From positions 7,574-71,573 of the forward strand of contig JAVBNO010000019.1 of NCBI GenBank assembly GCA_031551485.1: a stretch of 64,000 nt of DNA, written 5' to 3'. The DNA comes from Oscillospiraceae bacterium (GTDB lineage Bacteria; Bacillota; Clostridia; Oscillospirales; Ruminococcaceae). Shown here piece after piece: positions 1-64,000 of this stretch. Every line of letters begins with the position of its first letter. Position 1 is the first letter of the stretch. The notes below the pieces were generated by a model. The model was not told the DNA's origin. It was given only the letters and a program-made list of their open reading frames with translations, and searched no databases. The position numbers and the translations under genes were made by a program.

Positions 1-1
1 T

Positions 2-1114
2 TACGAAGATAAAAACGGTGTAAACGCTCTGTGCATTTCCGGCCCGAGCCTTGATAAATCGGCAGCTTATGTGTTGTATTCCACCGACGGCGAGAGCTGG
101 GAGCGGATGAGCACCGAGATGCCGGCAGGCTATAACTCGCGGGCATTTCAAATATTCAAGGGCGTGCTATACTGCGGGACAAACAATACGCTGGGCGGTG
201 AACAAGCAACGTTGCTTGCCACCGACAGCTACGCGGACGGCTTGAAAGCGGTTACACTGCCGGCGGCCGTTGTGGGAAACATTATGTCGCTTGCAGAAAT
301 GAACGGATATCTTTATATTGGAACAGCAAGCGGCAAAGGGTTTTCCGTGTGGAAATCGCAAGACCCAGCTTCTGGGGAATGGACGCTTGTTGTCGACAAC
401 GGCGCGGGCGACGCGCTTAATGAATGGGCGATGACGATGATGCCGTTTAATGGCTATCTTTATGTCGGCAGCGCAATTACCGGGGGAATCATAAGTGTTG
501 ACCCGGAAAAGCAATACGTTCCGTTCAAAGGTTTTGATTTAATCCGCATTGACGCTGACGACAACTGGGAACTCATTGTCGGCGGCGACCCGATTCACCC
601 GTCGGTGCCGTCCAAAGGAAAACGGGGTAAAAGCCGATATTCCTCCGGCTTCGGCAATGCATTCAACTGCTACTGCTGGCAGATGCACGAATATAACGGC
701 AGACTTTACCTTTCATCATGGGATGCGGCACTGTTGTATAAGGACGTTATTGTCAATGAAATTAAGAACGGCATTTTGTCCGGATTAGGCCTTGACGAGG
801 ATTCGGTTTTTGACCTTGCTTTTCTGGCCGGGCTTGTCAAGCAAATCGGCCTGACAGAGGAGCATTACAGATGGCTTGACTGGATTATCGCGGTTGCCAA
901 AAGCCTGCCGCGCTACCCAAGGGAACATGGGTTTGACCTGTATAGTACCAGGGATGGCAAGCACTTTTGCACCGAAACCCTTGATGGTTTTAGCAACCCT
1001 GAGAATTATGGCCTGCGGACGATGACTGCCGCAAGCGATGGCAAGCTGTACTTTGGCACAGCGAATGTCTACGAGGGCTGCGAGGTTTGGACTTATAAAA
1101 ACCGGGAATGCTGA
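2..1114 (+). CDS. Asp-box (BNR-like) beta-propeller repeat protein, 5'-truncated by the window edge
   Basis: The frame is open from nt 2, with no stop before the first ATG at 71. It has Asp-box-like SxDxGxxW motifs (YSTDGESWE, YSTRDGKHF) and recurring G-x-LY-x-G-T/S blade motifs (GVLYCGT, GYLYIGT, GYLYVGS, GRLYLSS, GKLYFGT). Confidence 0.6.
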   Translation, partial: YEDKNGVNALCISGPSLDKSAAYVLYSTDGESWERMSTEMPAGYNSRAFQIFKGVLYCGTNNTLGGEQATLLATDSYADGLKAVTLPAAVVGNIMSLAEMNGYLYIGTASGKGFSVWKSQDPASGEWTLVVDNGAGDALNEWAMTMMPFNGYLYVGSAITGGIISVDPEKQYVPFKGFDLIRIDADDNWELIVGGDPIHPSVPSKGKRGKSRYSSGFGNAFNCYCWQMHEYNGRLYLSSWDAALLYKDVIVNEIKNGILSGLGLDEDSVFDLAFLAGLVKQIGLTEEHYRWLDWIIAVAKSLPRYPREHGFDLYSTRDGKHFCTETLDGFSNPENYGLRTMTAASDGKLYFGTANVYEGCEVWTYKNREC

Positions 1115-1185
1115 ACTTTCAAAACATGCCGTTCGGGTTTATCCCGAACGGCATGTTTTTGTGTGGCTATTATCACAATGAACCG

Positions 1186-3048
1186 TCAGCTGGCATTGGC
1201 GAAGGCGAATTGGCTGTTGTACAGGCTGGCATAAAAGCCACCCAATTCCAGCAGTTCGCCGTGACGGCCGGTTTCCACAATATCACCTTCGTTTAAAACA
1301 ATGATGCTGTCGGCATCCCGGATGGTGGACAAGCGGTGGGCGATGACAAAGTTGGTGCGGCCTTTCATCAGGTTTTTCATGGCCTTTTGAATGAGCACCT
1401 CGGTGCGGGTGTCCACCGAGCTGGTGGCTTCGTCCAAAATAAGAATGTGCGGATTGGAAAGAATGGCCCGGGCGATGGTGAGCAGCTGCCGCTGGCCCTG
1501 GGAAATGTTGGAGGCGTCTTCGCCCAGCTCCATTTGGTAGCCGCCGGGAAGGCTGGCAATAAATTCATGGGCATGGGCGGCTTTGGCAGCCTCGATGACT
1601 TCTTCATCGGTGGCATTAAGGCGGCCATAGCGAATGTTTTCCATAATGGTGCCGTGGAAGAGCCAGGTATCCTGGAGCACCATACCGAAAAGGGAACGCA
1701 AATCCTGGCGGCGCATATCCATGATGTTCTGGCCGCCGATGGTGATGCTGCCGGACTGGGTGTCATAAAAACGGAGCATTAAGTTGACCAGGGTGGTTTT
1801 GCCCGCGCCGGTGGGGCCGACAATGGCGACCGTGCTGCCCTCGGGCACATCCAGGCTAAAGTCCTGGATAATAGGCTCGGCAGGATTGTAACCGAATTTG
1901 ACATGGCTGAAATCTACCGTGCCTTTCAAATCAGTGACGGCAACGGGGGCAGCGGCTTCGGGCATTTCTTCCGTCTCGTCAAGAAATTCGAAAATGCGCT
2001 CGGCGGCGGCAACAGTGGACTGAAGCTGGTTGGAGAGGTTGGCAATTTGGGTGATAGGTTGGGTGAAATTGCGCAAATATTGAATGAAGCTTTGGACATC
2101 GCCAACGCGCAGCCGGCCCATAATGACCAAAATGCAGCCGCCCACCGTGGCAATGACATAGCCAAGGTTGGCGAGAAAGTTGGTAAGCGGGAAGATGATG
2201 GAGGACCAGAATTGAGCGCGCCAGGCGTTGCCATAGAGTTTATCGTTAATGGCATCGAACGTTTGGGTGACCGCAGGCTCGCGGCCAAAGGCTTTGATGA
2301 CGGCCTGGCCGGTGTACATCTCCTCAATATGGCCGTTTATTTCGCCCAACGAGCTTTGCTGGCCCCGGAACAGCCCCTGCGAGCGTTTGATAATGCCGAA
2401 GGAAGAGAGGATGGTCAGAGGGATGATGAGCAGGACTACCAGCGAAAGCCAGGGGCTGACCACCAGCATCATCACCAGAATGGTGAGCAGGGTGAGCAGC
2501 GAGTTGAGAATTTGGGTTACCCCCTGTTGGAGGGTGGTGGAGACGGTGTCGACATCATTGGTAACACGGCTTAATATATCGCCGAACGTATTGCGGTCAA
2601 AGTAGGACAAAGGCAGGCGGCGCAGCTTTTGGTCAACCGACCGGCGCAGGGCGTACATTGTCTTTTGGGAGATGCCGGAGATGATGAAGCTTTGAAGATA
2701 GTTAAACAGGGCGGACAGAAGGTAGAAAATGCCCAGCCAGGTCAGGATGGTGGCAATGCGGCCAAAATCGATGCCGCCGGCGCCCTCTGTCATCCGCTTG
2801 GCGCCCTCGACAAGCTCGTTTGTGGCAAAACCGAGAATGCGGGGGCCCATATTCTGGGCCGCCACGGCAATGACGGTGAGGATGAAAACAGCCACGAGTC
2901 CCAGGCGGTAGGGCTTCATGAAAGCCAGCAGCCGCGCGACAGTGCCTTTGAAGTTTTTAGGCTTTTGGCCCACATTGGCAAAGGCGCCGGGGCCGCCGCC
3001 CATACGCATGCCGTGGGGCCTCTGGTTTTGATGTTTGTTGTCGCTCAT
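1186..3048 (-). CDS. ABC exporter, fused permease/ATPase subunit (MdlB/LmrD-like heterodimer partner)
   Basis: Six-TM N-terminal half. Walker A GPTGAGKTT, signature ISQGQRQ, Walker B ILILDEATS. I chose the start at MSDNKH (ATG 3048) because it forms an ATGA overlap with the upstream stop and follows AGGAGG. Confidence 0.9.
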   Translation of the reverse strand: MSDNKHQNQRPHGMRMGGGPGAFANVGQKPKNFKGTVARLLAFMKPYRLGLVAVFILTVIAVAAQNMGPRILGFATNELVEGAKRMTEGAGGIDFGRIATILTWLGIFYLLSALFNYLQSFIISGISQKTMYALRRSVDQKLRRLPLSYFDRNTFGDILSRVTNDVDTVSTTLQQGVTQILNSLLTLLTILVMMLVVSPWLSLVVLLIIPLTILSSFGIIKRSQGLFRGQQSSLGEINGHIEEMYTGQAVIKAFGREPAVTQTFDAINDKLYGNAWRAQFWSSIIFPLTNFLANLGYVIATVGGCILVIMGRLRVGDVQSFIQYLRNFTQPITQIANLSNQLQSTVAAAERIFEFLDETEEMPEAAAPVAVTDLKGTVDFSHVKFGYNPAEPIIQDFSLDVPEGSTVAIVGPTGAGKTTLVNLMLRFYDTQSGSITIGGQNIMDMRRQDLRSLFGMVLQDTWLFHGTIMENIRYGRLNATDEEVIEAAKAAHAHEFIASLPGGYQMELGEDASNISQGQRQLLTIARAILSNPHILILDEATSSVDTRTEVLIQKAMKNLMKGRTNFVIAHRLSTIRDADSIIVLNEGDIVETGRHGELLELGGFYASLYNSQFAFANAS

Positions 3049-4775
3049 ACGGCTGCCTCCTTGGGGGAAAGTTGGGATGAAACAATTTCGTTGTAAATGC
3101 CGCAGTTTTGGCACAGTTGGCGGTGGGTGCCAATGCCGACAATTTTGCCCGCGTCCAGCACAATAATCTGGTCGGCGTTCATAATGGTGCTGACCCGCTG
3201 CGCTACAATGATGACTGTGGCGTCGCCCGTTATGCCGGCAAGCTCGCCTCGCAACCGGGAGTCGGTCTTGAAGTCAAGGGCGGAAAAGCAATCGTCAAAG
3301 ATGTAGATTTTGGGGCGGCGCACAATGGCCCGGGCAATGGAGAGCCGCTGTTTTTGGCCGCCGGAAAGGTTTGTGGCGCCCTGGGCCAAATGGGTTTGGA
3401 AGCCCTCTTCTTTTTCTCCGATAAAATCCAGCGCCTGGGCGATGGCGGCGGCCTCCTCCAGCTGCTTATCGGTGGCGTTTGGGTTGCCGTCCCGCAGGTT
3501 GTCGGAAATGGTGCCGCTGAACAGTACAGGCTTTTGGGGGGCAAAGCCAATGATGGACCGCAGGTCGGCCTGGCGGAAGTTGGGAAGAGGTACCCCGTCC
3601 ACAGTGACGGCGCCTTTTGTCACCTCGTAAAGCCGCAGGATCATATTGACCAGCGTGGTTTTGCCGGAGCCGGTGGAGCCGATAATGGCTGTGGTTTGGC
3701 CGGGCCGGGCCGTAAAGCTGATATCCGACAGCGCCGGCCCGCTGGCGCCCTGGTAGGTAAAGCTGACGTCGTTAAACGTCACAATGCCTTTGGGGTTTGT
3801 AAGTTCCACCGGATTTTTCGGGTCGGTAATGGCGGGAACCGTATCCAACACCTCGTTAATGCGGCCGGCGGAGGTGAGCGCCCGGGGGAGCATAACAAAA
3901 ATCATCGAGAGCATCATCAGGGAACCCATAATCATGTTTACATATTCGATCAGGGCCATGAGGTCGCCCACAAGAATGCCGCTCGACGCCACCATGGGTC
4001 CGCCACGCCAGACAATGAAGATGGCAGTACCGTTGAGCACCAGGGTAAGCAGCGGCATCATCACGCTCATGATGCGAAACATTTTGAGGGAGGTGCCCGT
4101 TAAGTCTTTATTGGCCATGTCGAAGCGCTGTTCTTCAAAATCTTCGGTGCCAAAGGCGCGCATAACCCGAATGCCGGTGAGCTTTTCCCGCATGACCTGA
4201 TTCATGCGGTCAATGCGCTTTTGCATCGTTTTCGTCAGCGGCACGATAAAGCGGTTGGCCAGATAAACCACCGCGATGAGAAGGGGCATCGAGACGAAAA
4301 TGACATTGGAGAGCTGGGCGTTTTTATGATAGGCCATGATAATGCCGCCAATGGCCATCAAAGGGGACATGGCCGCAATGCGCAGGGACATGAAAATGAC
4401 CATCTGCACATTTTGGATGTCGTTGGTGGTGCGGGTGATGAGGGAAGAGGTGCTGAAGTGGTCAAATTCCGCCAGCGAAAAATTTTCCACTTTGCGAAAA
4501 ACGGCGCTGCGCAAGTCGCGGCCAAAACGCATGGAGGTTTGGGAGGCGAAATAGCCGGACAGAATGTTGACGGCAATGCCGGCAAGGGCGACCAACAACA
4601 TAAAAATGCCGGTGCGCAGCACATAGGGCAGGTCTTTTTGCATGACCCCGTTGTTAATGATCAGCGACATAAAGTTGGGCAAGAAGAGGTTGCAGAAGAC
4701 GCCCGAAAAAGTTAAGGCAAGTGAGAAAATAGCCATTTTTGTATATGGCTTCACATAACGTAACAGTTTAGTCAC
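3045..4775 (-). CDS. ABC exporter, fused permease/ATPase subunit
   Basis: TM domain plus Walker A GSTGSGKTT, signature LSGGQKQR and Walker B IYIFDDCFSALD. GTG start preceded by GGAGGAA; overlaps the MarR stop by 8 nt. Confidence 0.9.
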   Translation of the reverse strand: MTKLLRYVKPYTKMAIFSLALTFSGVFCNLFLPNFMSLIINNGVMQKDLPYVLRTGIFMLLVALAGIAVNILSGYFASQTSMRFGRDLRSAVFRKVENFSLAEFDHFSTSSLITRTTNDIQNVQMVIFMSLRIAAMSPLMAIGGIIMAYHKNAQLSNVIFVSMPLLIAVVYLANRFIVPLTKTMQKRIDRMNQVMREKLTGIRVMRAFGTEDFEEQRFDMANKDLTGTSLKMFRIMSVMMPLLTLVLNGTAIFIVWRGGPMVASSGILVGDLMALIEYVNMIMGSLMMLSMIFVMLPRALTSAGRINEVLDTVPAITDPKNPVELTNPKGIVTFNDVSFTYQGASGPALSDISFTARPGQTTAIIGSTGSGKTTLVNMILRLYEVTKGAVTVDGVPLPNFRQADLRSIIGFAPQKPVLFSGTISDNLRDGNPNATDKQLEEAAAIAQALDFIGEKEEGFQTHLAQGATNLSGGQKQRLSIARAIVRRPKIYIFDDCFSALDFKTDSRLRGELAGITGDATVIIVAQRVSTIMNADQIIVLDAGKIVGIGTHRQLCQNCGIYNEIVSSQLSPKEAAV

Positions 4776-5232
4776 GAGGATTTCCTCCGATTTGTGTGTA
4801 TTCTTTCATATAGTCCGCCACCGTTTCCAATATGCGCAGGGCGTGGGCTGTTTCCTCTTCGCCCAGGCGGTCTAATATGCCACCCAACAGTTGGGTGCGG
4901 TGTTCATCCATTTGGGCAAAGGCCTCCTCCCCCTTGGGGGTAAGATGGAGGTGCACCATCCGCCGATCGTTGGGGCAGTGGCTGCGGGTGATATAGCCGT
5001 TGTTTTCCAGCTGATTCAGGATGGGGGAAATGGTGGGCGGCTGCACCTGCAAATGGCTGCTGACGAGGGAAGGGGGCAATTTATCCTGCGCCGCTTTTTG
5101 CAGATGTATGATGGCCTCCAGTATGTTAAATTCTAATGGGCGCAGGGGCAGAACCCGGTTTGTGTGAGCCTGAAGCCTCCGCAATCGGTGAAGCGCGCTA
5201 TGTATGCGCCGAATGTCGTCGGGATTTGCCAT
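4768..5232 (-). CDS. MarR-family transcriptional regulator
   Basis: 154-aa winged-HTH pattern (ISPILNQLENNGYITRSHCPNDRRMVHLHLTPKGEE). It is the first gene of the exporter operon. Confidence 0.85.
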   Translation of the reverse strand: MANPDDIRRIHSALHRLRRLQAHTNRVLPLRPLEFNILEAIIHLQKAAQDKLPPSLVSSHLQVQPPTISPILNQLENNGYITRSHCPNDRRMVHLHLTPKGEEAFAQMDEHRTQLLGGILDRLGEEETAHALRILETVADYMKEYTQIGGNPRD

Positions 5233-5335
5233 GCATATGCCTCCTTTGGTCGGGACTGCGCCGGTAAAAGTGGGATAAGCGCTGCCCAGCTGTGAAATGG
5301 ATCCTTTCCATTTAAAGATGATTCTCCATATCGTG

Positions 5336-5372
5336 ATCTATTATACAATAGATAGTTAGGGATAACAACTAT
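5336..5372. promoter_or_regulatory. Two adjacent inverted repeats, candidate MarR operator
   Basis: ATCTATT-N4-AATAGAT (5336-5353) and ATAGTT-N9-AACTAT (5352-5372) lie about 100 nt upstream of the marR start in AT-rich DNA. Confidence 0.4.
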
Positions 5373-5708
5373 TATTTTGCCTAATATTTATGGTGTATAA
5401 CTATTTGTTTATGGGTTATTTTGACAAAATGCATCCGGCGGCCGCGGTCAAATGGGTTTGCGCAGGCAAATTGTTTGTTCTGTGCGTATCGTCAGCCAGA
5501 GTGATGCTTGCCGCCATCAATCCATTGGTCGGGCCGTTGGATAGTTGTTGTCTTTGGCAGGGGAGTGTAGTATAATCAGGGCAGACGCAACATTGTCTTT
5601 TTTTGCCGTATTATAGGCCAAAGCGCAAAAGAGAGAAGCAATTTTCGGGACAGGAAGGCTTGTTGCCGCGGCAACCTGTCAAGGGGCGGACAGCAAGGGA
5701 AAAGGAGA

Positions 5709-6341
5709 ATGGAGATGGCGCAGCGAAGAAGACACAGAGAGACGCAAAAAGTGACGACACAGAAACCGCAACAAAAACCGGCGCCCAGCAGGCGGCCGGC
5801 CAGCCCGGCCATGCGTTATTTGGCCCTGGCGCTCGGCCTTGTGGTGGCGGTGGGCATTGGTTTTTTGCTGTCCAAGCTGGCGCCCGGCGACATGACCCCG
5901 CCACAGGGCGGGGGCGCTTCCCAAAGCGGGGGTTCGCCGCTCGGGTCTATATCGGACATTGATCCCGGCGCCGTAGAGGGGCGGATACCCAACGGAGATG
6001 TGGAAATTGAAGGGGATCCCACCGGACAGCACTTTTTTTATCAGGTCAATTTGACGCCGGTTTTTCCCACCGGGGGCGAAGCGGGCACTGTGGGTGCCGA
6101 AAACCCGCCGGGTAATCTTTACAATATGCGTATCAGCTATGTGCTGGAAGGGGAGAACGCGCCGGTTTACCAATCGGGGGTGATTCCGCCGGGGTATTAC
6201 ATTGCGGGTGGTAAGCTGAACCGGACGCTGGCCAACGGCGGCTATGCCGGCATTGCCTTTATCGAGGCCATCGACCCGGCCAGCGGCGAAGTGGTGGATT
6301 CCTTTGTCGAGACGATTTTTGTACAGGTAGGACCTAAATAG
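5709..6341 (+). CDS. Hypothetical single-pass membrane protein with a basic N-terminal tail
   Basis: AAGGAGA ribosome-binding site. Arg/Lys/Gln-rich tail, one TM segment (YLALALGLVVAVGIGFLL), then a Gly/Pro-rich ectodomain. I recognise no family. The start could instead be the internal Met at MRYLAL. Confidence 0.55.
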   Translation: MEMAQRRRHRETQKVTTQKPQQKPAPSRRPASPAMRYLALALGLVVAVGIGFLLSKLAPGDMTPPQGGGASQSGGSPLGSISDIDPGAVEGRIPNGDVEIEGDPTGQHFFYQVNLTPVFPTGGEAGTVGAENPPGNLYNMRISYVLEGENAPVYQSGVIPPGYYIAGGKLNRTLANGGYAGIAFIEAIDPASGEVVDSFVETIFVQVGPK

Positions 6342-6369
6342 GCTTTTGATTTTACAGGGAGGCAAAAAG

Positions 6370-7029
6370 ATGGAATTGTCAGAGCGGGCGACATTTTTGC
6401 AGCATTGCCAAAGTGCCCTTGGGGACATTTACGATAAGATCAAGAAGCTAGAGGCCATTCCTCTTGACAGTCTGCCGCCCCAGGAGACCTTGGTGATTTC
6501 GGTAGACATGAACCGGGGTTTTTGTTATGGCGGGAATTTGTACTCCAAACGGGTGCAGGATATTTTGCCCGCCACTGGCGTTTTTTTTGACCGATGTATT
6601 GAGGGGCAATATGCGCTGCTGGCATTTTCGGACCGGCACGGGCCCGATTCCCCCGAACTGAAAAGCTACCCGGAACACTGCATGGCCGACAGCGCCGAGT
6701 GGGAGCTGGCCGACGAAATTTCCCGGCTGCGGCCCTTTACGCTTTTTAAAAATTCCTCCAACAGTTTTTTTGCGGGGCTGGAGGCAAAAATAACACCGGA
6801 GATGCGCCGTTTTGTCATTACCGGGTGCTGCACCGATATTTGCATCTACCAACTGGCGCTGACGCTGAAGACCTATTGCAATCAGCACAACCGGGAAGCA
6901 CAAGTCATTGTGCCCCTTGCTTTGGTGGAAACTTACGACGCGCCCTGGCACAGCGCCGATTTAACGAATGCCGTCTTTGTGGACAGCATGCTGGCCAACG
7001 GGGTGGAAGTCGTCAAGGATCTGCTTTAG
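6370..7029 (+). CDS. pncA: Isochorismatase-family cysteine hydrolase, probable nicotinamidase
   Basis: VISVDMNRGF (Asp) and ITGCCTDICIYQ (catalytic Cys) motifs. GGGAGG precedes the ATG at 6370. It sits immediately upstream of pncB. Confidence 0.7.
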   Translation: MELSERATFLQHCQSALGDIYDKIKKLEAIPLDSLPPQETLVISVDMNRGFCYGGNLYSKRVQDILPATGVFFDRCIEGQYALLAFSDRHGPDSPELKSYPEHCMADSAEWELADEISRLRPFTLFKNSSNSFFAGLEAKITPEMRRFVITGCCTDICIYQLALTLKTYCNQHNREAQVIVPLALVETYDAPWHSADLTNAVFVDSMLANGVEVVKDLL

Positions 7030-7117
7030 CAAAGAATGGGCGGGTTTGTCCCGGCATAGCACCGACAAAAGGAAGACAGGGTTGTTTAGGCATCCCACAA
7101 GATAAGGAGAAAAAATC

Positions 7118-8578
7118 ATGGCGCTGGATTGGCAGGACGGGCGAAATTTATCAATGCTCATTGATTATTATGAGCTGACGATGGCCAACGGGTATTTGGA
7201 AAACGGCATGGGAGACCGGGAAGCGGTGTTCGAGCTGTTTTTCCGGCGGATACCCGACGGAGGCGGTTTTGCCGTGTGCGCCGGGCTGGAGCAATTTATT
7301 GATTATATTAACGAATTGCAGTTTACCGACGCGGATATTGCTTATTTGGAAAGCAAAGGGCAATTTTCAAAAGCGTTTTTACAATATTTACGCACCATCC
7401 GCTTTGTCTGTGATGTATGGGCAGTGAAAGAGGGTACGCCGGTATTTCCCGGCGAACCGATGCTGGTTGTGAAAGGGCCGATTATTCAGGCCCAGTTGAT
7501 TGAGACAATGGCGCTTTTGACCATCAACTACCAGTCTCTTGTGGCCACCAAAGCCAACCGGCTTGTGCGGGCGGCCGAGGGGCGAACAGTGTTTGAATTT
7601 GGTTCCCGGCGGGCGCAAGGGTATGACGCCGCCATTTTGGGGGCGCGGGCGGCTTATATCGGCGGATGTGACGCCACAGCCTGCGCCATTGCCGACCGGG
7701 AATTTGGCATTCCCGCCGTGGGGACAATGGCTCACAGCTGGGTGCAAGCGTTTGACAGCGAATATGAATCTTTTGCCACCTACGCCCGGCAATACCCAAG
7801 CACATGCGCCTTGCTGGTGGACACCTACAACACCCTGCGGTCGGGTGTGCCCAACGCCATCCGCGCCTTTGACGAAATTGTGAAGCCGACTGGCCACCGG
7901 CCGGTGGGCATTCGCATTGACAGCGGCGACATCGCCTACTTATCCAAAGCGGCGCGGCAGATGCTGGACGAAGCGGGCTACCCCGATGTAAAGATTATCG
8001 CCTCCAATTCGCTGGATGAATACATCATCCGGGATTTGCTTTTGCAAGGGGCCAAAGTGGATATGTTTGGGGTGGGTGAGAACCTGATTACCAGCAAGTC
8101 CGACCCGATTTTCGGCGGGGTCTATAAAATGACCGCCATGGAGGATTCCCACGGTACGCTGACGGGTCGGATTAAACTGAGCGAGACAGAAGAGAAAATT
8201 ACGACGCCGGGCTTTAAGAATTTGTACCGGTTGTTCAGCCGGGAAAACAACAAGGCATTGGCCGATTACGTCACTTTGCGGGACGAAGTGGTGGATACGT
8301 CGACGCCGCTGACCATTTTCGACCCCATTGCCACCTGGAAACAAAAGACCCTTGTGGATTTTGAGGCCGCGTGTCTGTTGGAGCCGGTGTTTAGGCGGGG
8401 GGAACAGTGCTACCAAAGTCCCAAACTTTTGGATATCCGGGCGTTTTGCCAGGCGGAAATCGGGCGGCTGTGGGACGAGGTCAAGCGGTTTGAGTACCCC
8501 CACCGGTACTATGTGGACTTGTCGCGGACGCTTTGGCAGCTCAAGCAGGATTTGTTGCGGGGGCACAGCGGCAGCTAA
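7118..8578 (+). CDS. pncB: Nicotinate phosphoribosyltransferase
   Basis: 486 aa with the typical N-terminus LIDYYELTMANGY, plus FGSRRAQG and GTMAHSWVQ motifs. Confidence 0.9.
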   Translation: MALDWQDGRNLSMLIDYYELTMANGYLENGMGDREAVFELFFRRIPDGGGFAVCAGLEQFIDYINELQFTDADIAYLESKGQFSKAFLQYLRTIRFVCDVWAVKEGTPVFPGEPMLVVKGPIIQAQLIETMALLTINYQSLVATKANRLVRAAEGRTVFEFGSRRAQGYDAAILGARAAYIGGCDATACAIADREFGIPAVGTMAHSWVQAFDSEYESFATYARQYPSTCALLVDTYNTLRSGVPNAIRAFDEIVKPTGHRPVGIRIDSGDIAYLSKAARQMLDEAGYPDVKIIASNSLDEYIIRDLLLQGAKVDMFGVGENLITSKSDPIFGGVYKMTAMEDSHGTLTGRIKLSETEEKITTPGFKNLYRLFSRENNKALADYVTLRDEVVDTSTPLTIFDPIATWKQKTLVDFEAACLLEPVFRRGEQCYQSPKLLDIRAFCQAEIGRLWDEVKRFEYPHRYYVDLSRTLWQLKQDLLRGHSGS

Positions 8579-8648
8579 GTGCCGGATGCCGCAGAATGTG
8601 ATGGCCAAATTGGCTGTAATGCCAGCAGAATTTGGCAATTTTGCCAAA

Positions 8649-8688
8649 AAAACGCAAGAAAATGGTTAAAACCTTTCACTTGCGTTTT
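8649..8688 (+). terminator. Possible intrinsic terminator after pncB
   Basis: 10-bp stem AAAACGCAAG / CTTGCGTTTT with a 20-nt loop; the U-run is only the 3' half of the stem. Confidence 0.3.
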
Positions 8689-8779
8689 GCGGTGATGGTG
8701 ATATATTGGTATTAGACGATTTTTGGGGAAAATGGCCTCTCCAGCGCCGACCTCCATTTGAAAAGGTGATTTAGGGTTC

Positions 8780-11743
8780 ATGGAAACATTACATATCGGC
8801 TTGGATATCGGGTCGACTACCGTCAAGCTGATTGTCATTGACGAAAAAGCAAGGGTGCGCTTTCACTGCTACGAACGACATCATTCCAAAGTGCGGGAAA
8901 AAGCCCTTGAAATGTTAAAAGATGCGTTTACCCAGGTGGGCGAATGCAACGTGACCGTCGCCCTTTCAGGGTCGGCGGGCATTGGTGTGGCCAAAGAGAC
9001 GGGCATTCGCTTTTTTCAGGAAGTGTTTGCCACCAAGTTTTCTTGCCAGCGGCTGTTGGACCAAATTGACGTGGTGGTAGAGCTGGGGGGCGAAGACGCC
9101 AAGATCATCTTTCTGACCGGCGGTGGAGAAGAACGGATGAATGGCAGCTGCGCCGGCGGCACCGGCGCGTTTATCGATCAAATGGCCTCGCTGTTGTCAT
9201 TGTCCATTGACGAACTGGACGCGCTGAGCCAGCAGCACAACCAAATTTACAACATTGCGTCGCGGTGCGGCGTTTTTGCCAAAAGTGATATCCAGCCGCT
9301 GATCAACCAGGGAGCCAACAAAGCGGATATTGCCGCAAGCATTTATCAGGCCATTGTGGACCAGACCATCGCGGGATTGGCGCAAGGGCGGGAAATAAAG
9401 GGCCGGGTTGTGTTTTTGGGCGGGCCGTTGGCCTACCAAAAAGGCCTGCGGGACCGGTTTGTCGAGACCTTGCAGCTGGATGAAAAAACCGCCATATTCC
9501 CCAATTTAGCGGAATATTTTGTAGCGATGGGGGCCGCACTTTTGGGTAGTGACGGCGAGGCGCGCAGCTTTGCCGGTTTCATTGGCGACTTTGAAGAGGC
9601 TGTCCAGCACCGCCCCAACGCGGGGACATTGGCGCTGCCGCCGCTGTTTGCCGACGAGGGAGAATACGAGGTGTTCTGCAAGCGGCACCAAAGCGCTGGG
9701 GTGCGGAGCATTCCGCCGGCGGGGTACACCGGCGACGCCTACCTGGGCATTGACGCCGGGTCGACAACGACCAAACTGGCACTGATTACCCCGGAAGGGG
9801 CGCTTTTATACAGTTATTACTCCGTCAACAAAGGGGAGCCGCTGTCGATTATCCAAAACGAACTGAGCCGGATTTACGCGCTGTGCGGCGACCGTATTCG
9901 CATTTGCAGCACGGCGGTGACCGGTTACGGCGAAGAGCTGATGAAAAGCGCCTTTTCTTTGGATTTTGGCATTGTGGAAACGACTGCCCACTACTACGCC
10001 GCCCGCCGGTTTTCGCCAAAGGTGGAATTTATCCTAGACATTGGCGGCCAGGATATGAAGTGCTTTAAGTTGAAAAACGGCATTGTGGAATCGATTATGC
10101 TCAATGAAGCCTGCTCCTCCGGCTGTGGGTCGTTCATTGAGAATTTTGCCAGCGCCATGGGATATGGAACAGCCGATTTTGCCAAGGCGGGTCTTTTCGC
10201 CAAGCATCCTGTGGATTTGGGTTCCCGATGCACGGTGTTTATGAATTCCTCGGTGAAGCAGGCGCAAAAAGACGGCGCCACCGTTGCCGACATCAGCGCC
10301 GGGTTGGCGGCGTCTGTTGTCAAAAACCTGCTGTATAAAGTCATCCGGGCGGCCAATCCGGACGAACTGGGTCAATATATTGTCGTGCAGGGCGGCACCT
10401 TCCTGAATGACTGTGTGCTGCGGGCCTTTGAAATTGAAACGGGGCGGACGGTGGTGCGGCCCCAAATCGCCGGGTTGATGGGCGCTTACGGTGCGGCGCT
10501 GTATGCCATGGAAAACCGGCCCGCCCAATCCGGTTTGATTTCGAAAGCGGCGCTGGATGCGTTTACCCATACTTCCAGCACGATGGAATGCCACCGGTGT
10601 ACCAACCACTGCAAGCTCACCATCAACAAGTTCCAAAACGGACGGCATATCAGCGGCAACCGGTGCGACAAGCCGGTGCAGGCGGGCGGCATTGTAGAGC
10701 TGCCCAACGCCTATGCCTTTAAAATGGACTATCTAAACGGATTGCGGGTGGGACACAGCGCCCTTGCGCCTACGCCGCGGGGTCAAATCGGGCTGCCCAT
10801 GGGCCTTAATTTTTACGAATTGCTGCCCTTTTGGCACGCTATTTTCACCAGCCTTGGTTTCGAGGTGGTGGTATCGGGGCCTTCTTCCCGCAAGCTGTAC
10901 GCCAGCGGCCAATACACCATCCCTTCGGACACGGTGTGCTATCCGGCCAAGCTCATCCACGGGCATATGCAGCAGCTTTTGGACCAGGGCATCACAACCA
11001 TTTTTTACCCCTGCATGCCCTACAACTTTGACGAAGAGATGGGCGACAACCATTACAACTGCCCGGTGGTGGCCCATTATCCCGAGCTGCTGGCGGCCAA
11101 TATGACGGCGCTGGGGGGCGTTCGGTTTTTGTACCCCTATTTGGCGCCTCATCATCAAGAGGGTTTTGCCAAAAAAGCCGAGGCCTTTTTCAAGCGGGAG
11201 TTCGGCATTGGCCGCCGGGAAGTGGAAGCCGCCCTCCAGGCGGGCTATGCCGCCCACGACAGTTATATGGCGGCGGTGAAGCAGTTTGGGCAAGAGGCGC
11301 TTGTCCGGGCGGAAGAAGAGGGACGGACTGTGGTCATTTTGGCGGGACGGCCCTATCATGTGGATCCGGAGATCAGCCACGGCATCGACCAGCTGATTGT
11401 GGGGCTGGGGGCCGTGGTGCTTTCGGAGGACTGCGTCAGCGACGGGACCTACAACGAGAAAGTGTATGTGCTCAACCAATGGACCTATCATTCCCGGCTT
11501 TACAGCGCGGCGGAATTTGCGGGCAAGTACCGCGACGGGGTTCACAGGGCCGACATGGAGCTGGTGCAGCTGGTCTCTTTTGGCTGCGGGCTTGACGCCG
11601 TGACGTCGGATGAGGTAAAATCAATTTTGCAGCGATATGGAAAAATTTACACACAGATTAAAATAGACGAGATCAACAATTTGGGCGCGGCAAAAATCCG
11701 GCTGCGCAGTTTGTTGGAAGCATTAAAGAGAAAGGAGGCCTAA
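8780..11743 (+). CDS. Double BcrAD/BadFG-type ATPase ('CoA-substrate-specific enzyme activase') fused to a dehydratase-like C-terminal domain
   Basis: Two ASKHA phosphate-1 motifs (GLDIGSTTVK at the N-terminus, GIDAGSTTTK around aa 325). Cys cluster CHRCTNHC...GNRC at nt 10584-10680. The C-terminal roughly 400 aa resemble a 2-hydroxyacyl-CoA dehydratase component. Confidence 0.8.
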   Translation: METLHIGLDIGSTTVKLIVIDEKARVRFHCYERHHSKVREKALEMLKDAFTQVGECNVTVALSGSAGIGVAKETGIRFFQEVFATKFSCQRLLDQIDVVVELGGEDAKIIFLTGGGEERMNGSCAGGTGAFIDQMASLLSLSIDELDALSQQHNQIYNIASRCGVFAKSDIQPLINQGANKADIAASIYQAIVDQTIAGLAQGREIKGRVVFLGGPLAYQKGLRDRFVETLQLDEKTAIFPNLAEYFVAMGAALLGSDGEARSFAGFIGDFEEAVQHRPNAGTLALPPLFADEGEYEVFCKRHQSAGVRSIPPAGYTGDAYLGIDAGSTTTKLALITPEGALLYSYYSVNKGEPLSIIQNELSRIYALCGDRIRICSTAVTGYGEELMKSAFSLDFGIVETTAHYYAARRFSPKVEFILDIGGQDMKCFKLKNGIVESIMLNEACSSGCGSFIENFASAMGYGTADFAKAGLFAKHPVDLGSRCTVFMNSSVKQAQKDGATVADISAGLAASVVKNLLYKVIRAANPDELGQYIVVQGGTFLNDCVLRAFEIETGRTVVRPQIAGLMGAYGAALYAMENRPAQSGLISKAALDAFTHTSSTMECHRCTNHCKLTINKFQNGRHISGNRCDKPVQAGGIVELPNAYAFKMDYLNGLRVGHSALAPTPRGQIGLPMGLNFYELLPFWHAIFTSLGFEVVVSGPSSRKLYASGQYTIPSDTVCYPAKLIHGHMQQLLDQGITTIFYPCMPYNFDEEMGDNHYNCPVVAHYPELLAANMTALGGVRFLYPYLAPHHQEGFAKKAEAFFKREFGIGRREVEAALQAGYAAHDSYMAAVKQFGQEALVRAEEEGRTVVILAGRPYHVDPEISHGIDQLIVGLGAVVLSEDCVSDGTYNEKVYVLNQWTYHSRLYSAAEFAGKYRDGVHRADMELVQLVSFGCGLDAVTSDEVKSILQRYGKIYTQIKIDEINNLGAAKIRLRSLLEALKRKEA

Positions 11744-11749
11744 GGCGAA

Positions 11750-13141
11750 ATGGCGAAGTTGGTTTATGACGAGACAGGGCGGCTGCTTTTTACCAAGGAG
11801 ATGCAGGCGGAATATACCATTCTGATGCCCCAAATGCTGCCCATTCATCAAACGATGATGGAAGTGATTTTCCGGCGGCATGGCATTCGCATTGAACTTT
11901 TGCGCACCAATCACCAGGGCATTGTCACCGAAGGGTTGCAAAGTGTACATAATGACACCTGTTATCCGGCGCTCTTGTCTATCGGGCAATTGATGGACGC
12001 CGTCAAAAGCGGCATTTACGACACCAACCGCATTGCCGTCATGATTACCCAAACGGGCGGTGGTTGCCGGGCTTCCAATTATATTCATTTGCTGCGCAAA
12101 GCGCTCAAGCGGCATAATCTGGAGCATATTCCGGTGGTGTCGTTCAGCATTGTGGGCATGGAGAAGAATCCGGGCTTTGTCCTTACCCCCAAGCTCATTT
12201 ATGAATTGGCCTTTGCCGTCGCCTATGGCGACTTACTGATGGCGGTGTCCAACCAAATTCGGCCGTATGAGCTGGAGAAAGGGCGCACCGACGCCCTGGT
12301 GTGGGAATGGGTGGAGAAGCTGACCCGCAAGCCAATGGGTGTGACCCGGTATCGGCGGGATTTAAACGACATTATGCGCAGTTTTGCCGACATCCCCATG
12401 GAACGAACCGACAAGATCAAGGTCGGGGTTGTAGGCGAAATTTACGTGAAATATGCCCCCCTTGGCAACAACAATTTAGAGGCGTTTTTGCAAAGCGAAG
12501 GGGTCGAGGTCATTGTGCCGGGGCTTTTAAACTTTATCTTTTACAGCTGCAACGGCGGGGAAGCGGAGCGCCAAGAGCTGGGTATCCGCAACTGGGGCAA
12601 GCTTTTTACCAACGGTATTTTGCAGGCGGTGCTGCGGTGGATGGAAGCGGGCATTGTGAACTGCATGCGCCAATACAAGGACTTTACCCCGTTGGGCCGG
12701 TTCGAGGAGCTCAAGGGGTTGGTGCAAGGCTACAGCAGCCAATGCAACAAGATGGGCGAAGGATGGCTGCTGACCGCCGAGATGCTGGAGCTTTTGCACG
12801 GCGGTGTCCACAACATTGTATGTACCCAGCCGTTTGGCTGTTTGCCTAACCATATTGTGGGCAAGGGGATGATCCGCAAAATTCGTGAAACGCACCCCGA
12901 AGCGAGTATTGTGGCTATCGACTACGACCCGGGGGCCACGCGGGTGAACCAGGAAAACCGGATTAAGCTGATGTTGTCCAGCGCCACACTGTCGGCCCAG
13001 ACGCCGGAGCGCTTGTCAACCGTTTCGGTTTTGGCCGAGAGGCTGAAGACGACGGCGCAGCAGAAATTGACGGCGGCCTATGATCTTTTGGAAGGGCTGC
13101 CGGCCCAGGAGGAAAATCCTGCGGCTGCCGTGAGCAAGTAA
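11750..13141 (+). CDS. 2-hydroxyacyl-CoA dehydratase D-component-like protein (activase-associated)
   Basis: Starts 7 nt after the activase stop. Motifs CYPALLSIGQ and GGGCRASNY are typical of the HgdB/BcrB-like fold family. Confidence 0.7.
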   Translation: MAKLVYDETGRLLFTKEMQAEYTILMPQMLPIHQTMMEVIFRRHGIRIELLRTNHQGIVTEGLQSVHNDTCYPALLSIGQLMDAVKSGIYDTNRIAVMITQTGGGCRASNYIHLLRKALKRHNLEHIPVVSFSIVGMEKNPGFVLTPKLIYELAFAVAYGDLLMAVSNQIRPYELEKGRTDALVWEWVEKLTRKPMGVTRYRRDLNDIMRSFADIPMERTDKIKVGVVGEIYVKYAPLGNNNLEAFLQSEGVEVIVPGLLNFIFYSCNGGEAERQELGIRNWGKLFTNGILQAVLRWMEAGIVNCMRQYKDFTPLGRFEELKGLVQGYSSQCNKMGEGWLLTAEMLELLHGGVHNIVCTQPFGCLPNHIVGKGMIRKIRETHPEASIVAIDYDPGATRVNQENRIKLMLSSATLSAQTPERLSTVSVLAERLKTTAQQKLTAAYDLLEGLPAQEENPAAAVSK

Positions 13142-13157
13142 ATTAGAATACATATAT

Positions 13158-13197
13158 AAAACGCACATGACTTTTACAAAAGTCATGTGCGTTTTTT
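13158..13197. terminator. Bidirectional intrinsic terminator
   Basis: Perfect stem AAAACGCACATGACTTTT / AAAAGTCATGTGCGTTTT with A-run and T-run flanks, between convergent genes. Confidence 0.8.
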
Positions 13198-13486
13198 GGG
13201 CTAGGAAGATATGGGGGGCCAGGGAGCTTTCACGATAAAACAAGCCCGCCATCAATGTCGATATTTAATAGCGGTACAGCAGGGGGACAGCCGCTCTGGG
13301 AGGCATATAGCATGTCGCTCAATCCGCGACGGGCTCAACCTTTTTGGCGCAAAAAGTATGCAAAAACATTTTCTGGGGGAACCACATCCTTAGGGCGAAA
13401 ACACACATGCACAGGAAACGCCAGCCTGGCAGGAGAACGGTTTTGGGTCTGATCTGGGGTGCGAATGAAAGCGAGGCCGATGCAAT

Positions 13487-14773
13487 TTACAGAATGCGGA
13501 CGCCGCCCAAAGGACGAATGGAGAGAATATGGCAGCTGCCGGGGCCAAAGACCGATTCGATCATGCCCTGGTAGGCGTTAAGGCAGTCGGCGGGGATGAA
13601 GGCCTGAATCGTACCCGCAAAACCGCCGCCATGGACGCGGCAAGCCCCACGGCCCGCGGCTTGCCGGGACAAAAAGCGGCGGGTGAGGGCAAGCCCCACG
13701 GCGACTTCCTGGCGGGCGGGCGTGGCGGCGACGCTTACATTTTGCAGGTACATATAGGAAGAGTCGCCGGAGGCGTCCACCAGGGAAAGAAAACGGGGGA
13801 AGTCGTTTTGGCGCAAGGCGTCCGCCTCTTGGGCCGCCCTGTCGTTTTCGGCCATAAAGTGGATGGCCCGCAGCAAAGCACGGTCGCCGCACTTGGCCCG
13901 GATGGCGTTTATATTGGCGTCCAGCTGGGCGTCGGTACAATCCCGCAGCACTTCTCCCCCCATAACGGCGGCGGCGGCTTTCATTTCGCCGGGGATGGCG
14001 GCATATTCGGGGGTGAGGTTTTGGTGGTCGCCTTTGGTATCCACAATGCACAGGCAATAGCCGGTGGCGGCAAAATCGAAGTCGATTTTTTCCACGGCAG
14101 GGTCTTTGGTGCTTTGAAAGTCAATGGCCACCATGGCGCCCACAGAGGAGGCCATCTGATCCATGAGGCCGCAAGGCTTGCCAAAAAAAACATTCTCCGC
14201 CTGTTGGCCCATTTTGGCGGCTTCAACGGCAGAAAGCCGGCCCTCGTTGTAAAGATGGCTGTAAATGTTGCAGCACAGCACCTCGAAGGCGGCGCTGGAA
14301 GAAAGGCCGGAACCCTTGAGGACATTGGAGGTGGTGTAGGCGACAAAGCCGCCAATTTGGTAGCCGGCCGTCTGCATAGCGGCAGCGGTGCCCCGAATGA
14401 GGGCGGTGGACTGGCCGTATTCGTCTGCGGAAGGGGAAAGATTTCCCAAGTCCACCTGATCTTCGGGAAAGCCTTCCGACCAAAGAATGGCGGTGGCGCC
14501 GGCTGCTGGGGCCACCACGGCCAGAATATCCAGGTTGACGGCGCCGGCCAACACACGGCCGTGCTGGTGGTCGGTGTGGTTGCCGCCAATTTCGGTGCGG
14601 CCGGGGGCAGAAAGCAATATGACATCCTCCCGGTCGCCAAAGCGGGCGGTAAACTGAGCGACGGCGTTCAGGACACGCCCCTTGACGGCGGCATCGGCAC
14701 TGCCGTAAACACGGGTTAGCTGGGCGTCGGCCCCGCCGGTTTGGATGAGATGGGACAAAGCGCTTGTATTCAT
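13487..14773 (-). CDS. galK: GHMP-family sugar kinase, galactokinase-like
   Basis: Motifs APGRTEIGGNHTDHQHGRVLAGAV and GSGLSSSAAFE (GHMP motif). The start at MNTSAL is preceded by GGAGGG; the longer ORF start at 14809 lacks a ribosome-binding site. Confidence 0.8.
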   Translation of the reverse strand: MNTSALSHLIQTGGADAQLTRVYGSADAAVKGRVLNAVAQFTARFGDREDVILLSAPGRTEIGGNHTDHQHGRVLAGAVNLDILAVVAPAAGATAILWSEGFPEDQVDLGNLSPSADEYGQSTALIRGTAAAMQTAGYQIGGFVAYTTSNVLKGSGLSSSAAFEVLCCNIYSHLYNEGRLSAVEAAKMGQQAENVFFGKPCGLMDQMASSVGAMVAIDFQSTKDPAVEKIDFDFAATGYCLCIVDTKGDHQNLTPEYAAIPGEMKAAAAVMGGEVLRDCTDAQLDANINAIRAKCGDRALLRAIHFMAENDRAAQEADALRQNDFPRFLSLVDASGDSSYMYLQNVSVAATPARQEVAVGLALTRRFLSRQAAGRGACRVHGGGFAGTIQAFIPADCLNAYQGMIESVFGPGSCHILSIRPLGGVRIL

Positions 14774-15020
14774 AAAACACCCTCCATTGCAGCCGATTTT
14801 GGGCTGCATCTGGCATTATTATAGTACAAGAACCGGCGGGGGGGCAACTGTTTCCCATGACTGTAAAGAATTTTAAGGGTATGTCACATAAAAATCTATC
14901 GTATTTTGACAAAAGAAGGGCTATGATAAAAATGCCTATTGGAAAGGATTGGATTGGTAAGCGGGTGAAGGAGGGCACGGAACTGAAATGCCCCATAGTA
15001 GCCCTTAGGAGGAATCTTTA

Positions 15021-16043
15021 ATGAAAAGATGGTTTGCAATTGCGATGGTTGTAGTTCTGGTTTTCTCGCTGGCTGCTTGCGGCAGCGGCAGCCCCGCCCC
15101 CTCTTCGCCCTCGGAAGTTGCCAGTATTTCCGAAGTTGTTCCCAAAGTGATCAAAATCGGTGTTTGCATCTACAAATTTGACGACAATTTTATGGCCATC
15201 TACCGCAGCGAGTTGGAGAAGTACATCAAGAGCCTTGAGACCGATGCCGTTCAATACGATATTACAATTGTTGACGGTAAAAACGACCAGGCCGAGCAAA
15301 TCAGCCAGATCCAGGCCTTTATTGCCGACAAAGTGGATGTTCTCTTCGTCAACCTGGTGCATCGTGGCTCCGCTGCCGATGTGATCGCTCTTGTGAAAGC
15401 CGCGAACATCCCCACCGTTTTCATTAACCGCGAGCCTTCCGAAGAAGACATGGGTCTGTGGGACCGCATCAGCCATGTTGGCGCCGATGCACGCCAGTCC
15501 GCCATCTTCCAGGGCGAAATGATCAATGCGTTGCCCGACAAAGGTGACATCAACGGCGACGGCGTTGTCGGCTGTATGCTGGTCAGGTGTTTTCAAGACA
15601 GCGGGTTAGATCCCATGATCTATGATCGCACCATCACAACAGTCACCGATTCCGGCATGCAGGTGAACATATTTGATGTTCTGCGCGGCGTGGACACACA
15701 AGACAAATCCAGAGAGGCCGTTGCCTTGGTGCTGGCCAAGTATGGCAAAGCCGTTGAGGTTGTTTTTTGCGACAATGATTTGAGCGCGTTGGGCGCCAAA
15801 GAGGCTATTGACGATGCCGGCCGTATTGTCGGCAAAGACATCTACCTTGTCGGTATTGACGCACTTGACGAAGCTGTCGAGCTTGTCCAGAATGGCGACA
15901 TGACCGGTACCATAAAAAACGATCTTGAAGGCCAGGTGCATCAAGCGGCTGAGACAGCTCTTATGATGGTCGATGGCCGCCCTTTTGAAAAATATTATTG
16001 GATTGACTATATTAAAATTACACCATCAAGCTCGGCTGCATGA
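15021..16043 (+). CDS. Galactose/glucose-binding-protein-like lipoprotein, paralog 1 (divergent ligand pocket)
   Basis: LAAC lipobox. Conserved CIYKFDDNFM, VNLV, FINREPS and DINGDG (Ca loop) motifs. The central segment is rewritten (VRCFQDSGLDPMIYDR) and the stacking Trp is lost (LRGVDTQD). Confidence 0.8.
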   Translation: MKRWFAIAMVVVLVFSLAACGSGSPAPSSPSEVASISEVVPKVIKIGVCIYKFDDNFMAIYRSELEKYIKSLETDAVQYDITIVDGKNDQAEQISQIQAFIADKVDVLFVNLVHRGSAADVIALVKAANIPTVFINREPSEEDMGLWDRISHVGADARQSAIFQGEMINALPDKGDINGDGVVGCMLVRCFQDSGLDPMIYDRTITTVTDSGMQVNIFDVLRGVDTQDKSREAVALVLAKYGKAVEVVFCDNDLSALGAKEAIDDAGRIVGKDIYLVGIDALDEAVELVQNGDMTGTIKNDLEGQVHQAAETALMMVDGRPFEKYYWIDYIKITPSSSAA

Positions 16044-16145
16044 AAAGCGGTGGAAGCGCTTATTGGAAAGGGTTGAATTGGTAAGCGGATGACGGAGGGC
16101 ACGGAACTGAATGTCCCCATAGTAGCCTTTCAGGAGGAATCTTTG

Positions 16146-17168
16146 ATGAAAAGCCTGCTTGCGATTGCGATGGCTGCGGTTCTGGTTTTCTCGCTGGCTG
16201 CCTGTGGAGGCAGCAGCCCCGCACCATCTCCGTCTTCGGAAGTTGCCAGTATTTCCGAAGTTGTTCCCAAAGTGATCAAAATCGGTGTTTGCATCTACAA
16301 ATTTGACGACAATTTTATGACCGTCTACCGCAGCGAGTTGGAGAAGTACATCAAGGGCCTTGAGACCGATGCCGTTCAATACGATATTACAATTGTTGAC
16401 GGTAAAAACGACCAGGCCGAGCAAACCAGCCAGATCCAGGCCTTTATTGCCGACAAAGTGGATGCTCTCATCGTCAACCTGGTGCAAGTCAGTGCAGCCG
16501 GTGATGTGATTGCTCTTGTGAAAGCCGCGAACATCCCCACCGTTTTCATTAACCGCGAGCCTTCCGAAGAAGACATGGGTCTGTGGGACCGCATCAGCCA
16601 TGTTGGCACACAATGGCAGCAAAGTGGGGCTTTTCAAGGTGAAATGATCAACGGGCTGCCCGACAAAGGGGACATCAACGGCGACGGTGTTGTCAGCTAC
16701 CTTGTTGTCCGGGGTACGCCTGAAAGCACGGACGATCCGACGCGTCATGAATGGGCGATCCACGTTGTTGCCTCTTCCGGTATGCCGGTGCGGGAACTTG
16801 CTGTTGTACGCGGGGAGTGGGTTCAAAGCACAGCCCAGGAAGCCGCTGCGTCAGCGCTGGCCCGGTACGGCAAAGACATTGAAGTTATTTTTTGCGACAA
16901 TGATGAAATGGCTCTGGGCGCCAAACAGGCAATCGACGATGTCGGCCGTGTTGTCGGCCAGGATATCTACCTTGTCGGCGCTGACGCCCTTGACGAAGCT
17001 GTCGAGCTTGTCCACAATGGCGGCATGACCGGTACCGTGAAGAATGATATTGAAGGTCAGGCGTGTAAAGCGGTGGATATTGCCCTGCTGATGGTCGATG
17101 GCCGCTCTTTCGAAAAGTATTATATGATTGACCAAATCAAAATCGTGAACGCAAGCCCGGTTTCATGA
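16146..17168 (+). CDS. Galactose/glucose-binding-protein-like lipoprotein, paralog 2
   Basis: AGGAGGAA ribosome-binding site 7 nt upstream of ATG 16146 and a LAAC lipobox. Pocket positions are partly retained (GTPESTDDPTR, GEW, CDND, GTVKND). Confidence 0.85.
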   Translation: MKSLLAIAMAAVLVFSLAACGGSSPAPSPSSEVASISEVVPKVIKIGVCIYKFDDNFMTVYRSELEKYIKGLETDAVQYDITIVDGKNDQAEQTSQIQAFIADKVDALIVNLVQVSAAGDVIALVKAANIPTVFINREPSEEDMGLWDRISHVGTQWQQSGAFQGEMINGLPDKGDINGDGVVSYLVVRGTPESTDDPTRHEWAIHVVASSGMPVRELAVVRGEWVQSTAQEAAASALARYGKDIEVIFCDNDEMALGAKQAIDDVGRVVGQDIYLVGADALDEAVELVHNGGMTGTVKNDIEGQACKAVDIALLMVDGRSFEKYYMIDQIKIVNASPVS

Positions 17169-17473
17169 AAGCACAGTTTTCCATTGGGTGAGCCTGATCA
17201 TCCAAATGGGTCTGGAAACATGTTTCACCACGGAAAAGTTACAAAAGTATAACCTAAACGTTACTTTTTTGCATGATTTATGCGCATTTTGAATAATTTA
17301 CAGACATGTTTTTTTACATCGGCATAGAAATGCAAAGAAATTTTGAGCTTGATCGGAGAAAATTATATAGAGTTTCATTTTGCGAAAAGCTATAATCGTG
17401 TCGATGGCAACTGCGGCACAAGGTCGTTGTTGCGTGTCATTTGGTACTTCAAATTATAGGAGGAATTTTTAGC

Positions 17474-18493
17474 ATGAAAAAACTGCTTGCGATTGCTATG
17501 ATCGCGGTCCTGGTTCTCTCGCTGGCTGCTTGCGGCGGCACCACCCCTCCCGCCAGCACCCCCGACGCTTCTACCGCTTCCGAAGCTGCTCCCACCGCTG
17601 ATGCTAAAACCGTTAAAGTTGGCGTCTGCATTTACAAATTCGACGACAACTTCATGACTGTTTACCGCAACGAGCTGGAGAAGTACATGAAGAGCCTTGA
17701 GACCGATGCCGTTAAATACGATATTACGATCGTTGACGGCAAAGGCGACCAAGCCGAGCAAACCAACCAGATCAACACCTTCATTGCTGACAAAGTTGAT
17801 GTTCTGATCATCAACCTGGTGCAATCCACCTCTGCTGGCGCTGTGATTGATCTTGTCAAAGCTGCTAACATCCCCACCGTTTTCATTAACCGCGAGCCCT
17901 CTGAAGAAGACATGGGCCTGTGGGACAAAATCACCTATGTTGGCGCCGATGCACGTCAGTCCGGCACCTTCCAGGGCGAAATCATCAACGAGCTGCCTGA
18001 CAAAGGCGACCTCAATGGCGACGGCACCATCAACTATGTTATGGTTATCGGCGATCCCGAGAACGTTGATGCCCAATACCGTACCGAGTTCTCCATCAAA
18101 GCTGTTACCGATTCCGGCATGAAAGTGAAAGAGCTTGTTGCCCAACGTGGTGACTGGGCTCAGGAAAAAGGCCAGGAAATCGTTGCCAGCGCATTGGCCC
18201 AATACGGCAAAGACGTTGAAGTTGTATTCTGCAACAACGATGCTATGGCTCTGGGTGCCAAACAGGCGATTGATGCTGCCGGCCGCACCGTTGGCCAGGA
18301 CATCTACCTTGTTGGCGTTGACGCCCTTGACGAAGCTGTTGAGCTTGTTAACGGCGGCGGCATGACCGGTACCGTTCTGAACGATGCCAATGGTCAGTCC
18401 CACACTGCTGTTGACGTTGCCATCAAGATGGTGAACGGCGAAGCATTTGACAAAAAATACGTCGTTGACTACGTTAAAGTTGTCAAGAAATAA
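17474..18493 (+). CDS. mglB: Galactose/methyl-galactoside ABC transporter substrate-binding lipoprotein, paralog 3 (closest of the three tandem copies to canonical)
   Basis: AGGAGGAA ribosome-binding site and LAAC lipobox. Motifs YKFDDNFM, INLV, GDPENVDAQYR, GDW, CNNDAMALGA, GVDAL and GTVLNDAN align with E. coli GGBP binding positions. Confidence 0.9.
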   Translation: MKKLLAIAMIAVLVLSLAACGGTTPPASTPDASTASEAAPTADAKTVKVGVCIYKFDDNFMTVYRNELEKYMKSLETDAVKYDITIVDGKGDQAEQTNQINTFIADKVDVLIINLVQSTSAGAVIDLVKAANIPTVFINREPSEEDMGLWDKITYVGADARQSGTFQGEIINELPDKGDLNGDGTINYVMVIGDPENVDAQYRTEFSIKAVTDSGMKVKELVAQRGDWAQEKGQEIVASALAQYGKDVEVVFCNNDAMALGAKQAIDAAGRTVGQDIYLVGVDALDEAVELVNGGGMTGTVLNDANGQSHTAVDVAIKMVNGEAFDKKYVVDYVKVVKK

Positions 18494-18522
18494 AGCTTTT
18501 TTCTCCTTTTAAGTTTATTCCG

Positions 18523-18558
18523 AAAATTGCGTGTGCGCTAAGTGCACACGCAATTTTT
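18523..18558 (+). terminator. Strong intrinsic terminator or attenuator after mglB paralog 3
   Basis: 14-bp stem AAAATTGCGTGTGC / GCACACGCAATTTT followed by T-rich sequence. This matches the classic mglB-|-mglAC polarity arrangement. Confidence 0.8.
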
Positions 18559-18649
18559 GGAATCCATTGATTTTCGTTTTGACTTATGGCACAATGTGGT
18601 TATTCAAACACGGCGTGCATTCCCTGATTACGGTATGGGGGGCAAGTGA

Positions 18650-20164
18650 ATGGCAGCGGATTACATATTGGAAATGCAACATGTCTCGAAAGAATTTCCC
18701 GGCGTAAAAGCGCTTGACAATGTGACATTGAAGGTGCGGCCCGGTACGGTGCATGCGCTCATGGGTGAGAACGGCGCGGGTAAATCTACGCTGATGAAAT
18801 GCCTGTTTGGCGTATACAGAATGGATTCGGGCGTTATCTTGTTGGACGGAAAACCGGTGCACATCGACAATCCTTTAGACGCGCTGAAAAAAGGAATTGC
18901 CATGGTACACCAGGAACTGCAGCCGATTCCCGAGCGGAGTATCGGCGAGAATATTTTTTGCGGCCGTTATCCCATGAAAAGAGCATTGGGCGTGTTTCCC
19001 ATTGTGGATCACGACAAAATGTATAATGAAACGGCACGGCTTTTAAAAGAAGTGCATATGAATTTTGACCCCAAGGCGAAGTTGCGAAGCTTATCGGTTT
19101 CCCAAATGCAGTCAGTGGAAATTGCCAAGGCAGTTTCGGCCAGCGCCAAAATTGTGATTATGGACGAGCCGACGTCTTCGCTGACAGAGCACGAGGTGCA
19201 GACGCTGTTTACCATTATTCGTGATTTGCAGAAAAAGGGCTGCTCTATCATCTATATTTCTCACAAGATGGAGGAGATCCTTCAGATATCCGACGACGTA
19301 AGCATTATGCGAGACGGACAATATATTGGCACGTGGCCGGCCAAAGAGCTGACCACCGACACGATCATTACCCGGATGGTGGGCCGGGAGCTGACAAACC
19401 TGTATCCGCCCAAAAGCAATGTGCCGGGCGAAGTGGTTTTGGAAGTCAAGGATTTTACTTCCATCTCTGAAAAAAGCTTTAAAAATGTGAATTTTAATTT
19501 GCGCAAGGGCGAGATTTTGGGCCTTAGCGGCCTTGTGGGTGCCCAGCGCACCGAGCTTGTGGAGGCTATATTCGGCATTCGCGGGTCGGTGGGCGGCGAG
19601 ATTACATATCGTGGGCAAAGGCTGAAGATTAACCGGCCTCATGACGCCATCACCAAGGGCATTGCCCTTTTGACCGAAGATAGGCGGGCAACCGGTATTT
19701 TCGGCGTGCTTTCAGTAGAGGACAATGTATCCATTGCCTCGCTGGACCAGTACATCAAATTTCATTTGATGCTGGACGCCAAAAAGATTGATAAACTTGT
19801 AAAAGACAATATTTCCAAATTGAACATTAAAACCCCCAGCAGCAAGACAAGGATGCAGTCGCTGTCGGGTGGTAATCAGCAAAAGGCGATTATCAGCCGG
19901 TGGCTGGCCAACGACCCGGACATTTTGATTTTGGACGAACCCACCCGCGGCATCGACGTGGGCGCGAAATATGAGATTTATACCATCATTGCCAACTTGG
20001 CCAAAGAAGGCAAAAGCATTATTATGATATCGTCGGAAATGCCGGAGCTGATTGGCATGTCCGACAGGATTATGGTCATGTGCGATGGGCGTGTGACAGG
20101 ATTTGTGGAAAGCGCCGATATGACCCAGGAGAAAATTATGGGCCTGGCCACCCAATTTTCGTAA
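18650..20164 (+). CDS. mglA: Galactose/methyl-galactoside ABC transporter ATP-binding protein (duplicated ATPase)
   Basis: 504 aa with two ABC cassettes (GENGAGKST, SVSQMQ, IVIMDEPTS; second signature LSGGNQQK, ILILDEPTRGID). Confidence 0.9.
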   Translation: MAADYILEMQHVSKEFPGVKALDNVTLKVRPGTVHALMGENGAGKSTLMKCLFGVYRMDSGVILLDGKPVHIDNPLDALKKGIAMVHQELQPIPERSIGENIFCGRYPMKRALGVFPIVDHDKMYNETARLLKEVHMNFDPKAKLRSLSVSQMQSVEIAKAVSASAKIVIMDEPTSSLTEHEVQTLFTIIRDLQKKGCSIIYISHKMEEILQISDDVSIMRDGQYIGTWPAKELTTDTIITRMVGRELTNLYPPKSNVPGEVVLEVKDFTSISEKSFKNVNFNLRKGEILGLSGLVGAQRTELVEAIFGIRGSVGGEITYRGQRLKINRPHDAITKGIALLTEDRRATGIFGVLSVEDNVSIASLDQYIKFHLMLDAKKIDKLVKDNISKLNIKTPSSKTRMQSLSGGNQQKAIISRWLANDPDILILDEPTRGIDVGAKYEIYTIIANLAKEGKSIIMISSEMPELIGMSDRIMVMCDGRVTGFVESADMTQEKIMGLATQFS

Positions 20165-20226
20165 TGCCGGCTGGCGTGTATTTTGCATATTGATGCCGGT
20201 GTGCGGCAGAATGGAGTGTAGCGAAT

Positions 20227-21291
20227 ATGGAGCAATCCAAGTCTTCCCCTGAATTTGACAGCAAGGCCATCGGGCACTTTTTAGAGAATAACGCCATTAT
20301 TCTGCTAATGGTGCTTGTAGCTGTGTTTGTCGGCATTGCCCGGCCAACTTTTGTCTCTTTTGCCAATATCCGCAATCTGGCCATGAACACCTCGGTGCGG
20401 TTTGTTATTGCATTGGGTGTGTCGGGCTGCTTGATTACCAAGGGTACCGACCTTTCCGCCGGCCGTGTGGTGGGATTGGCCGCCTGCCTGTCCGCCACCC
20501 TTTTGCAGAAGGCGGATTACAGCGCCAAAGTACTTAAGAATGTGGGCGAACTTAACATCCTGCTGGTTTTGGGCGCAGTCGTTTTCATTTGTGCCTTTGT
20601 CGGCTTTTTGAACGGTGCGGTCATCTCTTGGCTGAAGGTACCGCCCTTCCTTTCTTCGCTGGGTATGCAGACACTGGTGTATGGTATCTGTCTTGTTTTG
20701 ACCGGAGCACAGCCTATTGGCGGCCTGCGCAGCAACTATACCCATATCTCCAGCGGACAGCTGAAAGATATGGTTGGCGCCATTATCGGCAAGCCACTGA
20801 CCGGCTTTTTTGCTTCTGTTTTAAGCATCCCCTATTTGTTCCTAATTGCCCTTGGGCTCGGTTTGTTTATGTGGTTCCTTTACAATAAAACAAAGCACGG
20901 CAAATATATGTACGCCATTGGCGGCAACGAAAACGCGGCCGAAGTCAGCGGCGTTAACACCAGCAAAACGAAAATTTTGATTTATATGCTGGCGGCCTCG
21001 CTGTATGCGGTGGCAGGCTTTTTGCTGGCCGCCAAAGCGGGCGGCGCTTCGGTTAATACCGGCATGGGTTATGAGCTGGAGGCCATTGCCGCCTGTACCA
21101 TCGGCGGCGTTTCCACCAACGGCGGCGTGGGCCGGGTGTCCGGCATTCTCATTGGCGTGCTGTTGTTCGAGCTTTTGAAAATTTCCTTGCTCTTTATGGG
21201 TGTGGAGACATCCTACACCTACATTGTGCAGGGCCTTGTCATCATCATCGCGGTTGCGCTGGATTTGCGGAAATATCTGGCCAAACGCTAA
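20227..21291 (+). CDS. mglC: Galactose/methyl-galactoside ABC transporter permease
   Basis: 354-aa polytopic protein with the ribose/galactose permease family motif TKGTDLSAGRVVGL. Confidence 0.85.
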   Translation: MEQSKSSPEFDSKAIGHFLENNAIILLMVLVAVFVGIARPTFVSFANIRNLAMNTSVRFVIALGVSGCLITKGTDLSAGRVVGLAACLSATLLQKADYSAKVLKNVGELNILLVLGAVVFICAFVGFLNGAVISWLKVPPFLSSLGMQTLVYGICLVLTGAQPIGGLRSNYTHISSGQLKDMVGAIIGKPLTGFFASVLSIPYLFLIALGLGLFMWFLYNKTKHGKYMYAIGGNENAAEVSGVNTSKTKILIYMLAASLYAVAGFLLAAKAGGASVNTGMGYELEAIAACTIGGVSTNGGVGRVSGILIGVLLFELLKISLLFMGVETSYTYIVQGLVIIIAVALDLRKYLAKR

Positions 21292-21406
21292 TAGTAGAGG
21301 GGAGCCTTTCATTATATCGGAATATTGATGGAGGGCAGAAATGTTCCGGAGCGCGCGGGTGGACAATTTGTCCGCCCGCGTGGTCTATGGAGGAAAGGTG
21401 AGAACG

Positions 21407-21610
21407 ATGGACAAAGGACCAATGGAGGACAAGAAAGACCAAGGGCCGCAGGGCGAAGAAGGCACCCCAGTGGACGAGCGCAACTGGAAAGAAAAGTTGT
21501 ATGATAAAATTCCGGTTTCGATGGCGACGCTGGATAAAATTATCATAGGGCTGTTTATTTTGTTGGGTTTGGCGCTTGTCATCGGCATCATCAGGGGGCA
21601 CGGCGGATAG
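21407..21610 (+). CDS. Small tail-anchored membrane protein (67 aa), hypothetical
   Basis: GGAGGAAAGG ribosome-binding site before ATG 21407. Acidic N-terminal half, then a single C-terminal TM segment (IIIGLFILLGLALVIGII). I recognise no family. Confidence 0.45.
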   Translation: MDKGPMEDKKDQGPQGEEGTPVDERNWKEKLYDKIPVSMATLDKIIIGLFILLGLALVIGIIRGHGG

Positions 21611-21715
21611 GCTTCCCTTTGGTCGGCGGTTTCGGATAATCAAATTGCGCAAAAGGACAAAAAGTGATACAATTCTTGGGAAAGAGCAATAACGGCAACG
21701 CAGAAATGGAGACAT

Positions 21716-23332
21716 GTGCCTATGAGCTTGTATCGTGTGCTTTTGGTGGATGACGAAGAAGAAATCCGGGAAGGGATTATTCAAAAAATTGATTGGGAGG
21801 GTTGCGGTTTTCAGCTGGTTGGCGGCGCTGAAAACGGCAAAGAAGCCCTGGAGATGGCGGAGCGGCTGCGCCCCGACTTGGTGATGGCGGATATTAAAAT
21901 GCCGTTTATGGATGGGCTGGAGCTTTGCAGAATTTTGGCGGAGCGAATGCCTACCATGAAACGCGTTATTTTTTCCGGCTTTGACGATTTTGAATATGCC
22001 CAACAGGCTATCAAAATGAATGTAACCGAGTACATTCTCAAGCCCATTAATGCGGCCGAACTGACCGAAATGCTGGGGCGGCTGCGGGCGCAAATGGACC
22101 GGGAAATTGACGAGCGGCGCAATGTGGAGCGTCTGGAGGAATACTACCGCCAAAGCCTGCCGATTTTGCGGGAGCAGTTTTTGAATGGACTTGTGGAAAG
22201 CCGCTTTGCCACCGAAAGCGCCAAGGATATCATCGCCCGGGCGACGCGGTATGGTTTGCAGATTGACGCCGGCTGCTGGAGCGTGGCTGTGGCGCGGGCC
22301 GACGATGTCGGCGAAGGGTCGCCCCTTGCGGTCCGGGAACTGAGGCTGTTGTCGGCGCAGAAAGTCATTGAAGAGCATTTGGAACGGTTTGGCCGTTTTT
22401 ACAGCTTTTTATACGGGGACAGCGTGACGGTGGTGGCAATGCTGCCCAGCCCGCATCTGATCTTGGAATTTGTGGAGCGGCTGGACCAAGTGTGCAAAAT
22501 AGCCCAGCGGCTGCTGGGGTTTCATTTGGCCGTGGGGGTCGGGCCGGTCTGCCACGAGCTGCCCGGTCTGCACAGCGCCTATTTGGGGGCGCTGCGGGCG
22601 GTGGATTACCGGGTGCTGACCGGGACGGACCAGGCCATTTACATTGATGATATGGAGCCTAGCACCACCGCGCCCCTGAATTTTGAGGAACAGGACGAGC
22701 GGCGGCTTTCGGGCGCCATCAAGCTGGGGACACCGGAGGAAATTAAGGAAGTGGTGGATAGCCTAATCGGCCGTTTTGGGGAACATTCCGGCGCAGGGCT
22801 TTCCTTTAACCAATATCAAATTTACCTGATGGAAATGTTGGCGGTGCTGATCAATTTGGCGCGCGCCTACCGGCTGGAACTGGATGAAGTGTTTGGAGAA
22901 GGGTTCCAGGGGTATGCCCATCTGGCGGATTTTGACTCGCTGAAAAGTTTGTCGGCATGGTTTTATGACAGTTGTCTGCATATATCCACCTTCATCAAGC
23001 GAGAGCGGCTGGACGCCGCCAAGCTGACGGTGGAGAAAGCAAAGGCGTTTGTGCAGGAAAACTACCACAATACGGACATTTCGGTGGAGATGCTGTGCAA
23101 CCATTTGCATATGAGCCCGGCGTATTTTTCGACGGTATTTAAGCGGGAAGCGGGGGTAAGCTTTATCAACTACCTGACCGATGTGCGGATGGACCAGGCG
23201 GTGAAGCTTCTCAATTCCACCGAGGAAAAAACCTACGCCATTTCGGCGCTGGTGGGCTACACCGAGCCCAATTATTTTAGTTATGTGTTTAAAAAGCGGT
23301 TTGGCGTTTCACCCTCCAAGTATAGAAAGTGA
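21716..23332 (+). CDS. Response regulator, CheY receiver plus AraC-type HTH (YesN-like)
   Basis: Receiver motifs VLLVDDEEEIREG and DLVMADIKMPFMDG. C-terminal AraC HTH (YFSTVFKREAGVSFINYL … GYTEPNYFSYVFKKRFG). Confidence 0.9.
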   Translation: MPMSLYRVLLVDDEEEIREGIIQKIDWEGCGFQLVGGAENGKEALEMAERLRPDLVMADIKMPFMDGLELCRILAERMPTMKRVIFSGFDDFEYAQQAIKMNVTEYILKPINAAELTEMLGRLRAQMDREIDERRNVERLEEYYRQSLPILREQFLNGLVESRFATESAKDIIARATRYGLQIDAGCWSVAVARADDVGEGSPLAVRELRLLSAQKVIEEHLERFGRFYSFLYGDSVTVVAMLPSPHLILEFVERLDQVCKIAQRLLGFHLAVGVGPVCHELPGLHSAYLGALRAVDYRVLTGTDQAIYIDDMEPSTTAPLNFEEQDERRLSGAIKLGTPEEIKEVVDSLIGRFGEHSGAGLSFNQYQIYLMEMLAVLINLARAYRLELDEVFGEGFQGYAHLADFDSLKSLSAWFYDSCLHISTFIKRERLDAAKLTVEKAKAFVQENYHNTDISVEMLCNHLHMSPAYFSTVFKREAGVSFINYLTDVRMDQAVKLLNSTEEKTYAISALVGYTEPNYFSYVFKKRFGVSPSKYRK

Positions 23333-23344
23333 CGGAGCAGCCCC

Positions 23345-25159
23345 ATGAGCCTTTTATCGAGAATTTCCAACATCTATCGCAATCGAAGTCTCCAACTGGT
23401 CATTTCCATCTCGTTTACGATTGTGACGCTGATGGGCATGGTCTTTATGGGCATGTCACTTTTTTTGCGTTTTACCATGTCCACCGAGGCAATGGTTTCG
23501 GAGGAGAGCCGACGGGTAATCGACCAGGTGAACCTGAATATGGACGCCTATTTGCGCAATATGATGCGGGTGTCCGACTCAATGTATTACCGGGTGATCA
23601 AAAACACCGATTTGGCTACAGAGACGCTGGACGACGAGATGAACCTTTTATATGAGACCAACCGGGATGTGGTCGTCAGCATTGCTGTTTTTTCGCGCCA
23701 GGGCGCCCTTGTAACAGCCACGCCGCTGAACAACAGCAAAGTGGGTGTGACGCCGGAAACGACGGACTGGTTCCAAAACGCGATGGGCAAAATTGAAAAT
23801 TTTCATTTTTCCACTCCGCATGTACAAAACTTGTTTGAGGATCCGGACTACCGGTATCGGTGGGTGATTTCGCTGAGCCGGGCGGTTGAATTGACCACCG
23901 ACGGCAACACCCAAAACGGTGTATTGCTGGTGGATATGAACTTTAGCGGCATTGAGCAAATCTGCAAAGATGTGAGTATTGGCACCGGCGGTTATTTATA
24001 TTTAATTGACAGCGAGGGTGAGATTATTTATCATCCCCGCCAACAGTTGTTATTTTCGAATTTAATTAAAGAGAACAACAAGGCGGCAGCCAAGTACGAG
24101 GACGGCGCCCACGATGAAGTGTTTGAAGGGGAAAGTCGCCTGGTAACGGTAAAAACGGTGGGATATACCGGTTGGAAAATTGTGGGCGTTATCCCCCAGC
24201 AAAATGTGATGCAAAACGCGGCGCAAATTCGCTTGTTCGTCATATTCATCGCCTTTTTCACCATGTTCCTTATGACGTTTATCAATATGTTTGTGTCCTA
24301 TATTATCGCCAATCCCATTCGGGCGCTGGATGAATCGGTGAAGCAGCTGGAGGCAGGGGCCAAGGACGTAAACATTGCGGTGGGCGGTTCGTACGAAATC
24401 GAGCATTTGGGCCAGAGCATTCGATCGATGGTGGCGCAGATGCGCCAATTAATGGACGATGTGGTAAAAGAACACGAGGCCAAACGAAAGAGCGAGCTAG
24501 ATGCGCTGCAGTCCCAAATTAATCCCCATTTCTTATATAACACCCTGGATTCGATTATCTGGATGGTGGAGAACGGACGATATCCCGACGCCATTGCCAT
24601 GGTCACATCGCTGGCGCGCTTGTTCCGCATCGGGTTGAGCAAGGGCAAAAATATCATTACGGTGGAGGAAGAGCTGGAGCACGCCCGACACTATATGACC
24701 ATTCAGCAGATGCGGTATAAAAACAAATTTGAAGTGCGTTTTCACGCGGCGCCCGAGACGCTGGGCTTGGCGACAATTAAGCTGACAATCCAGCCAATTT
24801 TGGAAAATGCCATCTATCACGGCATGGAATTTATGAGCGGCGATGGGCTGATTGAAGTGAATACCTACCTGCAAGACGACGATTTGTACATCGACGTCAT
24901 CGACAACGGGCTGGGTATGCCGGCGGACAAAGTAATCCAGCTTTTAACATCGGGGGCGGGAAGCAGTTCCAGCGGTGGCAGCGGCATCGGCGTTAAAAAC
25001 GTGCTGGATCGGATTCAGCTGTATTTTGGACCGGAGTATGGGTTGGATATTGAAAGCGAGCCGGATGTGGGCACAACGGTGCGTATTCACCTGCCCCAAA
25101 CAACGCCGGACGCGGCCGGGGAGCAGGACGGCGTTCGCGAAGGGGGAAGCGGCCGATGA
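23345..25159 (+). CDS. Sensor histidine kinase, LytS/YesM type (two TM segments, extracytoplasmic domain, HAMP, His_kinase, HATPase)
   Basis: H-box region LQSQINPHFLYNTLDSI; N-box and G-box NAIYHG … DNGLGM … GSGIGVKNV. Confidence 0.9.
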   Translation: MSLLSRISNIYRNRSLQLVISISFTIVTLMGMVFMGMSLFLRFTMSTEAMVSEESRRVIDQVNLNMDAYLRNMMRVSDSMYYRVIKNTDLATETLDDEMNLLYETNRDVVVSIAVFSRQGALVTATPLNNSKVGVTPETTDWFQNAMGKIENFHFSTPHVQNLFEDPDYRYRWVISLSRAVELTTDGNTQNGVLLVDMNFSGIEQICKDVSIGTGGYLYLIDSEGEIIYHPRQQLLFSNLIKENNKAAAKYEDGAHDEVFEGESRLVTVKTVGYTGWKIVGVIPQQNVMQNAAQIRLFVIFIAFFTMFLMTFINMFVSYIIANPIRALDESVKQLEAGAKDVNIAVGGSYEIEHLGQSIRSMVAQMRQLMDDVVKEHEAKRKSELDALQSQINPHFLYNTLDSIIWMVENGRYPDAIAMVTSLARLFRIGLSKGKNIITVEEELEHARHYMTIQQMRYKNKFEVRFHAAPETLGLATIKLTIQPILENAIYHGMEFMSGDGLIEVNTYLQDDDLYIDVIDNGLGMPADKVIQLLTSGAGSSSSGGSGIGVKNVLDRIQLYFGPEYGLDIESEPDVGTTVRIHLPQTTPDAAGEQDGVREGGSGR

Positions 25160-26145
25160 AAAGAAAAAACGTACTCATTTTCCTTTTGCTGTTTACGCTG
25201 TTTATTGTATTGTATTATGTTTTTGCAGTGGATTTGCCCCGGATGGAAAGCCAGCGGGAGCTGATCAGCATTTCGGTGATTGTGCGGGGCGCCACCGATA
25301 ATAACTGGGCTACCGTGAAGCAGGGGATTGACCAGGCGGCGTTGGACTTACATGTGGATGTGAGCTTTATCACATTGGCCAACGAAAACGACAGGATGGA
25401 ACAGCAGTCGCTTTTGGAACGTGAAGTGGCCAACGGCGCGGACGCTGTGCTGGTGGCCGCGGCAGATTCCCAATGGATGGCGCCAGTGGTGGCTTCACTG
25501 GCGTCGCGGGTGCCGGTGGTAACCATTGAATGCCCAACCGATTCGCCCAAGGAGTCGGCGTATATCAGCGGCGATAACCGGCAAATGGGCATTATGCTGG
25601 CCGAGGAGATCATACGCAGGGGGCTGGGCCGAAGCGGCCAGCGGGTGGCAGTGATCGCCGCGGCCAACCAATGCGACAATGTACTGGAACGGCAGCAAGG
25701 CATTGTGGATACGCTGGAGATACAAAGCGAGGCCCATGTGGATGTGCTGCCGGCGGCGGATGATTTGTCCGACGTGGCCGACATTATGGAAGAAATCATT
25801 GAAAATAAAAGTGCCGATGTGGTGGTCGGGCCCGATTTGGCGGCGTTGCAGTTGGCAGCGCAGGTGCTGGGGGCGCGACAGCCGGTGCGGACGGCAGGGC
25901 CTAAAATCCTTTTGTTCGGGGTGGGGGGAACCGGTGTTATTGCACCTCATCTGGAAAAAGGCGTTGTGACGGCCACGGTGGTGCAAAATGACTTTAATAT
26001 CGGCTATTTGGGGCTGCAGGCGGCGGTGGCGGCGGTGAACGGCACCGGCGAAAAAATGGACACAACGGTGGCGTTTCATTTGATCACCCGGGAAAACATG
26101 TTTGAGCCGGACAGCCAAAAGCTGCTGTTCCCCTTTGTGCGATAG
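25156..26145 (+). CDS. Membrane-tethered periplasmic-binding-protein-fold sugar sensor (third component of the two-component system)
   Basis: ATGA overlap with the kinase stop. N-terminal TM segment (VLIFLLLFTLFIVLYYVF) followed by a PBP type-I domain. No lipobox and no transporter partner. Confidence 0.7.
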   Translation: MKRKNVLIFLLLFTLFIVLYYVFAVDLPRMESQRELISISVIVRGATDNNWATVKQGIDQAALDLHVDVSFITLANENDRMEQQSLLEREVANGADAVLVAAADSQWMAPVVASLASRVPVVTIECPTDSPKESAYISGDNRQMGIMLAEEIIRRGLGRSGQRVAVIAAANQCDNVLERQQGIVDTLEIQSEAHVDVLPAADDLSDVADIMEEIIENKSADVVVGPDLAALQLAAQVLGARQPVRTAGPKILLFGVGGTGVIAPHLEKGVVTATVVQNDFNIGYLGLQAAVAAVNGTGEKMDTTVAFHLITRENMFEPDSQKLLFPFVR

Positions 26146-26185
26146 ACGCAGCGATGAAGACAGTACAACAAAAGGCGGTGGATTT

Positions 26186-27241
26186 GTGAAACTAGTTTTT
26201 TGGAGCCGATTGCTTTGTATCATGCTTGTCATACCCGTCATCCTGTCTGGCTGCGGCTTGGCCGGACGAGGCAACACGCCGCCACCGGCGGTGACGCGCA
26301 TTAAAATTGGTGTCGCCCTCTATAAACAGGACGACACCTTTATCAGCACAATGTTTTCGTCTTTTCAGGCGGCTGCCAAAGCGTTGGAGGCCCAAAAAGG
26401 CATTACCATCACATTGAATGCGGTGGATGGCAAGGGAAGCCAAACGCTGCAAAATGAGCAAGTGGATCGCTTTTTGGTGCAGGATTATGATGTGATCTGC
26501 GTAAACATGGTGGATCGCACGGCGGCATCTGTGATCATCGACAAAGCCAAAAACGCTAACATTCCGGTGGTGTTTTTCAACAGGGAACCGGTGGAGGAGG
26601 ATATGCAGCGGTGGAGCCAGCTGTATTATGTGGGCGCGGACGCCAAACAATCGGGTGTAATGCAGGGCCAGCTGGTCATAGACTGTTACAACAACAACCC
26701 GGACGCCATTGACAAAAACGGAGATGGCAAGTTGCAGTATGTGATGCTGGAGGGAGAGCCGGGACATCAGGACGCGCTGTTGCGAACCGAGTATGCCATT
26801 AAGACGGTGGCTGCGGCGGGTATTAAAATTGAAAAACTGGCCAATGATACGGCCAACTGGCAAAGGGGACAAGCGACCACCAAAATGGCCCAATGGATTG
26901 AAAGTTTCGGCAACCAGATTGAAGTGGTGTTTTCGAACAATGACGACATGGCGCTTGGGGCAATTGACGCTTTTAAAGCGGCGGGCATTGAAGAGATGCC
27001 ACCGGTTTTCGGGGTAGATGCGACGCCGCCGGCCGTGGAGGCGGTGCGGGCCGGCCATTTGACCGGAACGGTCTTCAACGACGGAAAGAACCAGGCGAAA
27101 GTGATGTTGGATTTGTGCTATGCATTGGCGCTGCACCAAGATGCGGAAACATCGGTACCGCTGGTCGAGGATAAATATGTGTGGGTGCCTTACGCGCCCG
27201 TAACCCCGAAAACGCTGGAAACCAGCGTACCGGAGGCATAG
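26186..27241 (+). CDS. Galactose/glucose-binding lipoprotein, fourth MglB-family member (canonical pocket)
   Basis: GTG start gives the signal peptide VKLVFWSRLLCIMLVIPVILSGC (LSGC lipobox). Motifs YKQDDTF, VNMVD, FFNREP, DKNGDGKLQYVMLEGEPGHQDALLR, ANW, SNNDDMALGA, GVDA. Confidence 0.85.
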   Translation: MKLVFWSRLLCIMLVIPVILSGCGLAGRGNTPPPAVTRIKIGVALYKQDDTFISTMFSSFQAAAKALEAQKGITITLNAVDGKGSQTLQNEQVDRFLVQDYDVICVNMVDRTAASVIIDKAKNANIPVVFFNREPVEEDMQRWSQLYYVGADAKQSGVMQGQLVIDCYNNNPDAIDKNGDGKLQYVMLEGEPGHQDALLRTEYAIKTVAAAGIKIEKLANDTANWQRGQATTKMAQWIESFGNQIEVVFSNNDDMALGAIDAFKAAGIEEMPPVFGVDATPPAVEAVRAGHLTGTVFNDGKNQAKVMLDLCYALALHQDAETSVPLVEDKYVWVPYAPVTPKTLETSVPEA

Positions 27242-27277
27242 AAGTTGAGAACCATCAAAGCTGGGAGGAATGGAAAA

Positions 27278-28324
27278 ATGGTAGACAAGAGATTGTTTGG
27301 CAAAACAAGCGCCGGAGAAGAGGTGTACTTGTTCGAGATGGTGAACCAAAAGGGCGCCGTTGTGAATGTCATTGGTTATGGATGTACCGTGCAATCCATT
27401 GTTGTGCCGGACAAAAACGGCAACATGGTGGATGTCTGTCTTGGCTATAACAGCATGGAAGCCTATGAAAAAGAAGGGGCCTATATTGGCGCCGTGTGTG
27501 GCCGGGTGGCCAACCGTATTCGCAACGCATCCTTCAGCCTTGGGGGCGTGACATATCAGCTGACAGCCAATGAGGGGGCAAACCAATTGCACGGCGGTAC
27601 CAGCGGCTTCAGCCTGCGGGTATGGGACGGGTGCATTGAAGGGGAAGATGTGGTGTTCCGCCGCATTTCCGCTGATGGCGAGGACGGATTCCCGGGGAAT
27701 TTGGATGTGACGGTGCGGTACAGCTGGAGCGACGACAACCGCCTTGGGGTGCATTATACTGCCGTCAGCGATAAAGACACCCTGTTTAACCCAACCCATC
27801 ATGCCTATTTTAATCTGGCGGGAGAGGCCAGCGGGGATGTGCTTGATCAAGAGATTATGATTGCGGCCGAGGCGTATTTGCATACCGATTATGAATGGAT
27901 TGCAGACGGCGTTATCGAAACGGTAGAAGGTACACCCTTTGACTTCAGGCAGGAAAAAGCCATTGGCCGGGATATTCACGCGGATTTTGAGCAGGTGAAG
28001 AAGAGCAAAGGGTATGACCACAGTTTCATTTTGCACGGCGGACCCAAGGCGGTGGCGGCAACGGCCCGGTGCCGGGAAAACGGCATCCAGCTGGCGGTGT
28101 ATACCGATATGCCGCAAGTGCAACTTTACACCGCCAGCGGGTTTCAAAACCGGGTGGTACCGGGCAAGGGCGGCCAGCCTTACAACATGTATGCAGGCTT
28201 TTGTTTTGAGACACAGTATCCGCCGGATGCCATTAACACCCCCCAATTGACCCCAGTGCCGATTTTGAAGGCGGGAGAGCAATTTACATCGACCACTGTT
28301 TTTGCCTTTGGTCTTTCAGATTGA
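27278..28324 (+). CDS. galM: Aldose 1-epimerase (galactose mutarotase)
   Basis: GGGAGGAA ribosome-binding site. Motifs GRVANRI, LHGG, NPTHHAYFNL and FCFETQ are typical of GalM. Confidence 0.9.
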   Translation: MVDKRLFGKTSAGEEVYLFEMVNQKGAVVNVIGYGCTVQSIVVPDKNGNMVDVCLGYNSMEAYEKEGAYIGAVCGRVANRIRNASFSLGGVTYQLTANEGANQLHGGTSGFSLRVWDGCIEGEDVVFRRISADGEDGFPGNLDVTVRYSWSDDNRLGVHYTAVSDKDTLFNPTHHAYFNLAGEASGDVLDQEIMIAAEAYLHTDYEWIADGVIETVEGTPFDFRQEKAIGRDIHADFEQVKKSKGYDHSFILHGGPKAVAATARCRENGIQLAVYTDMPQVQLYTASGFQNRVVPGKGGQPYNMYAGFCFETQYPPDAINTPQLTPVPILKAGEQFTSTTVFAFGLSD

Positions 28325-28351
28325 AATATTAACGGGTTGGAGAGTTTGTAT

Positions 28352-29050
28352 ATGACACTGGAGGAAAAGGTAAGGCTGCCCCAAAACCCAAGAGGCAATC
28401 TTACACTGAAACTGCATCTTGAGGGCAACCGGGTGCGTATTGTCTACAGACCGGCTATCTATTTTAGCGGCGGGTTTGAGGGACGCGCCCAAATGCTGCT
28501 GCCGCTGATGCTAAAGGGCTTTCAGCAGTGGGCAGGCGAATATGAAGTGTTCGGCGTTCCGGCCACGGTGGAAGTGGCAGTGCAGCACCGGATACAGCCC
28601 CATGTGCTGGGGGCGGATATTTTTGTCAACAGCTTTAAGGGGGCGTGCTCGCGGGTGCCGACCGCCTCATTGTGGCGGCCGGGTATCCGCCAGCGGATGA
28701 TTCTTAATTTTGGCTGGGATGCCTTTGGGCACCAGCGGTGCGCTGCCCATTGGCAAGAGAATGTGGTGAATTTGACAGCCCATGAGTTTGGACATGTGCT
28801 GGGTTTGTTCGACGCCTACGGCTACCGCCAGCACTGGCAAAAAGTCGGGTTGGGATGGGCGGCGGACGTGCTGCTGCCGGCGGCGCGGCCTTCGCTGGCG
28901 GCCCCAGACGGCATTATGCGCAGTCCTTATCACAAGCCTGCCGTGGTGACCGGCCGGGAGATTGAGATGATGCTGACAGCCTGGAAAACGGGCCGGTTAC
29001 AGCTATATGAAAACTGTATTTTGCGGCTTGTGGGCGCCCAAAAATTTTAA
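28352..29050 (+). CDS. Hypothetical metzincin-like zinc metalloprotease
   Basis: HEFGHVLGLFD matches HExxHxxGxxD (a snapalysin-type third ligand, Asp). No obvious signal peptide. GGAGAG ribosome-binding site before ATG 28352. Confidence 0.5.
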   Translation: MTLEEKVRLPQNPRGNLTLKLHLEGNRVRIVYRPAIYFSGGFEGRAQMLLPLMLKGFQQWAGEYEVFGVPATVEVAVQHRIQPHVLGADIFVNSFKGACSRVPTASLWRPGIRQRMILNFGWDAFGHQRCAAHWQENVVNLTAHEFGHVLGLFDAYGYRQHWQKVGLGWAADVLLPAARPSLAAPDGIMRSPYHKPAVVTGREIEMMLTAWKTGRLQLYENCILRLVGAQKF

Positions 29051-29173
29051 TGGGATTTTATCTGATTTTTATGAAGTCGGCCCCTTTGTGGTATTGCATT
29101 TGATGTACACATATGCTACAATGTTACGGCGGCCAATCGATGGGACATTGTAGGCTGCGAATCAATTGGTATC

Positions 29174-29250
29174 CGGGTGTGGCGCAGATTGGTAGCGCGC
29201 TACCTTGGGGTGGTAGAGGCCGTGGGTTCAACTCCCGCCACTCGGACCAT
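29174..29250 (+). tRNA. tRNA-Pro (anticodon GGG), CCA encoded
   Basis: Manual cloverleaf: acceptor CCGGGTG/CACTCGG (one G-U), D stem GCGC/GCGC, anticodon stem CTACC/GGTAG with loop TTGGGGT, T arm GTGGG-TTCAACT-CCCGC, discriminator A plus CCA. Confidence 0.85.
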
Positions 29251-29259
29251 AGAAAGATC

Positions 29260-29305
29260 CCGCTAAACCGCTATACAATGCGGCTGGCGGGTTTTCTTCT
29301 TTTTA
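29260..29305 (+). terminator. Intrinsic terminator after tRNA-Pro
   Basis: Stem CCCGC..CCGC / GCGG..GCGGG followed by TTTTCTTCTTTTT. Confidence 0.7.
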
Positions 29306-29444
29306 TAGCACCTCTCGTTTTATCCCTCGAAAAACTGCAAAATCCCGATATAATGCAATTCAAAACATAAATGCATACACCTAAAATTTGCTTGTCTTTT
29401 GCCTGGAAGCCGTGTACAATAGGGTTCACTGAGGAGGTGTGGGC

Positions 29445-29666
29445 ATGGCATTAACACAGGAAGATTTACAGGCAATCGGCGCTTTGATGGATCGTAAGCT
29501 AACGGGTGCATTAGAGCCGATTATGGCGGATATAGCGGCTATGAAAGAAGATGTCGAGCAAATCAGGGAGGATACCGCTGTCATGCGGGAAGCCGTCAAC
29601 AGTTTGGGCGAATGGACGGAGATCGCCTCCGATGTGCTGAAAATTAAATATCCTGTTGAAAAATAA
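29445..29666 (+). CDS. Small (73 aa) predicted coiled-coil protein, hypothetical, monocistronic
   Basis: GGAGG lies 7 nt before ATG 29445. The sequence is helical and acidic (MADIAAMKEDVEQIREDTAVMREAVNSL). It has its own terminator. Confidence 0.55.
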   Translation: MALTQEDLQAIGALMDRKLTGALEPIMADIAAMKEDVEQIREDTAVMREAVNSLGEWTEIASDVLKIKYPVEK

Positions 29667-29671
29667 AAGTA

Positions 29672-29713
29672 GCGGGCTACCTCCACAACGGAAGCGGCCC
29701 GCGCTTTCTTTTT
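29672..29713 (+). terminator. Intrinsic terminator
   Basis: Stem GCGGGC … GCCCGC followed by GCTTTCTTTTT. Confidence 0.65.
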
Positions 29714-30031
29714 GAACGATCAAATTTCCGCGGGCTTTTCAGCCTCATTCGCGGGGTATATCTATATCATTGTCAAAAAGCAAAGACCTTGTAAAAACGC
29801 TATTTTATGAATAGGACACACCACAGTCTACACTGTGCTTGCCTGATTGCCCATAAAGCCTTTGTTTATATCCAAAAAGCTATACACTACAATAAAAATG
29901 CAATCATCTTTCGGGCGATATTGGGAGTCAACCGTCTGCTTATTTTGCGATATGATATTGGCATGTTGCAGCACAGGGCGTTGGTGAACGATCTATCTGT
30001 CTATGGCTATGCAACGATGAGGTGAAATGTC

Positions 30032-30151
30032 ATGAGTAAGCAAAACCTGGAAAAGGCATTGCGTTTGGCTGCGAAAAAAAGTTGGCGAAAACGTTATATA
30101 ATCGGCCGGGTGCATATCATTGCTAAATATTCGAGCAGTTCTAAAATGTAG
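30032..30151 (+). CDS. Possible 39-aa basic small ORF (speculative)
   Basis: GAGGTGA lies 6 nt upstream of the ATG. Product MSKQNLEKALRLAAKKSWRKRYIIGRVHIIAKYSSSSKM. It is below the ORF-track size cutoff and has no other support. Confidence 0.2.
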   Translation: MSKQNLEKALRLAAKKSWRKRYIIGRVHIIAKYSSSSKM

Positions 30152-30193
30152 TTTTCTTCTTTCCAGCAGCGAAAAATCCAGCGTATTTGAGAA

Positions 30194-30222
30194 TTGATTA
30201 TATTCCCCAAAAGGAATATAAT
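30194..30222 (+). promoter_or_regulatory. Sigma-70-type promoter for the HTH / membrane-LuxR transcription unit
   Basis: TTGATT-17 nt-TATAAT. The spacer contains the palindrome ATTCC-N6-GGAAT, a possible operator. Confidence 0.45.
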
Positions 30223-30244
30223 ATTGGTAATTGGAGGCTGCCAT

Positions 30245-30418
30245 ATGCAAACGTACATTTCAACATCAGAAGCCGCCGAAAAGTGGAGAATCCCACAACG
30301 CCGGGTGAAAGTCCTCTGTGCCCACAACAGGATTATCGGGGTTATGAGAGTGGGCAGAGTTTGGGCTATTCCCGCCAATGCCGAAAAACCCCCAGACGCG
30401 CGGAAGAAGAAGGACTGA
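30245..30418 (+). CDS. Small helix-turn-helix DNA-binding protein (57 aa)
   Basis: GGAGG ribosome-binding site. ISTSEAAEKWRIPQRRVKVLCAHNRIIGVMRVGRVWAIP is a typical short MerR/excisionase-like HTH. Lys-rich tail. Confidence 0.65.
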   Translation: MQTYISTSEAAEKWRIPQRRVKVLCAHNRIIGVMRVGRVWAIPANAEKPPDARKKKD

Positions 30419-30438
30419 ATATAGACCAAGAGGTGGGC

Positions 30439-31893
30439 ATGATGGAGGAAGAATCCAGCCATAGCCGCAATTACATATCCCATTTGCTATCATCCATCGG
30501 GAGACTTTGGAATGCACAGGAAACGCTGAATGTCAGAAACGTTCGGCTCAGCCATTTGCCATACTTTCTTGCGTTTCCGCTGGCGATGATCTTTGTCAAC
30601 ACGCAGGAGCACCTGTTTGCGGAGCAGGCGGGGCTGTTCAGCCTTAGCGGCGGATCAGTCGCCTTTATCGGGTACTGCCTCGGCGCCGCCCTGCTGTTTG
30701 TGTTCGCGCATACCGGGAACATGTCTAAGTTGTCAAAAGGATTTTCCGTTCTGGCACTGATCGGGTTCGTTTTGTGGCTCATCATGCCGGGCGGTATGCT
30801 TGGGCTGCTGTTCGCGTTTCTGTTCATGTTTGGTGTCGGCGGCTGCATGTCCAGCGGTACTTTCTCCTTTTGCTTTATTTTGAATAATGCTGAACGGTTT
30901 TGGGGGAGCGCCGCCGTCCTGCTTTTTCAGGGCCTCGCATTCGCGAACTCAGGAGGGACATTTGTGCCTTCCGCATTGATGAAGGTGTTCCTGATCATTA
31001 TAATCGCCGGCATAGTCATCTGCGCGTTTGCCTGCCGGACAGAGAGCTTTACCGAAGCGGGAAAACGGCCGAAAGGCCAGTTCGGCCCCGCCGTGTGGCT
31101 GATGTATTTTCTCTTTATGGCCTATTTCTACATCGAGTTCATCATAAGCCCTGTTCCCATTTTTCAAGGTGCCGGCGCCTTACTGTGGCGTGGCATGTTC
31201 TCGGTAACTGCGGTTTTTTTATGTGCCATTATCCAGGTATTATTGCGGCGCAGCCTTTGGACGTTGTGGAATCTGTCGTTTATCGCCGCCATCGGGTGCG
31301 TCGCTATAGCGCTTGCCAGCCAGCCGGAGGCTGCCAACGCGCTTCGCGGCCTGAAATCCGTCGGTTATTTCGCGTCATTTTACCTGATCGGGTGCGTCTC
31401 CAACCGGTTTTGCGATTTCCGCATGTTCAAGCGCCTGATATTCCTTGTGATGATGTCGTGCATCCCCATCTATATCGTGCCGGAACTCCTGTCCGGTACC
31501 GCTTACATGATACCTGCGGCAATAGGCCTGTCGAGCGCCCTGTTTGTCGTGTTCCTGATGCTGTCGCCGGCTTTCGCGAAACATCTGTTCTTCGCGGAAT
31601 GGTCGGAAAATCTGCGTATGCTCACCATGTCGGAAGCGCAGGCGCACGTCGAGAAAGCCGATTCGTTTGAAAAATTGAACCTCACACAGCGCGAAAAAGA
31701 AATAGCGGCATTGCTGCTACAGGGAATGGCAGTAAAAGAGCTTGCCGCCGAACTTGACATATCGTTTGACACAGCCAGATTTCACAACAAGAACCTGTAC
31801 AAAAAACTCGGTATCGTAAGCCGCTCGGAACTGTTTGCCCGCTTTGGTGCGGAAGCTAAAAATGCGGTTGAACAAACGCCGCGCCCCCAATAA
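30439..31893 (+). CDS. Polytopic membrane protein (~10-12 TM) with a C-terminal LuxR/FixJ-type HTH
   Basis: About 400 aa of hydrophobic helices, then LTQREKEIAALLLQGMAVKELAAELDISFDTARFHNKNLYKKLGI. The start at MMEEESS (ATG 30439, ribosome-binding site AGAGGTGGG) was chosen because the upstream part of the long ORF is occupied by the HTH gene in another frame. Confidence 0.8.
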   Translation: MMEEESSHSRNYISHLLSSIGRLWNAQETLNVRNVRLSHLPYFLAFPLAMIFVNTQEHLFAEQAGLFSLSGGSVAFIGYCLGAALLFVFAHTGNMSKLSKGFSVLALIGFVLWLIMPGGMLGLLFAFLFMFGVGGCMSSGTFSFCFILNNAERFWGSAAVLLFQGLAFANSGGTFVPSALMKVFLIIIIAGIVICAFACRTESFTEAGKRPKGQFGPAVWLMYFLFMAYFYIEFIISPVPIFQGAGALLWRGMFSVTAVFLCAIIQVLLRRSLWTLWNLSFIAAIGCVAIALASQPEAANALRGLKSVGYFASFYLIGCVSNRFCDFRMFKRLIFLVMMSCIPIYIVPELLSGTAYMIPAAIGLSSALFVVFLMLSPAFAKHLFFAEWSENLRMLTMSEAQAHVEKADSFEKLNLTQREKEIAALLLQGMAVKELAAELDISFDTARFHNKNLYKKLGIVSRSELFARFGAEAKNAVEQTPRPQ

Positions 31894-31926
31894 ACAGCAT
31901 CTCAAGATATAATCACACTGAGGATG

Positions 31927-31960
31927 ATACCCTGCCGCACCCAGGCAGGGTATTTTTTTT
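31927..31960 (+). terminator. Strong intrinsic terminator
   Basis: Stem ATACCCTGCC / GGCAGGGTAT followed by T8. Confidence 0.85.
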
Positions 31961-32034
31961 GCCCACCTACCCAAAGATGTAGCTATACAAATCGGTACTC
32001 CGCAGGTAAAAATGGAATTACGAGGAGGTGCCGT

Positions 32035-32271
32035 ATGGATATTTTGAAAAACGCTTCCGGGGAAAGCGTCACCTTGACACCGCGGGAGCGAGAGGTCTTT
32101 CAGCTTCTACTTAAAGGCATGAAGGAGAAAGAAATTGCGGGCGCGCTCCATATCAGCCGGTCGGGGGTCGGCTTCTTCACCAAAAGAATCTATAAGAAGC
32201 TCGACGTCAATTCAAAACCCGAGCTGATATTGCGCTACTACAATTTCGGCGGATCTAAAGAGGGGGAATAA
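32035..32271 (+). CDS. LuxR-family HTH 'solo' (78 aa; no receiver or ligand domain)
   Basis: GAGGAGG ribosome-binding site. LTPREREVFQLLLKGMKEKEIAGALHISRSGVGFFTKRIYKKLDV. The stop lies 2 nt before the giant ORF start. Confidence 0.8.
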   Translation: MDILKNASGESVTLTPREREVFQLLLKGMKEKEIAGALHISRSGVGFFTKRIYKKLDVNSKPELILRYYNFGGSKEGE

Positions 32272-32273
32272 TC

Positions 32274-35200
32274 GTGAAACAGTTGACAGGAGCCTGGAAC
32301 TGGATCCAAAAGCAATTCAAAGTACATACGACCAGATCATTGCTCATATCCATACCTGCCGCCGCACTCATCACAGCCGGGGTTTTATGGGCCTGCGGCA
32401 TTTTATCACTGGAATCGTGGAGCTATCTGCCTAATCGTGAATACATCCTCGCGCCGACGGAACCAGCAGAACCGCAGACACTGAATGAGCTGCTACACAG
32501 CGACATGCCTAGCATGGATACCCTTTTGCAAAACCCCTCCATTGCGCAGGAGCTGCTCAATGCCAAAACGCTAACCGACGTTGTGGATTCGCGGCTGGCC
32601 CTAAACAATCTTCATGATCTGGATGTTCAGCTTGCGGCCCAGCTTGCGGAGGATCCAGAAACCATTGATGTGGTCGATATGGAATCGGCACAGATCAATG
32701 CAGTATCGGCGAGCCATTCCGAGAAAGCTGTCATTACCTCTCTTGTGTATACACCGGGTGATCACAGCGCCGAGCAGCTTGCCACAACCAATGCCTTGCA
32801 AAATCAATACCAGACTATGGCGACGCTCAAAGCGGCCACCGGCCAGCTGCTCGCCCCCAAGGAATACGACGACCTTGTCGTGATGCCTATCGCCATGAAT
32901 ATGAAGGGTATCGTCGACGACGGTGAGGCGATGATTCACCTGCTCCCGGCGGGCGACTGGCTGCCGACAGATGGATATAAACTTTACCGCGAGGTAGACG
33001 GGCAAAGCGTACTGATCGCCGAAAATGTCGCATCGCCCAGTGCCGCGCTCGCCGGCGGCGTCGGGGGGGAACATGCTTTGAAGGTTCAGGCGCTATACAA
33101 GCAGGCCGAGCTTTCCGACGCCAAGCTCTCACAGCTCGGCATGACGGCCTCCCAGTTCCGCGAGACGGCCTACCGCATGGACACGGCGGAGAGCAAAACC
33201 CGTATCAGTGGCCAGAATAACTTTATGAGAATGCACGAACTGCTCATCACTGAGCCCAACGGCAATGAGCAGAAAATTCCCGAGACCGACCTGATGCTCG
33301 GCTCACCCGTTGTTGTAATGGGCAGGCAGGCAAACGGACTCTATCAAAGTGCCGCCGTTCAAAGCAGGATTTGGAAACAGTTCTCACTCATTCCCTCAGC
33401 GCTGCCTTCCGGCATTGACAGTATCCAGACACTGCCTAATGGCCAAGCAAAGTATAGGCTTGCCGCAGAGATCATGGCGGCGCGGCAGCAAATTTCCACC
33501 CTCAGCTTTGTGGACGATGCGTTTGCCGAGGAAGCCGGCTTTTTGATTCGCGACGATCTTTCGACGCTTGGCCTTGACGACGGAACAACGGTCACCTATC
33601 GCGTCGAAACGCCAGATCATCAAACCTCAACGCTCGAAATCGCCTACGGATATACCAATACACTGACAAAGCCGCAAGGCCTGATGGGCTACGGCATTGA
33701 CGGCAAGGTACCGCTGCGCTGGAATGCGGCGGAAAACCCGCAGGAGCGCGGCATCATCAGCGGGTATATGATCGAACGAAAACTCGACGGCGAAAGCAAG
33801 TTCACGGTGGTTAATGGGGAACCGGTCGCCATCACATACATACTCAACGAAAACGACATCTATTTCGAAACGCTGTCCTTTTACGAAGACGCCGTGGAAA
33901 ATGGAAGAACCGCCGAGTACCGCATCCGTTCTCTGGACATCTTCGGCCGCATGAGCAAGCCGTCGGATGTCATCAAGTTTAAAGTAGAGCAGGTCACCCC
34001 GCCTAACGCGCCGACGGTGAGCGCTCCGGTATTTTCCAGGGACGGCAGCAGCGCGTCCATCGGCGAAATGATAGCGGTACAAAATGCAATTAACCAAAAC
34101 AAAGGAAAAACGGGTATCGTGCTGCCGGTGTTCACCGATTCAGCGGACACTGTGCGCTTCACCATTTACCGTGCCGAAGCCGTGGGCGCGCGGCCCTTTG
34201 GTAAGCCGGTACCCATTGCCAACCTTTCGTATGACAACCCCAAACCAAAAGCGGAAGCAACTGCGTCTTCCGAGCCCTTGACGGAGCCCGTGCCGCAGGA
34301 GCAGGCGCAGACCGGGATTAAGAGGGTAAACGGCACGCAACAGACGCTGCTGCAGAACGCCGCGGCAAGCTATCCCGACCTGGTGTATTATGACGCGGAC
34401 ATCAAGGAAGGTGTCACCTACAAATACTGGGTTTCGGTTTGGGATAGCTGGAACAACGAGAGCGCGTGGTCGCAGTCGGTTTCGTATGGCGTAAGGACCG
34501 GGGCGGAACCCGCAACTCCCGCGGCGCTTAACGCCGCCATGCTCGTTCGGGAGCTCCCCGATCGCTCAAACGATCCGCCCGGATTGGTGAACGATTCCAC
34601 CGTGACGCTCGCCAATCTGGCGCAAATGCCGACAATGCCCGTTCGGAAGATCCCCGGCACCGATGCCGATACGGTCAAGCGGGCTGACGAGAGCGGTATC
34701 GCCATCGGCCATTTCATGAGTGTTGCCGGTATGCCGGATGTGATTGACAAGCAATTCGACAACCTGCCCGAGCAGAAGTATATCCATATGCTGGTGGCCG
34801 TGCGCGGCGAGGATGTGCAGCCTAACGGCGGCGCGTGGCTCCAGTGGCCCGCCTATTCCGGCGAAGGGCTGGGCGGATACGCGGTATACAGGCCCGTCTT
34901 TCCCGTAGGCGCATTACCCGATTTACAGCAGATGAGCCGCAGCGAGCTGATTCAGCTGGGCACATGGAAAAAAACGACAAGCAACACGGTTACGCAGAAT
35001 CAGCTCTTCGTCACCGGCCTGGACAAAACGCCGGGGAAAATCCATCTGTTTCTGATCTGCTTGCTTCCGGAAACGGAAGGAACGACAGCGTCGATAGAAA
35101 CTGATGGAAAAAAAGAAACCATTTTCGTTCCCGAGGGGCTGCAGCACGCGCAAGCGCCGATCTATTCCCCGCATCAAATCATTTTTGCTGAGGATTTGTA

Positions 35201-38200
35201 CTCCTATCGGGATTACTATCATGAAATCGAGGGACTTGAGTTAACGTGGGAGGCCGCGGCGGGAAATCCGGAATATGCCGTCTTCATGATTGAAGTTCCG
35301 CGAGAGTTGCCTTCATTAAGCATCGATAAATACAAACAAATGTCCGTTGAGGAGCTTTGGAACCTGGGCGGCTGGAAGCGAATGTTGACCACCTCCAAAA
35401 CAAACGCCGTGATCAGCGAAACCTCCTATTCGCATTTAGTGGATACGATGCCGATCATCGCCGTATGCGTACAGACGGGCAGTAAAAACATCACCGATAT
35501 CACGCGTGAGCAATCTGTCGACTTGAGTATTGACTTATTAACATCAAAGACTGCCCAAGAGATTCACGCGGGTTTTGTTTCGCTGGATTGGGATATTCCC
35601 GACGACCCGCAGGTGCAGTTCTACCGCGTCTACCGCGCGGAAGTGAACTCCTTCAAGACCCCGGTGGACGAATCAGCACTTGCGTGGACGCTGGTGGGGG
35701 ACCGGCTGAGTTCTCCCCAGTACACCGACCCGGTGGAGCAGAGCCGCGCACACTTCTATTACTACAAAGTCACATCGGTTTCACCTTGGGGCGTGGAGGC
35801 TGCGGCGGGAACGGTAAAACCGTTTCGCGTGCCGGCCACCAAGCCGCCGCAGACGCCTAATCTGCTTACGCCGCTGCAGAGTAAGGACGGCATAAAAGTC
35901 AACTTTGCCGCCGTGCCGTACTGCGATAAATATGTGATTTATCGGACAGCCATTACGAACGTAAGCGATGAGTATCTAACCAGGCTGAACAGCAATGTAA
36001 AGACCGCGTTATTTTCCAGCCCTTCGTTGGAGGATGAATTCCTCACCTCTCTATTGGGCAGCTCCATTAAGCTCAGCGGAAAGCCGGGGCTGCAAACACC
36101 GCTCAATGCCGCCAGCCGGTTCAAAACGCTACATTACGGAGACGCCAGCCGGGTATCGGGGCTTGATACCGGCACAAAGCTATCCACATACCAACAAATC
36201 CTCAATGACCTCGGCCCGCTTGCCCTGGCCGATTACCGCGATCTTTCGATTGAGATGATGAAACGGGTCACGTGGGAAAATATAGGTGAACTGCGCGTTG
36301 ATTATGAAACCGGCGCGGTGCTCGACCCGAATACTGGCAATCCTGTCGACCCAGTTGATCCCGCCACAGGTTTGCTCAAGCCGCTCTATTTCATTGATCC
36401 AACGCCCCAATACGGCATCATGTACTTATACACTGTGCAGGCCTGGAACGACGACGGCCTTGGTTCCACGCGGCCGGAACCCATTGAGGCGACACCAAGG
36501 CGAAGCGGGCCGTTCGATCCCATCAAGAATCTGAAAGGGGAGTGGGTGAACAAGCAGCCCCTGCTGACGTGGAACACGCCCAGGATGTCCACTCTCACGC
36601 CGGAGCGCTGCCTTGAGGAGACAGTCGGCTATATTGTCTACCGTTCCGACACCAAGAACGGCGAATACTATCAGGCAAGCCCCATGGTATTCGCGCCTAC
36701 ATGGACGGACAAAAATGCCGACCCGTATGCGTATAACTGGTATCGCATCAAGGTGTTGGATACCGGTGGCTACCTCAGCGAGTTTTCCGATCCGATACTG
36801 ATGCAAATGAATTTCGTCAGCACGGTAAAGCCCAAAATTCCGCATTTTTCGCTCGACCCTCTGCAGGCGCCGACAATTGCCTTTGAACGTAACCGCTATA
36901 CGGTCGCCTTGCGTATACCTTTTGAGGCGAGCTATACGCTTACAGGCACGGAGCCGATAGAGGTGACTGTTACGGCGGTGGATGCCAACGGATCGCCGGT
37001 GACAGGATTCACAGTGGACGCAACGGCGAAGAAGGTGCTTGCGGGGCCGGCATTGGGCGTCGGCACTTACAGCGTCACGGTCCAGGCAGAGAACGCGGCG
37101 GGCACGGACCAAAAGGATTTTGTGCTCACCGTTGGCGAACCGGAGGCGCGCACGCCACCGAAGCTGGCGACGCGCGACGATCAGTATACCTTTGTCTTTT
37201 CGCGCCCGGCCAGGCCGACGGGCACATTTGAAGAGCAGCTTGCCGCCACAGGCAGCATACCGCTGACCTGGTCGCTGGAGCCGTATGTGGAAGCCACGGG
37301 AATGCCAAGTACGGTGCCGGAAACGGTGAGCATAGATCAAAACGGCTTATTAAGCATCGAGCAGCAAACTGCCGCCGGCAGTTACTTCTTCTACGTCGTC
37401 GTCAGCAACGCTATGGGCAGCGACAAGCAGCTCATCCATATGGAAATCGCGAATGCTTCCGCGCTATCCCAAACATTCAGGCCAAGAGGGGTCTCTGTGT
37501 CAAGTGGGCGAAGTGAAGGAACGATGCCGCTGGTACAGCTTGTCGTGTCGGAACAGAAGCCAGCAGATAAAGGCGGCTATTACAGCGACAGCGCGGATTG
37601 CGCAGGCTTTACGCTGGCCGATGTCAGCCTTATCCCTTCCTCTGCAAGTGCGCCGCACTCGCCAGGCTATGTCGGCACCGCAACGCTGAACCTGGAAGGC
37701 GTGGAGCCAATCCCGGTGCACATTTACGGCGCGACCATGCAGACCACGTCGGACGGGGAAGTGATGACCGTCGGGACGGTCTATCTTGATCAGCCGGTGG
37801 TACTGAAGGCCACCGGTGTCACACTGGTCAGCATGGACATTAACCCGAAAAACGAGAAGCAGACCGTAAGCGGATATGTAAAAAGCACCAAGCCCAATCA
37901 AAACGTGATGGGCAGCACCTACGCCGTGGCGTTTACCGATGCCGTCCTGTCGCCGCAAGGCACTGTAAACGCCGCCGTCACGATACCCACGCTCAAGTAT
38001 GAACAATTCGTGTTGCACAACATCGACAACGTTCAGATCAGGCTGCCGAGCACGGCTTCAGATACGTTCTTCCTGATGGCCTCCTGCAAGCAAGTGACGA
38101 TGAAAGCGCCGCTGGAGACGCTCAGTAACGAGGGCATCACTTTTGGCGCAGGCTCGTACGGCTTTGACTTGGACGGCAAAATAAGCGGCACCATGGTGGC

Positions 38201-41200
38201 GGTGGAGCAGGAGCAATTCCTGCAACTGCTGGTGCCCGGCGGATCGGGCCTGCGCGTCAAGGCGAAGCTGACCTTCACGCACGGCGTGGCGCAGTCCGAC
38301 AGCTATATCCGTGGGCGGCTGATTCTGCCCTTCGAGCGGGCGGACGCAGTGGGCAGCGGCGTGCCTGGGGTCTATGCGGGTGTGCACCCCAAGACCAGCC
38401 TGATGGATGCGCTCGCCGATGTCAATCTGGGTGACGTACAGAGGGTTAAAGACCATCTGGCGCAGGGCGACCTTTCCATTCTCGACAGCCTCATACTCAA
38501 ATTTGGGCAAAATGTTCAGGAAAACGCGCTGCTCATCGTGCCGGGCGACAAGGCATTGCAGGATGAGTGCGGGTACGTGGACTTTAACGTCAAAAACTGG
38601 AGCGGTAAGGGCTTTATGGTGGAGTCCGCCGCGATGACGCCGACGCGCATGGCCGAGCGCGCCATGTCCATCAATCTGCAACGCAGTCAGGCCATCGTCA
38701 TCGCTCCTACCTCCGTCTCGATTGATCTCGATCGGGAGAAATTCCACCCCGTTGCGGGTGGCGGTGAGAACCCTCTCATACAGACACCCAAGGAGACGGA
38801 AAAACCATTCTGGGTCGGTTTGGTGATGAAAGGTGGTACGGTGGCGCTGCCGCCGGACTTTGTCGAGACGGCGGAGGGCGGCTCCATCCTCTTCGGCCTG
38901 GCCGAGGGCGAAATGATCTACGACCTCAACGGCTTTAGCTACCAAAACTATCTGTACAGCGATGACAAGGACGGCGTGCCGGCGCAGTTTGGAGACAGCC
39001 TGGGTGGTTTTGAGGATGTGCGCGTGTTCGACTGCCTGCTTGACATGTATGCCAACCGTGTCAACCTTGAGATCAATGCCAAGGTCAGGCTGGATCTATT
39101 CAACAACAACTGGGTCAATGCCAGGCTCTACACCAACAAGGAGAACAATGACGACGGCCAAAAAGGATCGTTCCTCTGCTCCGTCGCGCCCACGGTGATT
39201 GAAGGCGCCAACGGTGCGGGCGTCGATCTGAACATCGACGGCGGGTTTTTAAAGCCCGACGGGCTACACATTAACGGCAATATAATGGTGGACACCCCAG
39301 AAGTGCAAACCGACTCCGAAGAGCCGCTTGCCTTTATCGACATGATCGTGCCGTCCAAAGCCGAAATGACCAATCGCGAGAATAACAGGGAAAATATATG
39401 GGCCAACGTTACGCTCGACAAGCCGACCCCCATTACCTTTCAAGGCTTTTCCATGGAAATTCGGGCACTGGATTTGGAATACTCGGAAGCCAAGACAATT
39501 GAGCAGAAAAAAGCGGCCGGCACCGTCATCGCCCTTCCGCAGAGCGGCTATCCGACCTATTTATCGCTGCATGGGTCGACAGTATTGTCGGAAAACATAG
39601 CAATGGGGCAAGACACGACCGACACCGTCAAACTGGAATGCCGAAAATCGGACATTGTCCCGGTTGTGCTGTACGAAGAGTGCGCTTCGGTGCTGGACGC
39701 GAATTTCGACGACTGCATCAGCGTCAAGGGCAAACTGGTACCCAAGCTCACCGGGTCGGACTTGACCGTTCCAGGCGGCGCGAGTAATATGAGCGCCAAC
39801 ACAAAGGACACTGCCCCACATATCATGCTATTGTCCGCCGGAACTGCGCCCGCCGTCCCGGCCCTGCCGCAAATCCCCGCGCTCCCCAACGCCGAGAGCA
39901 TTTTGAAGGATGCGAAGGCCACTGCCGAAGAAAAGCTTGCGGCCTACAAAAAAGCGCTGAAAGACGAGATTGACCAGTACAAGAAAGCGGTTGAGGCAGA
40001 GCTGGCCAAATACAAGGACATGACGGAGGCGGAGGCGAAGAAGTATCGCGAAGCGGCCGAAAAACAGCTTGAGGAATATAAAGGCAAAGCTGTCGACGAG
40101 CTGGAAAAATACCTGGACATCACCCAGGAGGAACTTAAACAATACAAGGAAGAGCTGGAAAAAGAGCTCGGCGAGTACATCGATTTGGGCAAGCTTGGTG
40201 CGGGGCTCATTGAGTTTAACACAGAGCAGTTGGATCTGAACTACCTCAGCCAGCTCAAGTCGCTGCCGGTTGTGACCAAAACGCGCTTTGGGTATGACAT
40301 GGACAACGAGCGTTGCTATTTCGCTGTGGGCCTTATGCCCAAGAATAAGCCAGGAAGCAACAAGGAGACTATAGCAATCAACTTTGGCGCAGGCGATATC
40401 CGCAATTTCACCGGCATCGTCACCTATAACATGGTCGTAAAGCGCGACGCGCAGGGCAGACATGAGTTCCCTGCCCAGCCGGGAGAAATCGCCGCATTCA
40501 TCAAGAACATGTCGGTTTACAGGGAATCGGGCAGTACCTTCGCCGCCGGCATCCGGGGCACAATGAAAATCATCGGCTTTTGCGAGATCCGCGAGCTGTA
40601 CTTCGGCTTTGAGAAAGGCCCTATCATTAACGCAGACGGCGGTATCTACATTCCGCTGGATGTGGCAGGGATGATCAGTGGCGACGGCATGGAAAAGGTC
40701 GGTACGGTCGCTATCCTTTACGACCACCCCAACCGCTATTTCTCCTTCAGCATGACGCTTGACGGCATCGATCTAGTCGCGGCGAAAGTCAGCGGCAGTA
40801 TGGGATTTGAGTTCAGCCCGCACATGTTCGGCGTCTCGCTGGGCTATCCGGAGACCATGGCCGGCAACATTTCCATCTTCCGGTTCGGTGTTGGCATCGG
40901 GTTCCGCATCGACAGCGAGGAAGGCAACTACATCAGAGCCAAGCTGGAGGTCGGACTGCAAAAAGATGTGAAGGTCGCCATCGTCTACCTCAGCGGATAC
41001 CTCTACGCCGGAGCCGATGGAGGGTATTATTGGGGTGGCACGGATAAAGGCAATGGATTTTATCTGACTATTTACCTGAAAGGCGGCATAAAGGGCGGCA
41101 TTATGCTGGGCGAAGCTCGCTGGGATATCATCAAACTGATGCTCGACGCGCGGGGTACCATTAGCTCGCTTCCCCCGAGCAAAGACTGGAATCTGCACTG

Positions 41201-41303
41201 CTCGGCCAAGGTCAGCTACTGTCTCGACTTGTTCCTCTTCTCAATCGACGGCTCGGTCGAGGCCTCGTTTGATACGACAATAGCGGCGCCGCAGATAGTG
41301 TAA
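32274..41303 (+). CDS. Giant (3,009 aa) N-terminally anchored modular protein: FN3-like and Ig-like repeats, a large unassigned region, an 11-mer helical array and a beta-rich C-terminal domain
   Basis: Uninterrupted 9,030-nt ORF with a GTG start after AAAGAGGGGG. One N-terminal TM segment (SLLISIPAAALITAGVLWACGIL). Six FN3-type signature pairs (x-Y-R 'YRVYRAE'-like strand plus 'YxYxVxAxD..G..S' strand). Two Ig-like modules (36870-37450). Confidence 0.9.
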   Translation: MKQLTGAWNWIQKQFKVHTTRSLLISIPAAALITAGVLWACGILSLESWSYLPNREYILAPTEPAEPQTLNELLHSDMPSMDTLLQNPSIAQELLNAKTLTDVVDSRLALNNLHDLDVQLAAQLAEDPETIDVVDMESAQINAVSASHSEKAVITSLVYTPGDHSAEQLATTNALQNQYQTMATLKAATGQLLAPKEYDDLVVMPIAMNMKGIVDDGEAMIHLLPAGDWLPTDGYKLYREVDGQSVLIAENVASPSAALAGGVGGEHALKVQALYKQAELSDAKLSQLGMTASQFRETAYRMDTAESKTRISGQNNFMRMHELLITEPNGNEQKIPETDLMLGSPVVVMGRQANGLYQSAAVQSRIWKQFSLIPSALPSGIDSIQTLPNGQAKYRLAAEIMAARQQISTLSFVDDAFAEEAGFLIRDDLSTLGLDDGTTVTYRVETPDHQTSTLEIAYGYTNTLTKPQGLMGYGIDGKVPLRWNAAENPQERGIISGYMIERKLDGESKFTVVNGEPVAITYILNENDIYFETLSFYEDAVENGRTAEYRIRSLDIFGRMSKPSDVIKFKVEQVTPPNAPTVSAPVFSRDGSSASIGEMIAVQNAINQNKGKTGIVLPVFTDSADTVRFTIYRAEAVGARPFGKPVPIANLSYDNPKPKAEATASSEPLTEPVPQEQAQTGIKRVNGTQQTLLQNAAASYPDLVYYDADIKEGVTYKYWVSVWDSWNNESAWSQSVSYGVRTGAEPATPAALNAAMLVRELPDRSNDPPGLVNDSTVTLANLAQMPTMPVRKIPGTDADTVKRADESGIAIGHFMSVAGMPDVIDKQFDNLPEQKYIHMLVAVRGEDVQPNGGAWLQWPAYSGEGLGGYAVYRPVFPVGALPDLQQMSRSELIQLGTWKKTTSNTVTQNQLFVTGLDKTPGKIHLFLICLLPETEGTTASIETDGKKETIFVPEGLQHAQAPIYSPHQIIFAEDLYSYRDYYHEIEGLELTWEAAAGNPEYAVFMIEVPRELPSLSIDKYKQMSVEELWNLGGWKRMLTTSKTNAVISETSYSHLVDTMPIIAVCVQTGSKNITDITREQSVDLSIDLLTSKTAQEIHAGFVSLDWDIPDDPQVQFYRVYRAEVNSFKTPVDESALAWTLVGDRLSSPQYTDPVEQSRAHFYYYKVTSVSPWGVEAAAGTVKPFRVPATKPPQTPNLLTPLQSKDGIKVNFAAVPYCDKYVIYRTAITNVSDEYLTRLNSNVKTALFSSPSLEDEFLTSLLGSSIKLSGKPGLQTPLNAASRFKTLHYGDASRVSGLDTGTKLSTYQQILNDLGPLALADYRDLSIEMMKRVTWENIGELRVDYETGAVLDPNTGNPVDPVDPATGLLKPLYFIDPTPQYGIMYLYTVQAWNDDGLGSTRPEPIEATPRRSGPFDPIKNLKGEWVNKQPLLTWNTPRMSTLTPERCLEETVGYIVYRSDTKNGEYYQASPMVFAPTWTDKNADPYAYNWYRIKVLDTGGYLSEFSDPILMQMNFVSTVKPKIPHFSLDPLQAPTIAFERNRYTVALRIPFEASYTLTGTEPIEVTVTAVDANGSPVTGFTVDATAKKVLAGPALGVGTYSVTVQAENAAGTDQKDFVLTVGEPEARTPPKLATRDDQYTFVFSRPARPTGTFEEQLAATGSIPLTWSLEPYVEATGMPSTVPETVSIDQNGLLSIEQQTAAGSYFFYVVVSNAMGSDKQLIHMEIANASALSQTFRPRGVSVSSGRSEGTMPLVQLVVSEQKPADKGGYYSDSADCAGFTLADVSLIPSSASAPHSPGYVGTATLNLEGVEPIPVHIYGATMQTTSDGEVMTVGTVYLDQPVVLKATGVTLVSMDINPKNEKQTVSGYVKSTKPNQNVMGSTYAVAFTDAVLSPQGTVNAAVTIPTLKYEQFVLHNIDNVQIRLPSTASDTFFLMASCKQVTMKAPLETLSNEGITFGAGSYGFDLDGKISGTMVAVEQEQFLQLLVPGGSGLRVKAKLTFTHGVAQSDSYIRGRLILPFERADAVGSGVPGVYAGVHPKTSLMDALADVNLGDVQRVKDHLAQGDLSILDSLILKFGQNVQENALLIVPGDKALQDECGYVDFNVKNWSGKGFMVESAAMTPTRMAERAMSINLQRSQAIVIAPTSVSIDLDREKFHPVAGGGENPLIQTPKETEKPFWVGLVMKGGTVALPPDFVETAEGGSILFGLAEGEMIYDLNGFSYQNYLYSDDKDGVPAQFGDSLGGFEDVRVFDCLLDMYANRVNLEINAKVRLDLFNNNWVNARLYTNKENNDDGQKGSFLCSVAPTVIEGANGAGVDLNIDGGFLKPDGLHINGNIMVDTPEVQTDSEEPLAFIDMIVPSKAEMTNRENNRENIWANVTLDKPTPITFQGFSMEIRALDLEYSEAKTIEQKKAAGTVIALPQSGYPTYLSLHGSTVLSENIAMGQDTTDTVKLECRKSDIVPVVLYEECASVLDANFDDCISVKGKLVPKLTGSDLTVPGGASNMSANTKDTAPHIMLLSAGTAPAVPALPQIPALPNAESILKDAKATAEEKLAAYKKALKDEIDQYKKAVEAELAKYKDMTEAEAKKYREAAEKQLEEYKGKAVDELEKYLDITQEELKQYKEELEKELGEYIDLGKLGAGLIEFNTEQLDLNYLSQLKSLPVVTKTRFGYDMDNERCYFAVGLMPKNKPGSNKETIAINFGAGDIRNFTGIVTYNMVVKRDAQGRHEFPAQPGEIAAFIKNMSVYRESGSTFAAGIRGTMKIIGFCEIRELYFGFEKGPIINADGGIYIPLDVAGMISGDGMEKVGTVAILYDHPNRYFSFSMTLDGIDLVAAKVSGSMGFEFSPHMFGVSLGYPETMAGNISIFRFGVGIGFRIDSEEGNYIRAKLEVGLQKDVKVAIVYLSGYLYAGADGGYYWGGTDKGNGFYLTIYLKGGIKGGIMLGEARWDIIKLMLDARGTISSLPPSKDWNLHCSAKVSYCLDLFLFSIDGSVEASFDTTIAAPQIV
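39945..40178 (+). repeat. Seven exact 33-nt (11-codon) periods marked by eight Tyr codons inside the giant ORF
   Basis: TAC/TAT codons fall at 39945, 39978, 40011, 40044, 40077, 40110, 40143 and 40176. Units are Y-KKALKDEIDQ / Y-KKAVEAELAK / Y-KDMTEAEAKK / Y-REAAEKQLEE / Y-KGKAVDELEK / Y-LDITQEELKQ / Y-KEELEKELGE / Y. Confidence 0.95.
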
Positions 41304-41349
41304 AATAAAGGCCTTTCTGCAAGGAGAATGATAAAATACGAAAAGGTAT

Positions 41350-41382
41350 GCGGGGCATGTAGATGGGTACTGCACGCCCCGC
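41350..41382. terminator. Hairpin downstream of the giant ORF (weak terminator candidate)
   Basis: Stem GCGGGGC / GCCCCGC with a 19-nt loop. There is no clean U-run on the plus strand. Confidence 0.3.
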
Positions 41383-41703
41383 TGTTCTAAAAATCGATTA
41401 TTGCATGAAAGATTTATTGGTTGCCATCGTGCTTTTCGCCTATTTAGGCTGGCTGTAACGGCAATGGGATTTTATGTTCAGCGCAAGCGTAACATGTCAC
41501 TGCGGGGAACGTGCTGATTCTGATCAATATCGGCTCTGGTATAATGGTTTTGGTGCCGTTATGGGGGTTTGCATGTGGCTTGCTTAACAGAAAAGGAAAG
41601 GGTCGCTGACGCTGTATGCCAACCTTTGGCGCTTGTAGCTTGACGGTAAAATCCCCCGTTGCTGTCGGGTGAATACATTATGATTGCGTTTTATGTCAGA
41701 TGT

Positions 41704-41758
41704 GGGAAAAACATAAGGAGAATGGCCTCTCATCGAAAATAGAGAGGTCATTCTCCTT
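41704..41758 (-). terminator. Intrinsic terminator of the rubredoxin-cupin unit
   Basis: 17-bp stem AAGGAGAATGGCCTCTC / GAGAGGTCATTCTCCTT (one mismatch), followed on the minus strand by ATGTTTTTCCC. Confidence 0.75.
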
Positions 41759-41802
41759 ATGACATTAAAACGAGCGTTTTCAACTGCACAATAGAGGCAT
41801 GA

Positions 41803-42276
41803 TTACTCGTGATGTTCGGCAGCTTCCGCATCCAACTTTGTTTTATGTACCGTACCGTGCGGATGCTGAACAGGTGCATAGATCGAATACAACTTAATCG
41901 GCACATTTCCGGTATTGACAAGATTGTGCCATATGCCGGCTGGAACAAAAACCGCCGAGCCGTCGCGCACCTGTTTTTGAAAGTTCAAGATGTCCTTGTT
42001 GCTTCCCATCATGGCAATGCCGTGCCCGGCCTCGACACGCAGGAACTGGTCCAGATAAGGATGAGACTCCAGGCCAATTTCACCGCCTACAGGTATACTC
42101 ATGAGCGTTAATTGCAAATGATTGCCAGTCCACAAGGCTGTTCTGAAATTTGGGTTTTGCTGGGTTTTCCTGCTGATATCTACGACAAACGGCTCCGGCC
42201 CGTAATCCACTGTGCGCTGTTTGTAATATGGATCCATATATCCCGCACAATTGTTGCTTCTAGGCATTTTTTTCAC
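41803..42276 (-). CDS. Cupin-domain protein
   Basis: Cupin motifs GGEIGLESHPYLDQFLRVEAGHG and AVFVPAGIWHNLVNTG. Confidence 0.8.
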   Translation of the reverse strand: MKKMPRSNNCAGYMDPYYKQRTVDYGPEPFVVDISRKTQQNPNFRTALWTGNHLQLTLMSIPVGGEIGLESHPYLDQFLRVEAGHGIAMMGSNKDILNFQKQVRDGSAVFVPAGIWHNLVNTGNVPIKLYSIYAPVQHPHGTVHKTKLDAEAAEHHE

Positions 42277-42406
42277 CCTTTCGCTTTTTATGGTTTCCCA
42301 TTACACCATATTATGCCGAAATTCCGTTTTTTGCTTGTCAACGGCAGGACACTAGAAGCCTGCCAATAACGCTTCGACAACCTCCACGGGGAAATCTGGC
42401 GGTGGG

Positions 42407-42601
42407 TCAATCAGAAGCGAATGTAAAAAGCTTTGGGTGTTTTGCCTTGTGGCACCATAAATCCGACTTTGCTGTTTTACACTGGGGGCATATCCATTTG
42501 CTGGAAAGCTGCTCCCACGGTGTACCCGGCGCAACCCCGGCGGCGGGCATTCCTTCCGTTTCATTGTAACCATAGCCGCAAAAAGGGCATATGTATTTCA
42601 C
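42407..42601 (-). CDS. Rubredoxin (with a C-terminal extension)
   Basis: Two CxxC knuckles (YICPFCGY … WICPQCKTAK) with the intervening GVAPGTPWEQL. A GTG start after GAAGGAGA is preferred to the upstream ATG at 42634. Confidence 0.75.
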   Translation of the reverse strand: MKYICPFCGYGYNETEGMPAAGVAPGTPWEQLSSKWICPQCKTAKSDLWCHKAKHPKLFTFASD

Positions 42602-42777
42602 AATCTCATCTCCTTCGACTGCCACCGATGCCACATAATTTCATATTCAATTAATATATGTCGCAAGGTAAAACGATATGATCTATTGTGCCGACTATTT
42701 GGTTAGCGGCAACTGTCGAAAAAGCTTTTGCCTATCAGAAATTTGTGCAGTCCCAGCATTTTATCCGAGGTGTTTCA

Positions 42778-42806
42778 TTTGTGAGACGCCGGGATTGTGA
42801 TATAAT
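42778..42806 (+). promoter_or_regulatory. Extended -10 promoter upstream of the MFS gene
   Basis: TGATATAAT (TGnTATAAT) at 42798-42806. The -35 is weak (TTTGTG). Confidence 0.35.
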
Positions 42807-42880
42807 CAAGTAACATATAATGATATAGTGATACCATGCTTGCTCCGATCCAATGAATCGTACGAAAAGAGGGTTGACCG

Positions 42881-44032
42881 GTGAAACATAATTCCCGCAA
42901 CATCGTAACAATATCTTTGCTGTCAATCCCACTTTCCGCGGGAGTCGCTTTAGTGCCCGTGTTGTCCAACATTGCCGCCGCTTTTCCGAATCAAAAAGAA
43001 TCCATGCAGCTGCTGCTCACCATGCCATCTTTATTTATGATGTTTTCGTCCCTGCTCACCAATACATTCGCTCAGAAGAGTTCATTAAAATTAATTGTGA
43101 TCATAAGCATTTCAATGATTGCTTTTGCGGGTTTATCTCCCTACTGGATCATCGGTTTTACTTATTTGTTATTTTCCCGCGGCCTGATGGGAATAGGGCT
43201 GGGACTGCTTCATACAGCAATTGTAAGTTTGCCAGCACTTTATTTTAATGACAGTCAAACGCGGGATCATGCCGTCGGCATTCAGTCCGCTTTTGTGTGC
43301 GCCGGGGCAATACTATTTCATCTTTTAAGTGGTATCCTTGCAAAATATAACTGGAGATATGTTTTTTTAGTCCAGTTTTTAAATGTCATTCCTTTGCTGG
43401 CGGCCATTTTTTTAATGCCGAAAACAGCAAACGATAGAAAGACAGAATCAAAGCATCAGAGAATATTTGTCAAACACGCCATACCTATAGTCGGGATTAC
43501 TTTTATTGGCATTGTACTCACCTGCACTTATCCTTTAAATCTATCGTTGTTTGTTGAAAAGCAGGGTTTGGGTGATTCACAATTTGTAGGTCTGCTGACG
43601 AGTATCAACTCCGCCATTGGTTTTTTCATTGGCTTGATTTTCGGTAAAGTATACGCAAAAGTGAGAGAGTATACTTTGTCCCTTGGATTTATATTATCGG
43701 CGGTTGCTTTGCTGATTGTTGCCTTCTTACCCAATCCAGCCATGTTATTGTTGGGCAGTATTTGTTTTGGCATAGGCACAAGTTTTATATCGCCGTCCCT
43801 ATATTCAATATTGTATAAACGGGTAAAACCGGAGGAAGTCGTTTCGTCTGTCGCAATGCTGGCGATAGCGGGCAACGTGTCCCAATTTATTTCACCCTTT
43901 GTTATCAATCCCATCGCAAAAATCATCGATGGTACCAGTGCAGAGGGTACAAGGTTTGTTGTTGCAGGTGCTGCCATATTTCTTTTGGCCATTTTTCTCT
44001 ATTGGCAAAACCATAAAAAGGCAGGCATATAA
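42881..44032 (+). CDS. MFS transporter (about 12 TM)
   Basis: 383-aa polytopic protein, markedly more AT-rich than the surrounding genes. GTG start after AAAAGAGGG. Confidence 0.75.
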   Translation: MKHNSRNIVTISLLSIPLSAGVALVPVLSNIAAAFPNQKESMQLLLTMPSLFMMFSSLLTNTFAQKSSLKLIVIISISMIAFAGLSPYWIIGFTYLLFSRGLMGIGLGLLHTAIVSLPALYFNDSQTRDHAVGIQSAFVCAGAILFHLLSGILAKYNWRYVFLVQFLNVIPLLAAIFLMPKTANDRKTESKHQRIFVKHAIPIVGITFIGIVLTCTYPLNLSLFVEKQGLGDSQFVGLLTSINSAIGFFIGLIFGKVYAKVREYTLSLGFILSAVALLIVAFLPNPAMLLLGSICFGIGTSFISPSLYSILYKRVKPEEVVSSVAMLAIAGNVSQFISPFVINPIAKIIDGTSAEGTRFVVAGAAIFLLAIFLYWQNHKKAGI

Positions 44033-44076
44033 TATACAAAGCGATTGGGCAAGGTGAAAATAACTTTCGGCCGATA

Positions 44077-44111
44077 TAAAAGAAGAGACTCCCTAAGGAG
44101 TCTCTTCTTTT
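44077..44111. terminator. Bidirectional intrinsic terminator
   Basis: Perfect stem AAAAGAAGAGACTCC / GGAGTCTCTTCTTTT between convergent genes. It overlaps the carbamate kinase stop codon. Confidence 0.85.
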
Positions 44112-45048
44112 ATCGTGCGCAGAACAGAGTGCCGGCGGTGCCTTGCAAGGCGGCGGAGGCCTCCTCCAGGGCGCCGATGATGGCCACTTTTTCTGCTTGG
44201 TCTTCCACAAAATTGACACAGGCCTCCACTTTGGGCAGCATGCTGCCGGGGGCGAAATGGCCTTCGGCAATGTACCGGCGGGCCTCGTCGACATTGACGC
44301 GGTCCAGCGTGCGCTGGAGCGGCGTGCCCCAGTGGATGGCCACCTTGGGCACTGCCGTCAGAAGAAAGAGGCAGTCGGCGTCTATGGTTTGGGCCAGCCG
44401 GGCCGCGGTCAGGTCTTTGTCAATGACGGCAGCCACCGGCGCAAGGCTTTGGCCTTCCCGGCAGACAGGAATGCCGCCGCCCCCGCCCGCAATGACCGTA
44501 TATCCCTGGTTCATCAGGGCTTTCAGGATGTCTTTTTCCACAATATCGACGGGGAGGGGGGAGGGCACAACCCGGCGATACCCCCGTCCCGCATCGTCCA
44601 CCATCGACCAGCTCATGGTGCGGGCCAGCTCGTCGCTTTCTTCTTTTGTATAGTAGCGGCCGATAGGTTTGGTGGGATTTTGAAAAGCGGGGTCGGTTTT
44701 GTCGACAACCACCTGGGTGACTACAGTCGCAAACTTGGCGTCCAGGTGTTGGGCGGCGGCTTCCTCATACAGGCTTTTTTGAATATGAAAGCCCATATAC
44801 CCCTGGCTCATGGCGCCGCATTCGGCCAGGGGCATGGCAGGGGTGCCGATGCCGGCGCGATAGGCGTAATCCATGGCCATATACAAAGCGCCAACCTGGG
44901 GGCCGTTGCCGTGCACGATCACAAGGGTGTGGCCCTCTTTCATCATTTGCACCACCGGAACCACCAACCCCTTCAGCAGCCGGAGCTGCTCTTCAGGCGA
45001 AGTACCCAGGGCATTGCCGCCAATGGCAATCACAACTTTAGACAACAC
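44110..45048 (-). CDS. arcC: Carbamate kinase
   Basis: VVIAIGGNALG, VIVHGNGPQVG and VIAGGGGGIPV motifs. GTG or TTG start at about 45045-45048 after GGAGGTGA, overlapping the upstream stop. Confidence 0.85.
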   Translation of the reverse strand: MLSKVVIAIGGNALGTSPEEQLRLLKGLVVPVVQMMKEGHTLVIVHGNGPQVGALYMAMDYAYRAGIGTPAMPLAECGAMSQGYMGFHIQKSLYEEAAAQHLDAKFATVVTQVVVDKTDPAFQNPTKPIGRYYTKEESDELARTMSWSMVDDAGRGYRRVVPSPLPVDIVEKDILKALMNQGYTVIAGGGGGIPVCREGQSLAPVAAVIDKDLTAARLAQTIDADCLFLLTAVPKVAIHWGTPLQRTLDRVNVDEARRYIAEGHFAPGSMLPKVEACVNFVEDQAEKVAIIGALEEASAALQGTAGTLFCAR

Positions 45049-46456
45049 CCTCACCTCCGGTGGCTGTGTGCGCTTCGGACAATGCTGCCAGCGCTTTCTC
45101 AAAGCATTCTGCGGGTGGGTTCACCAGACCGGCGCCCACCTGGCCAATGCCAGGCTTTTTGTGGGCGATGCCGGTATTAATGATAGGCAATACGCCGGTG
45201 GCAATCACTTTGCGCACATCAATGCCAATGGGACTGCCGCGAAAATCCAGCGGCGGAACCGAGTAAGCATTGTTTTCACCGGTCGTGATTTGATACATAG
45301 AAGTGGTGTAGGCATAGGCGTCGGAAACCGTGCCGCCCACAAATTGGACGATAGCGGGGGAGGCCGCCATCGAAAAGCCGCCAATGCCCATTGTTTCGGT
45401 GATGGCGCTGTCGCCAATGTCGGGGTTGCAGTCGTCGTCAGAAAAGCCGGGGAATAAAAGCCCCCGCACCATCTGGGCCGGGCCGGTAAACCATTTGTCG
45501 GGCAAGCCGCTGATGCGCAGGCCAAATTCCACGCCGTTGCGGGCCATGGCGGTAACCAATGTGGAACCTGCAATGCCGTTGGCTGTATCAAGGGCACATT
45601 TGCAGGCTGCCATGGAAAGGTTGAGGAAGTAATGTTCGTTGGCGGCGATAAAAGTCAATGTGGCGGCCGCGGCGTCCCGGTCTTCATCGGCCATCAGGCG
45701 GCCAGCCCATTCCCGCAGCAAAAGGGCAGTGGCCGCTTTGTTGCGGTTGTGGCATTCGTCACCCATATGCAGCGCCTGGGCCGTCATGGTTTTGAGCTCG
45801 ATGGGGCGGCCCTTTAAAATACGCTTAAGGGTGGGGGCAATTGTATTTTGGATTTTTACCAGCCGCTCGAGCACTTCTGCATCGTTGGCGCCGTAACGCA
45901 ACACTTTGCCCAACCCCTCGTTAATGGTGGCAAAAGAACGGCCTGTTCCGGCGGCGTCCTCTACCACATGTACCGGCATAGAGGCCGAAATGATACCGGC
46001 CATCGGCCCGACAGCCCCGAACTCGTGGCAAGGGGCGAAGCGGATTTTGCCGGACAACGCCAGCGTATGCGCTTCCGCGGTATCTTTGGCCAGCCCTTCA
46101 TAGACCAAAGCGCCCATGACAGCGCCCTGCATGGCGCCGCACATATCGGCGTAGGCAATGGGGGGGCCGGCATGCAGAATTGTCTCTTTGGTCATGCCGG
46201 GAATGACGTCACCGGCTGTGACCACATCGACCAGCAGGGGATTGGCCCCTAATATATTGCTTAGGGCTTTTTGGTTTGCTTTTTCCACGGCGTCACTGTC
46301 TAATTGGCCAAGCATGGCCAAAAGACGCAGGTCGCCCCCCGCGGGGGGTGTCCACTGTAGCTGGATGGCATTGGCCCCCTGGGCCAGCATATCATCATAA
46401 AAGGTAGGCACGCCGACATTGATGGCGTGAAGCGGTTCTGCAAACAGATGGTTCAT
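45038..46456 (-). CDS. DUF1116-like protein (YlbE-like, FdrA-associated)
   Basis: ATGA overlap with the fdrA stop. The assignment rests mainly on the conserved fdrA-ylbE-(ylbF)-carbamate kinase synteny and on length (~470 aa). Confidence 0.6.
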   Translation of the reverse strand: MNHLFAEPLHAINVGVPTFYDDMLAQGANAIQLQWTPPAGGDLRLLAMLGQLDSDAVEKANQKALSNILGANPLLVDVVTAGDVIPGMTKETILHAGPPIAYADMCGAMQGAVMGALVYEGLAKDTAEAHTLALSGKIRFAPCHEFGAVGPMAGIISASMPVHVVEDAAGTGRSFATINEGLGKVLRYGANDAEVLERLVKIQNTIAPTLKRILKGRPIELKTMTAQALHMGDECHNRNKAATALLLREWAGRLMADEDRDAAAATLTFIAANEHYFLNLSMAACKCALDTANGIAGSTLVTAMARNGVEFGLRISGLPDKWFTGPAQMVRGLLFPGFSDDDCNPDIGDSAITETMGIGGFSMAASPAIVQFVGGTVSDAYAYTTSMYQITTGENNAYSVPPLDFRGSPIGIDVRKVIATGVLPIINTGIAHKKPGIGQVGAGLVNPPAECFEKALAALSEAHTATGGEGVV

Positions 46457-48000
46457 CCTTGCGCCCTCCCTGCCGCAACGGCTACGGCCATGTTGACCGC
46501 CTGCCAGTTGCTTTCTGCCACCATGACGCCCAGCTCTTGTAATTTTTGCACTTGGCCGGCCCAATTTTGGGGGTCGCCCCGGGTGCCCAGCACATAGCCG
46601 ATCAGGGCAAGGCGGCGGCCGGCTGCTTTGGCAATTTCCTGCGCTTTGCGAATGGCGTCTGCTGTGGCGCCAACGGGGTCTTCGTGGGAGCCATAGCCCA
46701 ATTCAAAATCCAGCAGCAAGACCGCGGTTTCCTCGTCTTCGGCCTCTTTGACAAGGCGGCCCAGCCGCACGGTGGGGTCGATCATGGGGTGGGCGCGGCC
46801 GGCGGTGAATATATCGTCGCCCAAATCGACAATGGCATGTTTTTCACTGTGCATCGCGTCTTTCAGCCGATACTCCGGCTTTTTGCTGATGTTGCTGTAA
46901 ACGGGGGCATTCAGCCAGTTGCGCATGATGTGTTCGGCTTCGGCCGCCAGCGTGCCGCCGCAATACAGCGCCCGGATATATTTTTGTGTGGGCGCCAGCG
47001 CCAAAGCAGCCGCTTTCAGCGCCTCTTCGTCCATCCGTTCGCCGGTGTTGACCGCGGTGCCGGTGGCGCTTTTCACCGCCAGCTCAGCGGCGTGGGCCAG
47101 GCTGGAAGCAAAAAGGATATTGTCGTGATTTTCGTCATGGTCGCCTACAAAACAGACGACAACCTTTTTGGGTATCTCTTGGGCGCAGGCAAGAATGCGG
47201 CTGCGCACTTCGGGATAAGGCGGCTTGGAAATAATGACAATGACATTCGTCTTCTCATCCTCGCCAAGCAGCTTGAGGCCGTCCAACATCATCAGGCCGC
47301 CCACATCGGCGGAAAGGTCGCGGCCGCCCACGCCAATGGCCTGGGAAATGCCGCCGCCTAAGCGGTCGATGAGGGTAGACACTTCCTGAAGACCGGTGCC
47401 CGCCGCCGCCACAAGGCCAATGTCGCCTCGCCCCACCACATTGGCAAAGCACAGGCCGACGCCGCCAATGATGGCGGTGCCGCAGTCGGGCCCCATTATC
47501 AGCAGGCCTTTTTCGTGGGCATATTGCTTAAGGCGGATTTCCTCTTCCAAGGATACATTGTCGGAAAACAGCATGACATGCAGCCCGGCTTTCAGAGCTT
47601 CCATGGCTTCGTGGGCTGCAAACTGCCCGGCAGTGGAGATGACCGCCATTTGGGTTTGGGGGTTGGCGCGGGCCGCTGCTCCAATGGTTTTGTACTGGGT
47701 GGCGGCGGATTTGGCGCCGACATCCGCTTTGCGCTGCAGCAGGGCAAACGCTTGCTGAACAGCGCTTTCGCAAAGGGCGTCGTCGGCCGCCTGTATGGCG
47801 ACCAGCAGATCGTTGCCGCCTGCCTCTTCCGCCTGGGGCGTAAGCATGCCCACTCCGGCCAGCAGTTCTTTGTTCATGGGGGTGGCCATGGAGACAATGG
47901 CTTGCTGAACCCCTTCCAGCGCCAGCAGCTTTTTGGAAAGCATCATTAAAGAGACAGAGTCATGATAGCTGTTTTTCTTGATGGTTACAATTTGGGCCAA
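46453..48000 (-). CDS. fdrA: FdrA-family protein (succinyl-CoA-synthetase-alpha-like CoA-binding/ligase fold)
   Basis: Motifs KKNSYHDSVSLMMLSKKL, GPDCGTAIIGGVGLCFANVV and GLVAAAGTGLQEV…GVGGRDL. A TTG start at 48000 after GAGGTGA is preferred; the ATG at 48114 lacks a ribosome-binding site. Confidence 0.8.
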   Translation of the reverse strand: MAQIVTIKKNSYHDSVSLMMLSKKLLALEGVQQAIVSMATPMNKELLAGVGMLTPQAEEAGGNDLLVAIQAADDALCESAVQQAFALLQRKADVGAKSAATQYKTIGAAARANPQTQMAVISTAGQFAAHEAMEALKAGLHVMLFSDNVSLEEEIRLKQYAHEKGLLIMGPDCGTAIIGGVGLCFANVVGRGDIGLVAAAGTGLQEVSTLIDRLGGGISQAIGVGGRDLSADVGGLMMLDGLKLLGEDEKTNVIVIISKPPYPEVRSRILACAQEIPKKVVVCFVGDHDENHDNILFASSLAHAAELAVKSATGTAVNTGERMDEEALKAAALALAPTQKYIRALYCGGTLAAEAEHIMRNWLNAPVYSNISKKPEYRLKDAMHSEKHAIVDLGDDIFTAGRAHPMIDPTVRLGRLVKEAEDEETAVLLLDFELGYGSHEDPVGATADAIRKAQEIAKAAGRRLALIGYVLGTRGDPQNWAGQVQKLQELGVMVAESNWQAVNMAVAVAAGRAQG

Positions 48001-48159
48001 GTTGTTCACCTCGTAACGTTTACCGATTGCTGTGGGCAAGCTCCCTTTTAGGGAGGTGGGTCTGGCAGCGGCCGAAAGCCGTTGCCAGACCGCGTGTTTG
48101 GGATGTAGCATCATAAAAGAAAATGGTTGAAAATAATCATGCGGGGTGTTGCAATTGCC

Positions 48160-49749
48160 CTATTCTTCGGTCAGCACGTTTTCCTCTTTGCGATAGATGG
48201 ACATCAGGAAGAGAACGACGGCCATGCCCACGTAACCAAGCCAAACCTGAGGCGACATGTTGATGCCGAAGGAGGAAGAATGGATGATGCCGAAGAAGGA
48301 GAGAGCGGCGCAGATGACGGCGTAGATGGAGGCGCGTTTGTAGTTTCTATCCAAGATGTAGATGGCAATGGCCGCCAGCATCATAGCGATAAGAATGTCG
48401 CCCTGGCCCAACCGCAGCCAACCCAGGAAGGGCACGCCGTTTTGGGACAGAAGGGCGTTGCTGACCACAACAGAACCGGGGCCGCCGTTCAGAAGAGAAA
48501 CGGACACCGCCTGGCCGGCCTCGGCCAGCGCCGCGTTAATGGCGCCCACAGCCGAGTTTACTTTCAGGGCTACAATGCTGCCGATAAAAGGCATAAAGGA
48601 AAAGATAATGGCGGGGTAGTGGTGCTTTTTCGCCGTTTGGAAGGCCTGGGTGCCAATCACGATGCCGATATAAACCAAAATCGGCAACAGGGCGACCAGC
48701 GGAATGACGGCGGAAACCAGGCGAAGCAGGCCGGTAAAGGCAAGAATGATAATGGCGATACCGGTGAGCAGCGCATAGCCAATGCGGGCGCCGGTGGCTT
48801 TCCAGCCGGGATGGCCGATGTAAATGATGGTCGGGAACGGGCTGCCCAGCAGGGAACCGATAATGGTCATGGCAGCGGGAACGGCCATCGCTTTGGCGAC
48901 CGGATATTTTTCACCGGCAGCGTCGGCACTTTCCAGGTTATCAAGGCTTTCTAAAAAGTCGTAAATGGCAAGAGGGATGGCGGCGGGCAGGAAGGGGGCG
49001 ATGACGGAGAAACCTTTGCCCAGCAGGCCGACTGCCAGATAGGGCAGCGGAATGTTAAACGCCTGAACAGCAGAAGCAACGGCGTCGGGCTTCAGGTAGC
49101 CGGTGGCCCAGGCAATAATGGTGCCGATGAGAATGGCGAAAGCGCCGGCGGGCATGCCAAAGGGCATTTTTTTGCCGGAAAGCCAGCCCACCAACAGAAT
49201 GGCCAGGCAGACGAGGCCGATGTAAGGCACCGTGAAAACTTCGCCGATGGGGTTACCGGAAATGAGGGTGATGGCCAAACCGGCCAGGGCGCCCAACATG
49301 GCGGAGCGGGGGATGTATTTTTTGAGGGTAGGGCCGACAAAAGCGCCTATCATCATCACAATGCCCTGAATCAGGTTCCAGGCAATGCCGGCGGCCCAGG
49401 CGGTAAGCCAATCCTGGGTGGCGATGTAAACCGGCAGGATGACGCCCAAAGCGACCGCAAAATAGTGGGGTACGCTTAAGCCGTAAGGCATGGCCGTCAC
49501 ATCGCTACGGTTTTCGCGCTTGGAAAGGCTTTTGGCCATAATGGCCAGGATGATGTTGCCCACGCCAATGGAAATGGCGACACCGGGCACAATTTTGCCG
49601 TAAACCATGTCGGCAGGCATGGCGATGGCGAATGCCAGCAGGCCAATGGCCGTTAAGAAATTGGCGAGGGAGTTGGAAAACAGACCGAAAAATCCGTTGA
49701 TGTCGCCGGAGACCCACCAGGGGGTGCCGGCAGTCGATTTACTACTCAT
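48160..49749 (-). CDS. Polytopic permease, NCS2-superfamily-like (purine/nucleobase-type), paralog A
   Basis: The ATG at 49749 follows GAGGAGG. About 13 TM segments. Shares the motifs DINGFFGLF.N..AN, P.G.SVPH and IYIGHPGWK..GAR.GY with paralog B. Confidence 0.6.
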   Translation of the reverse strand: MSSKSTAGTPWWVSGDINGFFGLFSNSLANFLTAIGLLAFAIAMPADMVYGKIVPGVAISIGVGNIILAIMAKSLSKRENRSDVTAMPYGLSVPHYFAVALGVILPVYIATQDWLTAWAAGIAWNLIQGIVMMIGAFVGPTLKKYIPRSAMLGALAGLAITLISGNPIGEVFTVPYIGLVCLAILLVGWLSGKKMPFGMPAGAFAILIGTIIAWATGYLKPDAVASAVQAFNIPLPYLAVGLLGKGFSVIAPFLPAAIPLAIYDFLESLDNLESADAAGEKYPVAKAMAVPAAMTIIGSLLGSPFPTIIYIGHPGWKATGARIGYALLTGIAIIILAFTGLLRLVSAVIPLVALLPILVYIGIVIGTQAFQTAKKHHYPAIIFSFMPFIGSIVALKVNSAVGAINAALAEAGQAVSVSLLNGGPGSVVVSNALLSQNGVPFLGWLRLGQGDILIAMMLAAIAIYILDRNYKRASIYAVICAALSFFGIIHSSSFGINMSPQVWLGYVGMAVVLFLMSIYRKEENVLTEE

Positions 49750-49856
49750 CGTGTTAATTTCCTCCTCGAAATATGATTTTTGGATACAAAAAACCAGGCC
49801 CTGGCTTATTGCCACATTGACCAGGGCGGTTTGACAAAGAAAAGAGGGGGCGCTGT

Positions 49857-50528
49857 TTATTTCTGCATGGCTTCCATTACTTTGGCCGAAGTGGACACCC
49901 AACCGAAGATGCCGCCCTGCTGGTATACCATACGGGCCGCGTCGTCGTGGTCCTTTTTATCGAAAGCGGCGCAGCAGTCGTCCAGCATCAAACACTCAAA
50001 GCCCCTGTCATTGGCTTCGCGGAGCGTTGTGGTGACGCAGACATGGGTGGTGACGCCGCAAAAAAGCATGTGCGTAATACCTTTGTTGCGCAAAATCAGC
50101 TCAAGGTCAGTGGAATAAAAGGCGCCTTTGCCAGGTTTGTCAATGATGGGCTCGCCGTCAATGGGATACAGTTCTTCCACAATGTCGTGGCCCAGTTCGC
50201 CCCGCACCAAAATGCGTCCCATGGGGCCGCAGTCGCCAATGCCGGCACCCTGGCGTTTGCCACGGGCCAGTTTGTTGGGCGGGCAATCGCTTAAATCGGG
50301 GCGGTGGCCTTCGCGGGTATGAAGAATGAACATGCCTTTTTCGCGGGCAAAGTGCAACATCTTTTGGACAACGGGAATGATGCTGGCCGTGGGGGTAATG
50401 TCGTTGCCCAGCTTTTCGCCAAAGCCGCCGGGGGCGCAAAAATCGCGCTGCATGTCAATGAGGATGAGGGCGGTGGTCTCCAGCGGGAATTCAAACGCGT
50501 AGGGTTCGGCATCAACAGAGTATTTCAT
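49857..50528 (-). CDS. Isochorismatase-family cysteine hydrolase (RutB / N-carbamoyl-amide amidohydrolase-like)
   Basis: ALILIDMQRDFCAPGG (Asp), conserved Lys region, FCGVTTHVCVTTTLREANDRG (catalytic Cys). Confidence 0.8.
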   Translation of the reverse strand: MKYSVDAEPYAFEFPLETTALILIDMQRDFCAPGGFGEKLGNDITPTASIIPVVQKMLHFAREKGMFILHTREGHRPDLSDCPPNKLARGKRQGAGIGDCGPMGRILVRGELGHDIVEELYPIDGEPIIDKPGKGAFYSTDLELILRNKGITHMLFCGVTTHVCVTTTLREANDRGFECLMLDDCCAAFDKKDHDDAARMVYQQGGIFGWVSTSAKVMEAMQK

Positions 50529-50558
50529 AGGGGGGCGCTCCTCTCGTCAATATAAAAT

Positions 50559-52076
50559 TTAAAGGGATTCTTCTATGTATTCCTGTTTAAAGAACAGCAA
50601 AATCAAAGCAGCCAACAGCAGGTAGCCAATGCTGACCTCCAGGGCGGCCGCAAAACCGACCTGGGCCGCGTGAATGATGCCAAAAAAGGATAATGCAGCG
50701 GCAATGCAGGAGGTGACAATGGCTTGTTTTTGCTTGCGCTCGATTAAAAATACGGTAATGGTGGCCCAAATGATGCCTACCACAATGGCGCCGCTGCCCA
50801 ACGTTGTCAGCCCGCCGAAGTAAATGCCGTTGGCGGCAAATGTTTCGGGGGCAATGGCGCCGGGGTTGCTCCCCGCCGAGACGACCGCGTTGGACACCAT
50901 CGTTTTACACCAGTCCGCCAAAGAGGGTAAAATGGCCATCACAACGGCCGGCGTGTGGGATTTTGGGATATTTTCGAAAGCCTGGGAGCCGATGACGACA
51001 CCGATATAAATTAAAATGGGCAGCAGGGCCGCAATGGGAATGGCGCTTAGCAGCACCGATTCAATGCCCAAAAGGGTCAGCAACAGAACACCCAAACCGG
51101 TCATCCAGCCGTAACCCAGCCGCGCACCGACGCTTTTCCAGCCGGGATGTCCAATATAAACAGCAGTGGGTACCGGATTGCCCAGACAGCCGCCAATGAA
51201 GCTGGTGATGCCGTCAAAGAGCATAATTTGGGTTGTATTGTATTTGTCGCCCGCCACTTCGGCACTTTCCAGGTTATCCATGGTTTCAATAAAATTGTAA
51301 ATGCCGAAGGGAATAGCGATAAGCAAATAGGGCAGGACGACGGTAAAATGTTGCAGCGTAACGCCCAAGGTGACGCCCGGCAACGCAAAACCAACGCTGG
51401 AGAAAGATTGCACCAGCGCCGATGCGCTCATCCGGCCGCTACCCCAACCAATGGCTGTGCCTACCACAATGGCCACCAGGCCCGCGGGCATGCCCCAGGG
51501 CATTTTCTTTTTGGCAATCCAGCCCATCAGCAGTACGCCCAGGCAGACGATGGTGATGGCCGGCATCCCCCAGGCCTGCGCCGCCGAATTGGTCATGATG
51601 TAGGGGATGGAGACGCCCGCCAAAGAACCCAGCAGCGCGGCGCGGGGTACAAATTCACGCACTTTTTTGCCAATGACCGCACCCAGGCACTCAATCACCG
51701 CTTCGATCAGGCACCAAGCCAAGCCCGCGTACCAGGCAATCATGGGGTCACCTGTTTGCAGTTTAATGGGCAGCATGACGCCAAATACAATGATAAACAT
51801 ATGGGGTACGCTGATGCCTGTGGGCAGCGCGGTGACAGTATCTCGCTTTTCTACTTTGGACAGCTTATACCCAGCATAAAAATAGCACAGACAGCTGATA
51901 AAAATAGCGATGCCCACGCCGGGTAAAATCCGCCGGAAAACAATGTCGGCCGGGAGCTCGATCACATACAAAAGCAAGCTTGTCAGGACAAGAATGTTTG
52001 CGATGTTGTTGGTAAAGAGCCCAAAAAAACCATTGATGTCAGATTTTTGCCAAACTTTAACCTTTTCTGTTTGCAT
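50559..52076 (-). CDS. Polytopic permease, NCS2-superfamily-like, paralog B
   Basis: GGAGGTGGG ribosome-binding site. Same motif set as paralog A. It is the first gene of the minus-strand operon. Confidence 0.6.
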   Translation of the reverse strand: MQTEKVKVWQKSDINGFFGLFTNNIANILVLTSLLLYVIELPADIVFRRILPGVGIAIFISCLCYFYAGYKLSKVEKRDTVTALPTGISVPHMFIIVFGVMLPIKLQTGDPMIAWYAGLAWCLIEAVIECLGAVIGKKVREFVPRAALLGSLAGVSIPYIMTNSAAQAWGMPAITIVCLGVLLMGWIAKKKMPWGMPAGLVAIVVGTAIGWGSGRMSASALVQSFSSVGFALPGVTLGVTLQHFTVVLPYLLIAIPFGIYNFIETMDNLESAEVAGDKYNTTQIMLFDGITSFIGGCLGNPVPTAVYIGHPGWKSVGARLGYGWMTGLGVLLLTLLGIESVLLSAIPIAALLPILIYIGVVIGSQAFENIPKSHTPAVVMAILPSLADWCKTMVSNAVVSAGSNPGAIAPETFAANGIYFGGLTTLGSGAIVVGIIWATITVFLIERKQKQAIVTSCIAAALSFFGIIHAAQVGFAAALEVSIGYLLLAALILLFFKQEYIEESL

Positions 52077-52402
52077 TTACCCACCTCCAAGTCAAACACG
52101 CTTTATGATTGGCCATATATTCAGGAACCGGAAAGGGCATTGCCTGTGGCAAAGGCGCCGCCGGTGTCCGTTCCCTGCCTACGAAAGTATTATCAAATCG
52201 CTTCAAAGCGACAACATCCTCACTGTTATGTTAACAAATAAAAACTAAAACGACATCGTGTTCAAGACATAAGAAACTGCAGTGTAATTTGTCATCCAGT
52301 GACAAATGGGTTGAATTTTGATCAAAGATTTACGGCGTTTTTAGTGGAATAGTGCCATATGGTGTGATATAATAACAAAAACATCTGCAAAAGGGAGGGG
52401 GA

Positions 52403-54004
52403 ATGGGGTTGACGCTGGACGAATTGCTGACCATTGGGCCGTTAAAAGGCGCCATAGTGCTGACCGGCGGGCAAAGTCTGCACTGCGAAGTGGGAGACAT
52501 TGCCGTCATGGAAGTGCCGGATATTGAGGACTACGTCAAAAAAGACGATTTTTTGCTGACCACCTTTTTCCCCATTCATAAAGATCCCCAGCGGCTGGAA
52601 AGAATCATCCCTGCTCTCCACCGCTTGGGGCTTTGCGGCATCGGCATCAAATCCAACCGCTATTTGGGCCGAATACCCGACAAAATGCTGGAACAAGCCA
52701 ACGAGCTGGGTTTTCCCATTGTGGCAGTGCCCGAAAATGTCAATTTTTCCGATGTGATCACCAACTATTTGCGGGACAAATTGCGTATACGCAATAGCGA
52801 GCTGGAGTATCGGGACAGTCTGCACAGCATTACAATGGAAATGCTGATGCAGGGTTACGGTTTTCAGGAACTGGCGGATACCATCCAAAAGACAATGGGC
52901 CGCAACGTTTTGCTATTGTCCAGCGACGGGCTGTCCCTTACGCCCAACGAGGGAGAGCTGATTGGTGAAGAGGACTTTGCGCTGTTGACCCAAGCAGTGG
53001 GTGCGCTCGCGCCCGGCAACCATATACAGTCGGTTTTTGTAGGCCATATCGAGTGGTTCATCTTTCCGGTTGTCCACGGTTTTCACACAACCGGGTACAT
53101 TTTACTGGAGGGTGTAGGCGAACCATTGCGAGAGGCCGACCGCATTACTATTGAGCAGTATGCCGCTGTCTTCACCGTCATCCGGCAAAAAAACCTGTCC
53201 ATTGTGGAATTGGAAAAGCGTTATTCCAACGAGTTTGCCTACGACCTGCTGCTGCGGGAACCGCCAACACTGGCGACGGCGGTGAACCGGGCCCGAACCA
53301 TCGGCTGGCATCTGTCTTTTCCCTCTGTGGTTGTGGTGGTGGAGATGCCGGTTCGCGGACAGGACGACTACAGCTATCGCGACCAGTTTGCCATTCGGCT
53401 TAGGCACGAAGCGCTGCTGCGATACGGGGTGGGGCACGAGCAGTTCTTCATCGCCAACATCGGCGACGAAATCACCCTTTTGCTCAACCGCGAAGCCGTC
53501 AAAAAACAAAGCGAACTTGTGGATTTAATTTACCAGTGCGCCAACCGGAACGCCGAGCAACAATATTTTATCGGGGTTTCCAACCCGGTGTCGCAGATGA
53601 ACTTGTTTCAGCGCCGGTTTCACGAAGGCCAAAAGGCCATTCAAATTGCCAGGCTGATTGGGCACACGCGGCCGCTGTGTTTTCGGGACGCGGGTATTTA
53701 CCGGGTGTTGCATCACCAGCATATCCGGGATGAGCTGCTTTCTTTTTGCAAAGATACCATCGGCGCGGTCATCCAATACGACAACAGTCACAATTCCAAT
53801 TATTTAGAAACGATGGAAACGATTTTTACCTGCGAAGGCAATTACAAAAAAGCGGCTGCCGCGCTGTACTTGCACTACAACACCCTGCGGTACCGGGTGC
53901 GGGTGATTGCCGAACTGTTGGGCATCGAACCGGCTTCACTGCATTTTCGACAGGACATCTATCTGGCGGTAAAAGCATACAAATTGTTTGACGAGGCTGT
54001 ATAG
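52403..54004 (+). CDS. pucR: PucR-family transcriptional regulator (purine catabolism regulator-like)
   Basis: 533 aa with a PucR-type N-terminal sensor domain and a C-terminal HTH (AAAALYLHYNTLRYRVRVIAELLG). Divergent from the catabolic operon. Confidence 0.8.
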   Translation: MGLTLDELLTIGPLKGAIVLTGGQSLHCEVGDIAVMEVPDIEDYVKKDDFLLTTFFPIHKDPQRLERIIPALHRLGLCGIGIKSNRYLGRIPDKMLEQANELGFPIVAVPENVNFSDVITNYLRDKLRIRNSELEYRDSLHSITMEMLMQGYGFQELADTIQKTMGRNVLLLSSDGLSLTPNEGELIGEEDFALLTQAVGALAPGNHIQSVFVGHIEWFIFPVVHGFHTTGYILLEGVGEPLREADRITIEQYAAVFTVIRQKNLSIVELEKRYSNEFAYDLLLREPPTLATAVNRARTIGWHLSFPSVVVVVEMPVRGQDDYSYRDQFAIRLRHEALLRYGVGHEQFFIANIGDEITLLLNREAVKKQSELVDLIYQCANRNAEQQYFIGVSNPVSQMNLFQRRFHEGQKAIQIARLIGHTRPLCFRDAGIYRVLHHQHIRDELLSFCKDTIGAVIQYDNSHNSNYLETMETIFTCEGNYKKAAAALYLHYNTLRYRVRVIAELLGIEPASLHFRQDIYLAVKAYKLFDEAV

Positions 54005-54051
54005 AGTGGTACAATCGACAGGCAGAAAACAGTCTGAAAGGGGGAGGGGCT

Positions 54052-54963
54052 ATGATTTTTCCGGCGCTTTCATGCCATGATCTTTTGAAAGAGCGTTTGG
54101 CAGGCGGCCCCAAAACCGGCGTGGTGCACAGCGTTTTTCGACATGTTGTAAACTTGTATTTTGCAGAAGACGATTTCGAAGATTTTTTGGTCTGCCTGGC
54201 GGCCAAAAGTGTGGACGACGCCCCTTTCACCCTGCGGGCCGACTTTGGCGGCTACAACGACTCTTTGGATGCGCTGGTGGCAAAGGGGATTGCGGTTGCT
54301 GCCAGCCCAATGGGCATTGAGTTGGGCCGCCATGTCTTCGTCGACTGGCGGCAGGCCGTTTTATGGCATCCGGTTTTACCGGTGCTGAACACCGGCTCGC
54401 CGACAGTTGGATCCAATCTTTCGGCGCTGGGGCACGCCCTTGCAGCAGCGGGCGAAAAGTGCGGGTTTGTGGGCCTTTTTGGCAAGCAACCCCTTGACCT
54501 CTTCCAGCAGGCGTTGGCCGACCGCAGCCGGGCGCTGCTGGGGGCGCTTGTGGCCCGAAACCCAAAAGACATTGCCGAAGCGGCGTTCCCATTGCTGGGG
54601 CTGGGGCCGGGGCTTACCCCGTCGGGGGACGACTTTTTGTTGGGGCTTATGGCTTGTCTGTCCTTGGCGGGACATCCTGATCAAGAGGTACTGCCTGTGT
54701 TACAATCCATCGTAACACAAGGCAAAGCGCAAACCAATCTCATCAGCTACGCGGCTCTTTTCCATGCCGCCCAAGGGCAGGTGCGGGCGTGTATCTGCGC
54801 GCTGTTGCAGGCGCTTGCGGGGGCGGAGCCGGCGGATGTGTTGCCGGGCGCCATCCGGCAGGTCATGGAAATTGGCGGTACAAGCGGATGTGACATCTGC
54901 GCCGGTATTTACGCCGGTTTGGCGCTGGCGCTGCCCGGCGGCGGATGGTTAGGCGGGCTGTGA
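54052..54963 (+). CDS. DUF2877-like protein (YlbF-like, FdrA-associated)
   Basis: About 300 aa and Ala/Gly/Leu-rich, with the SVFRHVVNL motif near the N-terminus. Assignment is by context with fdrA/DUF1116. Confidence 0.55.
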   Translation: MIFPALSCHDLLKERLAGGPKTGVVHSVFRHVVNLYFAEDDFEDFLVCLAAKSVDDAPFTLRADFGGYNDSLDALVAKGIAVAASPMGIELGRHVFVDWRQAVLWHPVLPVLNTGSPTVGSNLSALGHALAAAGEKCGFVGLFGKQPLDLFQQALADRSRALLGALVARNPKDIAEAAFPLLGLGPGLTPSGDDFLLGLMACLSLAGHPDQEVLPVLQSIVTQGKAQTNLISYAALFHAAQGQVRACICALLQALAGAEPADVLPGAIRQVMEIGGTSGCDICAGIYAGLALALPGGGWLGGL

Positions 54964-55037
54964 AGGCGGAATAACCGGGGGATACCTATCGTCTAACCTA
55001 TCATCACAACTGATTATACAAAGAATTTTGCCTACAC

Positions 55038-55076
55038 AAAAAGCCCGCCGGCCTCATTATGCCGGCGGACTTTTTA
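55038..55076. terminator. Bidirectional intrinsic terminator
   Basis: A-run, stem GCCCGCCGGC / GCCGGCGGAC, then TTTTT. Confidence 0.75.
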
Positions 55077-55110
55077 TATGGGGGTTTTATGGGGATATCG
55101 AAATGCAGCA

Positions 55111-55465
55111 TTATACGAGTCCGCCGTTGCTTTCGGCGACTTTTTGGTACCAGTAGAAACTTTTTTTCGGATACCGCTTCAGGCCGTCTTCATAATCGAC
55201 ATAAACAAGGCCGTAACGTTTTTGGTGACCGTTAATCCAGCTGTACAGATCCATGGTGGACCAGACGAAAAAGCCGCGCAAATCCACGCCTTTTTGAAGG
55301 GCTTCTTTCATCGCCACCACCGACTCCCGTAAAAAGTCAATGCGGATGTCATCGTTGACGGTGCCGTTCTCCAGAGTTTCCGCCACGCCAATGCCGTTTT
55401 CGGTGATGTAAATGGGAATGTCACCATAGCCGTGTATTCGGGCGAGGCCAGCACGAAGCGGTTAA
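55111..55465 (-). pseudogene. GH1 (beta-glucosidase / 6-phospho-beta-glucosidase) C-terminal fragment
   Basis: Encodes …YGDIPIYITENGIG (nucleophile motif) … FFVWSTMDLYSWINGHQKRYGLVYVDY… to a stop at 55111. About 350 N-terminal codons are missing. The upstream limit is approximate (+/-20 nt). Confidence 0.8.
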
Positions 55466-55943
55466 ACGCTTTGCGAAAGTCGCGCTCATCCCCCTCTAGC
55501 TTGATGCCGTAGTGGGACTTGGACTGAAGCGTTAAATGATAACCACGCAAATATTCCCGCAGCTCGGGCAGGTCGTTGACCAATGTGGCACGACTGACAT
55601 CGATAAGTTCTGATATGGTTTGCAGGGGGATGTAGTCGGTTTGCTGAAGCAAAAAATATAAGATAAGGGGGATACGATGGGTTTTATCACCCGCGTTTTC
55701 AGCCATGCCGGCGTCCAGTTGGCGGGCGAAAGCGGTATATTTGCCCTCGTCGGTAATTTGCAGGCTGTAGCCCTTGTTGCGAATGGTAATCACATCAAAT
55801 CCGTTTTTGATAGCGTCATTGCGAATGGATTTGATGTGCTCCCTGACCATGCGTTCCGATATTTTTAAATGCGCCGTTAACTGTTCCAGCGAAACGGACG
55901 GTTCCTGCACCAGCAATGCCAAAATATCACTTTCCCTGATCAT
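55466..55943 (-). pseudogene. LicR/MtlR-like (HTH-Mga, PRD-family) transcriptional activator, N-terminal fragment only
   Basis: GGGGGGAG ribosome-binding site and an ATG at 55943. Two N-terminal HTH/Mga-like domains (ILALLVQEPSVSLEQLTAHLKISERMVREHI…; LQTISELIDVSRATLVNDLPELREYL). The reading frame then runs out-of-frame into the GH1 fragment. No PRD or EII domains are present. Confidence 0.75.
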
Positions 55944-56362
55944 GCTCCCCCCTTTTCGCCTTTTCCGCCGCATTTTCTTTCCCCATTATACTGCCACCCA
56001 TCCAGCATTAACAGCATAGAAATTGCCAACTTCGTTGGCAGCATTTTGACAATAGTGACATGGCGGGGGATGGGCGCGGTTTATGGGTAAAGAAGGGACG
56101 CCTGCCCGGGCCGCGGGGAGAAGCAGCGCCTGGGCGGGGAACATATCGCACATATCTTGGCCACGATTTTGTGTGAGTTTGTCCATTTTGAAGAAAGCTT
56201 TGCGACGAAAAATGTGGTACAATAGTCCGTGGGATCAAAATGGCGTTCCCGCTTTTTGGCCGGTGGGCCATTCAAATTTTAGAAAGGGCCGCTTGATTCC
56301 CGTTTTCCTTTATTGTATTATTAGTTTAAACAGATAAAAATTGATTGCATGGAGGGTGCGCT

Positions 56363-56860
56363 TTGAAACGTGTGGCGGTCATCATGGGCAGCGACAGCGA
56401 CTGGCCGGTGGTGGAAAAAGCAGTAAAGCAACTGAAAGCTTTGAATATTCCGGTGGAGGCGCATGTGATGAGCGCCCACCGCACGCCGGCGGAGGCGGCG
56501 GCATTTGCCGAAGGCGCCAAAGGGGCCGGCGTCGGCGTCGTGATTGCGGCGGCGGGCAAGGCGGCGCATTTGGCGGGGGTTTTGGCGGGGCACACCACCC
56601 TGCCGGTCATCGGCATTCCCATTCAAAGTACGGCGCTGGACGGGTTGGACGCGCTGTTGGCCACTGTGCAGATGCCGGGGGGTATTCCGGTGGCGACCGT
56701 TGCCATTGACGGGGCGCAAAACGCCGCTTTGCTGGCGGCGCAGATTTTGGCGGTTGAGGACAATACGCTGGCACAGAAATTGGCCGATATGAAAGAAAAA
56801 ATGCGGCAGGATGTGCTGGCCAAAGATAAAGCTTTAAATGAAAAAATGGGGGAATTGTAA
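56363..56860 (+). CDS. purE: N5-carboxyaminoimidazole ribonucleotide mutase (class I PurE signature)
   Basis: Motifs [18 protein letters not shown] and [18 protein letters not shown] start at 56363, 6 nt after GGAGGG, is preferred to the TTG at 56345. Confidence 0.85.
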
Positions 56861-57570
56861 TGGAAAAGCGGGCGCAGCTTTACGAAGGCAAGGCCAAAAA
56901 GGTGTTCGCCACCGATGATCCGAATTTGTGCATTGTGGATTACAAGGACGACGCAACAGCTTTTAACGGCGAGAAAAAGGGAACCATTGCGGGCAAGGGC
57001 GTTGTGAACAACCGGGTAACCAACCATATGATGAAGCTGCTGGAAGCGCAGGGAATTCCCACCCATTTTGTGAAGGAGCTGTCGGAGCGGGAGACGCTTG
57101 TCAAAAAGGTGACCATTGTTCCGCTGGAGGTCATTGTGCGCAACATTGCGGCGGGATCGTTGGCCAAGCGGTTGGGCCTTGCCGAAGGGGTGCGGATGGG
57201 CGAGACTGTGCTGGAATACTGTTACAAGGACGACGCACTGGGCGACCCGATGGTGAATGAATACCACATTGCCGCCATGGGCTGGGCCACCAAGGAAGAG
57301 GTGGCGCTGATTGCCGACTATTCGCTGCGTGTCAACGCATTTATGACATCCTATTTGAAGGATTTGGGCATTGAACTGATTGATTTTAAATTGGAATTTG
57401 GGAAGCTTCCGGACGGTACCATCGTTTTGGCCGATGAGATATCGCCGGATACTTGTCGTTTTTGGGATAGTAAGACGGGTGAAAAGCTGGATAAAGACCG
57501 CTTCCGCCGGGATATGGGTGGGGTTGAGGACGCCTACCGGGAAATTTTAAAACGATTGATGGGTGAGTAA
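56860..57570 (+). CDS. purC: SAICAR synthetase
   Basis: [18 protein letters not shown] and [12 protein letters not shown] motifs. TAATG overlap with purE. Confidence 0.95.
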
Positions 57571-58995
57571 ATGTTTGGTACAATTCACGAGGAATGCGGC
57601 GTATTTGGCATCTATGGTTCAGAACATGACGATGTTATTTCTGACACCTATCACGCGCTACACGCCCTGCAACATCGGGGGCAGGAAAGCTGTGGCATCG
57701 CTGTCAACAATGACGGCGTTATTTCGGGCTTTAAGGATTTGGGGCTGGTGGACGATGTATTTACACCGGCGCGGCTGCACCGGATGGAAAACGGTACAAT
57801 GGCGCTGGGCCATTGCCGCTATGGCACCACCGGCAACCAATCCCGCAACAATGCCCAACCCCTTGTGGTGCAGCATGTAAAGGGTGGGCTGGCCCTTTGC
57901 CACAACGGCAACCTGACCAACGCGGCCGAACTGCGGGAGGAAATGGAACTGGGCGGCGCGATCTTTCACACCACATCGGACAGTGAAGTAATCGCTTACA
58001 CCATCACCCGAGAGCGGTTAACGGCCCCCACCATTCAGGCAGCGGTATCCAGCGCCATGGACAAGCTGCGGGGCGCTTACTCCATGGTGATCATGAGCCC
58101 CAAAAAGCTGATTGCGGCCCGGGATCCCTTTGGCTTTCGGCCCTTGTGCTTGGGCAAGCGGGGGGAGAGTTATATCTTCGCCAGCGAAACCTGTGTGCTG
58201 GATATTTTGGAGGCCGATTTTGTCTGTGACATCCGCCCGGGGGAAATTGTCACCATTTCGGAAAAAGGTATTGAGAGGGATACCTCCCATTGCCAGGAAG
58301 AAAGCCGCCTTTGCGTATTTGAATTTATTTATTTCGCCCGCCCCGACTCCGTGATTGAACAGTCCAGTGTACATCTGGCACGGCAAAGGGCAGGCGCTTT
58401 TTTGGCCCTGACACATCCGGTGCAGGCCGACATTGTCATCGGCGTGCCCGACTCCGGCCTGGACGCGGCACTGGGTTATGCCAAACAAAGCGGCATCCCC
58501 TATGGCGTGGGTTTTATCAAGAATAAATATATTGGCCGGACCTTCATTAAGCCGACCCAGCGGGAACGGGAAAGCGCTTTGCGCATTAAGCTCAATACCG
58601 TCGCCGCCTCCATTAAGGGCAAGCGGGTCGTATTGGTGGACGACAGCATTGTACGGGGGACGACTTCGGCTCGCATTGTCAAACTGGTGCGGGAAGCGGG
58701 CGCGACCGAGGTGCATATGCGGCTGAGCGCGCCGCCCTTTTTGCATCCCTGCTGGTTTGGCACCGACATCGATTCCCGGGAGCATTTGATTGCCCACAAC
58801 CACAGCGTTGAGGAAATTCGCAAAATTATTGATGTGGACAGCATCGGCTATCTGCCCATTGACGCGCTGGACAAGCTGGCGGAAAACAGTCACTGCGGTT
58901 TTTGCACCGCCTGCTTTACAGGCGAGTATCCCGTGACGCCGCCGGAAAAGACCCTCAATTCCAAGTTTGACAGAGGTATTCATGATGAGCCATAA
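57571..58995 (+). CDS. purF: Amidophosphoribosyltransferase
   Basis: N-terminal ECGVFG (Cys nucleophile), [21 protein letters not shown] and a C-terminal Cys cluster. Confidence 0.95.
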
Positions 58996-59995
58996 AGAAA
59001 GTGCAAGCGAAAGTTACAAGGCCTCCGGCGTGGATATTACGGCGGGGTACAAAGCGGTGGAGCTGATGAAAGAGCATGTAGCCCGGACGACGACGCCCGG
59101 CGTGCTGGAAGGGCTGGGCGGCTTTGGCGGCCTGTTTAAACCCGAGCTGGGCGGCATGGCGGAGCCGGTATTGGTAAGCGGCACCGACGGCGTGGGCACC
59201 AAGCTGAAGCTGGCATTTTTGCTGGGCAAGCACAACACCATCGGCATCGACTGTGTGGCCATGTGCGTCAACGACATTATCTGCTGCGGGGCGGTGCCTT
59301 TGTTTTTTCTCGATTACCTGGCGGTGGGCAAAAATGTGCCCGAGCGGGTGGCGGAAATTGTGGGCGGTGTGGCCGAAGGCTGTGTGCAGGCGGGGTGCGC
59401 CCTTATCGGCGGCGAAACAGCCGAGATGCCCGGTTTTTATCCCGAGGATGAATACGACCTGGCGGGCTTTGCCGTGGGCATGGTGGACCGGCCGAAAATG
59501 GTGGACCGCAGCCGGATGGCGGCAGGGGATATGATCATTGCGCTGCCTTCTTCCGGTGTGCACAGCAACGGCTTTTCGCTGGTGCGCAGCGTGCTGGATA
59601 TGAGCGATAAGGCGTTGTTGGAAAAGCTGCTGACCCCCACGAAAATTTATGTCAAGCCCATTTTAAAACTGCTTGGGGAGGTGGCGGTAAGCGGGATTTC
59701 CCATATTACCGGCGGCGGCTTTTACGAAAATATTCCCCGGATGCTGGGCGAGGGATTATCGGCCCGTATTGCCAAAAGCGCCGTGAAAGTGCCGGAAGTT
59801 TTCGGGCAGATTCAAAAGACCGGCGCCATTCCCGAGCGGGATATGTGGAACACCTTTAACATGGGTGTGGGCATGGCGGTGGTGGTGCAAGCGGCCGACG
59901 CCGACAAAGCCGTCTCACTTTTGCGGGAAGCGGGCGAGGACGCTTATGTTCTGGGCGAGATTGTTCCCGGGGACAACGAGGTCTTGTTATGGTAA
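58982..59995 (+). CDS. purM: AIR synthetase
   Basis: [23 protein letters not shown] and [11 protein letters not shown] motifs. The start is ambiguous (58967, 58982 or 58985). Confidence 0.92.
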
Positions 59996-60609
59996 GGATC
60001 GGGGTGCTGGTAAGCGGTGGCGGTACAAATTTGCAGGCCCTGATCAACGCCAAAAACCGGGGCGCGCTGCCGGACGGCGAACTGGCGGTGGTGATTTCCA
60101 GCAAGGAAGGGGCCTTTGCTTTAGAGCGGGCGCAAAAGGCGGGCATTGCCACGGCGGTGGTGGCGCGCCAAGCCTACGCCAGCCGGGAGGCCTTTGACCA
60201 CGCCCTTTTGGAAACGCTTGCAGCCTATCGCATTCAGCTGGTGATTTTGGCAGGCTTTATGTGTATTTTAAGCCCCCAGGTCATCGAGGCTTACCGCGAC
60301 CGGATCATCAATGTGCACCCCAGCCTGATTCCTTCTTTTTGCGGAGAGGGGTACTATGGTCTGCGCGTGCACGAGGCGGCGCTGGGTTACGGCGTGAAAG
60401 TGACAGGGGCCACGGTGCACCTTGTGAACGAAGTGCCCGACGGGGGGCGAATTCTGCTGCAAAAAGCGGTGGACGTCCAAAAGGGCGACACACCGCAGAC
60501 GCTGCAACAACGGGTGATGGAGGAAGCGGAGTGGATTTTGCTGCCCCAGGCGGCGGCAGAGCTGTGTAAAGTGATCAGAAAAGAGGAGGCGGCCCATGGA
60601 GCGCATTGA
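59989..60609 (+). CDS. purN: GAR formyltransferase
   Basis: [25 protein letters not shown] and GATVHLV motifs. Confidence 0.92.
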
Positions 60610-61318
60610 GGATTTATTAAAGGAAAATGCCTACCCCGGCCGGGGCATTCTGGTGGGGCGAAGCAGCGACGGGAGGTCGGCTGTCATTGCCTATTTCATC
60701 ATGGGGCGAAGCGAGAACAGCCGCAATCGCGTTTTTGCGCTGACCGACGACGGCATTGTGACAAAAGCGCATGATGAATCGAAAATGGTGGATCCGTCGC
60801 TGATTATATACGCCCCGGTGCGCAAAGCGGGGGGCCAAACCATTGTGACCAACGGCGACCAGACGGACACCATTTACGATTATCTGACACAGGGGAAAAG
60901 CTTTGAGGCGGCGCTTTTAACCCGCACGTTTGAGCCGGACGCCCCCAATTTTACCCCCCGCATTTCGGCGCTTGTGACGCCGGAGGGCGGAGGCTTCTCT
61001 TTTGAGATGGGCATTTTGCGAACCGTTGACGGCGACCCCAATAAGCCTTATCGGGCGTTTTGGCACTATGATATGCCCGCCAAAGGAACGGGCCGCTTTT
61101 TGCATACCTACGCCGGCGATGGCGCACCGCGCATCCCCTCTTTTGAGGAGGAGCCGGAGGAGGTCTTGCTGGAGGGGGACATTGACACGGTGACGGGCAA
61201 CCTTTGGGAAAGCCTGAACAAGGACAACCGGGTGTCGCTGTTTACCCGGTTTATCGACTTGGCGACCGGCGAAGAGACGACCTGGGTGACCAACAAAAAC
61301 GAACCCAAAGATAAATAA
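60596..61318 (+). CDS. IMP cyclohydrolase, PurO-like (archaeal-type) stand-alone enzyme
   Basis: N-terminus YPGRGILVGRSSDGRSAVIAYFIMGRSENSRNRVF is typical of PurO-family proteins. It is positioned directly before a purH that lacks the cyclohydrolase domain. Confidence 0.75.
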   Translation: MERIEDLLKENAYPGRGILVGRSSDGRSAVIAYFIMGRSENSRNRVFALTDDGIVTKAHDESKMVDPSLIIYAPVRKAGGQTIVTNGDQTDTIYDYLTQGKSFEAALLTRTFEPDAPNFTPRISALVTPEGGGFSFEMGILRTVDGDPNKPYRAFWHYDMPAKGTGRFLHTYAGDGAPRIPSFEEEPEEVLLEGDIDTVTGNLWESLNKDNRVSLFTRFIDLATGEETTWVTNKNEPKDK

Positions 61319-61343
61319 AAAATCCTGCAATGGGGGTAGTGAT

Positions 61344-62459
61344 ATGGCAAGGGAACTGGAGCTGAAATACGGGTGCAACCCCAACCAAAAGCCGTCGCGG
61401 ATATGGATGGCGGAAGGGGAACTGCCCATTCGGGTATTAAACGGCAAGCCGGGGTATATCAATTTTTTGGATGCCCTGAACAGCTGGCAGCTGGTGCGGG
61501 AGCTGAAAGCGGCCACGGGGCTGCCGTCGGCCGCTTCTTTCAAACACGTAAGCCCGGCGGGGGCCGCTGTGGGGCTGCCTTTGGATGCAACGCTGCGGCG
61601 CATTTATTTTACCGGCGAAGGCGCGCTTTCGCCCCTTGCCTGCGCCTATGCCCGGGCACGGGGCGCCGACCGAATGAGCTCTTTTGGGGACTGGATTGCG
61701 CTGTCGGACATTTGCGATGTGGCAACGGCGGAGCTGATTGCAAAGGAAGTGTCCGACGGCATTATTGCGCCGGGGTACGAGCCGGCGGCTTTGCAAATTC
61801 TGTGCGGCAAGCGCAAGGGCGGCTACAATGTTGTGGAGATTGACCCCCACTACACCCCCGCGGCCATTGAACGCAAGGACGTATTTGGCATCACTTTTGA
61901 GCAGGGGCGCAACGATATGACAATTGACGCCGGCATGCTGCAAAACATTCCCACCGCCAACAAGGCGCTGCCCCAAGAGGCGGCGCGGGATCTAATCATC
62001 GCCCTCATCACCCTGAAATACACCCAGTCCAACTCGGTGTGCTATGTGAAAGGCGGCCAGGTGATTGGGGTGGGGGCCGGGCAACAAAGCCGGATTCACT
62101 GTACCCGTTTGGCGGGGAATAAAGCGGACATCTGGTGGCTGCGGCAACATCCGGATGTACTGGATCTTGCCATTCCCGAGGGAATGGGCCGGCCGGACCG
62201 GGACAATTTCATCGATGTCTATATCAACGAGCAGATGGATCCGGCTGTGAAAGCCGCCTGGCTGCGGGAGCTTACAGGGGTTGCGCTGGGCAGTGACGCC
62301 TTCTTTCCATTTGGGGATAACATTGAGCGCGCTGTCCAAAGCGGCGTCCAATATATTGCCCAGCCGGGGGGCTCCATACGGGATGATCAGGTTATTGAGA
62401 CGTGTGATAAATATGGAATTTGCATGGCGTTTACCGGCGTCAGGCTGTTCCATCATTGA
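61344..62459 (+). CDS. purH: AICAR formyltransferase (PurH transformylase domain only)
   Basis: 371 aa with LKYGCNPNQ, SFKHVSPAGAA, GQQSRIH and IAQPGGSIRD motifs. No N-terminal MGS-like IMP cyclohydrolase domain. Confidence 0.85.
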   Translation: MARELELKYGCNPNQKPSRIWMAEGELPIRVLNGKPGYINFLDALNSWQLVRELKAATGLPSAASFKHVSPAGAAVGLPLDATLRRIYFTGEGALSPLACAYARARGADRMSSFGDWIALSDICDVATAELIAKEVSDGIIAPGYEPAALQILCGKRKGGYNVVEIDPHYTPAAIERKDVFGITFEQGRNDMTIDAGMLQNIPTANKALPQEAARDLIIALITLKYTQSNSVCYVKGGQVIGVGAGQQSRIHCTRLAGNKADIWWLRQHPDVLDLAIPEGMGRPDRDNFIDVYINEQMDPAVKAAWLRELTGVALGSDAFFPFGDNIERAVQSGVQYIAQPGGSIRDDQVIETCDKYGICMAFTGVRLFHH

Positions 62460-62468
62460 GGTGGATAG

Positions 62469-63746
62469 ATGAAAATCATGGTGGTTGGTTCAGGAGGGCG
62501 GGAACACGCCCTAATTCAAAAGCTGGCGCAAAGCCCAAAGGTTACGACTATTTACGCCCTGCCGGGCAACGGCGGGATGACAAGCGACGCCGTTTGTGTG
62601 CCGATTGGCGCCACGGACTTGGATGCGATTGTCGACTTTTCCCAAACAGAAGGAATTGATTTTGCTGTGGTGGCCCCCGACGATCCTTTGTGCCTCGGGC
62701 TTGTGGACAGGTTGGAGGCGGTGGGCATCCGGGCCTTTGGGCCGCGGAAAAACGCCGCCATTCTTGAGGGCAGCAAGGCTTTCGCCAAAGATTTAATGCG
62801 GCGCTACCACATTCCTACGGCGGAATATGCCGTCTATACCCGTGCGGCCGACGCGCTGGAGGCGGTGTGTGCCAAGGGCTTTCGGTTTCCCTGCGTCATC
62901 AAGGCGGACGGGCTGGCGCTGGGCAAAGGGGTGTTAATCTGCGAAAATCTCTCCGACGCCAAGGCTGCCATCGCCGATATCATGGAAACCAAAGTGTTTG
63001 GCGCGGCGGGGGAGAAAATTGTCATTGAGGAATTTTTGACAGGGCCGGAAGTTAGTGTATTGTGTTTCACCGACAGCGAAACACTCAAACCGATGGTGAG
63101 CAGCATGGATCACAAACGGGCGCTGGACAACGACCAAGGGCTTAATACGGGGGGGATGGGTACGATTGCGCCCAATCCTTTCTACACCCCCACGGTGGCG
63201 GAACGCTGCATGGAAAGTATTTTCTTGCCTACCATCCGGGCGATGCAGGCAGAGGGAAGGCCTTTTAACGGCTGCTTATATTTTGGCCTGATGCTGACGC
63301 CGGACGGGCCCAAAGTAATTGAATATAACTGCCGGTTTGGCGACCCGGAAACCCAGGTGGTGTTGCCCCTTTTGGAAAGCGATCTTCTGGCCATTATGGA
63401 GGCGTGTGTGGACAGCACGCTGGCAGAGACGCCAGTCGTCTTTTCGACGGGGTGCGCCTGCTGTGTGATCGCGGCGTCGGGCGGATACCCCGAGGCCTAT
63501 GAAAAAGGGCTCCCCATTTCGATTAAGCCTTGCGACGGCGACCTCTTTTTTGCGGGGGTGGCGCTGGAAAACGACGCGCTTGTGACGGCGGGGGGGCGTG
63601 TACTGGGGGTGGCCGCAACGGCAGAAACGCTGCCACAGGCCATTGAAAAAGCATATAAAGCGGTGACGAGCGTCTCTTTTGCGGGGATGCATTACCGCCG
63701 GGATATTGGCAAACGAGCCATGGAAGCGATGGAGAAACAGGTATGA
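62469..63746 (+). CDS. purD: GAR synthetase
   Basis: KIMVVGSGGREHAL, ADGLALGKGV and CRFGDPETQ motifs. Confidence 0.95.
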   Translation: MKIMVVGSGGREHALIQKLAQSPKVTTIYALPGNGGMTSDAVCVPIGATDLDAIVDFSQTEGIDFAVVAPDDPLCLGLVDRLEAVGIRAFGPRKNAAILEGSKAFAKDLMRRYHIPTAEYAVYTRAADALEAVCAKGFRFPCVIKADGLALGKGVLICENLSDAKAAIADIMETKVFGAAGEKIVIEEFLTGPEVSVLCFTDSETLKPMVSSMDHKRALDNDQGLNTGGMGTIAPNPFYTPTVAERCMESIFLPTIRAMQAEGRPFNGCLYFGLMLTPDGPKVIEYNCRFGDPETQVVLPLLESDLLAIMEACVDSTLAETPVVFSTGCACCVIAASGGYPEAYEKGLPISIKPCDGDLFFAGVALENDALVTAGGRVLGVAATAETLPQAIEKAYKAVTSVSFAGMHYRRDIGKRAMEAMEKQV

Positions 63747-64000
63747 GTGTGACGCGTATTTTTGTGGAAAAGAAAAAGCCTTATGACATTGAGGCCATGG
63801 GGCTTTTGCACGAGCTACAGGATTTGGTGGGCATTACCTCCCTTCGGGCGCTGCGGCTGCTGAACCGTTACGATGTGGAGGGCATTGGCGCAGACCTTTT
63901 TGCGGCCTGCCGGAATGTGGTTTTTGCCGAGCCCCAGGTGGACAACACCTATGACGAGCTGCCCGTCTTCGACGGCGTCATTTTTGCCGTGGAATATTTG
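63743..64000 (+). CDS. purL: FGAM synthase (single-chain large PurL type), 3'-truncated by the window edge
   Basis: ATGA overlap with purD. The N-terminus RIFVEKKKPYDIEA…LNRYDVEG is typical of the clostridial large PurL N-domain. The frame is open to nt 64000. Confidence 0.75.
   Translation, partial: MSVTRIFVEKKKPYDIEAMGLLHELQDLVGITSLRALRLLNRYDVEGIGADLFAACRNVVFAEPQVDNTYDELPVFDGVIFAVEYL

Follow-up and report, generated by a model that had tools for sequence, protein, structure and literature searches.

We propose that a giant cell-surface protein gene in this Oscillospiraceae DNA is controlled by a two-promoter cassette, in which a small helix-turn-helix protein (HTH57) autorepresses the first promoter (P1), a signal-sensing membrane-spanning LuxR-type regulator (TM-LuxR) binds a palindromic operator and activates the second promoter (P2), and a GerE-like helix-turn-helix (HTH) protein of 78 aa provides optional feedback; we put the probability of this reading at about 0.6. 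The window, by which we mean the whole stretch of 64,000 nucleotides that was analysed, contains P1, HTH57, TM-LuxR, a terminator, the small HTH gene and the giant open reading frame, each where an earlier note on this DNA had placed it, and all genes, promoters and hairpins described below lie on its forward strand. That note had taken the three regulators to be one system. Comparison with related loci bears this out for TM-LuxR, which together with the operator is the core of the module, but makes HTH57 and the 78-aa protein optional accessories. The gene order of the module is repeated on many unrelated contigs from distant genomes, its carriers being many uncultured Clostridia (Oscillospiraceae-type MAGs).

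The TM-LuxR gene (30439–31893, ATG at 30439) encodes 484 aa with 12 transmembrane (TM) helices, a juxtamembrane motif, ADWS..F, that is conserved, and a GerE/LuxR HTH at the C-terminus, in agreement with the 10–12 helices and terminal LuxR HTH that had been read from the sequence. In Pfam, residues 414–465 match the GerE domain (PF00196; E = 8e-14; 51 bits, cut-off 23.5); this is the sole match, the MFS signature being absent there, and the TM part is without an NCBIfam match. The AF2 model (pLDDT 79.6) has 12 helices, arranged 6+6, spanning residues 37–383, the hydropathy and charge pattern agrees with this 12-helix model, and the charge distribution places both the N- and the C-terminus in the cytoplasm. 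An MFS-like fold had been suggested as a search target, and when the model was compared with the PDB all 35 fold matches at E < 1e-3 were MFS transporters, with target-normalised TM-scores of 0.35–0.59. Judged from the model, the resemblance to the MFS is structural and without a sequence signature, and it suggests that a transporter scaffold has been recruited as a receptor.

Full-length homologues of TM-LuxR number 38, and when the TM domain alone was used for an exhaustive profile search, just 222 clusters were recovered among 1.84 billion representatives. GerE was present in all ten of the full-length profile matches that were tested, it is always C-terminal to the TM domain in the members examined, and a family member without the HTH was not found. 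The concern that TM-LuxR might be two genes split by a frameshift is answered by these comparisons, on which it is one conserved gene and not a fusion. Some members of the family (P0078, P0106, P0081) carry tandem GerE domains on one chain.

The HTH57/TM-LuxR operon is served by P1 (30194–30222; TTGATT-17-TATAAT), a near-consensus sigma-70-type promoter with 10 of 12 matches, and within its spacer lies the inverted repeat ATTCC-N6-GGAAT (30202–30217, with ATTCC at 30202–30206 and GGAAT at 30213–30217). HTH57 itself (30245–30418, ATG at 30245) is a helix-turn-helix protein of 57 aa, whose gene has the Shine-Dalgarno sequence GGAGG at 30233–30237, and 17 loci, of which about nine are distinct and many are redundant copies, have a homologue placed -8 to +31 nt from the start of TM-LuxR. 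The layout of P1 is matched at locus L002, TTGACA-ttg-TTCCCTTAAGGGAA-TATAAT, with an inverted repeat at the equal position, and a clade in which HTH57 is only 47% identical has another palindrome, CTTCAA-N4-TTGAAG, over the P1 -35. The ATTCC/GGAAT repeat is probably a repressor-type operator with HTH57 as its binder. Autoregulation of P1 through the operator sequence of unit 2 is unsupported, as a search for the core CCTAC-N8-GTAGC at P1 and in the rest of the 64-kb window gave only chance-level matches with two mismatches and no second site at P1. The Pfam matches of HTH57 to HTH_59 and HTH_17 are weak (18.8 and 19.4 bits; cut-off 27), and we rejected its assignment as an excisionase/MerR-like HTH_17 member on account of these scores, which lie under the gathering cut-off, and of a window without an integrase partner.

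Unit 1 ends at an intrinsic terminator (31926–31960) with an 11-bp stem, a 7-nt loop (stem-loop 31926–31954) and T8, which would shield P2 from P1. When a hairpin plus T-run was strictly required, 17 of 39 distinct loci had an equivalent terminator in the 65 nt before the operator. Directly 3' of the terminator is the operator, the 20-bp palindrome ACCTACCCAAAGATGTAGCT (31965–31984; core CCTAC-N8-GTAGC), which has one exact site in the whole window and abuts the -35-like element of P2. The P2 core promoter (31984–32012) consists of this weak element, TATACA (31984–31989), a 17-nt spacer and a -10 of TAAAAA(T) (32007–32012); transcription is predicted to start at ~32019, and relative to P2 the palindrome is centred at about -44.5. 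Across 40 distinct sequences the -10 consensus TAaAAT (information content > 1 bit) is fixed at +41 to +46 from CCTAC. A recurrent terminator, followed by a conserved operator and a -10 box at fixed distance, is what would be expected of the two transcription units that the earlier note had proposed, as far as sequence can define them.

If at most one mismatch to CCTAC-N8-GTAGC is allowed, 46 of 80 distinct relatives have the operator core in the 400 nt that follow the TM-LuxR stop, where background would give 0.35; a site within that distance is missing in the other 34, some of which are arranged differently or have other operators. Of 121 loci, 48 have a single exact copy of the core, which in each of them follows the TM-LuxR stop and precedes the next gene. 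The operator also lies upstream of the giant gene where TM-LuxR is convergent (L035, L108), and it was not found upstream of giant genes without TM-LuxR. In the literature that we searched, no operator with its promoter layout had previously been predicted for a membrane-spanning LuxR.

We envisage that a TM-LuxR HTH dimer binds ACCTAC-N8-GTAGCT at about -44.5 and, on receipt of a signal, switches on a single transcript for the 78-aa protein and the 3009-aa membrane-anchored protein. Activator-dependent promoters usually have a site near -44.5, a poor -35 and a good -10, and the lux box is found at about -42.5. P2, with its poor -35 (TATnnA) and good -10, has this usual layout, and it is from these two features, the position of the site and the weak -35, that we infer activation rather than repression. 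TM-LuxR could instead repress P2, occupying the palindrome without signal and being freed on ligand binding, or the small HTH protein could be the repressor in a negative autoregulation; the abutment of the palindrome on the -35-like element would suit such an arrangement, and LuxR/GerE-type HTH proteins are able to repress, GerE itself doing both. The promoter layout argues for an activator, however, as do the characterised TM LuxRs, those of Eggerthella lenta, which are activators (PMC9734109), and we consider repression of P2 improbable.

The operator is also connected with TM-LuxR through the recognition helix, since the presence of the operator tracks the helix class of TM-LuxR and the pairings make up a predicted recognition-helix/operator code that spans clades of the family. 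The helix HTANFHIKN pairs with CCTACYA..TTRGTAGC, DTA[KR][FY]H with CCTACCCAAAGAKGTAGC and STxNFHIKN with ..GATAGC; one locus of the last class (L062) has a symmetric double change in its operator, CCTAT..ATAGC, and an STVSTYSK clade has a distinct palindrome, TCCCAA-N2-TTGGGA, at the same position. On a neighbour-joining tree of the TM domain the helix and operator classes are largely clade-bound, so that shared ancestry, instead of independent co-evolution, may account for the covariation, and we have dropped the claim of independent covariation events.

The second unit opens with the small HTH protein (32035–32271, ATG at 32035, TAA stop, 78 aa), preceded by a GAGGAGG Shine-Dalgarno sequence at 32022–32028 and consisting in Pfam of a GerE HTH alone (E = 2e-16), without a receiver or ligand domain. 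It resembles GerE (1fse_A, E = 2e-5) and ComA-C (E = 8e-8), and its recognition helix has Gly at a position that is usually Thr in the family. It had been labelled a 'LuxR solo'; this label we do not retain, because the protein is GerE-like, without an autoinducer domain (PF03472), and is therefore not a solo in the quorum-sensing sense. It is conceivable that this protein is the true operator-binding activator, and that TM-LuxR only modulates it, for example through heterodimers or by membrane sequestration until a signal arrives. Members of the small HTH family are well conserved, and their helix is similar to that of the TM-LuxRs (ANYFIKQIYRKL vs ANFHIKNLYKKL) and varies in the same clades as the operator, which makes them candidates for the operator binder where they are present; GerE, ComA-C and NarL-C, which it is like, bind DNA alone, and the tandem GerE chains hint that two HTH units can cooperate. 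However, many loci without a small HTH gene, the giant-gene loci L035, L070, L108 and L055 among them, retain operator and promoter intact, the operator follows the helix class of TM-LuxR as described above, and a protein transcribed from the promoter that it must activate would require some other factor to start its expression. A free HTH need not be an activator either, as the E. lenta DadR construct minus its TM domain was inactive (PMC9734109). We regard activation by the 78-aa protein as unlikely and favour TM-LuxR as the operator binder, with the small HTH protein most likely acting back on the same operator as an amplifier or a brake.

The giant gene (32274–41303, GTG start, 3009 aa) begins 2 nt past the TAA of the 78-aa gene, and its GAGGGGG Shine-Dalgarno sequence lies inside the end of that gene; in relatives the gap upstream of the giant gene start is 11–28 nt. 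Translational coupling of the two genes, which the earlier note thought probable, is no more than possible, given these gaps and the giant gene's own Shine-Dalgarno sequence. Its product has an N-terminal membrane anchor (~22–48), an Ig-like segment, a coiled coil (~2540–2640) and a conserved C-terminal all-beta domain. Pfam and NCBIfam searches with the whole protein and with 500-aa tiles gave sub-threshold Invasin_D3, Big_1 and coiled-coil matches only, and a PDB sequence search gave zero matches. For the last 400 aa an AF2 model reached a pLDDT of 66, and its Foldseek matches were porin-like but weak (TM-score < 0.3), so that the C-terminal domain was given no fold assignment. A GC-rich hairpin after the gene (41350–41382, z = -2.3) is a possible terminator, although its U tail is weak. 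At other TM-LuxR loci the apparent targets are surface proteins with SLH, LRR, Ig, Fn3 and Cu_amine_oxidN1 domains.

Many distant genomes keep the regulators and the giant gene in synteny, as the regulatory link drawn in the earlier note would demand: of 22 informative giant-gene loci, 12 have TM-LuxR next to the giant gene, and at L080 the four-gene order is identical to that of the window. Such adjacency could be without regulatory meaning, the regulators acting on other genes and the giant gene being constitutive, or the cassette could simply travel on a mobile element, HTH57 serving as the excisionase. Some 40% of the informative giant homologues are without a neighbouring TM-LuxR, HTH57 is weakly similar to excisionase-type HTH_17, a tRNA-Pro (the sole Rfam match in the window) lies 1 kb upstream, and an integrase and a transposase are close to the L080 cassette. 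Yet neither an integrase nor an att-like repeat of the tRNA-Pro 3' end was found when the window was searched, and the integrase is limited to one lineage, for which reasons we rejected the mobile-island reading. Moreover, HTH57 is in every case part of a TM-LuxR operon, the operator goes with the target gene in either orientation, and the TM-LuxR family is so rare that its repeated adjacency is not chance. We hold an adjacency without meaning to be very improbable.

In the two-promoter cassette that we favour, P1 would drive HTH57, a likely autorepressor, together with TM-LuxR, which would act as a membrane-integrated one-component regulator whose MFS-fold domain probably binds a small molecule and is joined to the LuxR/GerE HTH by the conserved juxtamembrane linker. 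The binding site, the transcription start and the activator dependence of P2 are predictions specific enough for direct testing. More speculatively, and with a probability that we would place low, the membrane tether may be part of the mechanism: operator-bound TM-LuxR would hold the locus at the membrane, the transcription and translation of very large surface proteins and their membrane insertion or secretion would be spatially coupled ('transertion'), and the soluble GerE-like HTH protein would lock the promoter on. If true, such a lock would lead to a bistable surface-protein display that varies from cell to cell.

Literature searches for TM-LuxRs in Firmicutes or tied to surface proteins returned the E. 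lenta work alone, in which the 12-TM LuxRs DadR, CadR and HcdR are ligand-responsive activators of adjacent genes (Dong et al. 2022, PMC9734109). With 10–12-TM LuxRs already described there, the class is not new; what is new here is only the clostridial, surface-protein-linked form with its predicted operator. Compared by description, the E. lenta/Coriobacteriia proteins and TM-LuxR share an N-terminal polytopic domain of ~12 helices with a C-terminal PF00196 HTH, a gene beside the controlled genes (control here being predicted), a one-component membrane-integrated logic and a proposed sensing of ligand by the TM domain (PMC9734109). The hosts differ, Actinobacteria there and Clostridia here, as do the targets, molybdenum/flavin reductases there and giant or large cell-surface proteins here. 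The TM domains of the E. lenta LuxRs are described as < 20% identical among themselves (PMC9734109), and the TM domain here, set beside them by description only, is a small sequence family of its own; its 222 clusters are far below expectation were many Coriobacteriia paralogues detectable with the TM-only profile. The operator, the promoter layout and the accessory HTHs are defined here, and none was met when the text of the E. lenta paper was searched (PMC9734109). The class is widened from gut Actinobacteria, with their metabolic enzymes, to Clostridia, where it is apparently dedicated to cell-surface proteins that include a family of 2500–3500 aa.

Other likenesses concern parts of the cassette. 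TM-LuxR has, in its model, the twelve 6+6 helices and central cytoplasmic loop of MFS transporters and 'transceptors', although unlike the transporters it has no Pfam MFS signature and every member examined has an HTH. The 78-aa protein is, like GerE of Bacillus subtilis (PDB 1fse) and the NarL and ComA C-terminal domains, a stand-alone LuxR-type HTH of GerE size. GerE controls structural surface (spore-coat) genes; unlike it, the 78-aa gene is without evidence of a sporulation or sigma-K context, is predicted to be co-transcribed with its presumed target and is paired with a membrane LuxR. Finally, TM-LuxR would share with ToxR, CadC and TcpP the direct action of a membrane-tethered DNA-binding domain on a promoter with no phosphorelay, but in these proteins an OmpR-type winged helix is N-terminal, one TM helix crosses the membrane and the sensor is periplasmic, whereas in TM-LuxR the sensor would be the 12-TM MFS-like domain and the LuxR HTH is C-terminal.

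The cassette that the earlier note had observed is confirmed in the window. Its promoter P1 (TTGATT-17-TATAAT, with an ATTCC/GGAAT repeat at 30202–30217 within the spacer) is present at 30194–30222 in a consensus scan and precedes the ORF of the 57-aa HTH protein, HTH57 (30245–30418, plus strand), which has weak Pfam matches to HTH_59 and HTH_17. The 484-aa membrane regulator TM-LuxR (30439–31893, plus strand) does end in a LuxR HTH (Pfam GerE at residues 414–465, E = 8e-14), and the strong terminator said to close this unit is found at 31926–31954, where it is the strongest in the region by the consensus scan and is followed by eight T. The second unit begins with a 78-aa protein (32035–32271, plus strand), with the Pfam GerE HTH extending across nearly its whole length (E = 2e-16), and the 3009-aa giant ORF (32274–41303, plus strand) starts with GTG two bases past the TAA of the 78-aa gene, as had been claimed; a hairpin follows the giant gene at 41350–41382. 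The cassette is preceded, at a distance of 1 kb, by a tRNA-Pro(GGG) gene (29173–29249), after which come a 75-aa ORF (29439–29666), a terminator-like hairpin (29690–29708) and some 490 nt of non-coding DNA that is richer in AT; a search of the window found neither an integrase nor an att-like repeat. Downstream, at 41803–44032, are a cupin-like ORF and a rubredoxin-like ORF on the minus strand, and next the gene for a 383-aa polytopic membrane protein (42881–44032), whose GC is markedly lower (0.41 versus about 0.55).

Scanning one genome per species gave more than 263 relatives of TM-LuxR, nearly all in uncultured Clostridia-type (Bacillota) MAGs. A GerE-like HTH gene lies 110–170 nt downstream of TM-LuxR in 16 of 62 informative distinct loci, and a giant-gene homologue adjoins TM-LuxR in 10 of the 62. 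The proposed co-occurrence of membrane LuxR, HTH-only protein and giant ORF is borne out by synteny: of 22 metagenome loci that are informative for the giant gene, 12 have TM-LuxR next to it, and nine of these also carry the small HTH gene; locus L080 has the same four-gene order as the window (HTH_59, TM-LuxR, small HTH, giant gene) between flanking genes unrelated to those of the window. The gap from the small HTH gene to the giant gene is 2–28 nt where they are directly adjacent; in other loci two small membrane-protein genes are interposed. In L062, L027, L088, L116 and L118 the two extra genes encode a DUF3592/DUF2500 membrane protein of 241 aa and a protein of 184 aa without a Pfam match, and the window has neither.

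TM-LuxR is a single gene. Its origin as a frameshift fusion of two genes is excluded, because the membrane part and the HTH are both conserved in 38 full-length homologues that align end to end at 31–75% identity. The interpretation in the earlier note survives the refutation tests that it set itself. An AlphaFold2 model built on the alignment of the homologues (mean pLDDT 79.6, pTM 0.71) has twelve membrane helices at residues 37–383 in a 6+6 layout with a central Lys/Arg-rich loop at residues 198–216, and the charge distribution places the N-terminus, this loop and the C-terminal HTH at a predicted cytoplasmic location. All 35 PDB fold matches of the model with E < 1e-3 are major-facilitator transporters (TM-score 0.35–0.59, normalised by target), which points to an MFS-like fold of the kind that the earlier note proposed to look for, and no MFS sequence signature is detectable in Pfam or NCBIfam. 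When 1.84 billion representatives are searched exhaustively with a profile of just the membrane part, only 222 clusters match, the full-length matches being about 460–590 aa long, and all ten matches tested, the most distant included, carry a C-terminal GerE HTH; the membrane domain is therefore a small dedicated sensor family and not a transporter that occasionally gained an HTH. Three of the ten have tandem HTH units. In the family proteins P0078, P0106 and P0081, two or three LuxR-type HTH units stand in tandem behind the 12-TM domain; these natural fusions hint at cooperation between additional HTH units and the membrane regulator.

Alignment of the spacers between TM-LuxR and the small HTH gene reveals a palindrome, which we will refer to as the operator, situated right behind the terminator at 31965–31984 (ACCTACCCAAAGATGTAGCT). 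The core CCTAC-N8-GTAGC is found in exact form at 48 of 121 loci, with one copy in each and always in the stretch from the TM-LuxR stop to the following gene; in the 64-kb window this position is its only exact site. With at most one mismatch it lies within 400 nt of the TM-LuxR stop in 46 of 80 distinct TM-LuxR loci (0.35 expected; background rate at one mismatch, 25 matches in 2.3 Mb). At L035 and L108/109, where giant gene and regulator converge, the operator is upstream of the giant gene and on its strand; it is absent at giant genes that have no TM-LuxR beside them. Under a strict rule that requires a hairpin plus a T-run, 17 of 39 distinct loci have a terminator immediately before the operator. 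Locus L063 has two operator copies (1457–1474 and 1893–1910), each with its own -10, one before and one after the small HTH gene. On the short contig L091, where no TM-LuxR is visible, a degenerate, deletion-bearing remnant of the window-type operator (GACCCACCCGGTAGGTATACAAAA) lies at about 560–600, upstream of a giant-gene homologue.

In forty distinct sequences a common -10 box, TAaAAT, stands at exactly +41 to +46 from the palindrome, accompanied by only a weak -35-like TATnnA at +18 to +23, and the -10 spacing puts the palindrome centre at about -44.5; the lux box lies at about -42.5. In the window the -10 of P2, the promoter of the small HTH and giant-gene unit, is TAAAAA(T) at 32007–32012, with a predicted transcription start near 32019 and a Shine-Dalgarno sequence at 32022–32028. 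Judged by its geometry, P2 would be an activator-dependent promoter. As far as we found in the literature, this operator/promoter code is undescribed.

The operator is present in many loci without the small HTH gene, several of them giant-gene loci, so TM-LuxR is the common factor and the putative operator-binding protein. The operator sequence also shifts along with the TM-LuxR recognition helix: xHTANFHIKN is paired with CCTACYA..TTRGTAGC, DTA[KR][FY]H of the window clade with CCTACCCAAAGAKGTAGC, xSTxNFHIKN with a right half GATAGC (in L062 with the symmetric double change CCTAT..ATAGC), and STVSTYSK with another palindrome, TCCCAA-N2-TTGGGA, at the same position behind the terminator. This covariation is suggestive of TM-LuxR as the binder and short of proof, because the classes follow the clades in a tree of the membrane domain and the small HTH proteins vary in those same clades. 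Binding, the sign of regulation and the signal are all matters that we infer. Within the first 120 nt past the TM-LuxR stop, the terminator hairpin of the STVSTYSK clade (L007, L008, L010, L011, L017, L031, L053, L058, L059, L067, L075) itself holds TCCC-N6-GGGA, a palindrome of the same type as the operator behind it; the first target in this clade, about 105 aa long, is a conserved protein that bears the motif W..ILP...PPEGM..EKQWR.

The 78-aa protein had been labelled a LuxR solo. It is indeed HTH-only, but the lack of an autoinducer domain makes it GerE-like and not a solo in the quorum-sensing sense, and it belongs to a distinct, well-conserved HTH-only family whose closest solved relatives are ComA-C, NarL-C and GerE. 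As its gene would be transcribed from P2 and relatives can do without it, its role is most likely feedback, positive or negative, on the same operator. HTH57 homologues are encoded at 17 loci, of which about nine are distinct, and in every one the distance to the TM-LuxR start is between -8 and +31 nt. They stand behind near-consensus promoters with palindromes over the core elements: the spacer holds TTCC(C)-N4/6-(G)GGAA in both the window and L002, and CTTCAA-N4-TTGAAG covers the -35 in a clade whose HTH57 is 47% identical. These palindromes fit a model in which HTH57 would be an autorepressor that keeps the amount of membrane regulator low.

Past the operator, the first genes of other loci encode surface or secreted proteins, namely SLH-domain proteins, BspA-type LRR proteins with Fn3 and Listeria-Bacteroides repeats, He_PIG Ig-domain proteins of 1500–1600 aa, Cu_amine_oxidN1 proteins and Shr-like HID proteins. 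The giant-protein family consists of unannotated proteins of 2500–3500 aa with variable PKD and Ig inserts, and the member in the window has one N-terminal membrane anchor and no significant match in Pfam, NCBIfam or PDB. A coiled coil (about 2540–2640) and an all-beta domain at the C-terminus (about 360 aa) make up its residues ~2540–3009 (window 39900–41300); the latter is the most conserved part of the family (45–64% identity), and its model (pLDDT 66) has no convincing or significant PDB fold match. Given these surface or secreted targets and the membrane-anchored giant protein, the TM-LuxR clade appears to be devoted to cell-surface proteins.

The earlier note knew of no described circuit of this form for a Firmicute surface protein. 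Membrane-spanning LuxR regulators with 10–12 TM helices were described in 2022 in Eggerthella lenta, where DadR, CadR and HcdR respond to the substrates of catechol dehydroxylases by activating the neighbouring genes for these enzymes (PMC9734109); the class is known already, and the form in the window is not a new kind. A full-text literature search found no such regulators described in Firmicutes or tied to surface proteins. The link to giant surface proteins is undescribed as far as found and, like the operator/promoter code, is directly testable. TM-LuxR of the window shares the architecture that defines the E. lenta class, but differs in host phylum and target class, forms its own sequence family, and comes with a predicted operator, an insulating terminator and accessory HTH proteins.

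Follow-up and report, generated by a model that had tools for sequence, protein, structure and literature searches.

RTX/LapA-type adhesins of Gram-negative bacteria combine N-terminal retention with an Ig-like extender and ligand-binding modules near the C-terminus. Omnitrophota reportedly encode giant N-terminally anchored proteins, said to be known from metagenomes only and to be largely unannotatable, beta-rich surface proteins of far larger size than the one described here. A survey of fibrillar adhesins puts the adhesive domain of the Gram-positive ones at the N-terminus and their anchor at the C-terminus (Monzon et al. 2021, PMC8286594). The window analysed here (64,000 nucleotides from an Oscillospiraceae bacterium, GCA_031551485.1 JAVBNO010000019.1:7574-71573) contains a giant gene whose initial annotation had proposed the reverse polarity, and the arrangement reported in that survey bears this out. 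Like fibrillar adhesins (PMC8286594), the window protein is a long polypeptide with an Ig/FN3-type stalk of variable number and a non-repeat domain far from the presumed anchor. Unlike them, it would be anchored N-terminally and carry its head at the C-terminus, it has neither an LPXTG, SLH or other known anchor nor a known adhesive domain, its stalk modules have diverged beyond what Pfam fn3 recognises, and its head of ~1,050 aa is far bigger than a typical adhesive domain. Its geometry is like that of RTX/LapA adhesins, but RTX repeats, a T1SS signal, a retention module and a LapG site are lacking, its hosts are monoderms, and a helix in the cytoplasmic membrane is presumed to anchor it. From the Omnitrophota giants it differs in phylum and in its far smaller size, and no sequence relationship to them was found here. 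We put at about even the chance that the whole is an N-terminally anchored, fibrillar adhesin-like protein with an orphan head, representing an undescribed Clostridial family; the fibrillar-adhesin concept would then be widened to an N-terminal anchor and a C-terminal head in monoderms.

The giant gene is the sole long ORF at its locus and spans 9,030 nt:

32274..41303, + strand: giant ORF with GTG start, 3,009 aa, collinear with 34 homologs

The GTG lies 2 nt past the stop of an upstream GerE/LuxR gene and 7 nt past a Shine-Dalgarno-like AGGGGG, and in the family alignment the N-termini of the family (MKxxK...) line up with this start. The family comprises ~30-34 collinear giant homologs from independent assemblies, with 40-55% identity to the window protein. 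Full members measure 2,500-3,470 aa, and the hosts are all Clostridia/Bacillota MAGs, mostly from anaerobic digesters; 46 family loci were counted in species-representative genomes. The GC content of the ORF is that of its flanks, and no DNA-level tandem repeat was found within the gene. The single uninterrupted 9-kb ORF described at the outset was thus recovered, with an RBS, a family-typical N-terminus and collinearity with ~30 assemblies, and judged by its sequence it is real and intact. Family copies are split or frameshifted at L006/L021, L029, L038, L044 and L048, which suggests either that the gene is dispensable in some lineages or that assembly errors occurred there. No relative of the giant protein was found among IMG/VR viral contigs and the window flanks hold ordinary metabolic genes, so a phage or mobile origin was rejected.

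Searches of the whole giant protein against Pfam, NCBIfam, PHROGs, PADLOC and (with phmmer) the PDB returned just sub-threshold Ig-like and coiled-coil noise. Family profiles (full-length, N-terminal, and the C-terminal domains D+F) gave PDB matches confined to Ig, and no Pfam or NCBIfam domain was detected in the protein or its homologs outside the Ig region; ~2,600 of the 3,009 residues are unseen by current family databases. Pfam revealed no SLH, LysM, CWB, SH3b, dockerin/cohesin or RHS domain, and Pfam and motif scans for polymorphic toxins gave neither a YD-repeat pattern nor a toxin domain. A C-terminal LPXTG-type signal is absent, LPSTA (aa 1924) and LAATG (aa 1656) both being internal, and in hydropathy and motif scans the C-terminus (...SFDTTIAAPQIV) lacks the hydrophobic stretch of a sortase-type tail. 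The Pfam, hydropathy and motif scans agree in this with the absences listed in the initial annotation (LPXTG, SLH, dockerin/cohesin, RHS, C-terminal TM), and its suggestion of novelty is upheld by family and PDB scans, which found no full-length homology to a known adhesin or S-layer protein. Measured against the Monzon/Bateman definition, the protein has tandem stalk domains (Ig by profile, FN3-like sandwiches by AF2 and Foldseek), Pfam and NCBIfam recognised no adhesive domain, and of a surface anchor (LPXTG, SLH, LysM, CHU_C) none was recognised, the one candidate being an N-terminal hydrophobic segment. Since no adhesive domain, ligand or binding activity was identified, it is from the architecture that the term adhesin is taken.

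The N-terminal region comprises three parts:

32337..32405, + strand: hydrophobic segment, aa 22-44 (hydropathy, AF2), preceded by a conserved basic tail (W..QFRTHT.RS)
32424..32648, + strand: juxtamembrane helical domain, highly conserved, aa 51-125 (alignment, AF2)
32649..32798, + strand: variable disordered linker, aa 126-175 (alignment, AF2)

The sole Kyte-Doolittle peak above 1.7 in the giant protein covers aa 22-47, an AF2 model of aa 1-935 places a helix at aa 19-40, and hydropathy gave no second TM segment, consistent with the single N-terminal TM segment first proposed. The hydrophobic run of 22-23 residues, with basic residues on its N-terminal side, is read as a signal anchor in N-in orientation, and we infer N-terminal anchoring from it. 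The accompanying idea of an atypical lipobox fails, because Cys41 is replaced by A, F, S, L, G, R or P in homologs; a lipobox of the form [LVI][ASTVI][GAS]C at the signal-peptide end is not conserved across the family, and a lipoprotein was rejected on these grounds. Column conservation in the juxtamembrane domain is 0.67-0.81, with AF2 helices at aa 70-125 (pLDDT 86-91). In the linker, conservation falls to ~0.3 with many insertion columns, and pLDDT is below 50 at aa 129-168. When the N-terminal 130 aa were searched in a database of 5.8 billion proteins, the matches were same-family fragments only.

The stalk that follows is a series of FN3-like modules ending in an Ig tandem:

32871..33668, + strand: FN3-like sandwich interrupted by ~170 aa of inserted helices, aa 200-465 (AF2; YKLYR at aa 235)
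33669..33989, + strand: FN3-like module 1, aa 466-572 (AF2 sandwich, Foldseek)
33993..34508, + strand: FN3-like module 2 with disordered insertion, aa 574-745 (AF2, Foldseek)
34782..35078, + strand: FN3-like module 3 with short helical insertion, aa 837-935 (AF2, Foldseek)
35196..35558, + strand: additional, diverged copy of module 3, aa ~975-1095 (alignment)
35559..35843, + strand: putative FN3-like module 4, aa 1096-1190 (YRVYR / YYYKV motifs and hhalign, from sequence only)
35856..36509, + strand: putative FN3-like module 5 with large insertion, aa 1195-1412 (YVIYR / YLYTV motifs and weak hhalign, likewise)
36525..36809, + strand: putative FN3-like module 6, aa 1418-1512 (hhalign, likewise)
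36861..37448, + strand: pair of Ig-like domains in tandem, at aa 1530-1622 and aa 1630-1725 (profile against PDB, hhalign)

The motif Y-x-(V/I/L)-Y-R occurs seven times, at aa 235, 498, 629, 869, 1117, 1220 and 1453, and Pfam fn3 (PF00041) has no match at E<=1 in the window protein. The AF2 model of aa 1-935 contains beta-sandwiches at aa 468-570, 615-739 and 837-932. Foldseek aligned it to the FN3 tandems of titin, contactin, gp130 and fibronectin (123 matches at E<=1e-3, best 5.6e-8), and the seven-strand sandwich of FN3 was recovered on the predicted model with a Foldseek probability of 1.00 (TMt 0.78 to the single Fn3 8ot5_D). Alignment of the putative modules to a five-sequence FN3 reference by hhalign was weak and not above an Ig control, and predicted structure was therefore relied on for the FN3 call: the FN3-like modules are indicated solely by predicted structure and are invisible to Pfam. 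Among individual modules, module 1 gave marginal titin/MyBP-C Fn3 profile matches at aa 471-526; module 4 aligned to the small FN3 reference (P 2e-4) and to module 6 (E 8e-4), and module 6 to module 1 (E 4e-6, 82 columns). Of the six FN3-like modules proposed initially, modules 1-3 find support in AF2 and Foldseek and module 6 in its likeness to module 1, with the motif seen seven times, but none is matched by Pfam fn3. The ~420 aa upstream of them, first taken to be without motif, contain the YKLYR of an FN3-like half-domain. In the AF2 model, helices at aa 255-421 separate strands at aa 207-252 from others at aa 424-457, so that this is a seventh FN3-like module, with helices inserted into it. 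The duplicate of module 3 is absent from most members (gap fraction 0.4-0.9 in the family alignment); its protein alignment score to module 3 is 65, against 27 +/- 4 for shuffles, with no DNA similarity.

The two Ig-like modules of the initial annotation were found again: the family profile matches titin/Dscam Ig tandems in the PDB (E 1.5e-18), and Ig1 aligns with Ig2 by hhalign (E 2e-11). In homologs, the equivalent region gives Pfam matches to PKD/He_PIG/Big_13. Ig copy number varies in the family, with 315 insertion columns in the alignment there, and in the distant members P0106 and P0140 canonical fn3 tandems replace the Ig tandem. This varying Ig number, together with the duplicated modules and the exchange of fn3 for Ig, suggests that the stalk behaves as expected of a spacer.

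Beyond the Ig tandem lie two conserved domains, D and F, and in the window protein a linker and a helix between them:

37587..39764, + strand: domain D, conserved orphan, aa 1772-2497 (AF2: almost all beta, non-repetitive)
39849..39887, + strand: Pro/Ala linker PAVPALPQIPALP, aa 2526-2538 (sequence; sub-clade-specific insertion)
39915..40178, + strand: hendecad helix, aa 2548-2635 (eight 11-residue units ending in Tyr)
40185..41300, + strand: domain F, conserved Gly/aromatic beta domain, aa 2638-3009 (AF2: long hairpins, strands up to 18 residues)

D and F invariably form a C-terminal pair, F occurring only downstream of D in the same family, with column identity of 0.55-0.85 in the family alignment. 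Exhaustive HMMER of D+F against 1.84 billion representatives, standing for 15 billion proteins, gave 122 matches (~120 sequence clusters), all of the same family, and F alone, searched in the 5.8-billion-protein database, retrieved same-family fragments only. No family match for D+F was found in Pfam, NCBIfam, PHROG, PADLOC or PDB sequence profiles. AF2 models D+F as long up-and-down beta meanders, and self-hhalign detected no internal repeats, so the distal region is not a continuation of the FN3/Ig stalk; the beta-rich character assigned early on to region D and the Gly/aromatic character of F are likewise seen in the model. In the hairpins of F, 17-18 residues long, a hydrophobic face alternates with a Gly/polar one, and Gly and aromatics are both abundant and conserved. 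Invariant motifs with polar residues include GEMIYDLNGFNYQTYLY, DCLLDLYANRVNLEINAEV, YSHPDRYFSF and EYSPRLFGVY.GYPET; GEMIYDLNG and DLYANRVNLEINAEV are invariant as well.

Structural comparison of D+F by Foldseek gave nothing above TM 0.24 in BFVD. In the PDB, matches at E<=1e-3 were limited to the ApoB100 beta-belt (3.2e-5), LptD (4.6e-5) and the trimeric outer-membrane protein SlpA, with usher (PapC) and porin barrels just above the cut-off (E 1.3e-3 to 1.3e-2). These PDB matches have TM 0.05-0.19, up to 0.28 for one OmpT porin chain, and rmsd 19-46 A. A fold identity with ApoB, LptD or porins was rejected at TM ~0.1 and such rmsd, the E-values being inflated by long beta meanders; an outer-membrane beta-barrel of the LptD, porin or usher kind was also set aside, given the poor superposition and hosts that are monoderm Clostridia. 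The first reading of the distal ~1,100 aa as belonging to no known family agrees with all of these searches (Pfam, NCBIfam, PHROGs, PADLOC, PDB profiles, and Foldseek against PDB and BFVD). With ~1,050 residues and no known counterpart by sequence or by predicted structure, D+F is a true orphan, where the lack of a structural match could partly reflect error in a model of moderate confidence (pLDDT 73, pTM 0.46, 24 sequences). Both domains are well-defined targets for structural genomics.

The Pro/Ala linker and the exact 11-residue array noted initially are present, with eight Tyr at an exact 11-residue spacing (aa 2558-2635) and hydrophobic spacing of 4-4-3, but they are a sub-clade insertion rather than part of the family core. 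Only one sub-clade, with P0006 and P0009 among its members, carries the helix (family-alignment gap fraction 0.8-0.9); D abuts F without insertion in ~26 of 28 full-length members, and the junction accommodates insertions of 0-150 residues. The match of the helix to Pfam Apolipoprotein (PF01442) is weak, 18.8 bits against a gathering cut-off of 90, and an apolipoprotein A1/A4/E identity was discarded, the 11-residue periodicity alone being in common.

Taken as an adhesin-like surface protein, the polypeptide would have a short basic N-terminus in the cytoplasm and be held in the cytoplasmic membrane by the 22-23-residue segment, followed by the conserved juxtamembrane helical domain and the flexible linker. 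The stalk, made up of seven or eight predicted FN3-like sandwiches (several of them carrying insertions) and the Ig pair, may reach through and beyond the wall; the figure of more than 50 nm given in the initial annotation is an estimate. At its tip, the beta-rich D+F head of ~1,050 residues would be the functional end, and its most likely role would be to bind a ligand presented by another cell or by an insoluble substrate of the digester community. The hendecad of ~88 residues between D and F, in this protein and a few relatives, may serve as an extra spacer or oligomerisation rod. If so, uncultured Clostridia, dominant in anaerobic digesters, have in this family a surface structure that is conserved and specific to their lineage; the cell-cell and cell-substrate contacts of these hosts (syntrophy, flocculation, polymer attachment) are poorly understood.

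Four other readings compete with this one. The ORF itself might be an assembly chimera, pseudogene read-through or non-coding open frame, as the split copies at some homologous loci could suggest, along with two stretches missing from most relatives, an extra module (aa ~940-1095) and an insertion of 140 aa. The extra module is however a diverged duplicate without DNA-level repeats, the 140-aa insertion is common to P0006 and P0009, and full-length collinearity with ~30 independent assemblies, flank-like GC and the RBS with its family-typical N-terminus all speak for a genuine gene, so that an artefact is effectively refuted, its probability next to nil. At the N-terminus, there is a small but real chance that the hydrophobic segment is a cleaved Sec signal peptide, with a mature protein of ~2,960 aa either released or held non-covalently on the wall by the helical domain at aa 51-125. 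N-region and h-region are laid out much as in the long signal peptides of Gram-positives, the residues at -3/-1 are small or aliphatic in many members ('LWA' at -3..-1), AF2 predicts disorder at aa 44-62 straight after the helix, and the 75 residues that follow rank with the best conserved of the protein, as expected of a real attachment module. A signal anchor is favoured by the hydrophobic run, which exceeds a typical h-region, by a -1 residue that is not uniformly small among members (A, L, G, S, V, F or I), and by Pfam having found no known wall-binding domain (SLH, LysM, CWB, SH3b).

For the head, engagement of lipid or membrane is unlikely. Its amphipathic sheets and the 11/3 helix would dock onto or insert into a partner or prey membrane or a lipidic substrate, leading to pore formation, lipid capture or fusion-like contact. 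The only PDB matches within the Foldseek cut-off are indeed lipid-contacting beta-sheet proteins, the two-faced F hairpins rich in Gly and aromatics would suit such contact, and the hendecad shares its periodicity with apolipoprotein-type amphipathic helices. D+F also resembles amphipathic beta-sheet lipid binders (ApoB100 beta-belt, LptD, AsmA/TamB-like proteins) in its long antiparallel up-and-down meanders, and TamB-like proteins have an N-terminal signal anchor. TM values of 0.05-0.19 with rmsd 20-46 A and inflated E-values nevertheless amount to no real fold match. Pfam gave no AsmA/DUF490 match, none of TamB, AsmA or Vps13 was among the top Foldseek matches, and no MACPF, aerolysin or other pore-former family was matched; the host lacks an outer membrane, soluble beta-sandwiches would show alternating amphipathic strands just as readily, and the 11-mer helix is missing in most members. 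The bolder version is a long shot: a new membrane- or lipid-engaging beta-sheet machine would pair large amphipathic sheets, in this protein, with an 11/3 amphipathic helix after the alpha/beta plan of apolipoproteins, and a monoderm Clostridium would carry it on a long stalk, use it to grip or insert into a partner envelope or hydrophobic substrate in anaerobic digesters, and switch it on through a membrane-embedded LuxR sensor. It is also distinctly unlikely that the head is a surface-displayed enzyme of novel fold, such as a polysaccharide- or wall-acting hydrolase or lyase, which the stalk simply presents. The invariant polar clusters would be compatible with a site for catalysis or for binding metal or sugar, members derive from digester communities that break down polymers, and the window gene adjoins sugar ABC transporter and aldose epimerase genes; against this, Pfam, NCBIfam and PDB profiles gave no catalytic family or motif, and the neighbouring genes, which differ in every locus, include no conserved CBM, dockerin or CAZyme set.

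Expression of the proposed membrane-anchored adhesin-like protein appears tied, at ~40% of loci, to LuxR-type regulators encoded upstream:

30439..31893, + strand: putatively membrane-embedded LuxR-type regulator, 484 aa (Pfam GerE E 1e-13, C-terminal HTH)
31926..31954, + strand: terminator-like hairpin, 11 bp stem then T-run, after the big LuxR gene
32035..32271, + strand: small HTH-only LuxR/GerE, probably 78 aa (Pfam GerE E 4.6e-16; putative start)

A simple Kyte-Doolittle scan of the 484-aa protein, whose start was placed at MMEEE in agreement with homologs of 480-492 aa, shows ten peaks above 1.5 and thus ~10 hydrophobic segments. Multi-TM LuxR proteins have only recently been recognised, and those with 10-12 TM in Coriobacteriia adjoin catechol- or drug-metabolising reductase genes (Dong et al. 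2022, PMC9734109). Compared by architecture only, the two are alike in a C-terminal GerE HTH and a gene beside the presumed target, and the ten hydropathy peaks may correspond to N-terminal TM segments like those of the Coriobacteriia proteins. The present regulator differs in belonging to Clostridia, lying beside a giant surface-protein gene and being paired with an HTH-only LuxR, and it would link such regulators to a gene of this kind outside Coriobacteriia. Of 25 evaluable related loci, 10 have a homolog of this regulator next to the giant gene (phmmer E 1e-70 to 1e-105). The initial annotation had singled out the LuxR-LuxR-giant order for checking, and a LuxR-giant arrangement is conserved in just these 10; by this comparison, the 484-aa LuxR is a conserved but optional partner.

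The gene directly upstream had been called a LuxR solo. A GerE/LuxR ORF does end 2 nt before the GTG, but it is HTH-only, probably 78 aa long, and has the 484-aa LuxR as an upstream partner. The hairpin lies inside a mechanically called 115-aa ORF, which argues for a small-LuxR start downstream of it. Homologs of 77-80 aa occur at the same position in L001, L007, L025, L030 and L047. Given the 2-nt spacing, the small LuxR and the giant gene are probably co-translated, and the two would be translationally coupled in this genome. Apart from the LuxR genes, comparison of the related loci revealed no conserved neighbours, no secretion system and no sortase. At a single related locus, L001, the family gene adjoins an integrase and a transposase.

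The single 9-kb reading frame of the initial annotation was borne out. The giant ORF (32274..41303, forward strand) runs uninterrupted for 3,009 codons, and no second ORF longer than 304 aa lies within its span. Its GTG start is located 2 nt past the stop of the upstream GerE/LuxR ORF and 7 nt past an AGGGGG ribosome-binding sequence, and in alignment the N-terminus of the giant protein matches the family-typical MKxxK... N-termini of its homologs residue for residue. GC content across the gene is 0.52-0.59, the same as in the flanks, and no DNA tandem repeats were found in the gene. Moreover, 34 database proteins from independent assemblies are collinear with the giant protein end to end, at 40-55% identity. 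Together, these observations exclude both a chimeric assembly and a reading frame that is open by chance, and it is extremely improbable that the ORF is an artefact.

Two conserved blocks, D (aa 1772-2497) and F (aa 2638-3009), form the presumed C-terminal head, which had been described from sequence as matching no nameable family. An exhaustive HMMER search with a D+F profile against 1.84 billion cluster representatives returned 122 proteins, all of them members or fragments of the same giant family, in which D and F always occur together and C-terminally. Queries with F alone or the N-terminal 130 aa alone retrieved family fragments only, and profile searches with the distal region against PDB sequences gave no match. 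For fold searches, D and F were entered jointly as one model of the window protein minus the insertion between them (the family-typical layout), built from 24 sequences (pLDDT 73, pTM 0.46). This AF2 model is nearly all beta, with consecutive up-and-down hairpins, pLDDT of 85-90 over the first ~260 residues, and strands of up to 18 residues in F; no internal repeats were found in D+F. The distal region is therefore not simply more FN3 or Ig domains, an outcome that the initial annotation had asked to be checked. Foldseek against the PDB gave ten matches at E<=1e-3, chiefly the ApoB100 beta-belt and LptD, with one SlpA outer-membrane protein; usher and porin barrels rank just above this cut-off. 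Since TM-scores are all 0.05-0.19 and rmsd values 20-46 A, these matches reflect a "long antiparallel sheet" resemblance and not a fold match, and BFVD yielded no match to the model. D+F is therefore a genuine orphan module, as judged from sequence searches and a model of moderate pLDDT and pTM.

Between D and F, the 11-residue periodicity noted initially was confirmed, with Tyr at every eleventh position, eight times, and a 4-4-3 hydrophobic spacing. About 26 of 28 full-length members lack the Pro/Ala linker and this hendecad array, and in these D and F are no more than about 7 residues apart; the family members P0006 and P0009 also carry the insertion, and a few others have unrelated low-complexity linkers there. 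Thus, the array is real, and its distribution in aligned members marks it as a sub-clade embellishment at a flexible hinge.

The two Ig-like modules preceding the head were likewise recovered: the profile of the giant family matches titin/Dscam Ig tandems (E 1.5e-18), and homologs show PKD, He_PIG or Big_13 matches, in variable copy number, exactly at this position. In the distant members P0106 (aa 1489-1783, E 9e-34) and P0140 (aa 1329-1402, E 9e-16), canonical Pfam fn3 tandems replace the pair, indicating that the stretch immediately preceding the head is an exchangeable spacer.

Of the six FN3-like modules proposed for the stalk, modules 1-3 are supported by predicted structure. Pfam fn3 does not detect the modules in the giant protein, and profile-sequence tests give a weak signal. 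An AF2 model of aa 1-935 (pLDDT 75.6; the alignments behind the structure models are shallow, at 22-24 sequences) contains sandwiches at aa 468-570, 615-739 and 837-932. This model has 123 Foldseek PDB matches at E<=1e-3 (best 5.6e-8), dominated by FN3 tandems (titin A-band, contactins, gp130, fibronectin), and one single Fn3 domain reaches a TMt of 0.78. By hhalign, module 6 aligns with module 1 (E 4e-6), and the FN3-like modules have no relation to the Ig pair. An extra module at aa ~940-1095 (window 35093-35558), which most relatives do not have, is an old, diverged duplicate of the preceding module 3 (protein alignment z about 9 against shuffles; no DNA similarity). The region at aa 50-465 had been considered devoid of recognisable motifs, but AF2 predicts the following:

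aa 70-125: small, highly conserved helical domain (pLDDT about 90)
aa 129-168: variable, disordered linker, followed by a long helix
aa 207-252 and 424-457: beta-sandwich split by a ~170-aa helical insertion, with a seventh Y-x-L-Y-R motif in the sandwich at aa 235

Only one hydrophobic segment is present in the giant protein (aa 22-47; AF2 helix aa 19-40), in agreement with the single N-terminal TM segment noted initially; a conserved basic tail (W..QFRTHT.RS) lies on its N-terminal side. By the positive-inside rule, this segment would act as an N-in signal anchor. The suggested atypical lipobox was rejected, since the "LWAC" Cys is replaced by A, F, S, L, G, R or P in other members. Cleavage of the segment as a signal peptide, with the conserved aa 51-125 domain providing anchoring, is unlikely.

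In the giant protein, one N-terminal hydrophobic segment is followed by a variable stalk of highly divergent FN3-like and of Ig sandwiches and a conserved, non-repetitive orphan head of ~1,050 aa joined by a hinge; this would make it a stalk-and-head surface protein of reversed polarity. The best reading, to which we give an even chance, is a fibrillar-adhesin-like protein with an N-terminal anchor, whose stalk would span the cell wall and whose C-terminal head would bind something outside the cell. A geometry of N-terminal retention and C-terminal head is, apart from this case, characteristic of Gram-negative RTX adhesins. Neither a recognised adhesive domain nor a recognised anchor, two of the three operational criteria for fibrillar adhesins, was found, and the protein does not qualify as a sortase substrate, lipoprotein, RHS toxin, AsmA/TamB protein or outer-membrane barrel. 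The ApoB/LptD-type matches, the long Gly/aromatic hairpins and the apolipoprotein-like 11/3 helix weakly suggest a head acting on lipid or membrane, which we regard as quite unlikely; that the head is an enzyme with a novel fold is about as unlikely. Metagenomes are rich in giant "hypothetical" surface proteins that have Ig/FN3 stalks, so the overall kind would not surprise a specialist. What makes it a good structural and functional target is how large, how conserved and how completely isolated D+F is, together with the link to multi-TM LuxR regulators.

With one genome counted per GTDB species, relatives of the giant gene were found at 46 loci, all in Clostridia/Bacillota MAGs (including Oscillospiraceae, Christensenella, Saccharofermentanales, Caldicoprobacterales, Acetivibrionales and Lachnospiraceae), and many of these MAGs come from an anaerobic digester or bioreactor; no relative was found on IMG/VR viral contigs. 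Two bins carry paralogous copies: Firmicutes bacterium ADurb.Bin248 (loci L009 and L027) and Clostridia bacterium SBF912LR0HQ0057 (L028 and L029). Members split into two or more ORFs (L006/L021, L029, L038, L044 and L048, the last with two heavily fragmented tandem copies) reflect either pseudogenisation or MAG assembly/frameshift errors.

Neighbours of the giant gene vary between loci, and no sortase, secretion-system or glycosylation genes accompany it across those compared. The features directly upstream are:

30439-31893, forward strand: big LuxR, 484 aa (mechanical ORF 30187-31893), about ten hydrophobic segments (predicted TM) and a C-terminal GerE HTH
31926-31954, forward strand: strong terminator-like hairpin just after big LuxR, inside ORF 31924-32271; 11-bp stem with 6 GC pairs, then a T-run

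The sole recurrent partner is big LuxR. Among the 25 loci whose flanks extend far enough, 10 have an ortholog of it (E 1e-70 to 1e-105) beside the giant gene; in two of these 10 it lies downstream on the opposite strand. The HTH-only small LuxR directly precedes the giant gene in the window and five other loci. LuxR regulators with 10-12 TM segments and a C-terminal HTH have been described in Coriobacteriia (PMC9734109); big LuxR has this predicted architecture, here in a Clostridial context. The "LuxR solo" preceding the GTG was indeed found to be a GerE protein, but its length probably needs revision: the hairpin falls in the first 31 nt of the 115-aa ORF, suggesting that small LuxR begins at 32035 (Met38), has 78 aa (its homologs have 77-80) and shares a transcription unit with the giant gene.

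At 3300-6833 of L001 (the locus that encodes P0002, the closest homolog of full length), the LuxR-LuxR-giant block adjoins a Mutator-type transposase and a phage-type integrase, which hints at mobility in that genome; the window shows no such arrangement. The stretch 21716-28324, which precedes the LuxR genes, looks like a sugar-sensing/uptake cluster (AraC-HTH response regulator, Cache-domain histidine kinase, periplasmic sugar-binding protein, aldose 1-epimerase); an aldose epimerase also lies downstream of the giant gene in L024, possibly by coincidence. For two large reverse-strand ORFs near AllG and CoA-ligase-type genes (48160-49902, 580 aa; 50559-52076, 505 aa), Pfam gives no match at E<=1e-5. 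The forward-strand stretch 8780-13141 encodes a 987-aa fusion of a BcrAD/BadFG-type ATPase with DUF2229 (CoA enzyme activase) and, after it, another DUF2229-like protein, an arrangement typical of strict anaerobes.

Follow-up and report, generated by a model that had tools for sequence, protein, structure and literature searches.

A tyrosine-marked, predicted helical insert in the hypervariable hinge of a giant clostridial protein, and its possible role as a spacer

The giant gene and its hinge

The window, by which we mean the whole stretch of 64,000 nucleotides that was analysed, contains a giant gene on the forward strand. Its 3009-aa product combines Fn3/Ig-like repeats with two conserved parts, a beta-rich module and a C-terminal domain, and is anchored in the membrane near its N-terminus (~aa 23-44). 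Against Pfam the protein gave sub-threshold matches only, and as a whole it matched no family in NCBIfam. Between the two conserved parts lies a hinge that carries an array of predicted helices marked by Tyr. The features are listed below by position in the window, strand and content; model numbering refers to the two AlphaFold2 runs described in the next section.

32274..41303, +: giant gene, 3009 aa, a single open frame (ORF list and translation)
39747..39854, +: low-complexity segment that opens the hypervariable hinge, aa 2492-2527, LTGSDLTVPGGASNMSANTKDT..., predicted to be disordered (pLDDT <50 at model residues 604-637)
39855..39893, +: Pro-rich motif VPALPQIPALPNA, aa 2528-2540 (LPxLPxxP conserved in 5/5 insert-bearing proteins)
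39921..40010, +: N-cap T2550-A-E-E and predicted helix A (aa 2551-2579), with the conserved pair Tyr 2558/2569, 11 apart (helix 661-689 in the large model, 24-52 in the small model)
40011..40025, +: predicted loop 1, YKDMT, aa 2580-2584, lineage-specific Tyr 2580 and N-cap Thr 2584 (helix break in both models)
40026..40112, +: predicted helix B, aa 2585-2613, with the conserved pair Tyr 2591/2602, last residue the lineage-specific Tyr 2613 (helix 695-723 in the large model, 58-86 in the small model)
40113..40124, +: predicted loop 2, LDIT, aa 2614-2617, N-cap Thr 2617 in T-Q-E-E (both models; indel site among relatives)
40125..40181, +: predicted helix C, aa 2618-2636, with the conserved pair Tyr 2624/2635 (helix 728-746 in the large model, 91-109 in the small model)
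40182..40202, +: Gly-rich hinge DLGKLGA, aa 2637-2643, followed by the conserved strand GLIEF (pLDDT drops to ~56)
40203..41300, +: conserved C-terminal domain, aa 2644-3009, modelled as ~20 long strands in an all-beta meander (DSSP strands 755-1113 in large-model numbering, pLDDT ~80-88)

We found 41 full-length homologues, every one of them giant and from uncultured Clostridia/Bacillota. This host family is in our opinion a more interesting object than the array itself: its members are rare giants of 2500-3500 aa, anchored at the N-terminus, in uncultured anaerobic Clostridia, and their conserved C-terminal module is without a Pfam family. The C-terminal domain gave zero Pfam matches at E≤10 and has 67 representatives among 1.84 billion proteins. 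The structural matches of the module, to outer-membrane barrels and lipid-handling beta sheets, are weak: Foldseek returned weak matches to outer-membrane barrels for the C-terminal domain, and to porins, LptD and ApoB100 for the beta module adjoining the helical array. The gene neighbourhood of the relative P0004 had no context in common with that of the 3009-aa gene. Upstream in P0004 there is a Ser/Thr kinase with MORN repeats; in the 64-kb window there are LuxR genes instead.

Tyrosine periodicity and predicted helices

The sequence-only reading had described eight Tyr codons at an exact 33-nt step, and we recovered all of them at 39945+33n (n=0-7) in the translated 32274-41303 frame. They encode Tyr 2558, 2569, 2580, 2591, 2602, 2613, 2624 and 2635 (2558+11n), with no further Tyr in between. 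For a protein of this size with 4.05 % Tyr, chance would yield ~2e-8 runs of eight in-phase Tyr. The array lies where it had been placed, between the Pro-rich linker and the terminal beta-rich domain. Its units are YKKALKDEIDQ, YKKAVEAELAK, YKDMTEAEAKK and YREAAEKQLEE (units 1-4) and YKGKAVDELEK, YLDITQEELKQ, YKEELEKELGE and YIDLGKLGAGL (units 5-8). Besides the Tyr at position 1 (8/8), they share Lys or Arg at position 2 (6/8), Glu or Gln at position 8 (7/8) and Leu, Ile or Ala at position 9 (8/8). Identity between units was 52 % for nucleotides and 35 % for amino acids, compared with 27 % for in-frame 33-mers drawn at random from this gene, and Tandem Repeats Finder detected no repeats in 39800-40300 at a minimum score of 30. 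Both results agree with the earlier view that the units are old and diverged and do not stem from recent slippage.

A periodicity of 11/3 and not of heptads had also been claimed, and this was confirmed. On three scales, the hydrophobic moment of the 88-aa core peaked at 97.5 degrees, equivalent to 3.69 residues per turn (range 3.67-3.70), and the value at 3.5 was about half of the peak. The 11/3 moment was reached by 30, 5 and 1 of 5000 shuffled sequences on the three scales, respectively. Hydrophobic residues recur every 11 residues as in a hendecad core: large hydrophobics occupied 77 % of the positions in a 4-4-3 hendecad register (0.77), as against 43 % in the best heptad a/d register (0.43), and the occupancy of the a-d-e-h hendecad core was 0.63. 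Moment analysis, register occupancy and the helices predicted by AlphaFold2 agree that the segment is helical and amphipathic.

We ran AlphaFold2 twice, with aa 1891-3009 and 39 homologues (run 1) and with the module alone and two relatives (run 2). The helix boundaries were identical, namely 2551-2579, 2585-2613 and 2618-2636 (29, 29 and 19 residues). The pLDDT of the module was 73-87, and the pTM of the isolated module was 0.62; in the isolated-module run, for which the alignment held only three sequences, one of the five models was confident (mean pLDDT 73.8; the others 44-56). Since both runs broke the helix at YKDMT and LDIT, one continuous hendecad helix is probably not formed. Thr-x-x-Glu N-capping boxes stand at the breaks, and it is at these sites that relatives have indels or are rich in Gly and Asn. 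S/T-x-x-E is the classical helix N-capping box, and the three Thr present in the helical region (2550, 2584 and 2617) all have Glu at +3 and stand one residue before a predicted helix start. The predicted helix-plus-turn units are 33-34 residues each, equal to three hendecads. The Tyr series looks like an unbroken run of eight because of these units together with a Tyr in each turn. An unbroken run made up of three helix-turn units and two lineage-specific residues is therefore no proof of a continuous rod. The spacing of the eight-Tyr array is exact, but the array is not homogeneous: Tyr 2580 and Tyr 2613 fall in predicted loops and are missing from all relatives.

Distribution and conservation of the insert

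In most of the ~85 family members the hinge measures 5-12 aa, and in a subgroup 20-52 aa. A hinge of 136-165 aa with helices occurs in five sequences only. P0044 falls inside the P0003/P0004 clade (100/100 support) and has a Gly-rich linker in place of the helices.

In the insert-bearing sequences the invariant positions of the helices include the seam residues. In alignment A1, the invariant columns are Y28, A31, E35, I36 and Y39 in helix A, Y61, A65 and L69 in helix B (with Tyr or Phe at column 72) and Y94 in helix C (with Tyr or Phe at column 105); L102 and I106 are further invariant seam positions, and G114, L115, E117 and F118 are invariant in the region of the Gly-rich hinge and GLIEF. 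Within the Pro-rich motif, which was modelled with a pLDDT of ~78 and without regular secondary structure, L1, P2, P5 and P8 are invariant in alignments A1 and A3. At loop 1 the relatives have NDNKN, GGMEN, NSAKN or KG followed by three gap positions, and none has Tyr. Loop 2 is marked by gaps of 7, 7 and 4 residues (A1 columns 81-87) and by an extra 11-aa unit in L005.

Six Tyr are conserved in relatives, two per helix and 11 apart; the turn residues Tyr 2580 and Tyr 2613 are unique to the 3009-aa protein. The Tyr spacings in the four helix-bearing relatives are 11-22-11-15-11, 11-22-11-18-11 or 11-30-12-3-11-11. The 11-residue spacing is thus conserved in homologues only by half: helix-bearing relatives keep it as pairs within helices, and most family members are without any helix at this site.

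The helical insert was probably gained once. We considered separate origins, as a tree of the C-terminal domain places the carriers in three spots, but its backbone is not resolved and the AU test does not reject a single clade (p=0.096). The protein's own genome yielded neither a paralogue of the module nor a donor for it (next-best match E=0.16). The sole outside match to the array was P0097 (E=8e-5), a 281-aa protein that is unrelated and carries ADPTQKELREY in tandem, which we attribute to periodicity and composition and not to homology. Searches of the literature on Tyr-marked hendecads and bacterial 11-residue surface repeats gave no description of this module.

Spacer, stalk, rod or lipid-binding element

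We propose, with moderate confidence, that the Tyr-marked segment forms three helices that serve as a spacer, ~4-5 nm in size and dispensable, in front of the conserved C-terminal beta domain. As helical core it would belong to an accessory module of ~115 aa (aa 2528-2643), in which the conserved Pro-rich lead-in is followed by three amphipathic helices connected by turns of 4-5 residues. Each helix would carry a narrow conserved seam of Tyr, Ala/Leu, Leu/Ile and Tyr in 3-4-4 (hendecad) spacing. Packed together, the three seams could build a three-helix bundle, antiparallel in up-down-up order, whose helices would be almost straight. Three helices in ~100 aa with short turns are present in both models, and the antiparallel packing is inferred. 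The insertion site in this rare family of giant clostridial surface proteins would be the hypervariable hinge, with the conserved beta-rich module on one side and the conserved C-terminal beta domain on the other, and the bundle may act there as a semi-rigid spacer that pushes the C-terminal domain ~4-5 nm outward. The module would have no lipid binding of its own, and the core function of the family would be independent of it.

The hendecad seams could instead join two to four chains in a straight or slightly right-handed coiled coil, an oligomerisation stalk that we regard as unlikely. Several giant proteins would consequently be bundled just below their C-terminal beta domains, in the way in which chains are bundled by the stalks of trimeric autotransporters and by those that precede the barrels in SlpA/OmpM-type proteins. 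The array has the 11/3 periodicity and conserved seam of a stalk, and a seam density of 3/11 that resembles heptad a/d cores, but a conserved Glu (position 8) lies within the seam arc. As in the right-handed hendecad coiled coils of tetrabrachion and of segments of trimeric autotransporter stalks, the seam is conserved and the hydrophobic periodicity is 3.67-3.70 residues per turn; unlike these coiled coils, the array has a three-position seam with Glu instead of a full a-d-e-h core, and capping boxes and predicted turns every 33-34 residues. Helix continuity over the hendecads was not seen in the monomer AlphaFold2 models, which gave the pieces of 29, 29 and 19 residues. The indels of relatives (3, 4, 7 and 11 residues) are of kinds that coiled coils tolerate, continuous ones included. 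In SlpA a beta barrel comes after a coiled-coil stalk, and the top Foldseek match of the 1119-residue (large) model was trimeric SlpA (8ae1_A, E=1e-4), although with a TM-score of only 0.12. With SlpA/OmpM-type proteins (PDB 8ae1) the 3009-aa protein shares a helical segment directly before a large all-beta meander domain, but it is without an SLH domain, its hosts are assigned to Clostridia, in which an outer membrane is normally absent, and most members of its family are without the helices. The 5-12 residues found here in most members indicate that the module is unnecessary for the family's assembly, and the flexible Gly-rich linker of P0044 likewise argues against a stalk. A single continuous, highly charged helix of ~13-15 nm, that is, a SAH-like stiff monomeric rod with i to i+4 salt bridges, is in our estimate distinctly improbable. 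The segment does have the dense network of such helices, with 48 % charged residues and 17 opposite-charge i,i+4 pairs compared with 9.8±2.5 in shuffles (P ~0.004), but its conserved Tyr/Leu/Ala hydrophobic seam (Y, A, L/I, Y invariant in relatives) is atypical of E/K-type single helices. The three capping boxes, Gly at 2604 and 2633, the two breaks in each AlphaFold2 run and GG or NDN at the first break in relatives also speak against a rod. Nevertheless, there is counter-evidence to the turns: YKDMT contains neither Gly nor Pro, the Tyr phase runs unbroken across both predicted turns, and the gap is exactly 22 where relatives have 15 or 18. If these are loops, in-phase Tyr in both and an exact 22-residue gap would be an odd coincidence (rough estimate <1 %), so that in this lineage the helices may run on without a break. 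Moreover, Gly 2604 lies inside helix B and relatives have Gly or Asn at the same column, so that the second turn may be misplaced.

A lipid-surface element had been suggested for the array, and our data disfavour it. The segment would be a 3-11 amphipathic helix at the distal tip that is unfolded or bundled in solution and opens onto a membrane or lipid surface, perhaps in concert with the barrel-like C-terminal domain; we judge this very improbable. The 11/3 periodicity of such helices is present, as is an interfacial Tyr in every repeat, but hydrophobicity, moment and charge were not compatible with adsorption. Mean hydrophobicity (~0.05) is near zero, the net charge is -6 and the narrow non-polar seam covers 3/11 positions with the conserved Glu (position 8) inside its arc, which argues against lipid binding. 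The HeliQuest-type discriminant was <0.68 in 13/15 windows and negative across the C-terminal half. AlphaFold2 predicted a folded helical unit without lipid, and most family members are without the module. Resemblance to apolipoproteins was seen as sub-threshold Pfam Apolipoprotein matches (PF01442; 18.8 bits with the whole protein and 22.3 bits with the segment, against a gathering cut-off of 90) and as matches to ApoE and ApoA-I chains (E 0.06-1.5), next to the weak Foldseek matches of the adjoining beta module. With the isolated segment, Pfam at E≤10 returned only compositional noise of coiled-coil type. PDB sequence matches of the segment (colicin E1 with E=0.046, then ApoE, vimentin and haemagglutinin HA2) were non-significant helical look-alikes. 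Class-A amphipathic helices have a broad non-polar face, basic interface residues and Pro-punctuated 11/22-mers; the array, with its seam of 3/11 positions, its net charge of -6 and no Pro, does not correspond to this. The array shares 11-residue periodicity, a 33-residue super-period and a weak profile similarity with the 11-mers of apolipoproteins, perilipin and LEA proteins, but differs in its narrow non-polar face, negative net charge, absence of Pro punctuation and predicted folding without lipid. The 11-mer helix of perilipin-4 was no longer targeted to lipid droplets once its net charge per 33-mer had been changed from +1 to -1, and a length of 66 aa did not suffice for binding (PMC5889406). 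The most far-reaching version, an apolipoprotein-like bundle that opens on a foreign membrane and forms, jointly with the porin/LptD-like C-terminal domain, a membrane-contact or insertion device at the fibre tip, appears to us more improbable still. If true, a fibre of 3000 aa, anchored to the cell, would bear a membrane-contact element at its tip in bacteria without an outer membrane of their own, which Clostridia normally lack, and the perfected 11-residue Tyr phase would be an adaptation for lying flat on lipid.

The three-helix spacer that we favour may be compared with spectrin-type repeats (~106 aa) and with the Ebh-type helical-bundle repeats of giant surface proteins in Gram-positive bacteria. 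The module is similar to them in its size of ~100 aa, in having three amphipathic helices of ~20-30 residues with short turns, in the aromatic residues of its seam and in its position as a spacer between extracellular domains. Unlike these repeats, it has a seam in 3-4-4 hendecad and not heptad spacing, occurs as a single copy and not as a tandem rod, is limited to five sequences and has no sequence or profile match to such families. With the isolated module Foldseek returned nothing at E≤0.001, and TM-scores were ~0.3; the top match was a designed single-chain antiparallel three-helix bundle (9rgx_B), which was not significant (E=1).

As a small dispensable helical spacer that belongs to no described family, the array alone would matter little. 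It does provide a caution that perfect periodic markers can mislead. The hinge, moreover, separates two parts of the conserved C-terminal module that fold independently, and shows where one can cut or shorten the protein.

Tyrosine array and host gene

The array lies in a giant gene (32274-41303, forward strand; a single 9030-nt open frame, 3009 aa) whose product begins with a hydrophobic membrane anchor followed by Fn3/Ig-like repeats. Matches of the protein to Pfam (Invasin_D3 and Big_1) were all sub-threshold, and no family was found in NCBIfam. The source genome (2.18-Mb assembly, 89 contigs, 96% complete) carries one copy of the gene and no paralogue of the module, i.e. the array plus its lead-in (aa 2528-2643). 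The window looks like an ordinary bacterial chromosome; its other genes encode sugar-binding proteins, a histidine kinase, LuxR-type regulators and an MFS transporter. Upstream of the relative P0004 lies a gene (L004:5142-7505) for a MORN-repeat Ser/Thr kinase, while the window has LuxR-type regulators at 30187-32271; conservation thus does not extend to the regulatory context of the giant gene.

Translation confirmed the eight Tyr codons at exact 33-nt spacing (39945+33n, n=0-7; residues 2558-2635), and there is no Tyr between them. As Tyr accounts for 4.05% of the residues, the chance expectation for eight-Tyr in-phase runs is ~2×10−8. The array columns read Y, K/R, x, small or hydrophobic, L/V/A/T, x, x, E, L/I/A, x, x. 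On each of three scales, the hydrophobic-moment analysis proposed in the sequence-only reading had its peak at 3.69 residues per turn (88-aa core); 30, 5 and 1 of 5000 shuffles equalled or exceeded the moment at 11/3, and at 3.5 residues per turn the moment had dropped to about half of its peak value. Large hydrophobic residues occupied 77% of positions in the 4-4-3 register; the heptad a/d register that fitted best reached 43%. The suggested 11-residue rather than heptad amphipathic periodicity was thus borne out, and so was the view that the units do not stem from recent slippage: Tandem Repeats Finder detected no DNA repeat at the array, and the units share 52% nucleotide identity. Their amino-acid identity is 35% (27% for random in-frame 33-mers). 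The array repeats are old.

Predicted layout of the module

AlphaFold2 was run on aa 1891-3009 with 39 homologues (mean pLDDT 74) and on the isolated module with two relatives (best model: pLDDT 73.8, pTM 0.62; four of five models were of low confidence). Both runs predicted the same layout (all on the forward strand):

aa 2494-2527, +, disordered stretch
between the disordered stretch and the first helix, +, Pro-rich lead-in
aa 2551-2579, +, predicted helix 1
aa 2585-2613, +, predicted helix 2
aa 2618-2636, +, predicted helix 3
YKDMT (aa 2580-2584) and LDIT (aa 2614-2617), +, predicted turns between the helices
after helix 3, +, Gly-rich hinge, then beta domain

Of the hendecad array originally proposed, the amphipathic hendecad helices stand; a single continuous array is improbable, as the two predicted turns interrupt it.

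The helical region contains exactly three Thr (2550, 2584 and 2617), each one residue ahead of a predicted helix start and each with Glu at +3 (TAEE, TEAE, TQEE). The S/T-x-x-E motif is the classical helix N-capping box. The inserts of this protein and of its insert-bearing relatives (proteins P0003, P0004 and P0048 and locus L005) share 38-44% identity, an LPxLPxxP lead-in and the seam residues, and on this comparison are clearly homologous to one another. The relatives' helix breakers (GGMEN, NDNKN, NSAKN) and gaps of 4-7 residues coincide with the two predicted turns, and L005 has an extra 11-aa unit, also at predicted-turn sites. Tyr spacings are 11-22-11-15-11 in P0003 and P0004, 11-22-11-18-11 in P0048 and 11-30-12-3-11-11 in L005. 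Six Tyr are common to the relatives, two per helix and 11 apart, and Tyr 2580 and 2613, in the turns, occur in this protein only. The invariant positions (Y, A, (E)I, Y; Y, A, L, Y/F; Y, L, Y/F, I) form the seam, a narrow non-polar helix face. Capping boxes, indel and helix-breaker sites and the conserved-Tyr pattern are three independent fits to the three-helix layout.

Each helix-plus-turn unit comprises 33-34 residues, or three hendecads, which is why the Tyr phase continues across the turns. Window positions 39921-40181 thereby form a super-repeat of three such units, each beginning T-x-x-E. Comparing the opening 19 residues of units 2 and 3 by eye gives ~53% identity (TEAEAKKYREAAEKQLEEY versus TQEELKQYKEELEKELGEY). 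The repeat pattern suggests that the module arose via duplication of one helix unit. In L005:2480-2872 (Oscillospiraceae MAG, JAVBOJ010000131.1), an 11-aa unit is cleanly duplicated in the last helix (YKKELSETLEK / YKKELMKELEK); the module therefore gains length in whole hendecads.

Proposed fold and alternatives

We infer both the packing of the helices and a spacer role. The seam, with three positions in 11, has about the density of a heptad a/d core and would suit helix-helix packing. With turns of 4-5 residues, the simplest fold would be an up-down-up three-helix bundle, ~4-5 nm long with its ends at opposite poles, and the module would serve as an accessory spacer, moving the C-terminal domain farther out. 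The best Foldseek match of the isolated-module model, a designed single-chain antiparallel three-helix bundle, was non-significant. We regard such a bundle as an even bet: confidence stays at about one half because the in-phase Tyr of the turns and the exact 22-residue gap are the main unexplained observation. The module has no described family, yet it behaves as a known kind, a helical spacer domain. Since most relatives have six-residue joins and one close relative a Gly-rich tether in its place, it is not needed for the family's core function.

The unexplained Tyr phase and gap speak for a continuous charged single helix: if the turns were true loops, it would be an odd coincidence that both carry a Tyr in phase and that the gap is exactly 22 residues, against 15 or 18 in the relatives; i,i+4 salt-bridge pairs are also enriched (17 versus 9.8±2.5). 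We nevertheless consider a continuous helix probably not the case. An oligomerising stalk is weakened by the predicted turns and by the absence of the module from most of the family.

The sequence-only reading had also offered lipid contact. In its favour are the 11/3 periodicity, the Tyr residues at the interface and the nature of the adjoining beta module. However, mean hydrophobicity is 0.05 and net charge −6, the non-polar arc contains Glu, 13 of 15 windows have a lipid-binding discriminant below 0.68, Pfam Apolipoprotein scored 19-22 bits against a cut-off of 90, and AlphaFold2 predicts a folded state without lipid. For perilipin 4, targeting was lost at a net charge of −1 per 33-mer, and a stretch of 66 aa failed to bind (PMC5889406); these charge and length results likewise count against lipid contact. 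The array is probably not a lipid-binding helix.

Family, hinge and C-terminal region

A search of 5.8 billion proteins turned up 41 relatives, each a giant protein (1858-3469 aa) from uncultured Clostridia/Bacillota; scanning 1.84 billion cluster representatives exhaustively with HMMER yielded only 67 family members. A one-genome-per-species search gave 50 family loci, all in metagenome-derived assemblies (49 labelled as MAGs, one metagenome chromosome) and all labelled within Clostridia/Bacillota (Oscillospiraceae, Saccharofermentanales, Tissierellia, Christensenella, Caldicoprobacterales, Lachnospiraceae and others). Among 100 genomes drawn from the source organism's own family, only one had a clear copy. 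Several MAGs hold two diverged copies of the giant gene (L008/L031, L021/L041, L047/L054); in Bacillota bacterium AnMBR.bin336, two lie ~4 kb apart on one contig.

The hinge, measured from the end of the preceding domain (...VLVPK) to the start of the C-terminal domain (GLVEF...), is hypervariable, and the array is rare even inside its family.

Table. Hinge classes among family members
Length; character; members
5-12 aa; e.g. KLQNAG; most members
20-52 aa; low complexity, then a short helix in most; a subgroup
~67 aa; Gly-rich; P0044
136-165 aa; with helices; this protein, P0003, P0004, P0048 and locus L005 (Oscillospiraceae MAG)

In the close relative P0044, a 670-aa fragment, a Gly-rich low-complexity hinge (GGSGGGGAYGGSGGSGGSGGGNGGSG...) stands where P0003 and P0004 have the helical module (compared with window 39747-40202). 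A subgroup of family loci (L006, L007, L010, L011, L012, L014, L015, L040, L042) has hinges of ~45-52 aa that finish, immediately before GLIEF, with a short conserved helix of KEAEKKISQIEQ type; this may represent either a forerunner or a relic of the longer helical insert. Beyond the five carriers, the array matched one protein only, the unrelated repeat protein P0097 (E=8×10−5). This small, membrane-anchored protein (281 aa, representative library) has about eight tandem copies of ADPTQKELREY, which resembles array unit 6 (YLDITQEELKQ).

A tree of the C-terminal domain placed the carriers in three places on a backbone without resolution. In our reading, the insert was gained once and afterwards replaced at least once, because the inserts are homologous, constraining the carriers to one clade was not rejected (AU p=0.096) and P0044, whose hinge is Gly-rich, clusters with P0003 and P0004 (support 100/100).

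Window 37944-41300 (aa 1891-3009) encodes a conserved C-terminal module without a Pfam family. Its 1119-residue model consists of a long beta-rich module and a C-terminal meander (40203-41300) of ~20 long predicted strands. Foldseek matched this model to SlpA of Deinococcus (8ae1, E=1×10−4), LptD, porins (probability up to 0.96, TM ~0.37 on target), usher proteins, ApoB100 and microsomal triglyceride transfer protein (MTP). These matches to outer-membrane barrels and to ApoB100/MTP are weak and consistent in kind; as TM-scores are low (0.1-0.37), the likeness is a lead, not a finding. Matches of the outer-membrane-barrel type are odd for bacteria labelled Clostridia.
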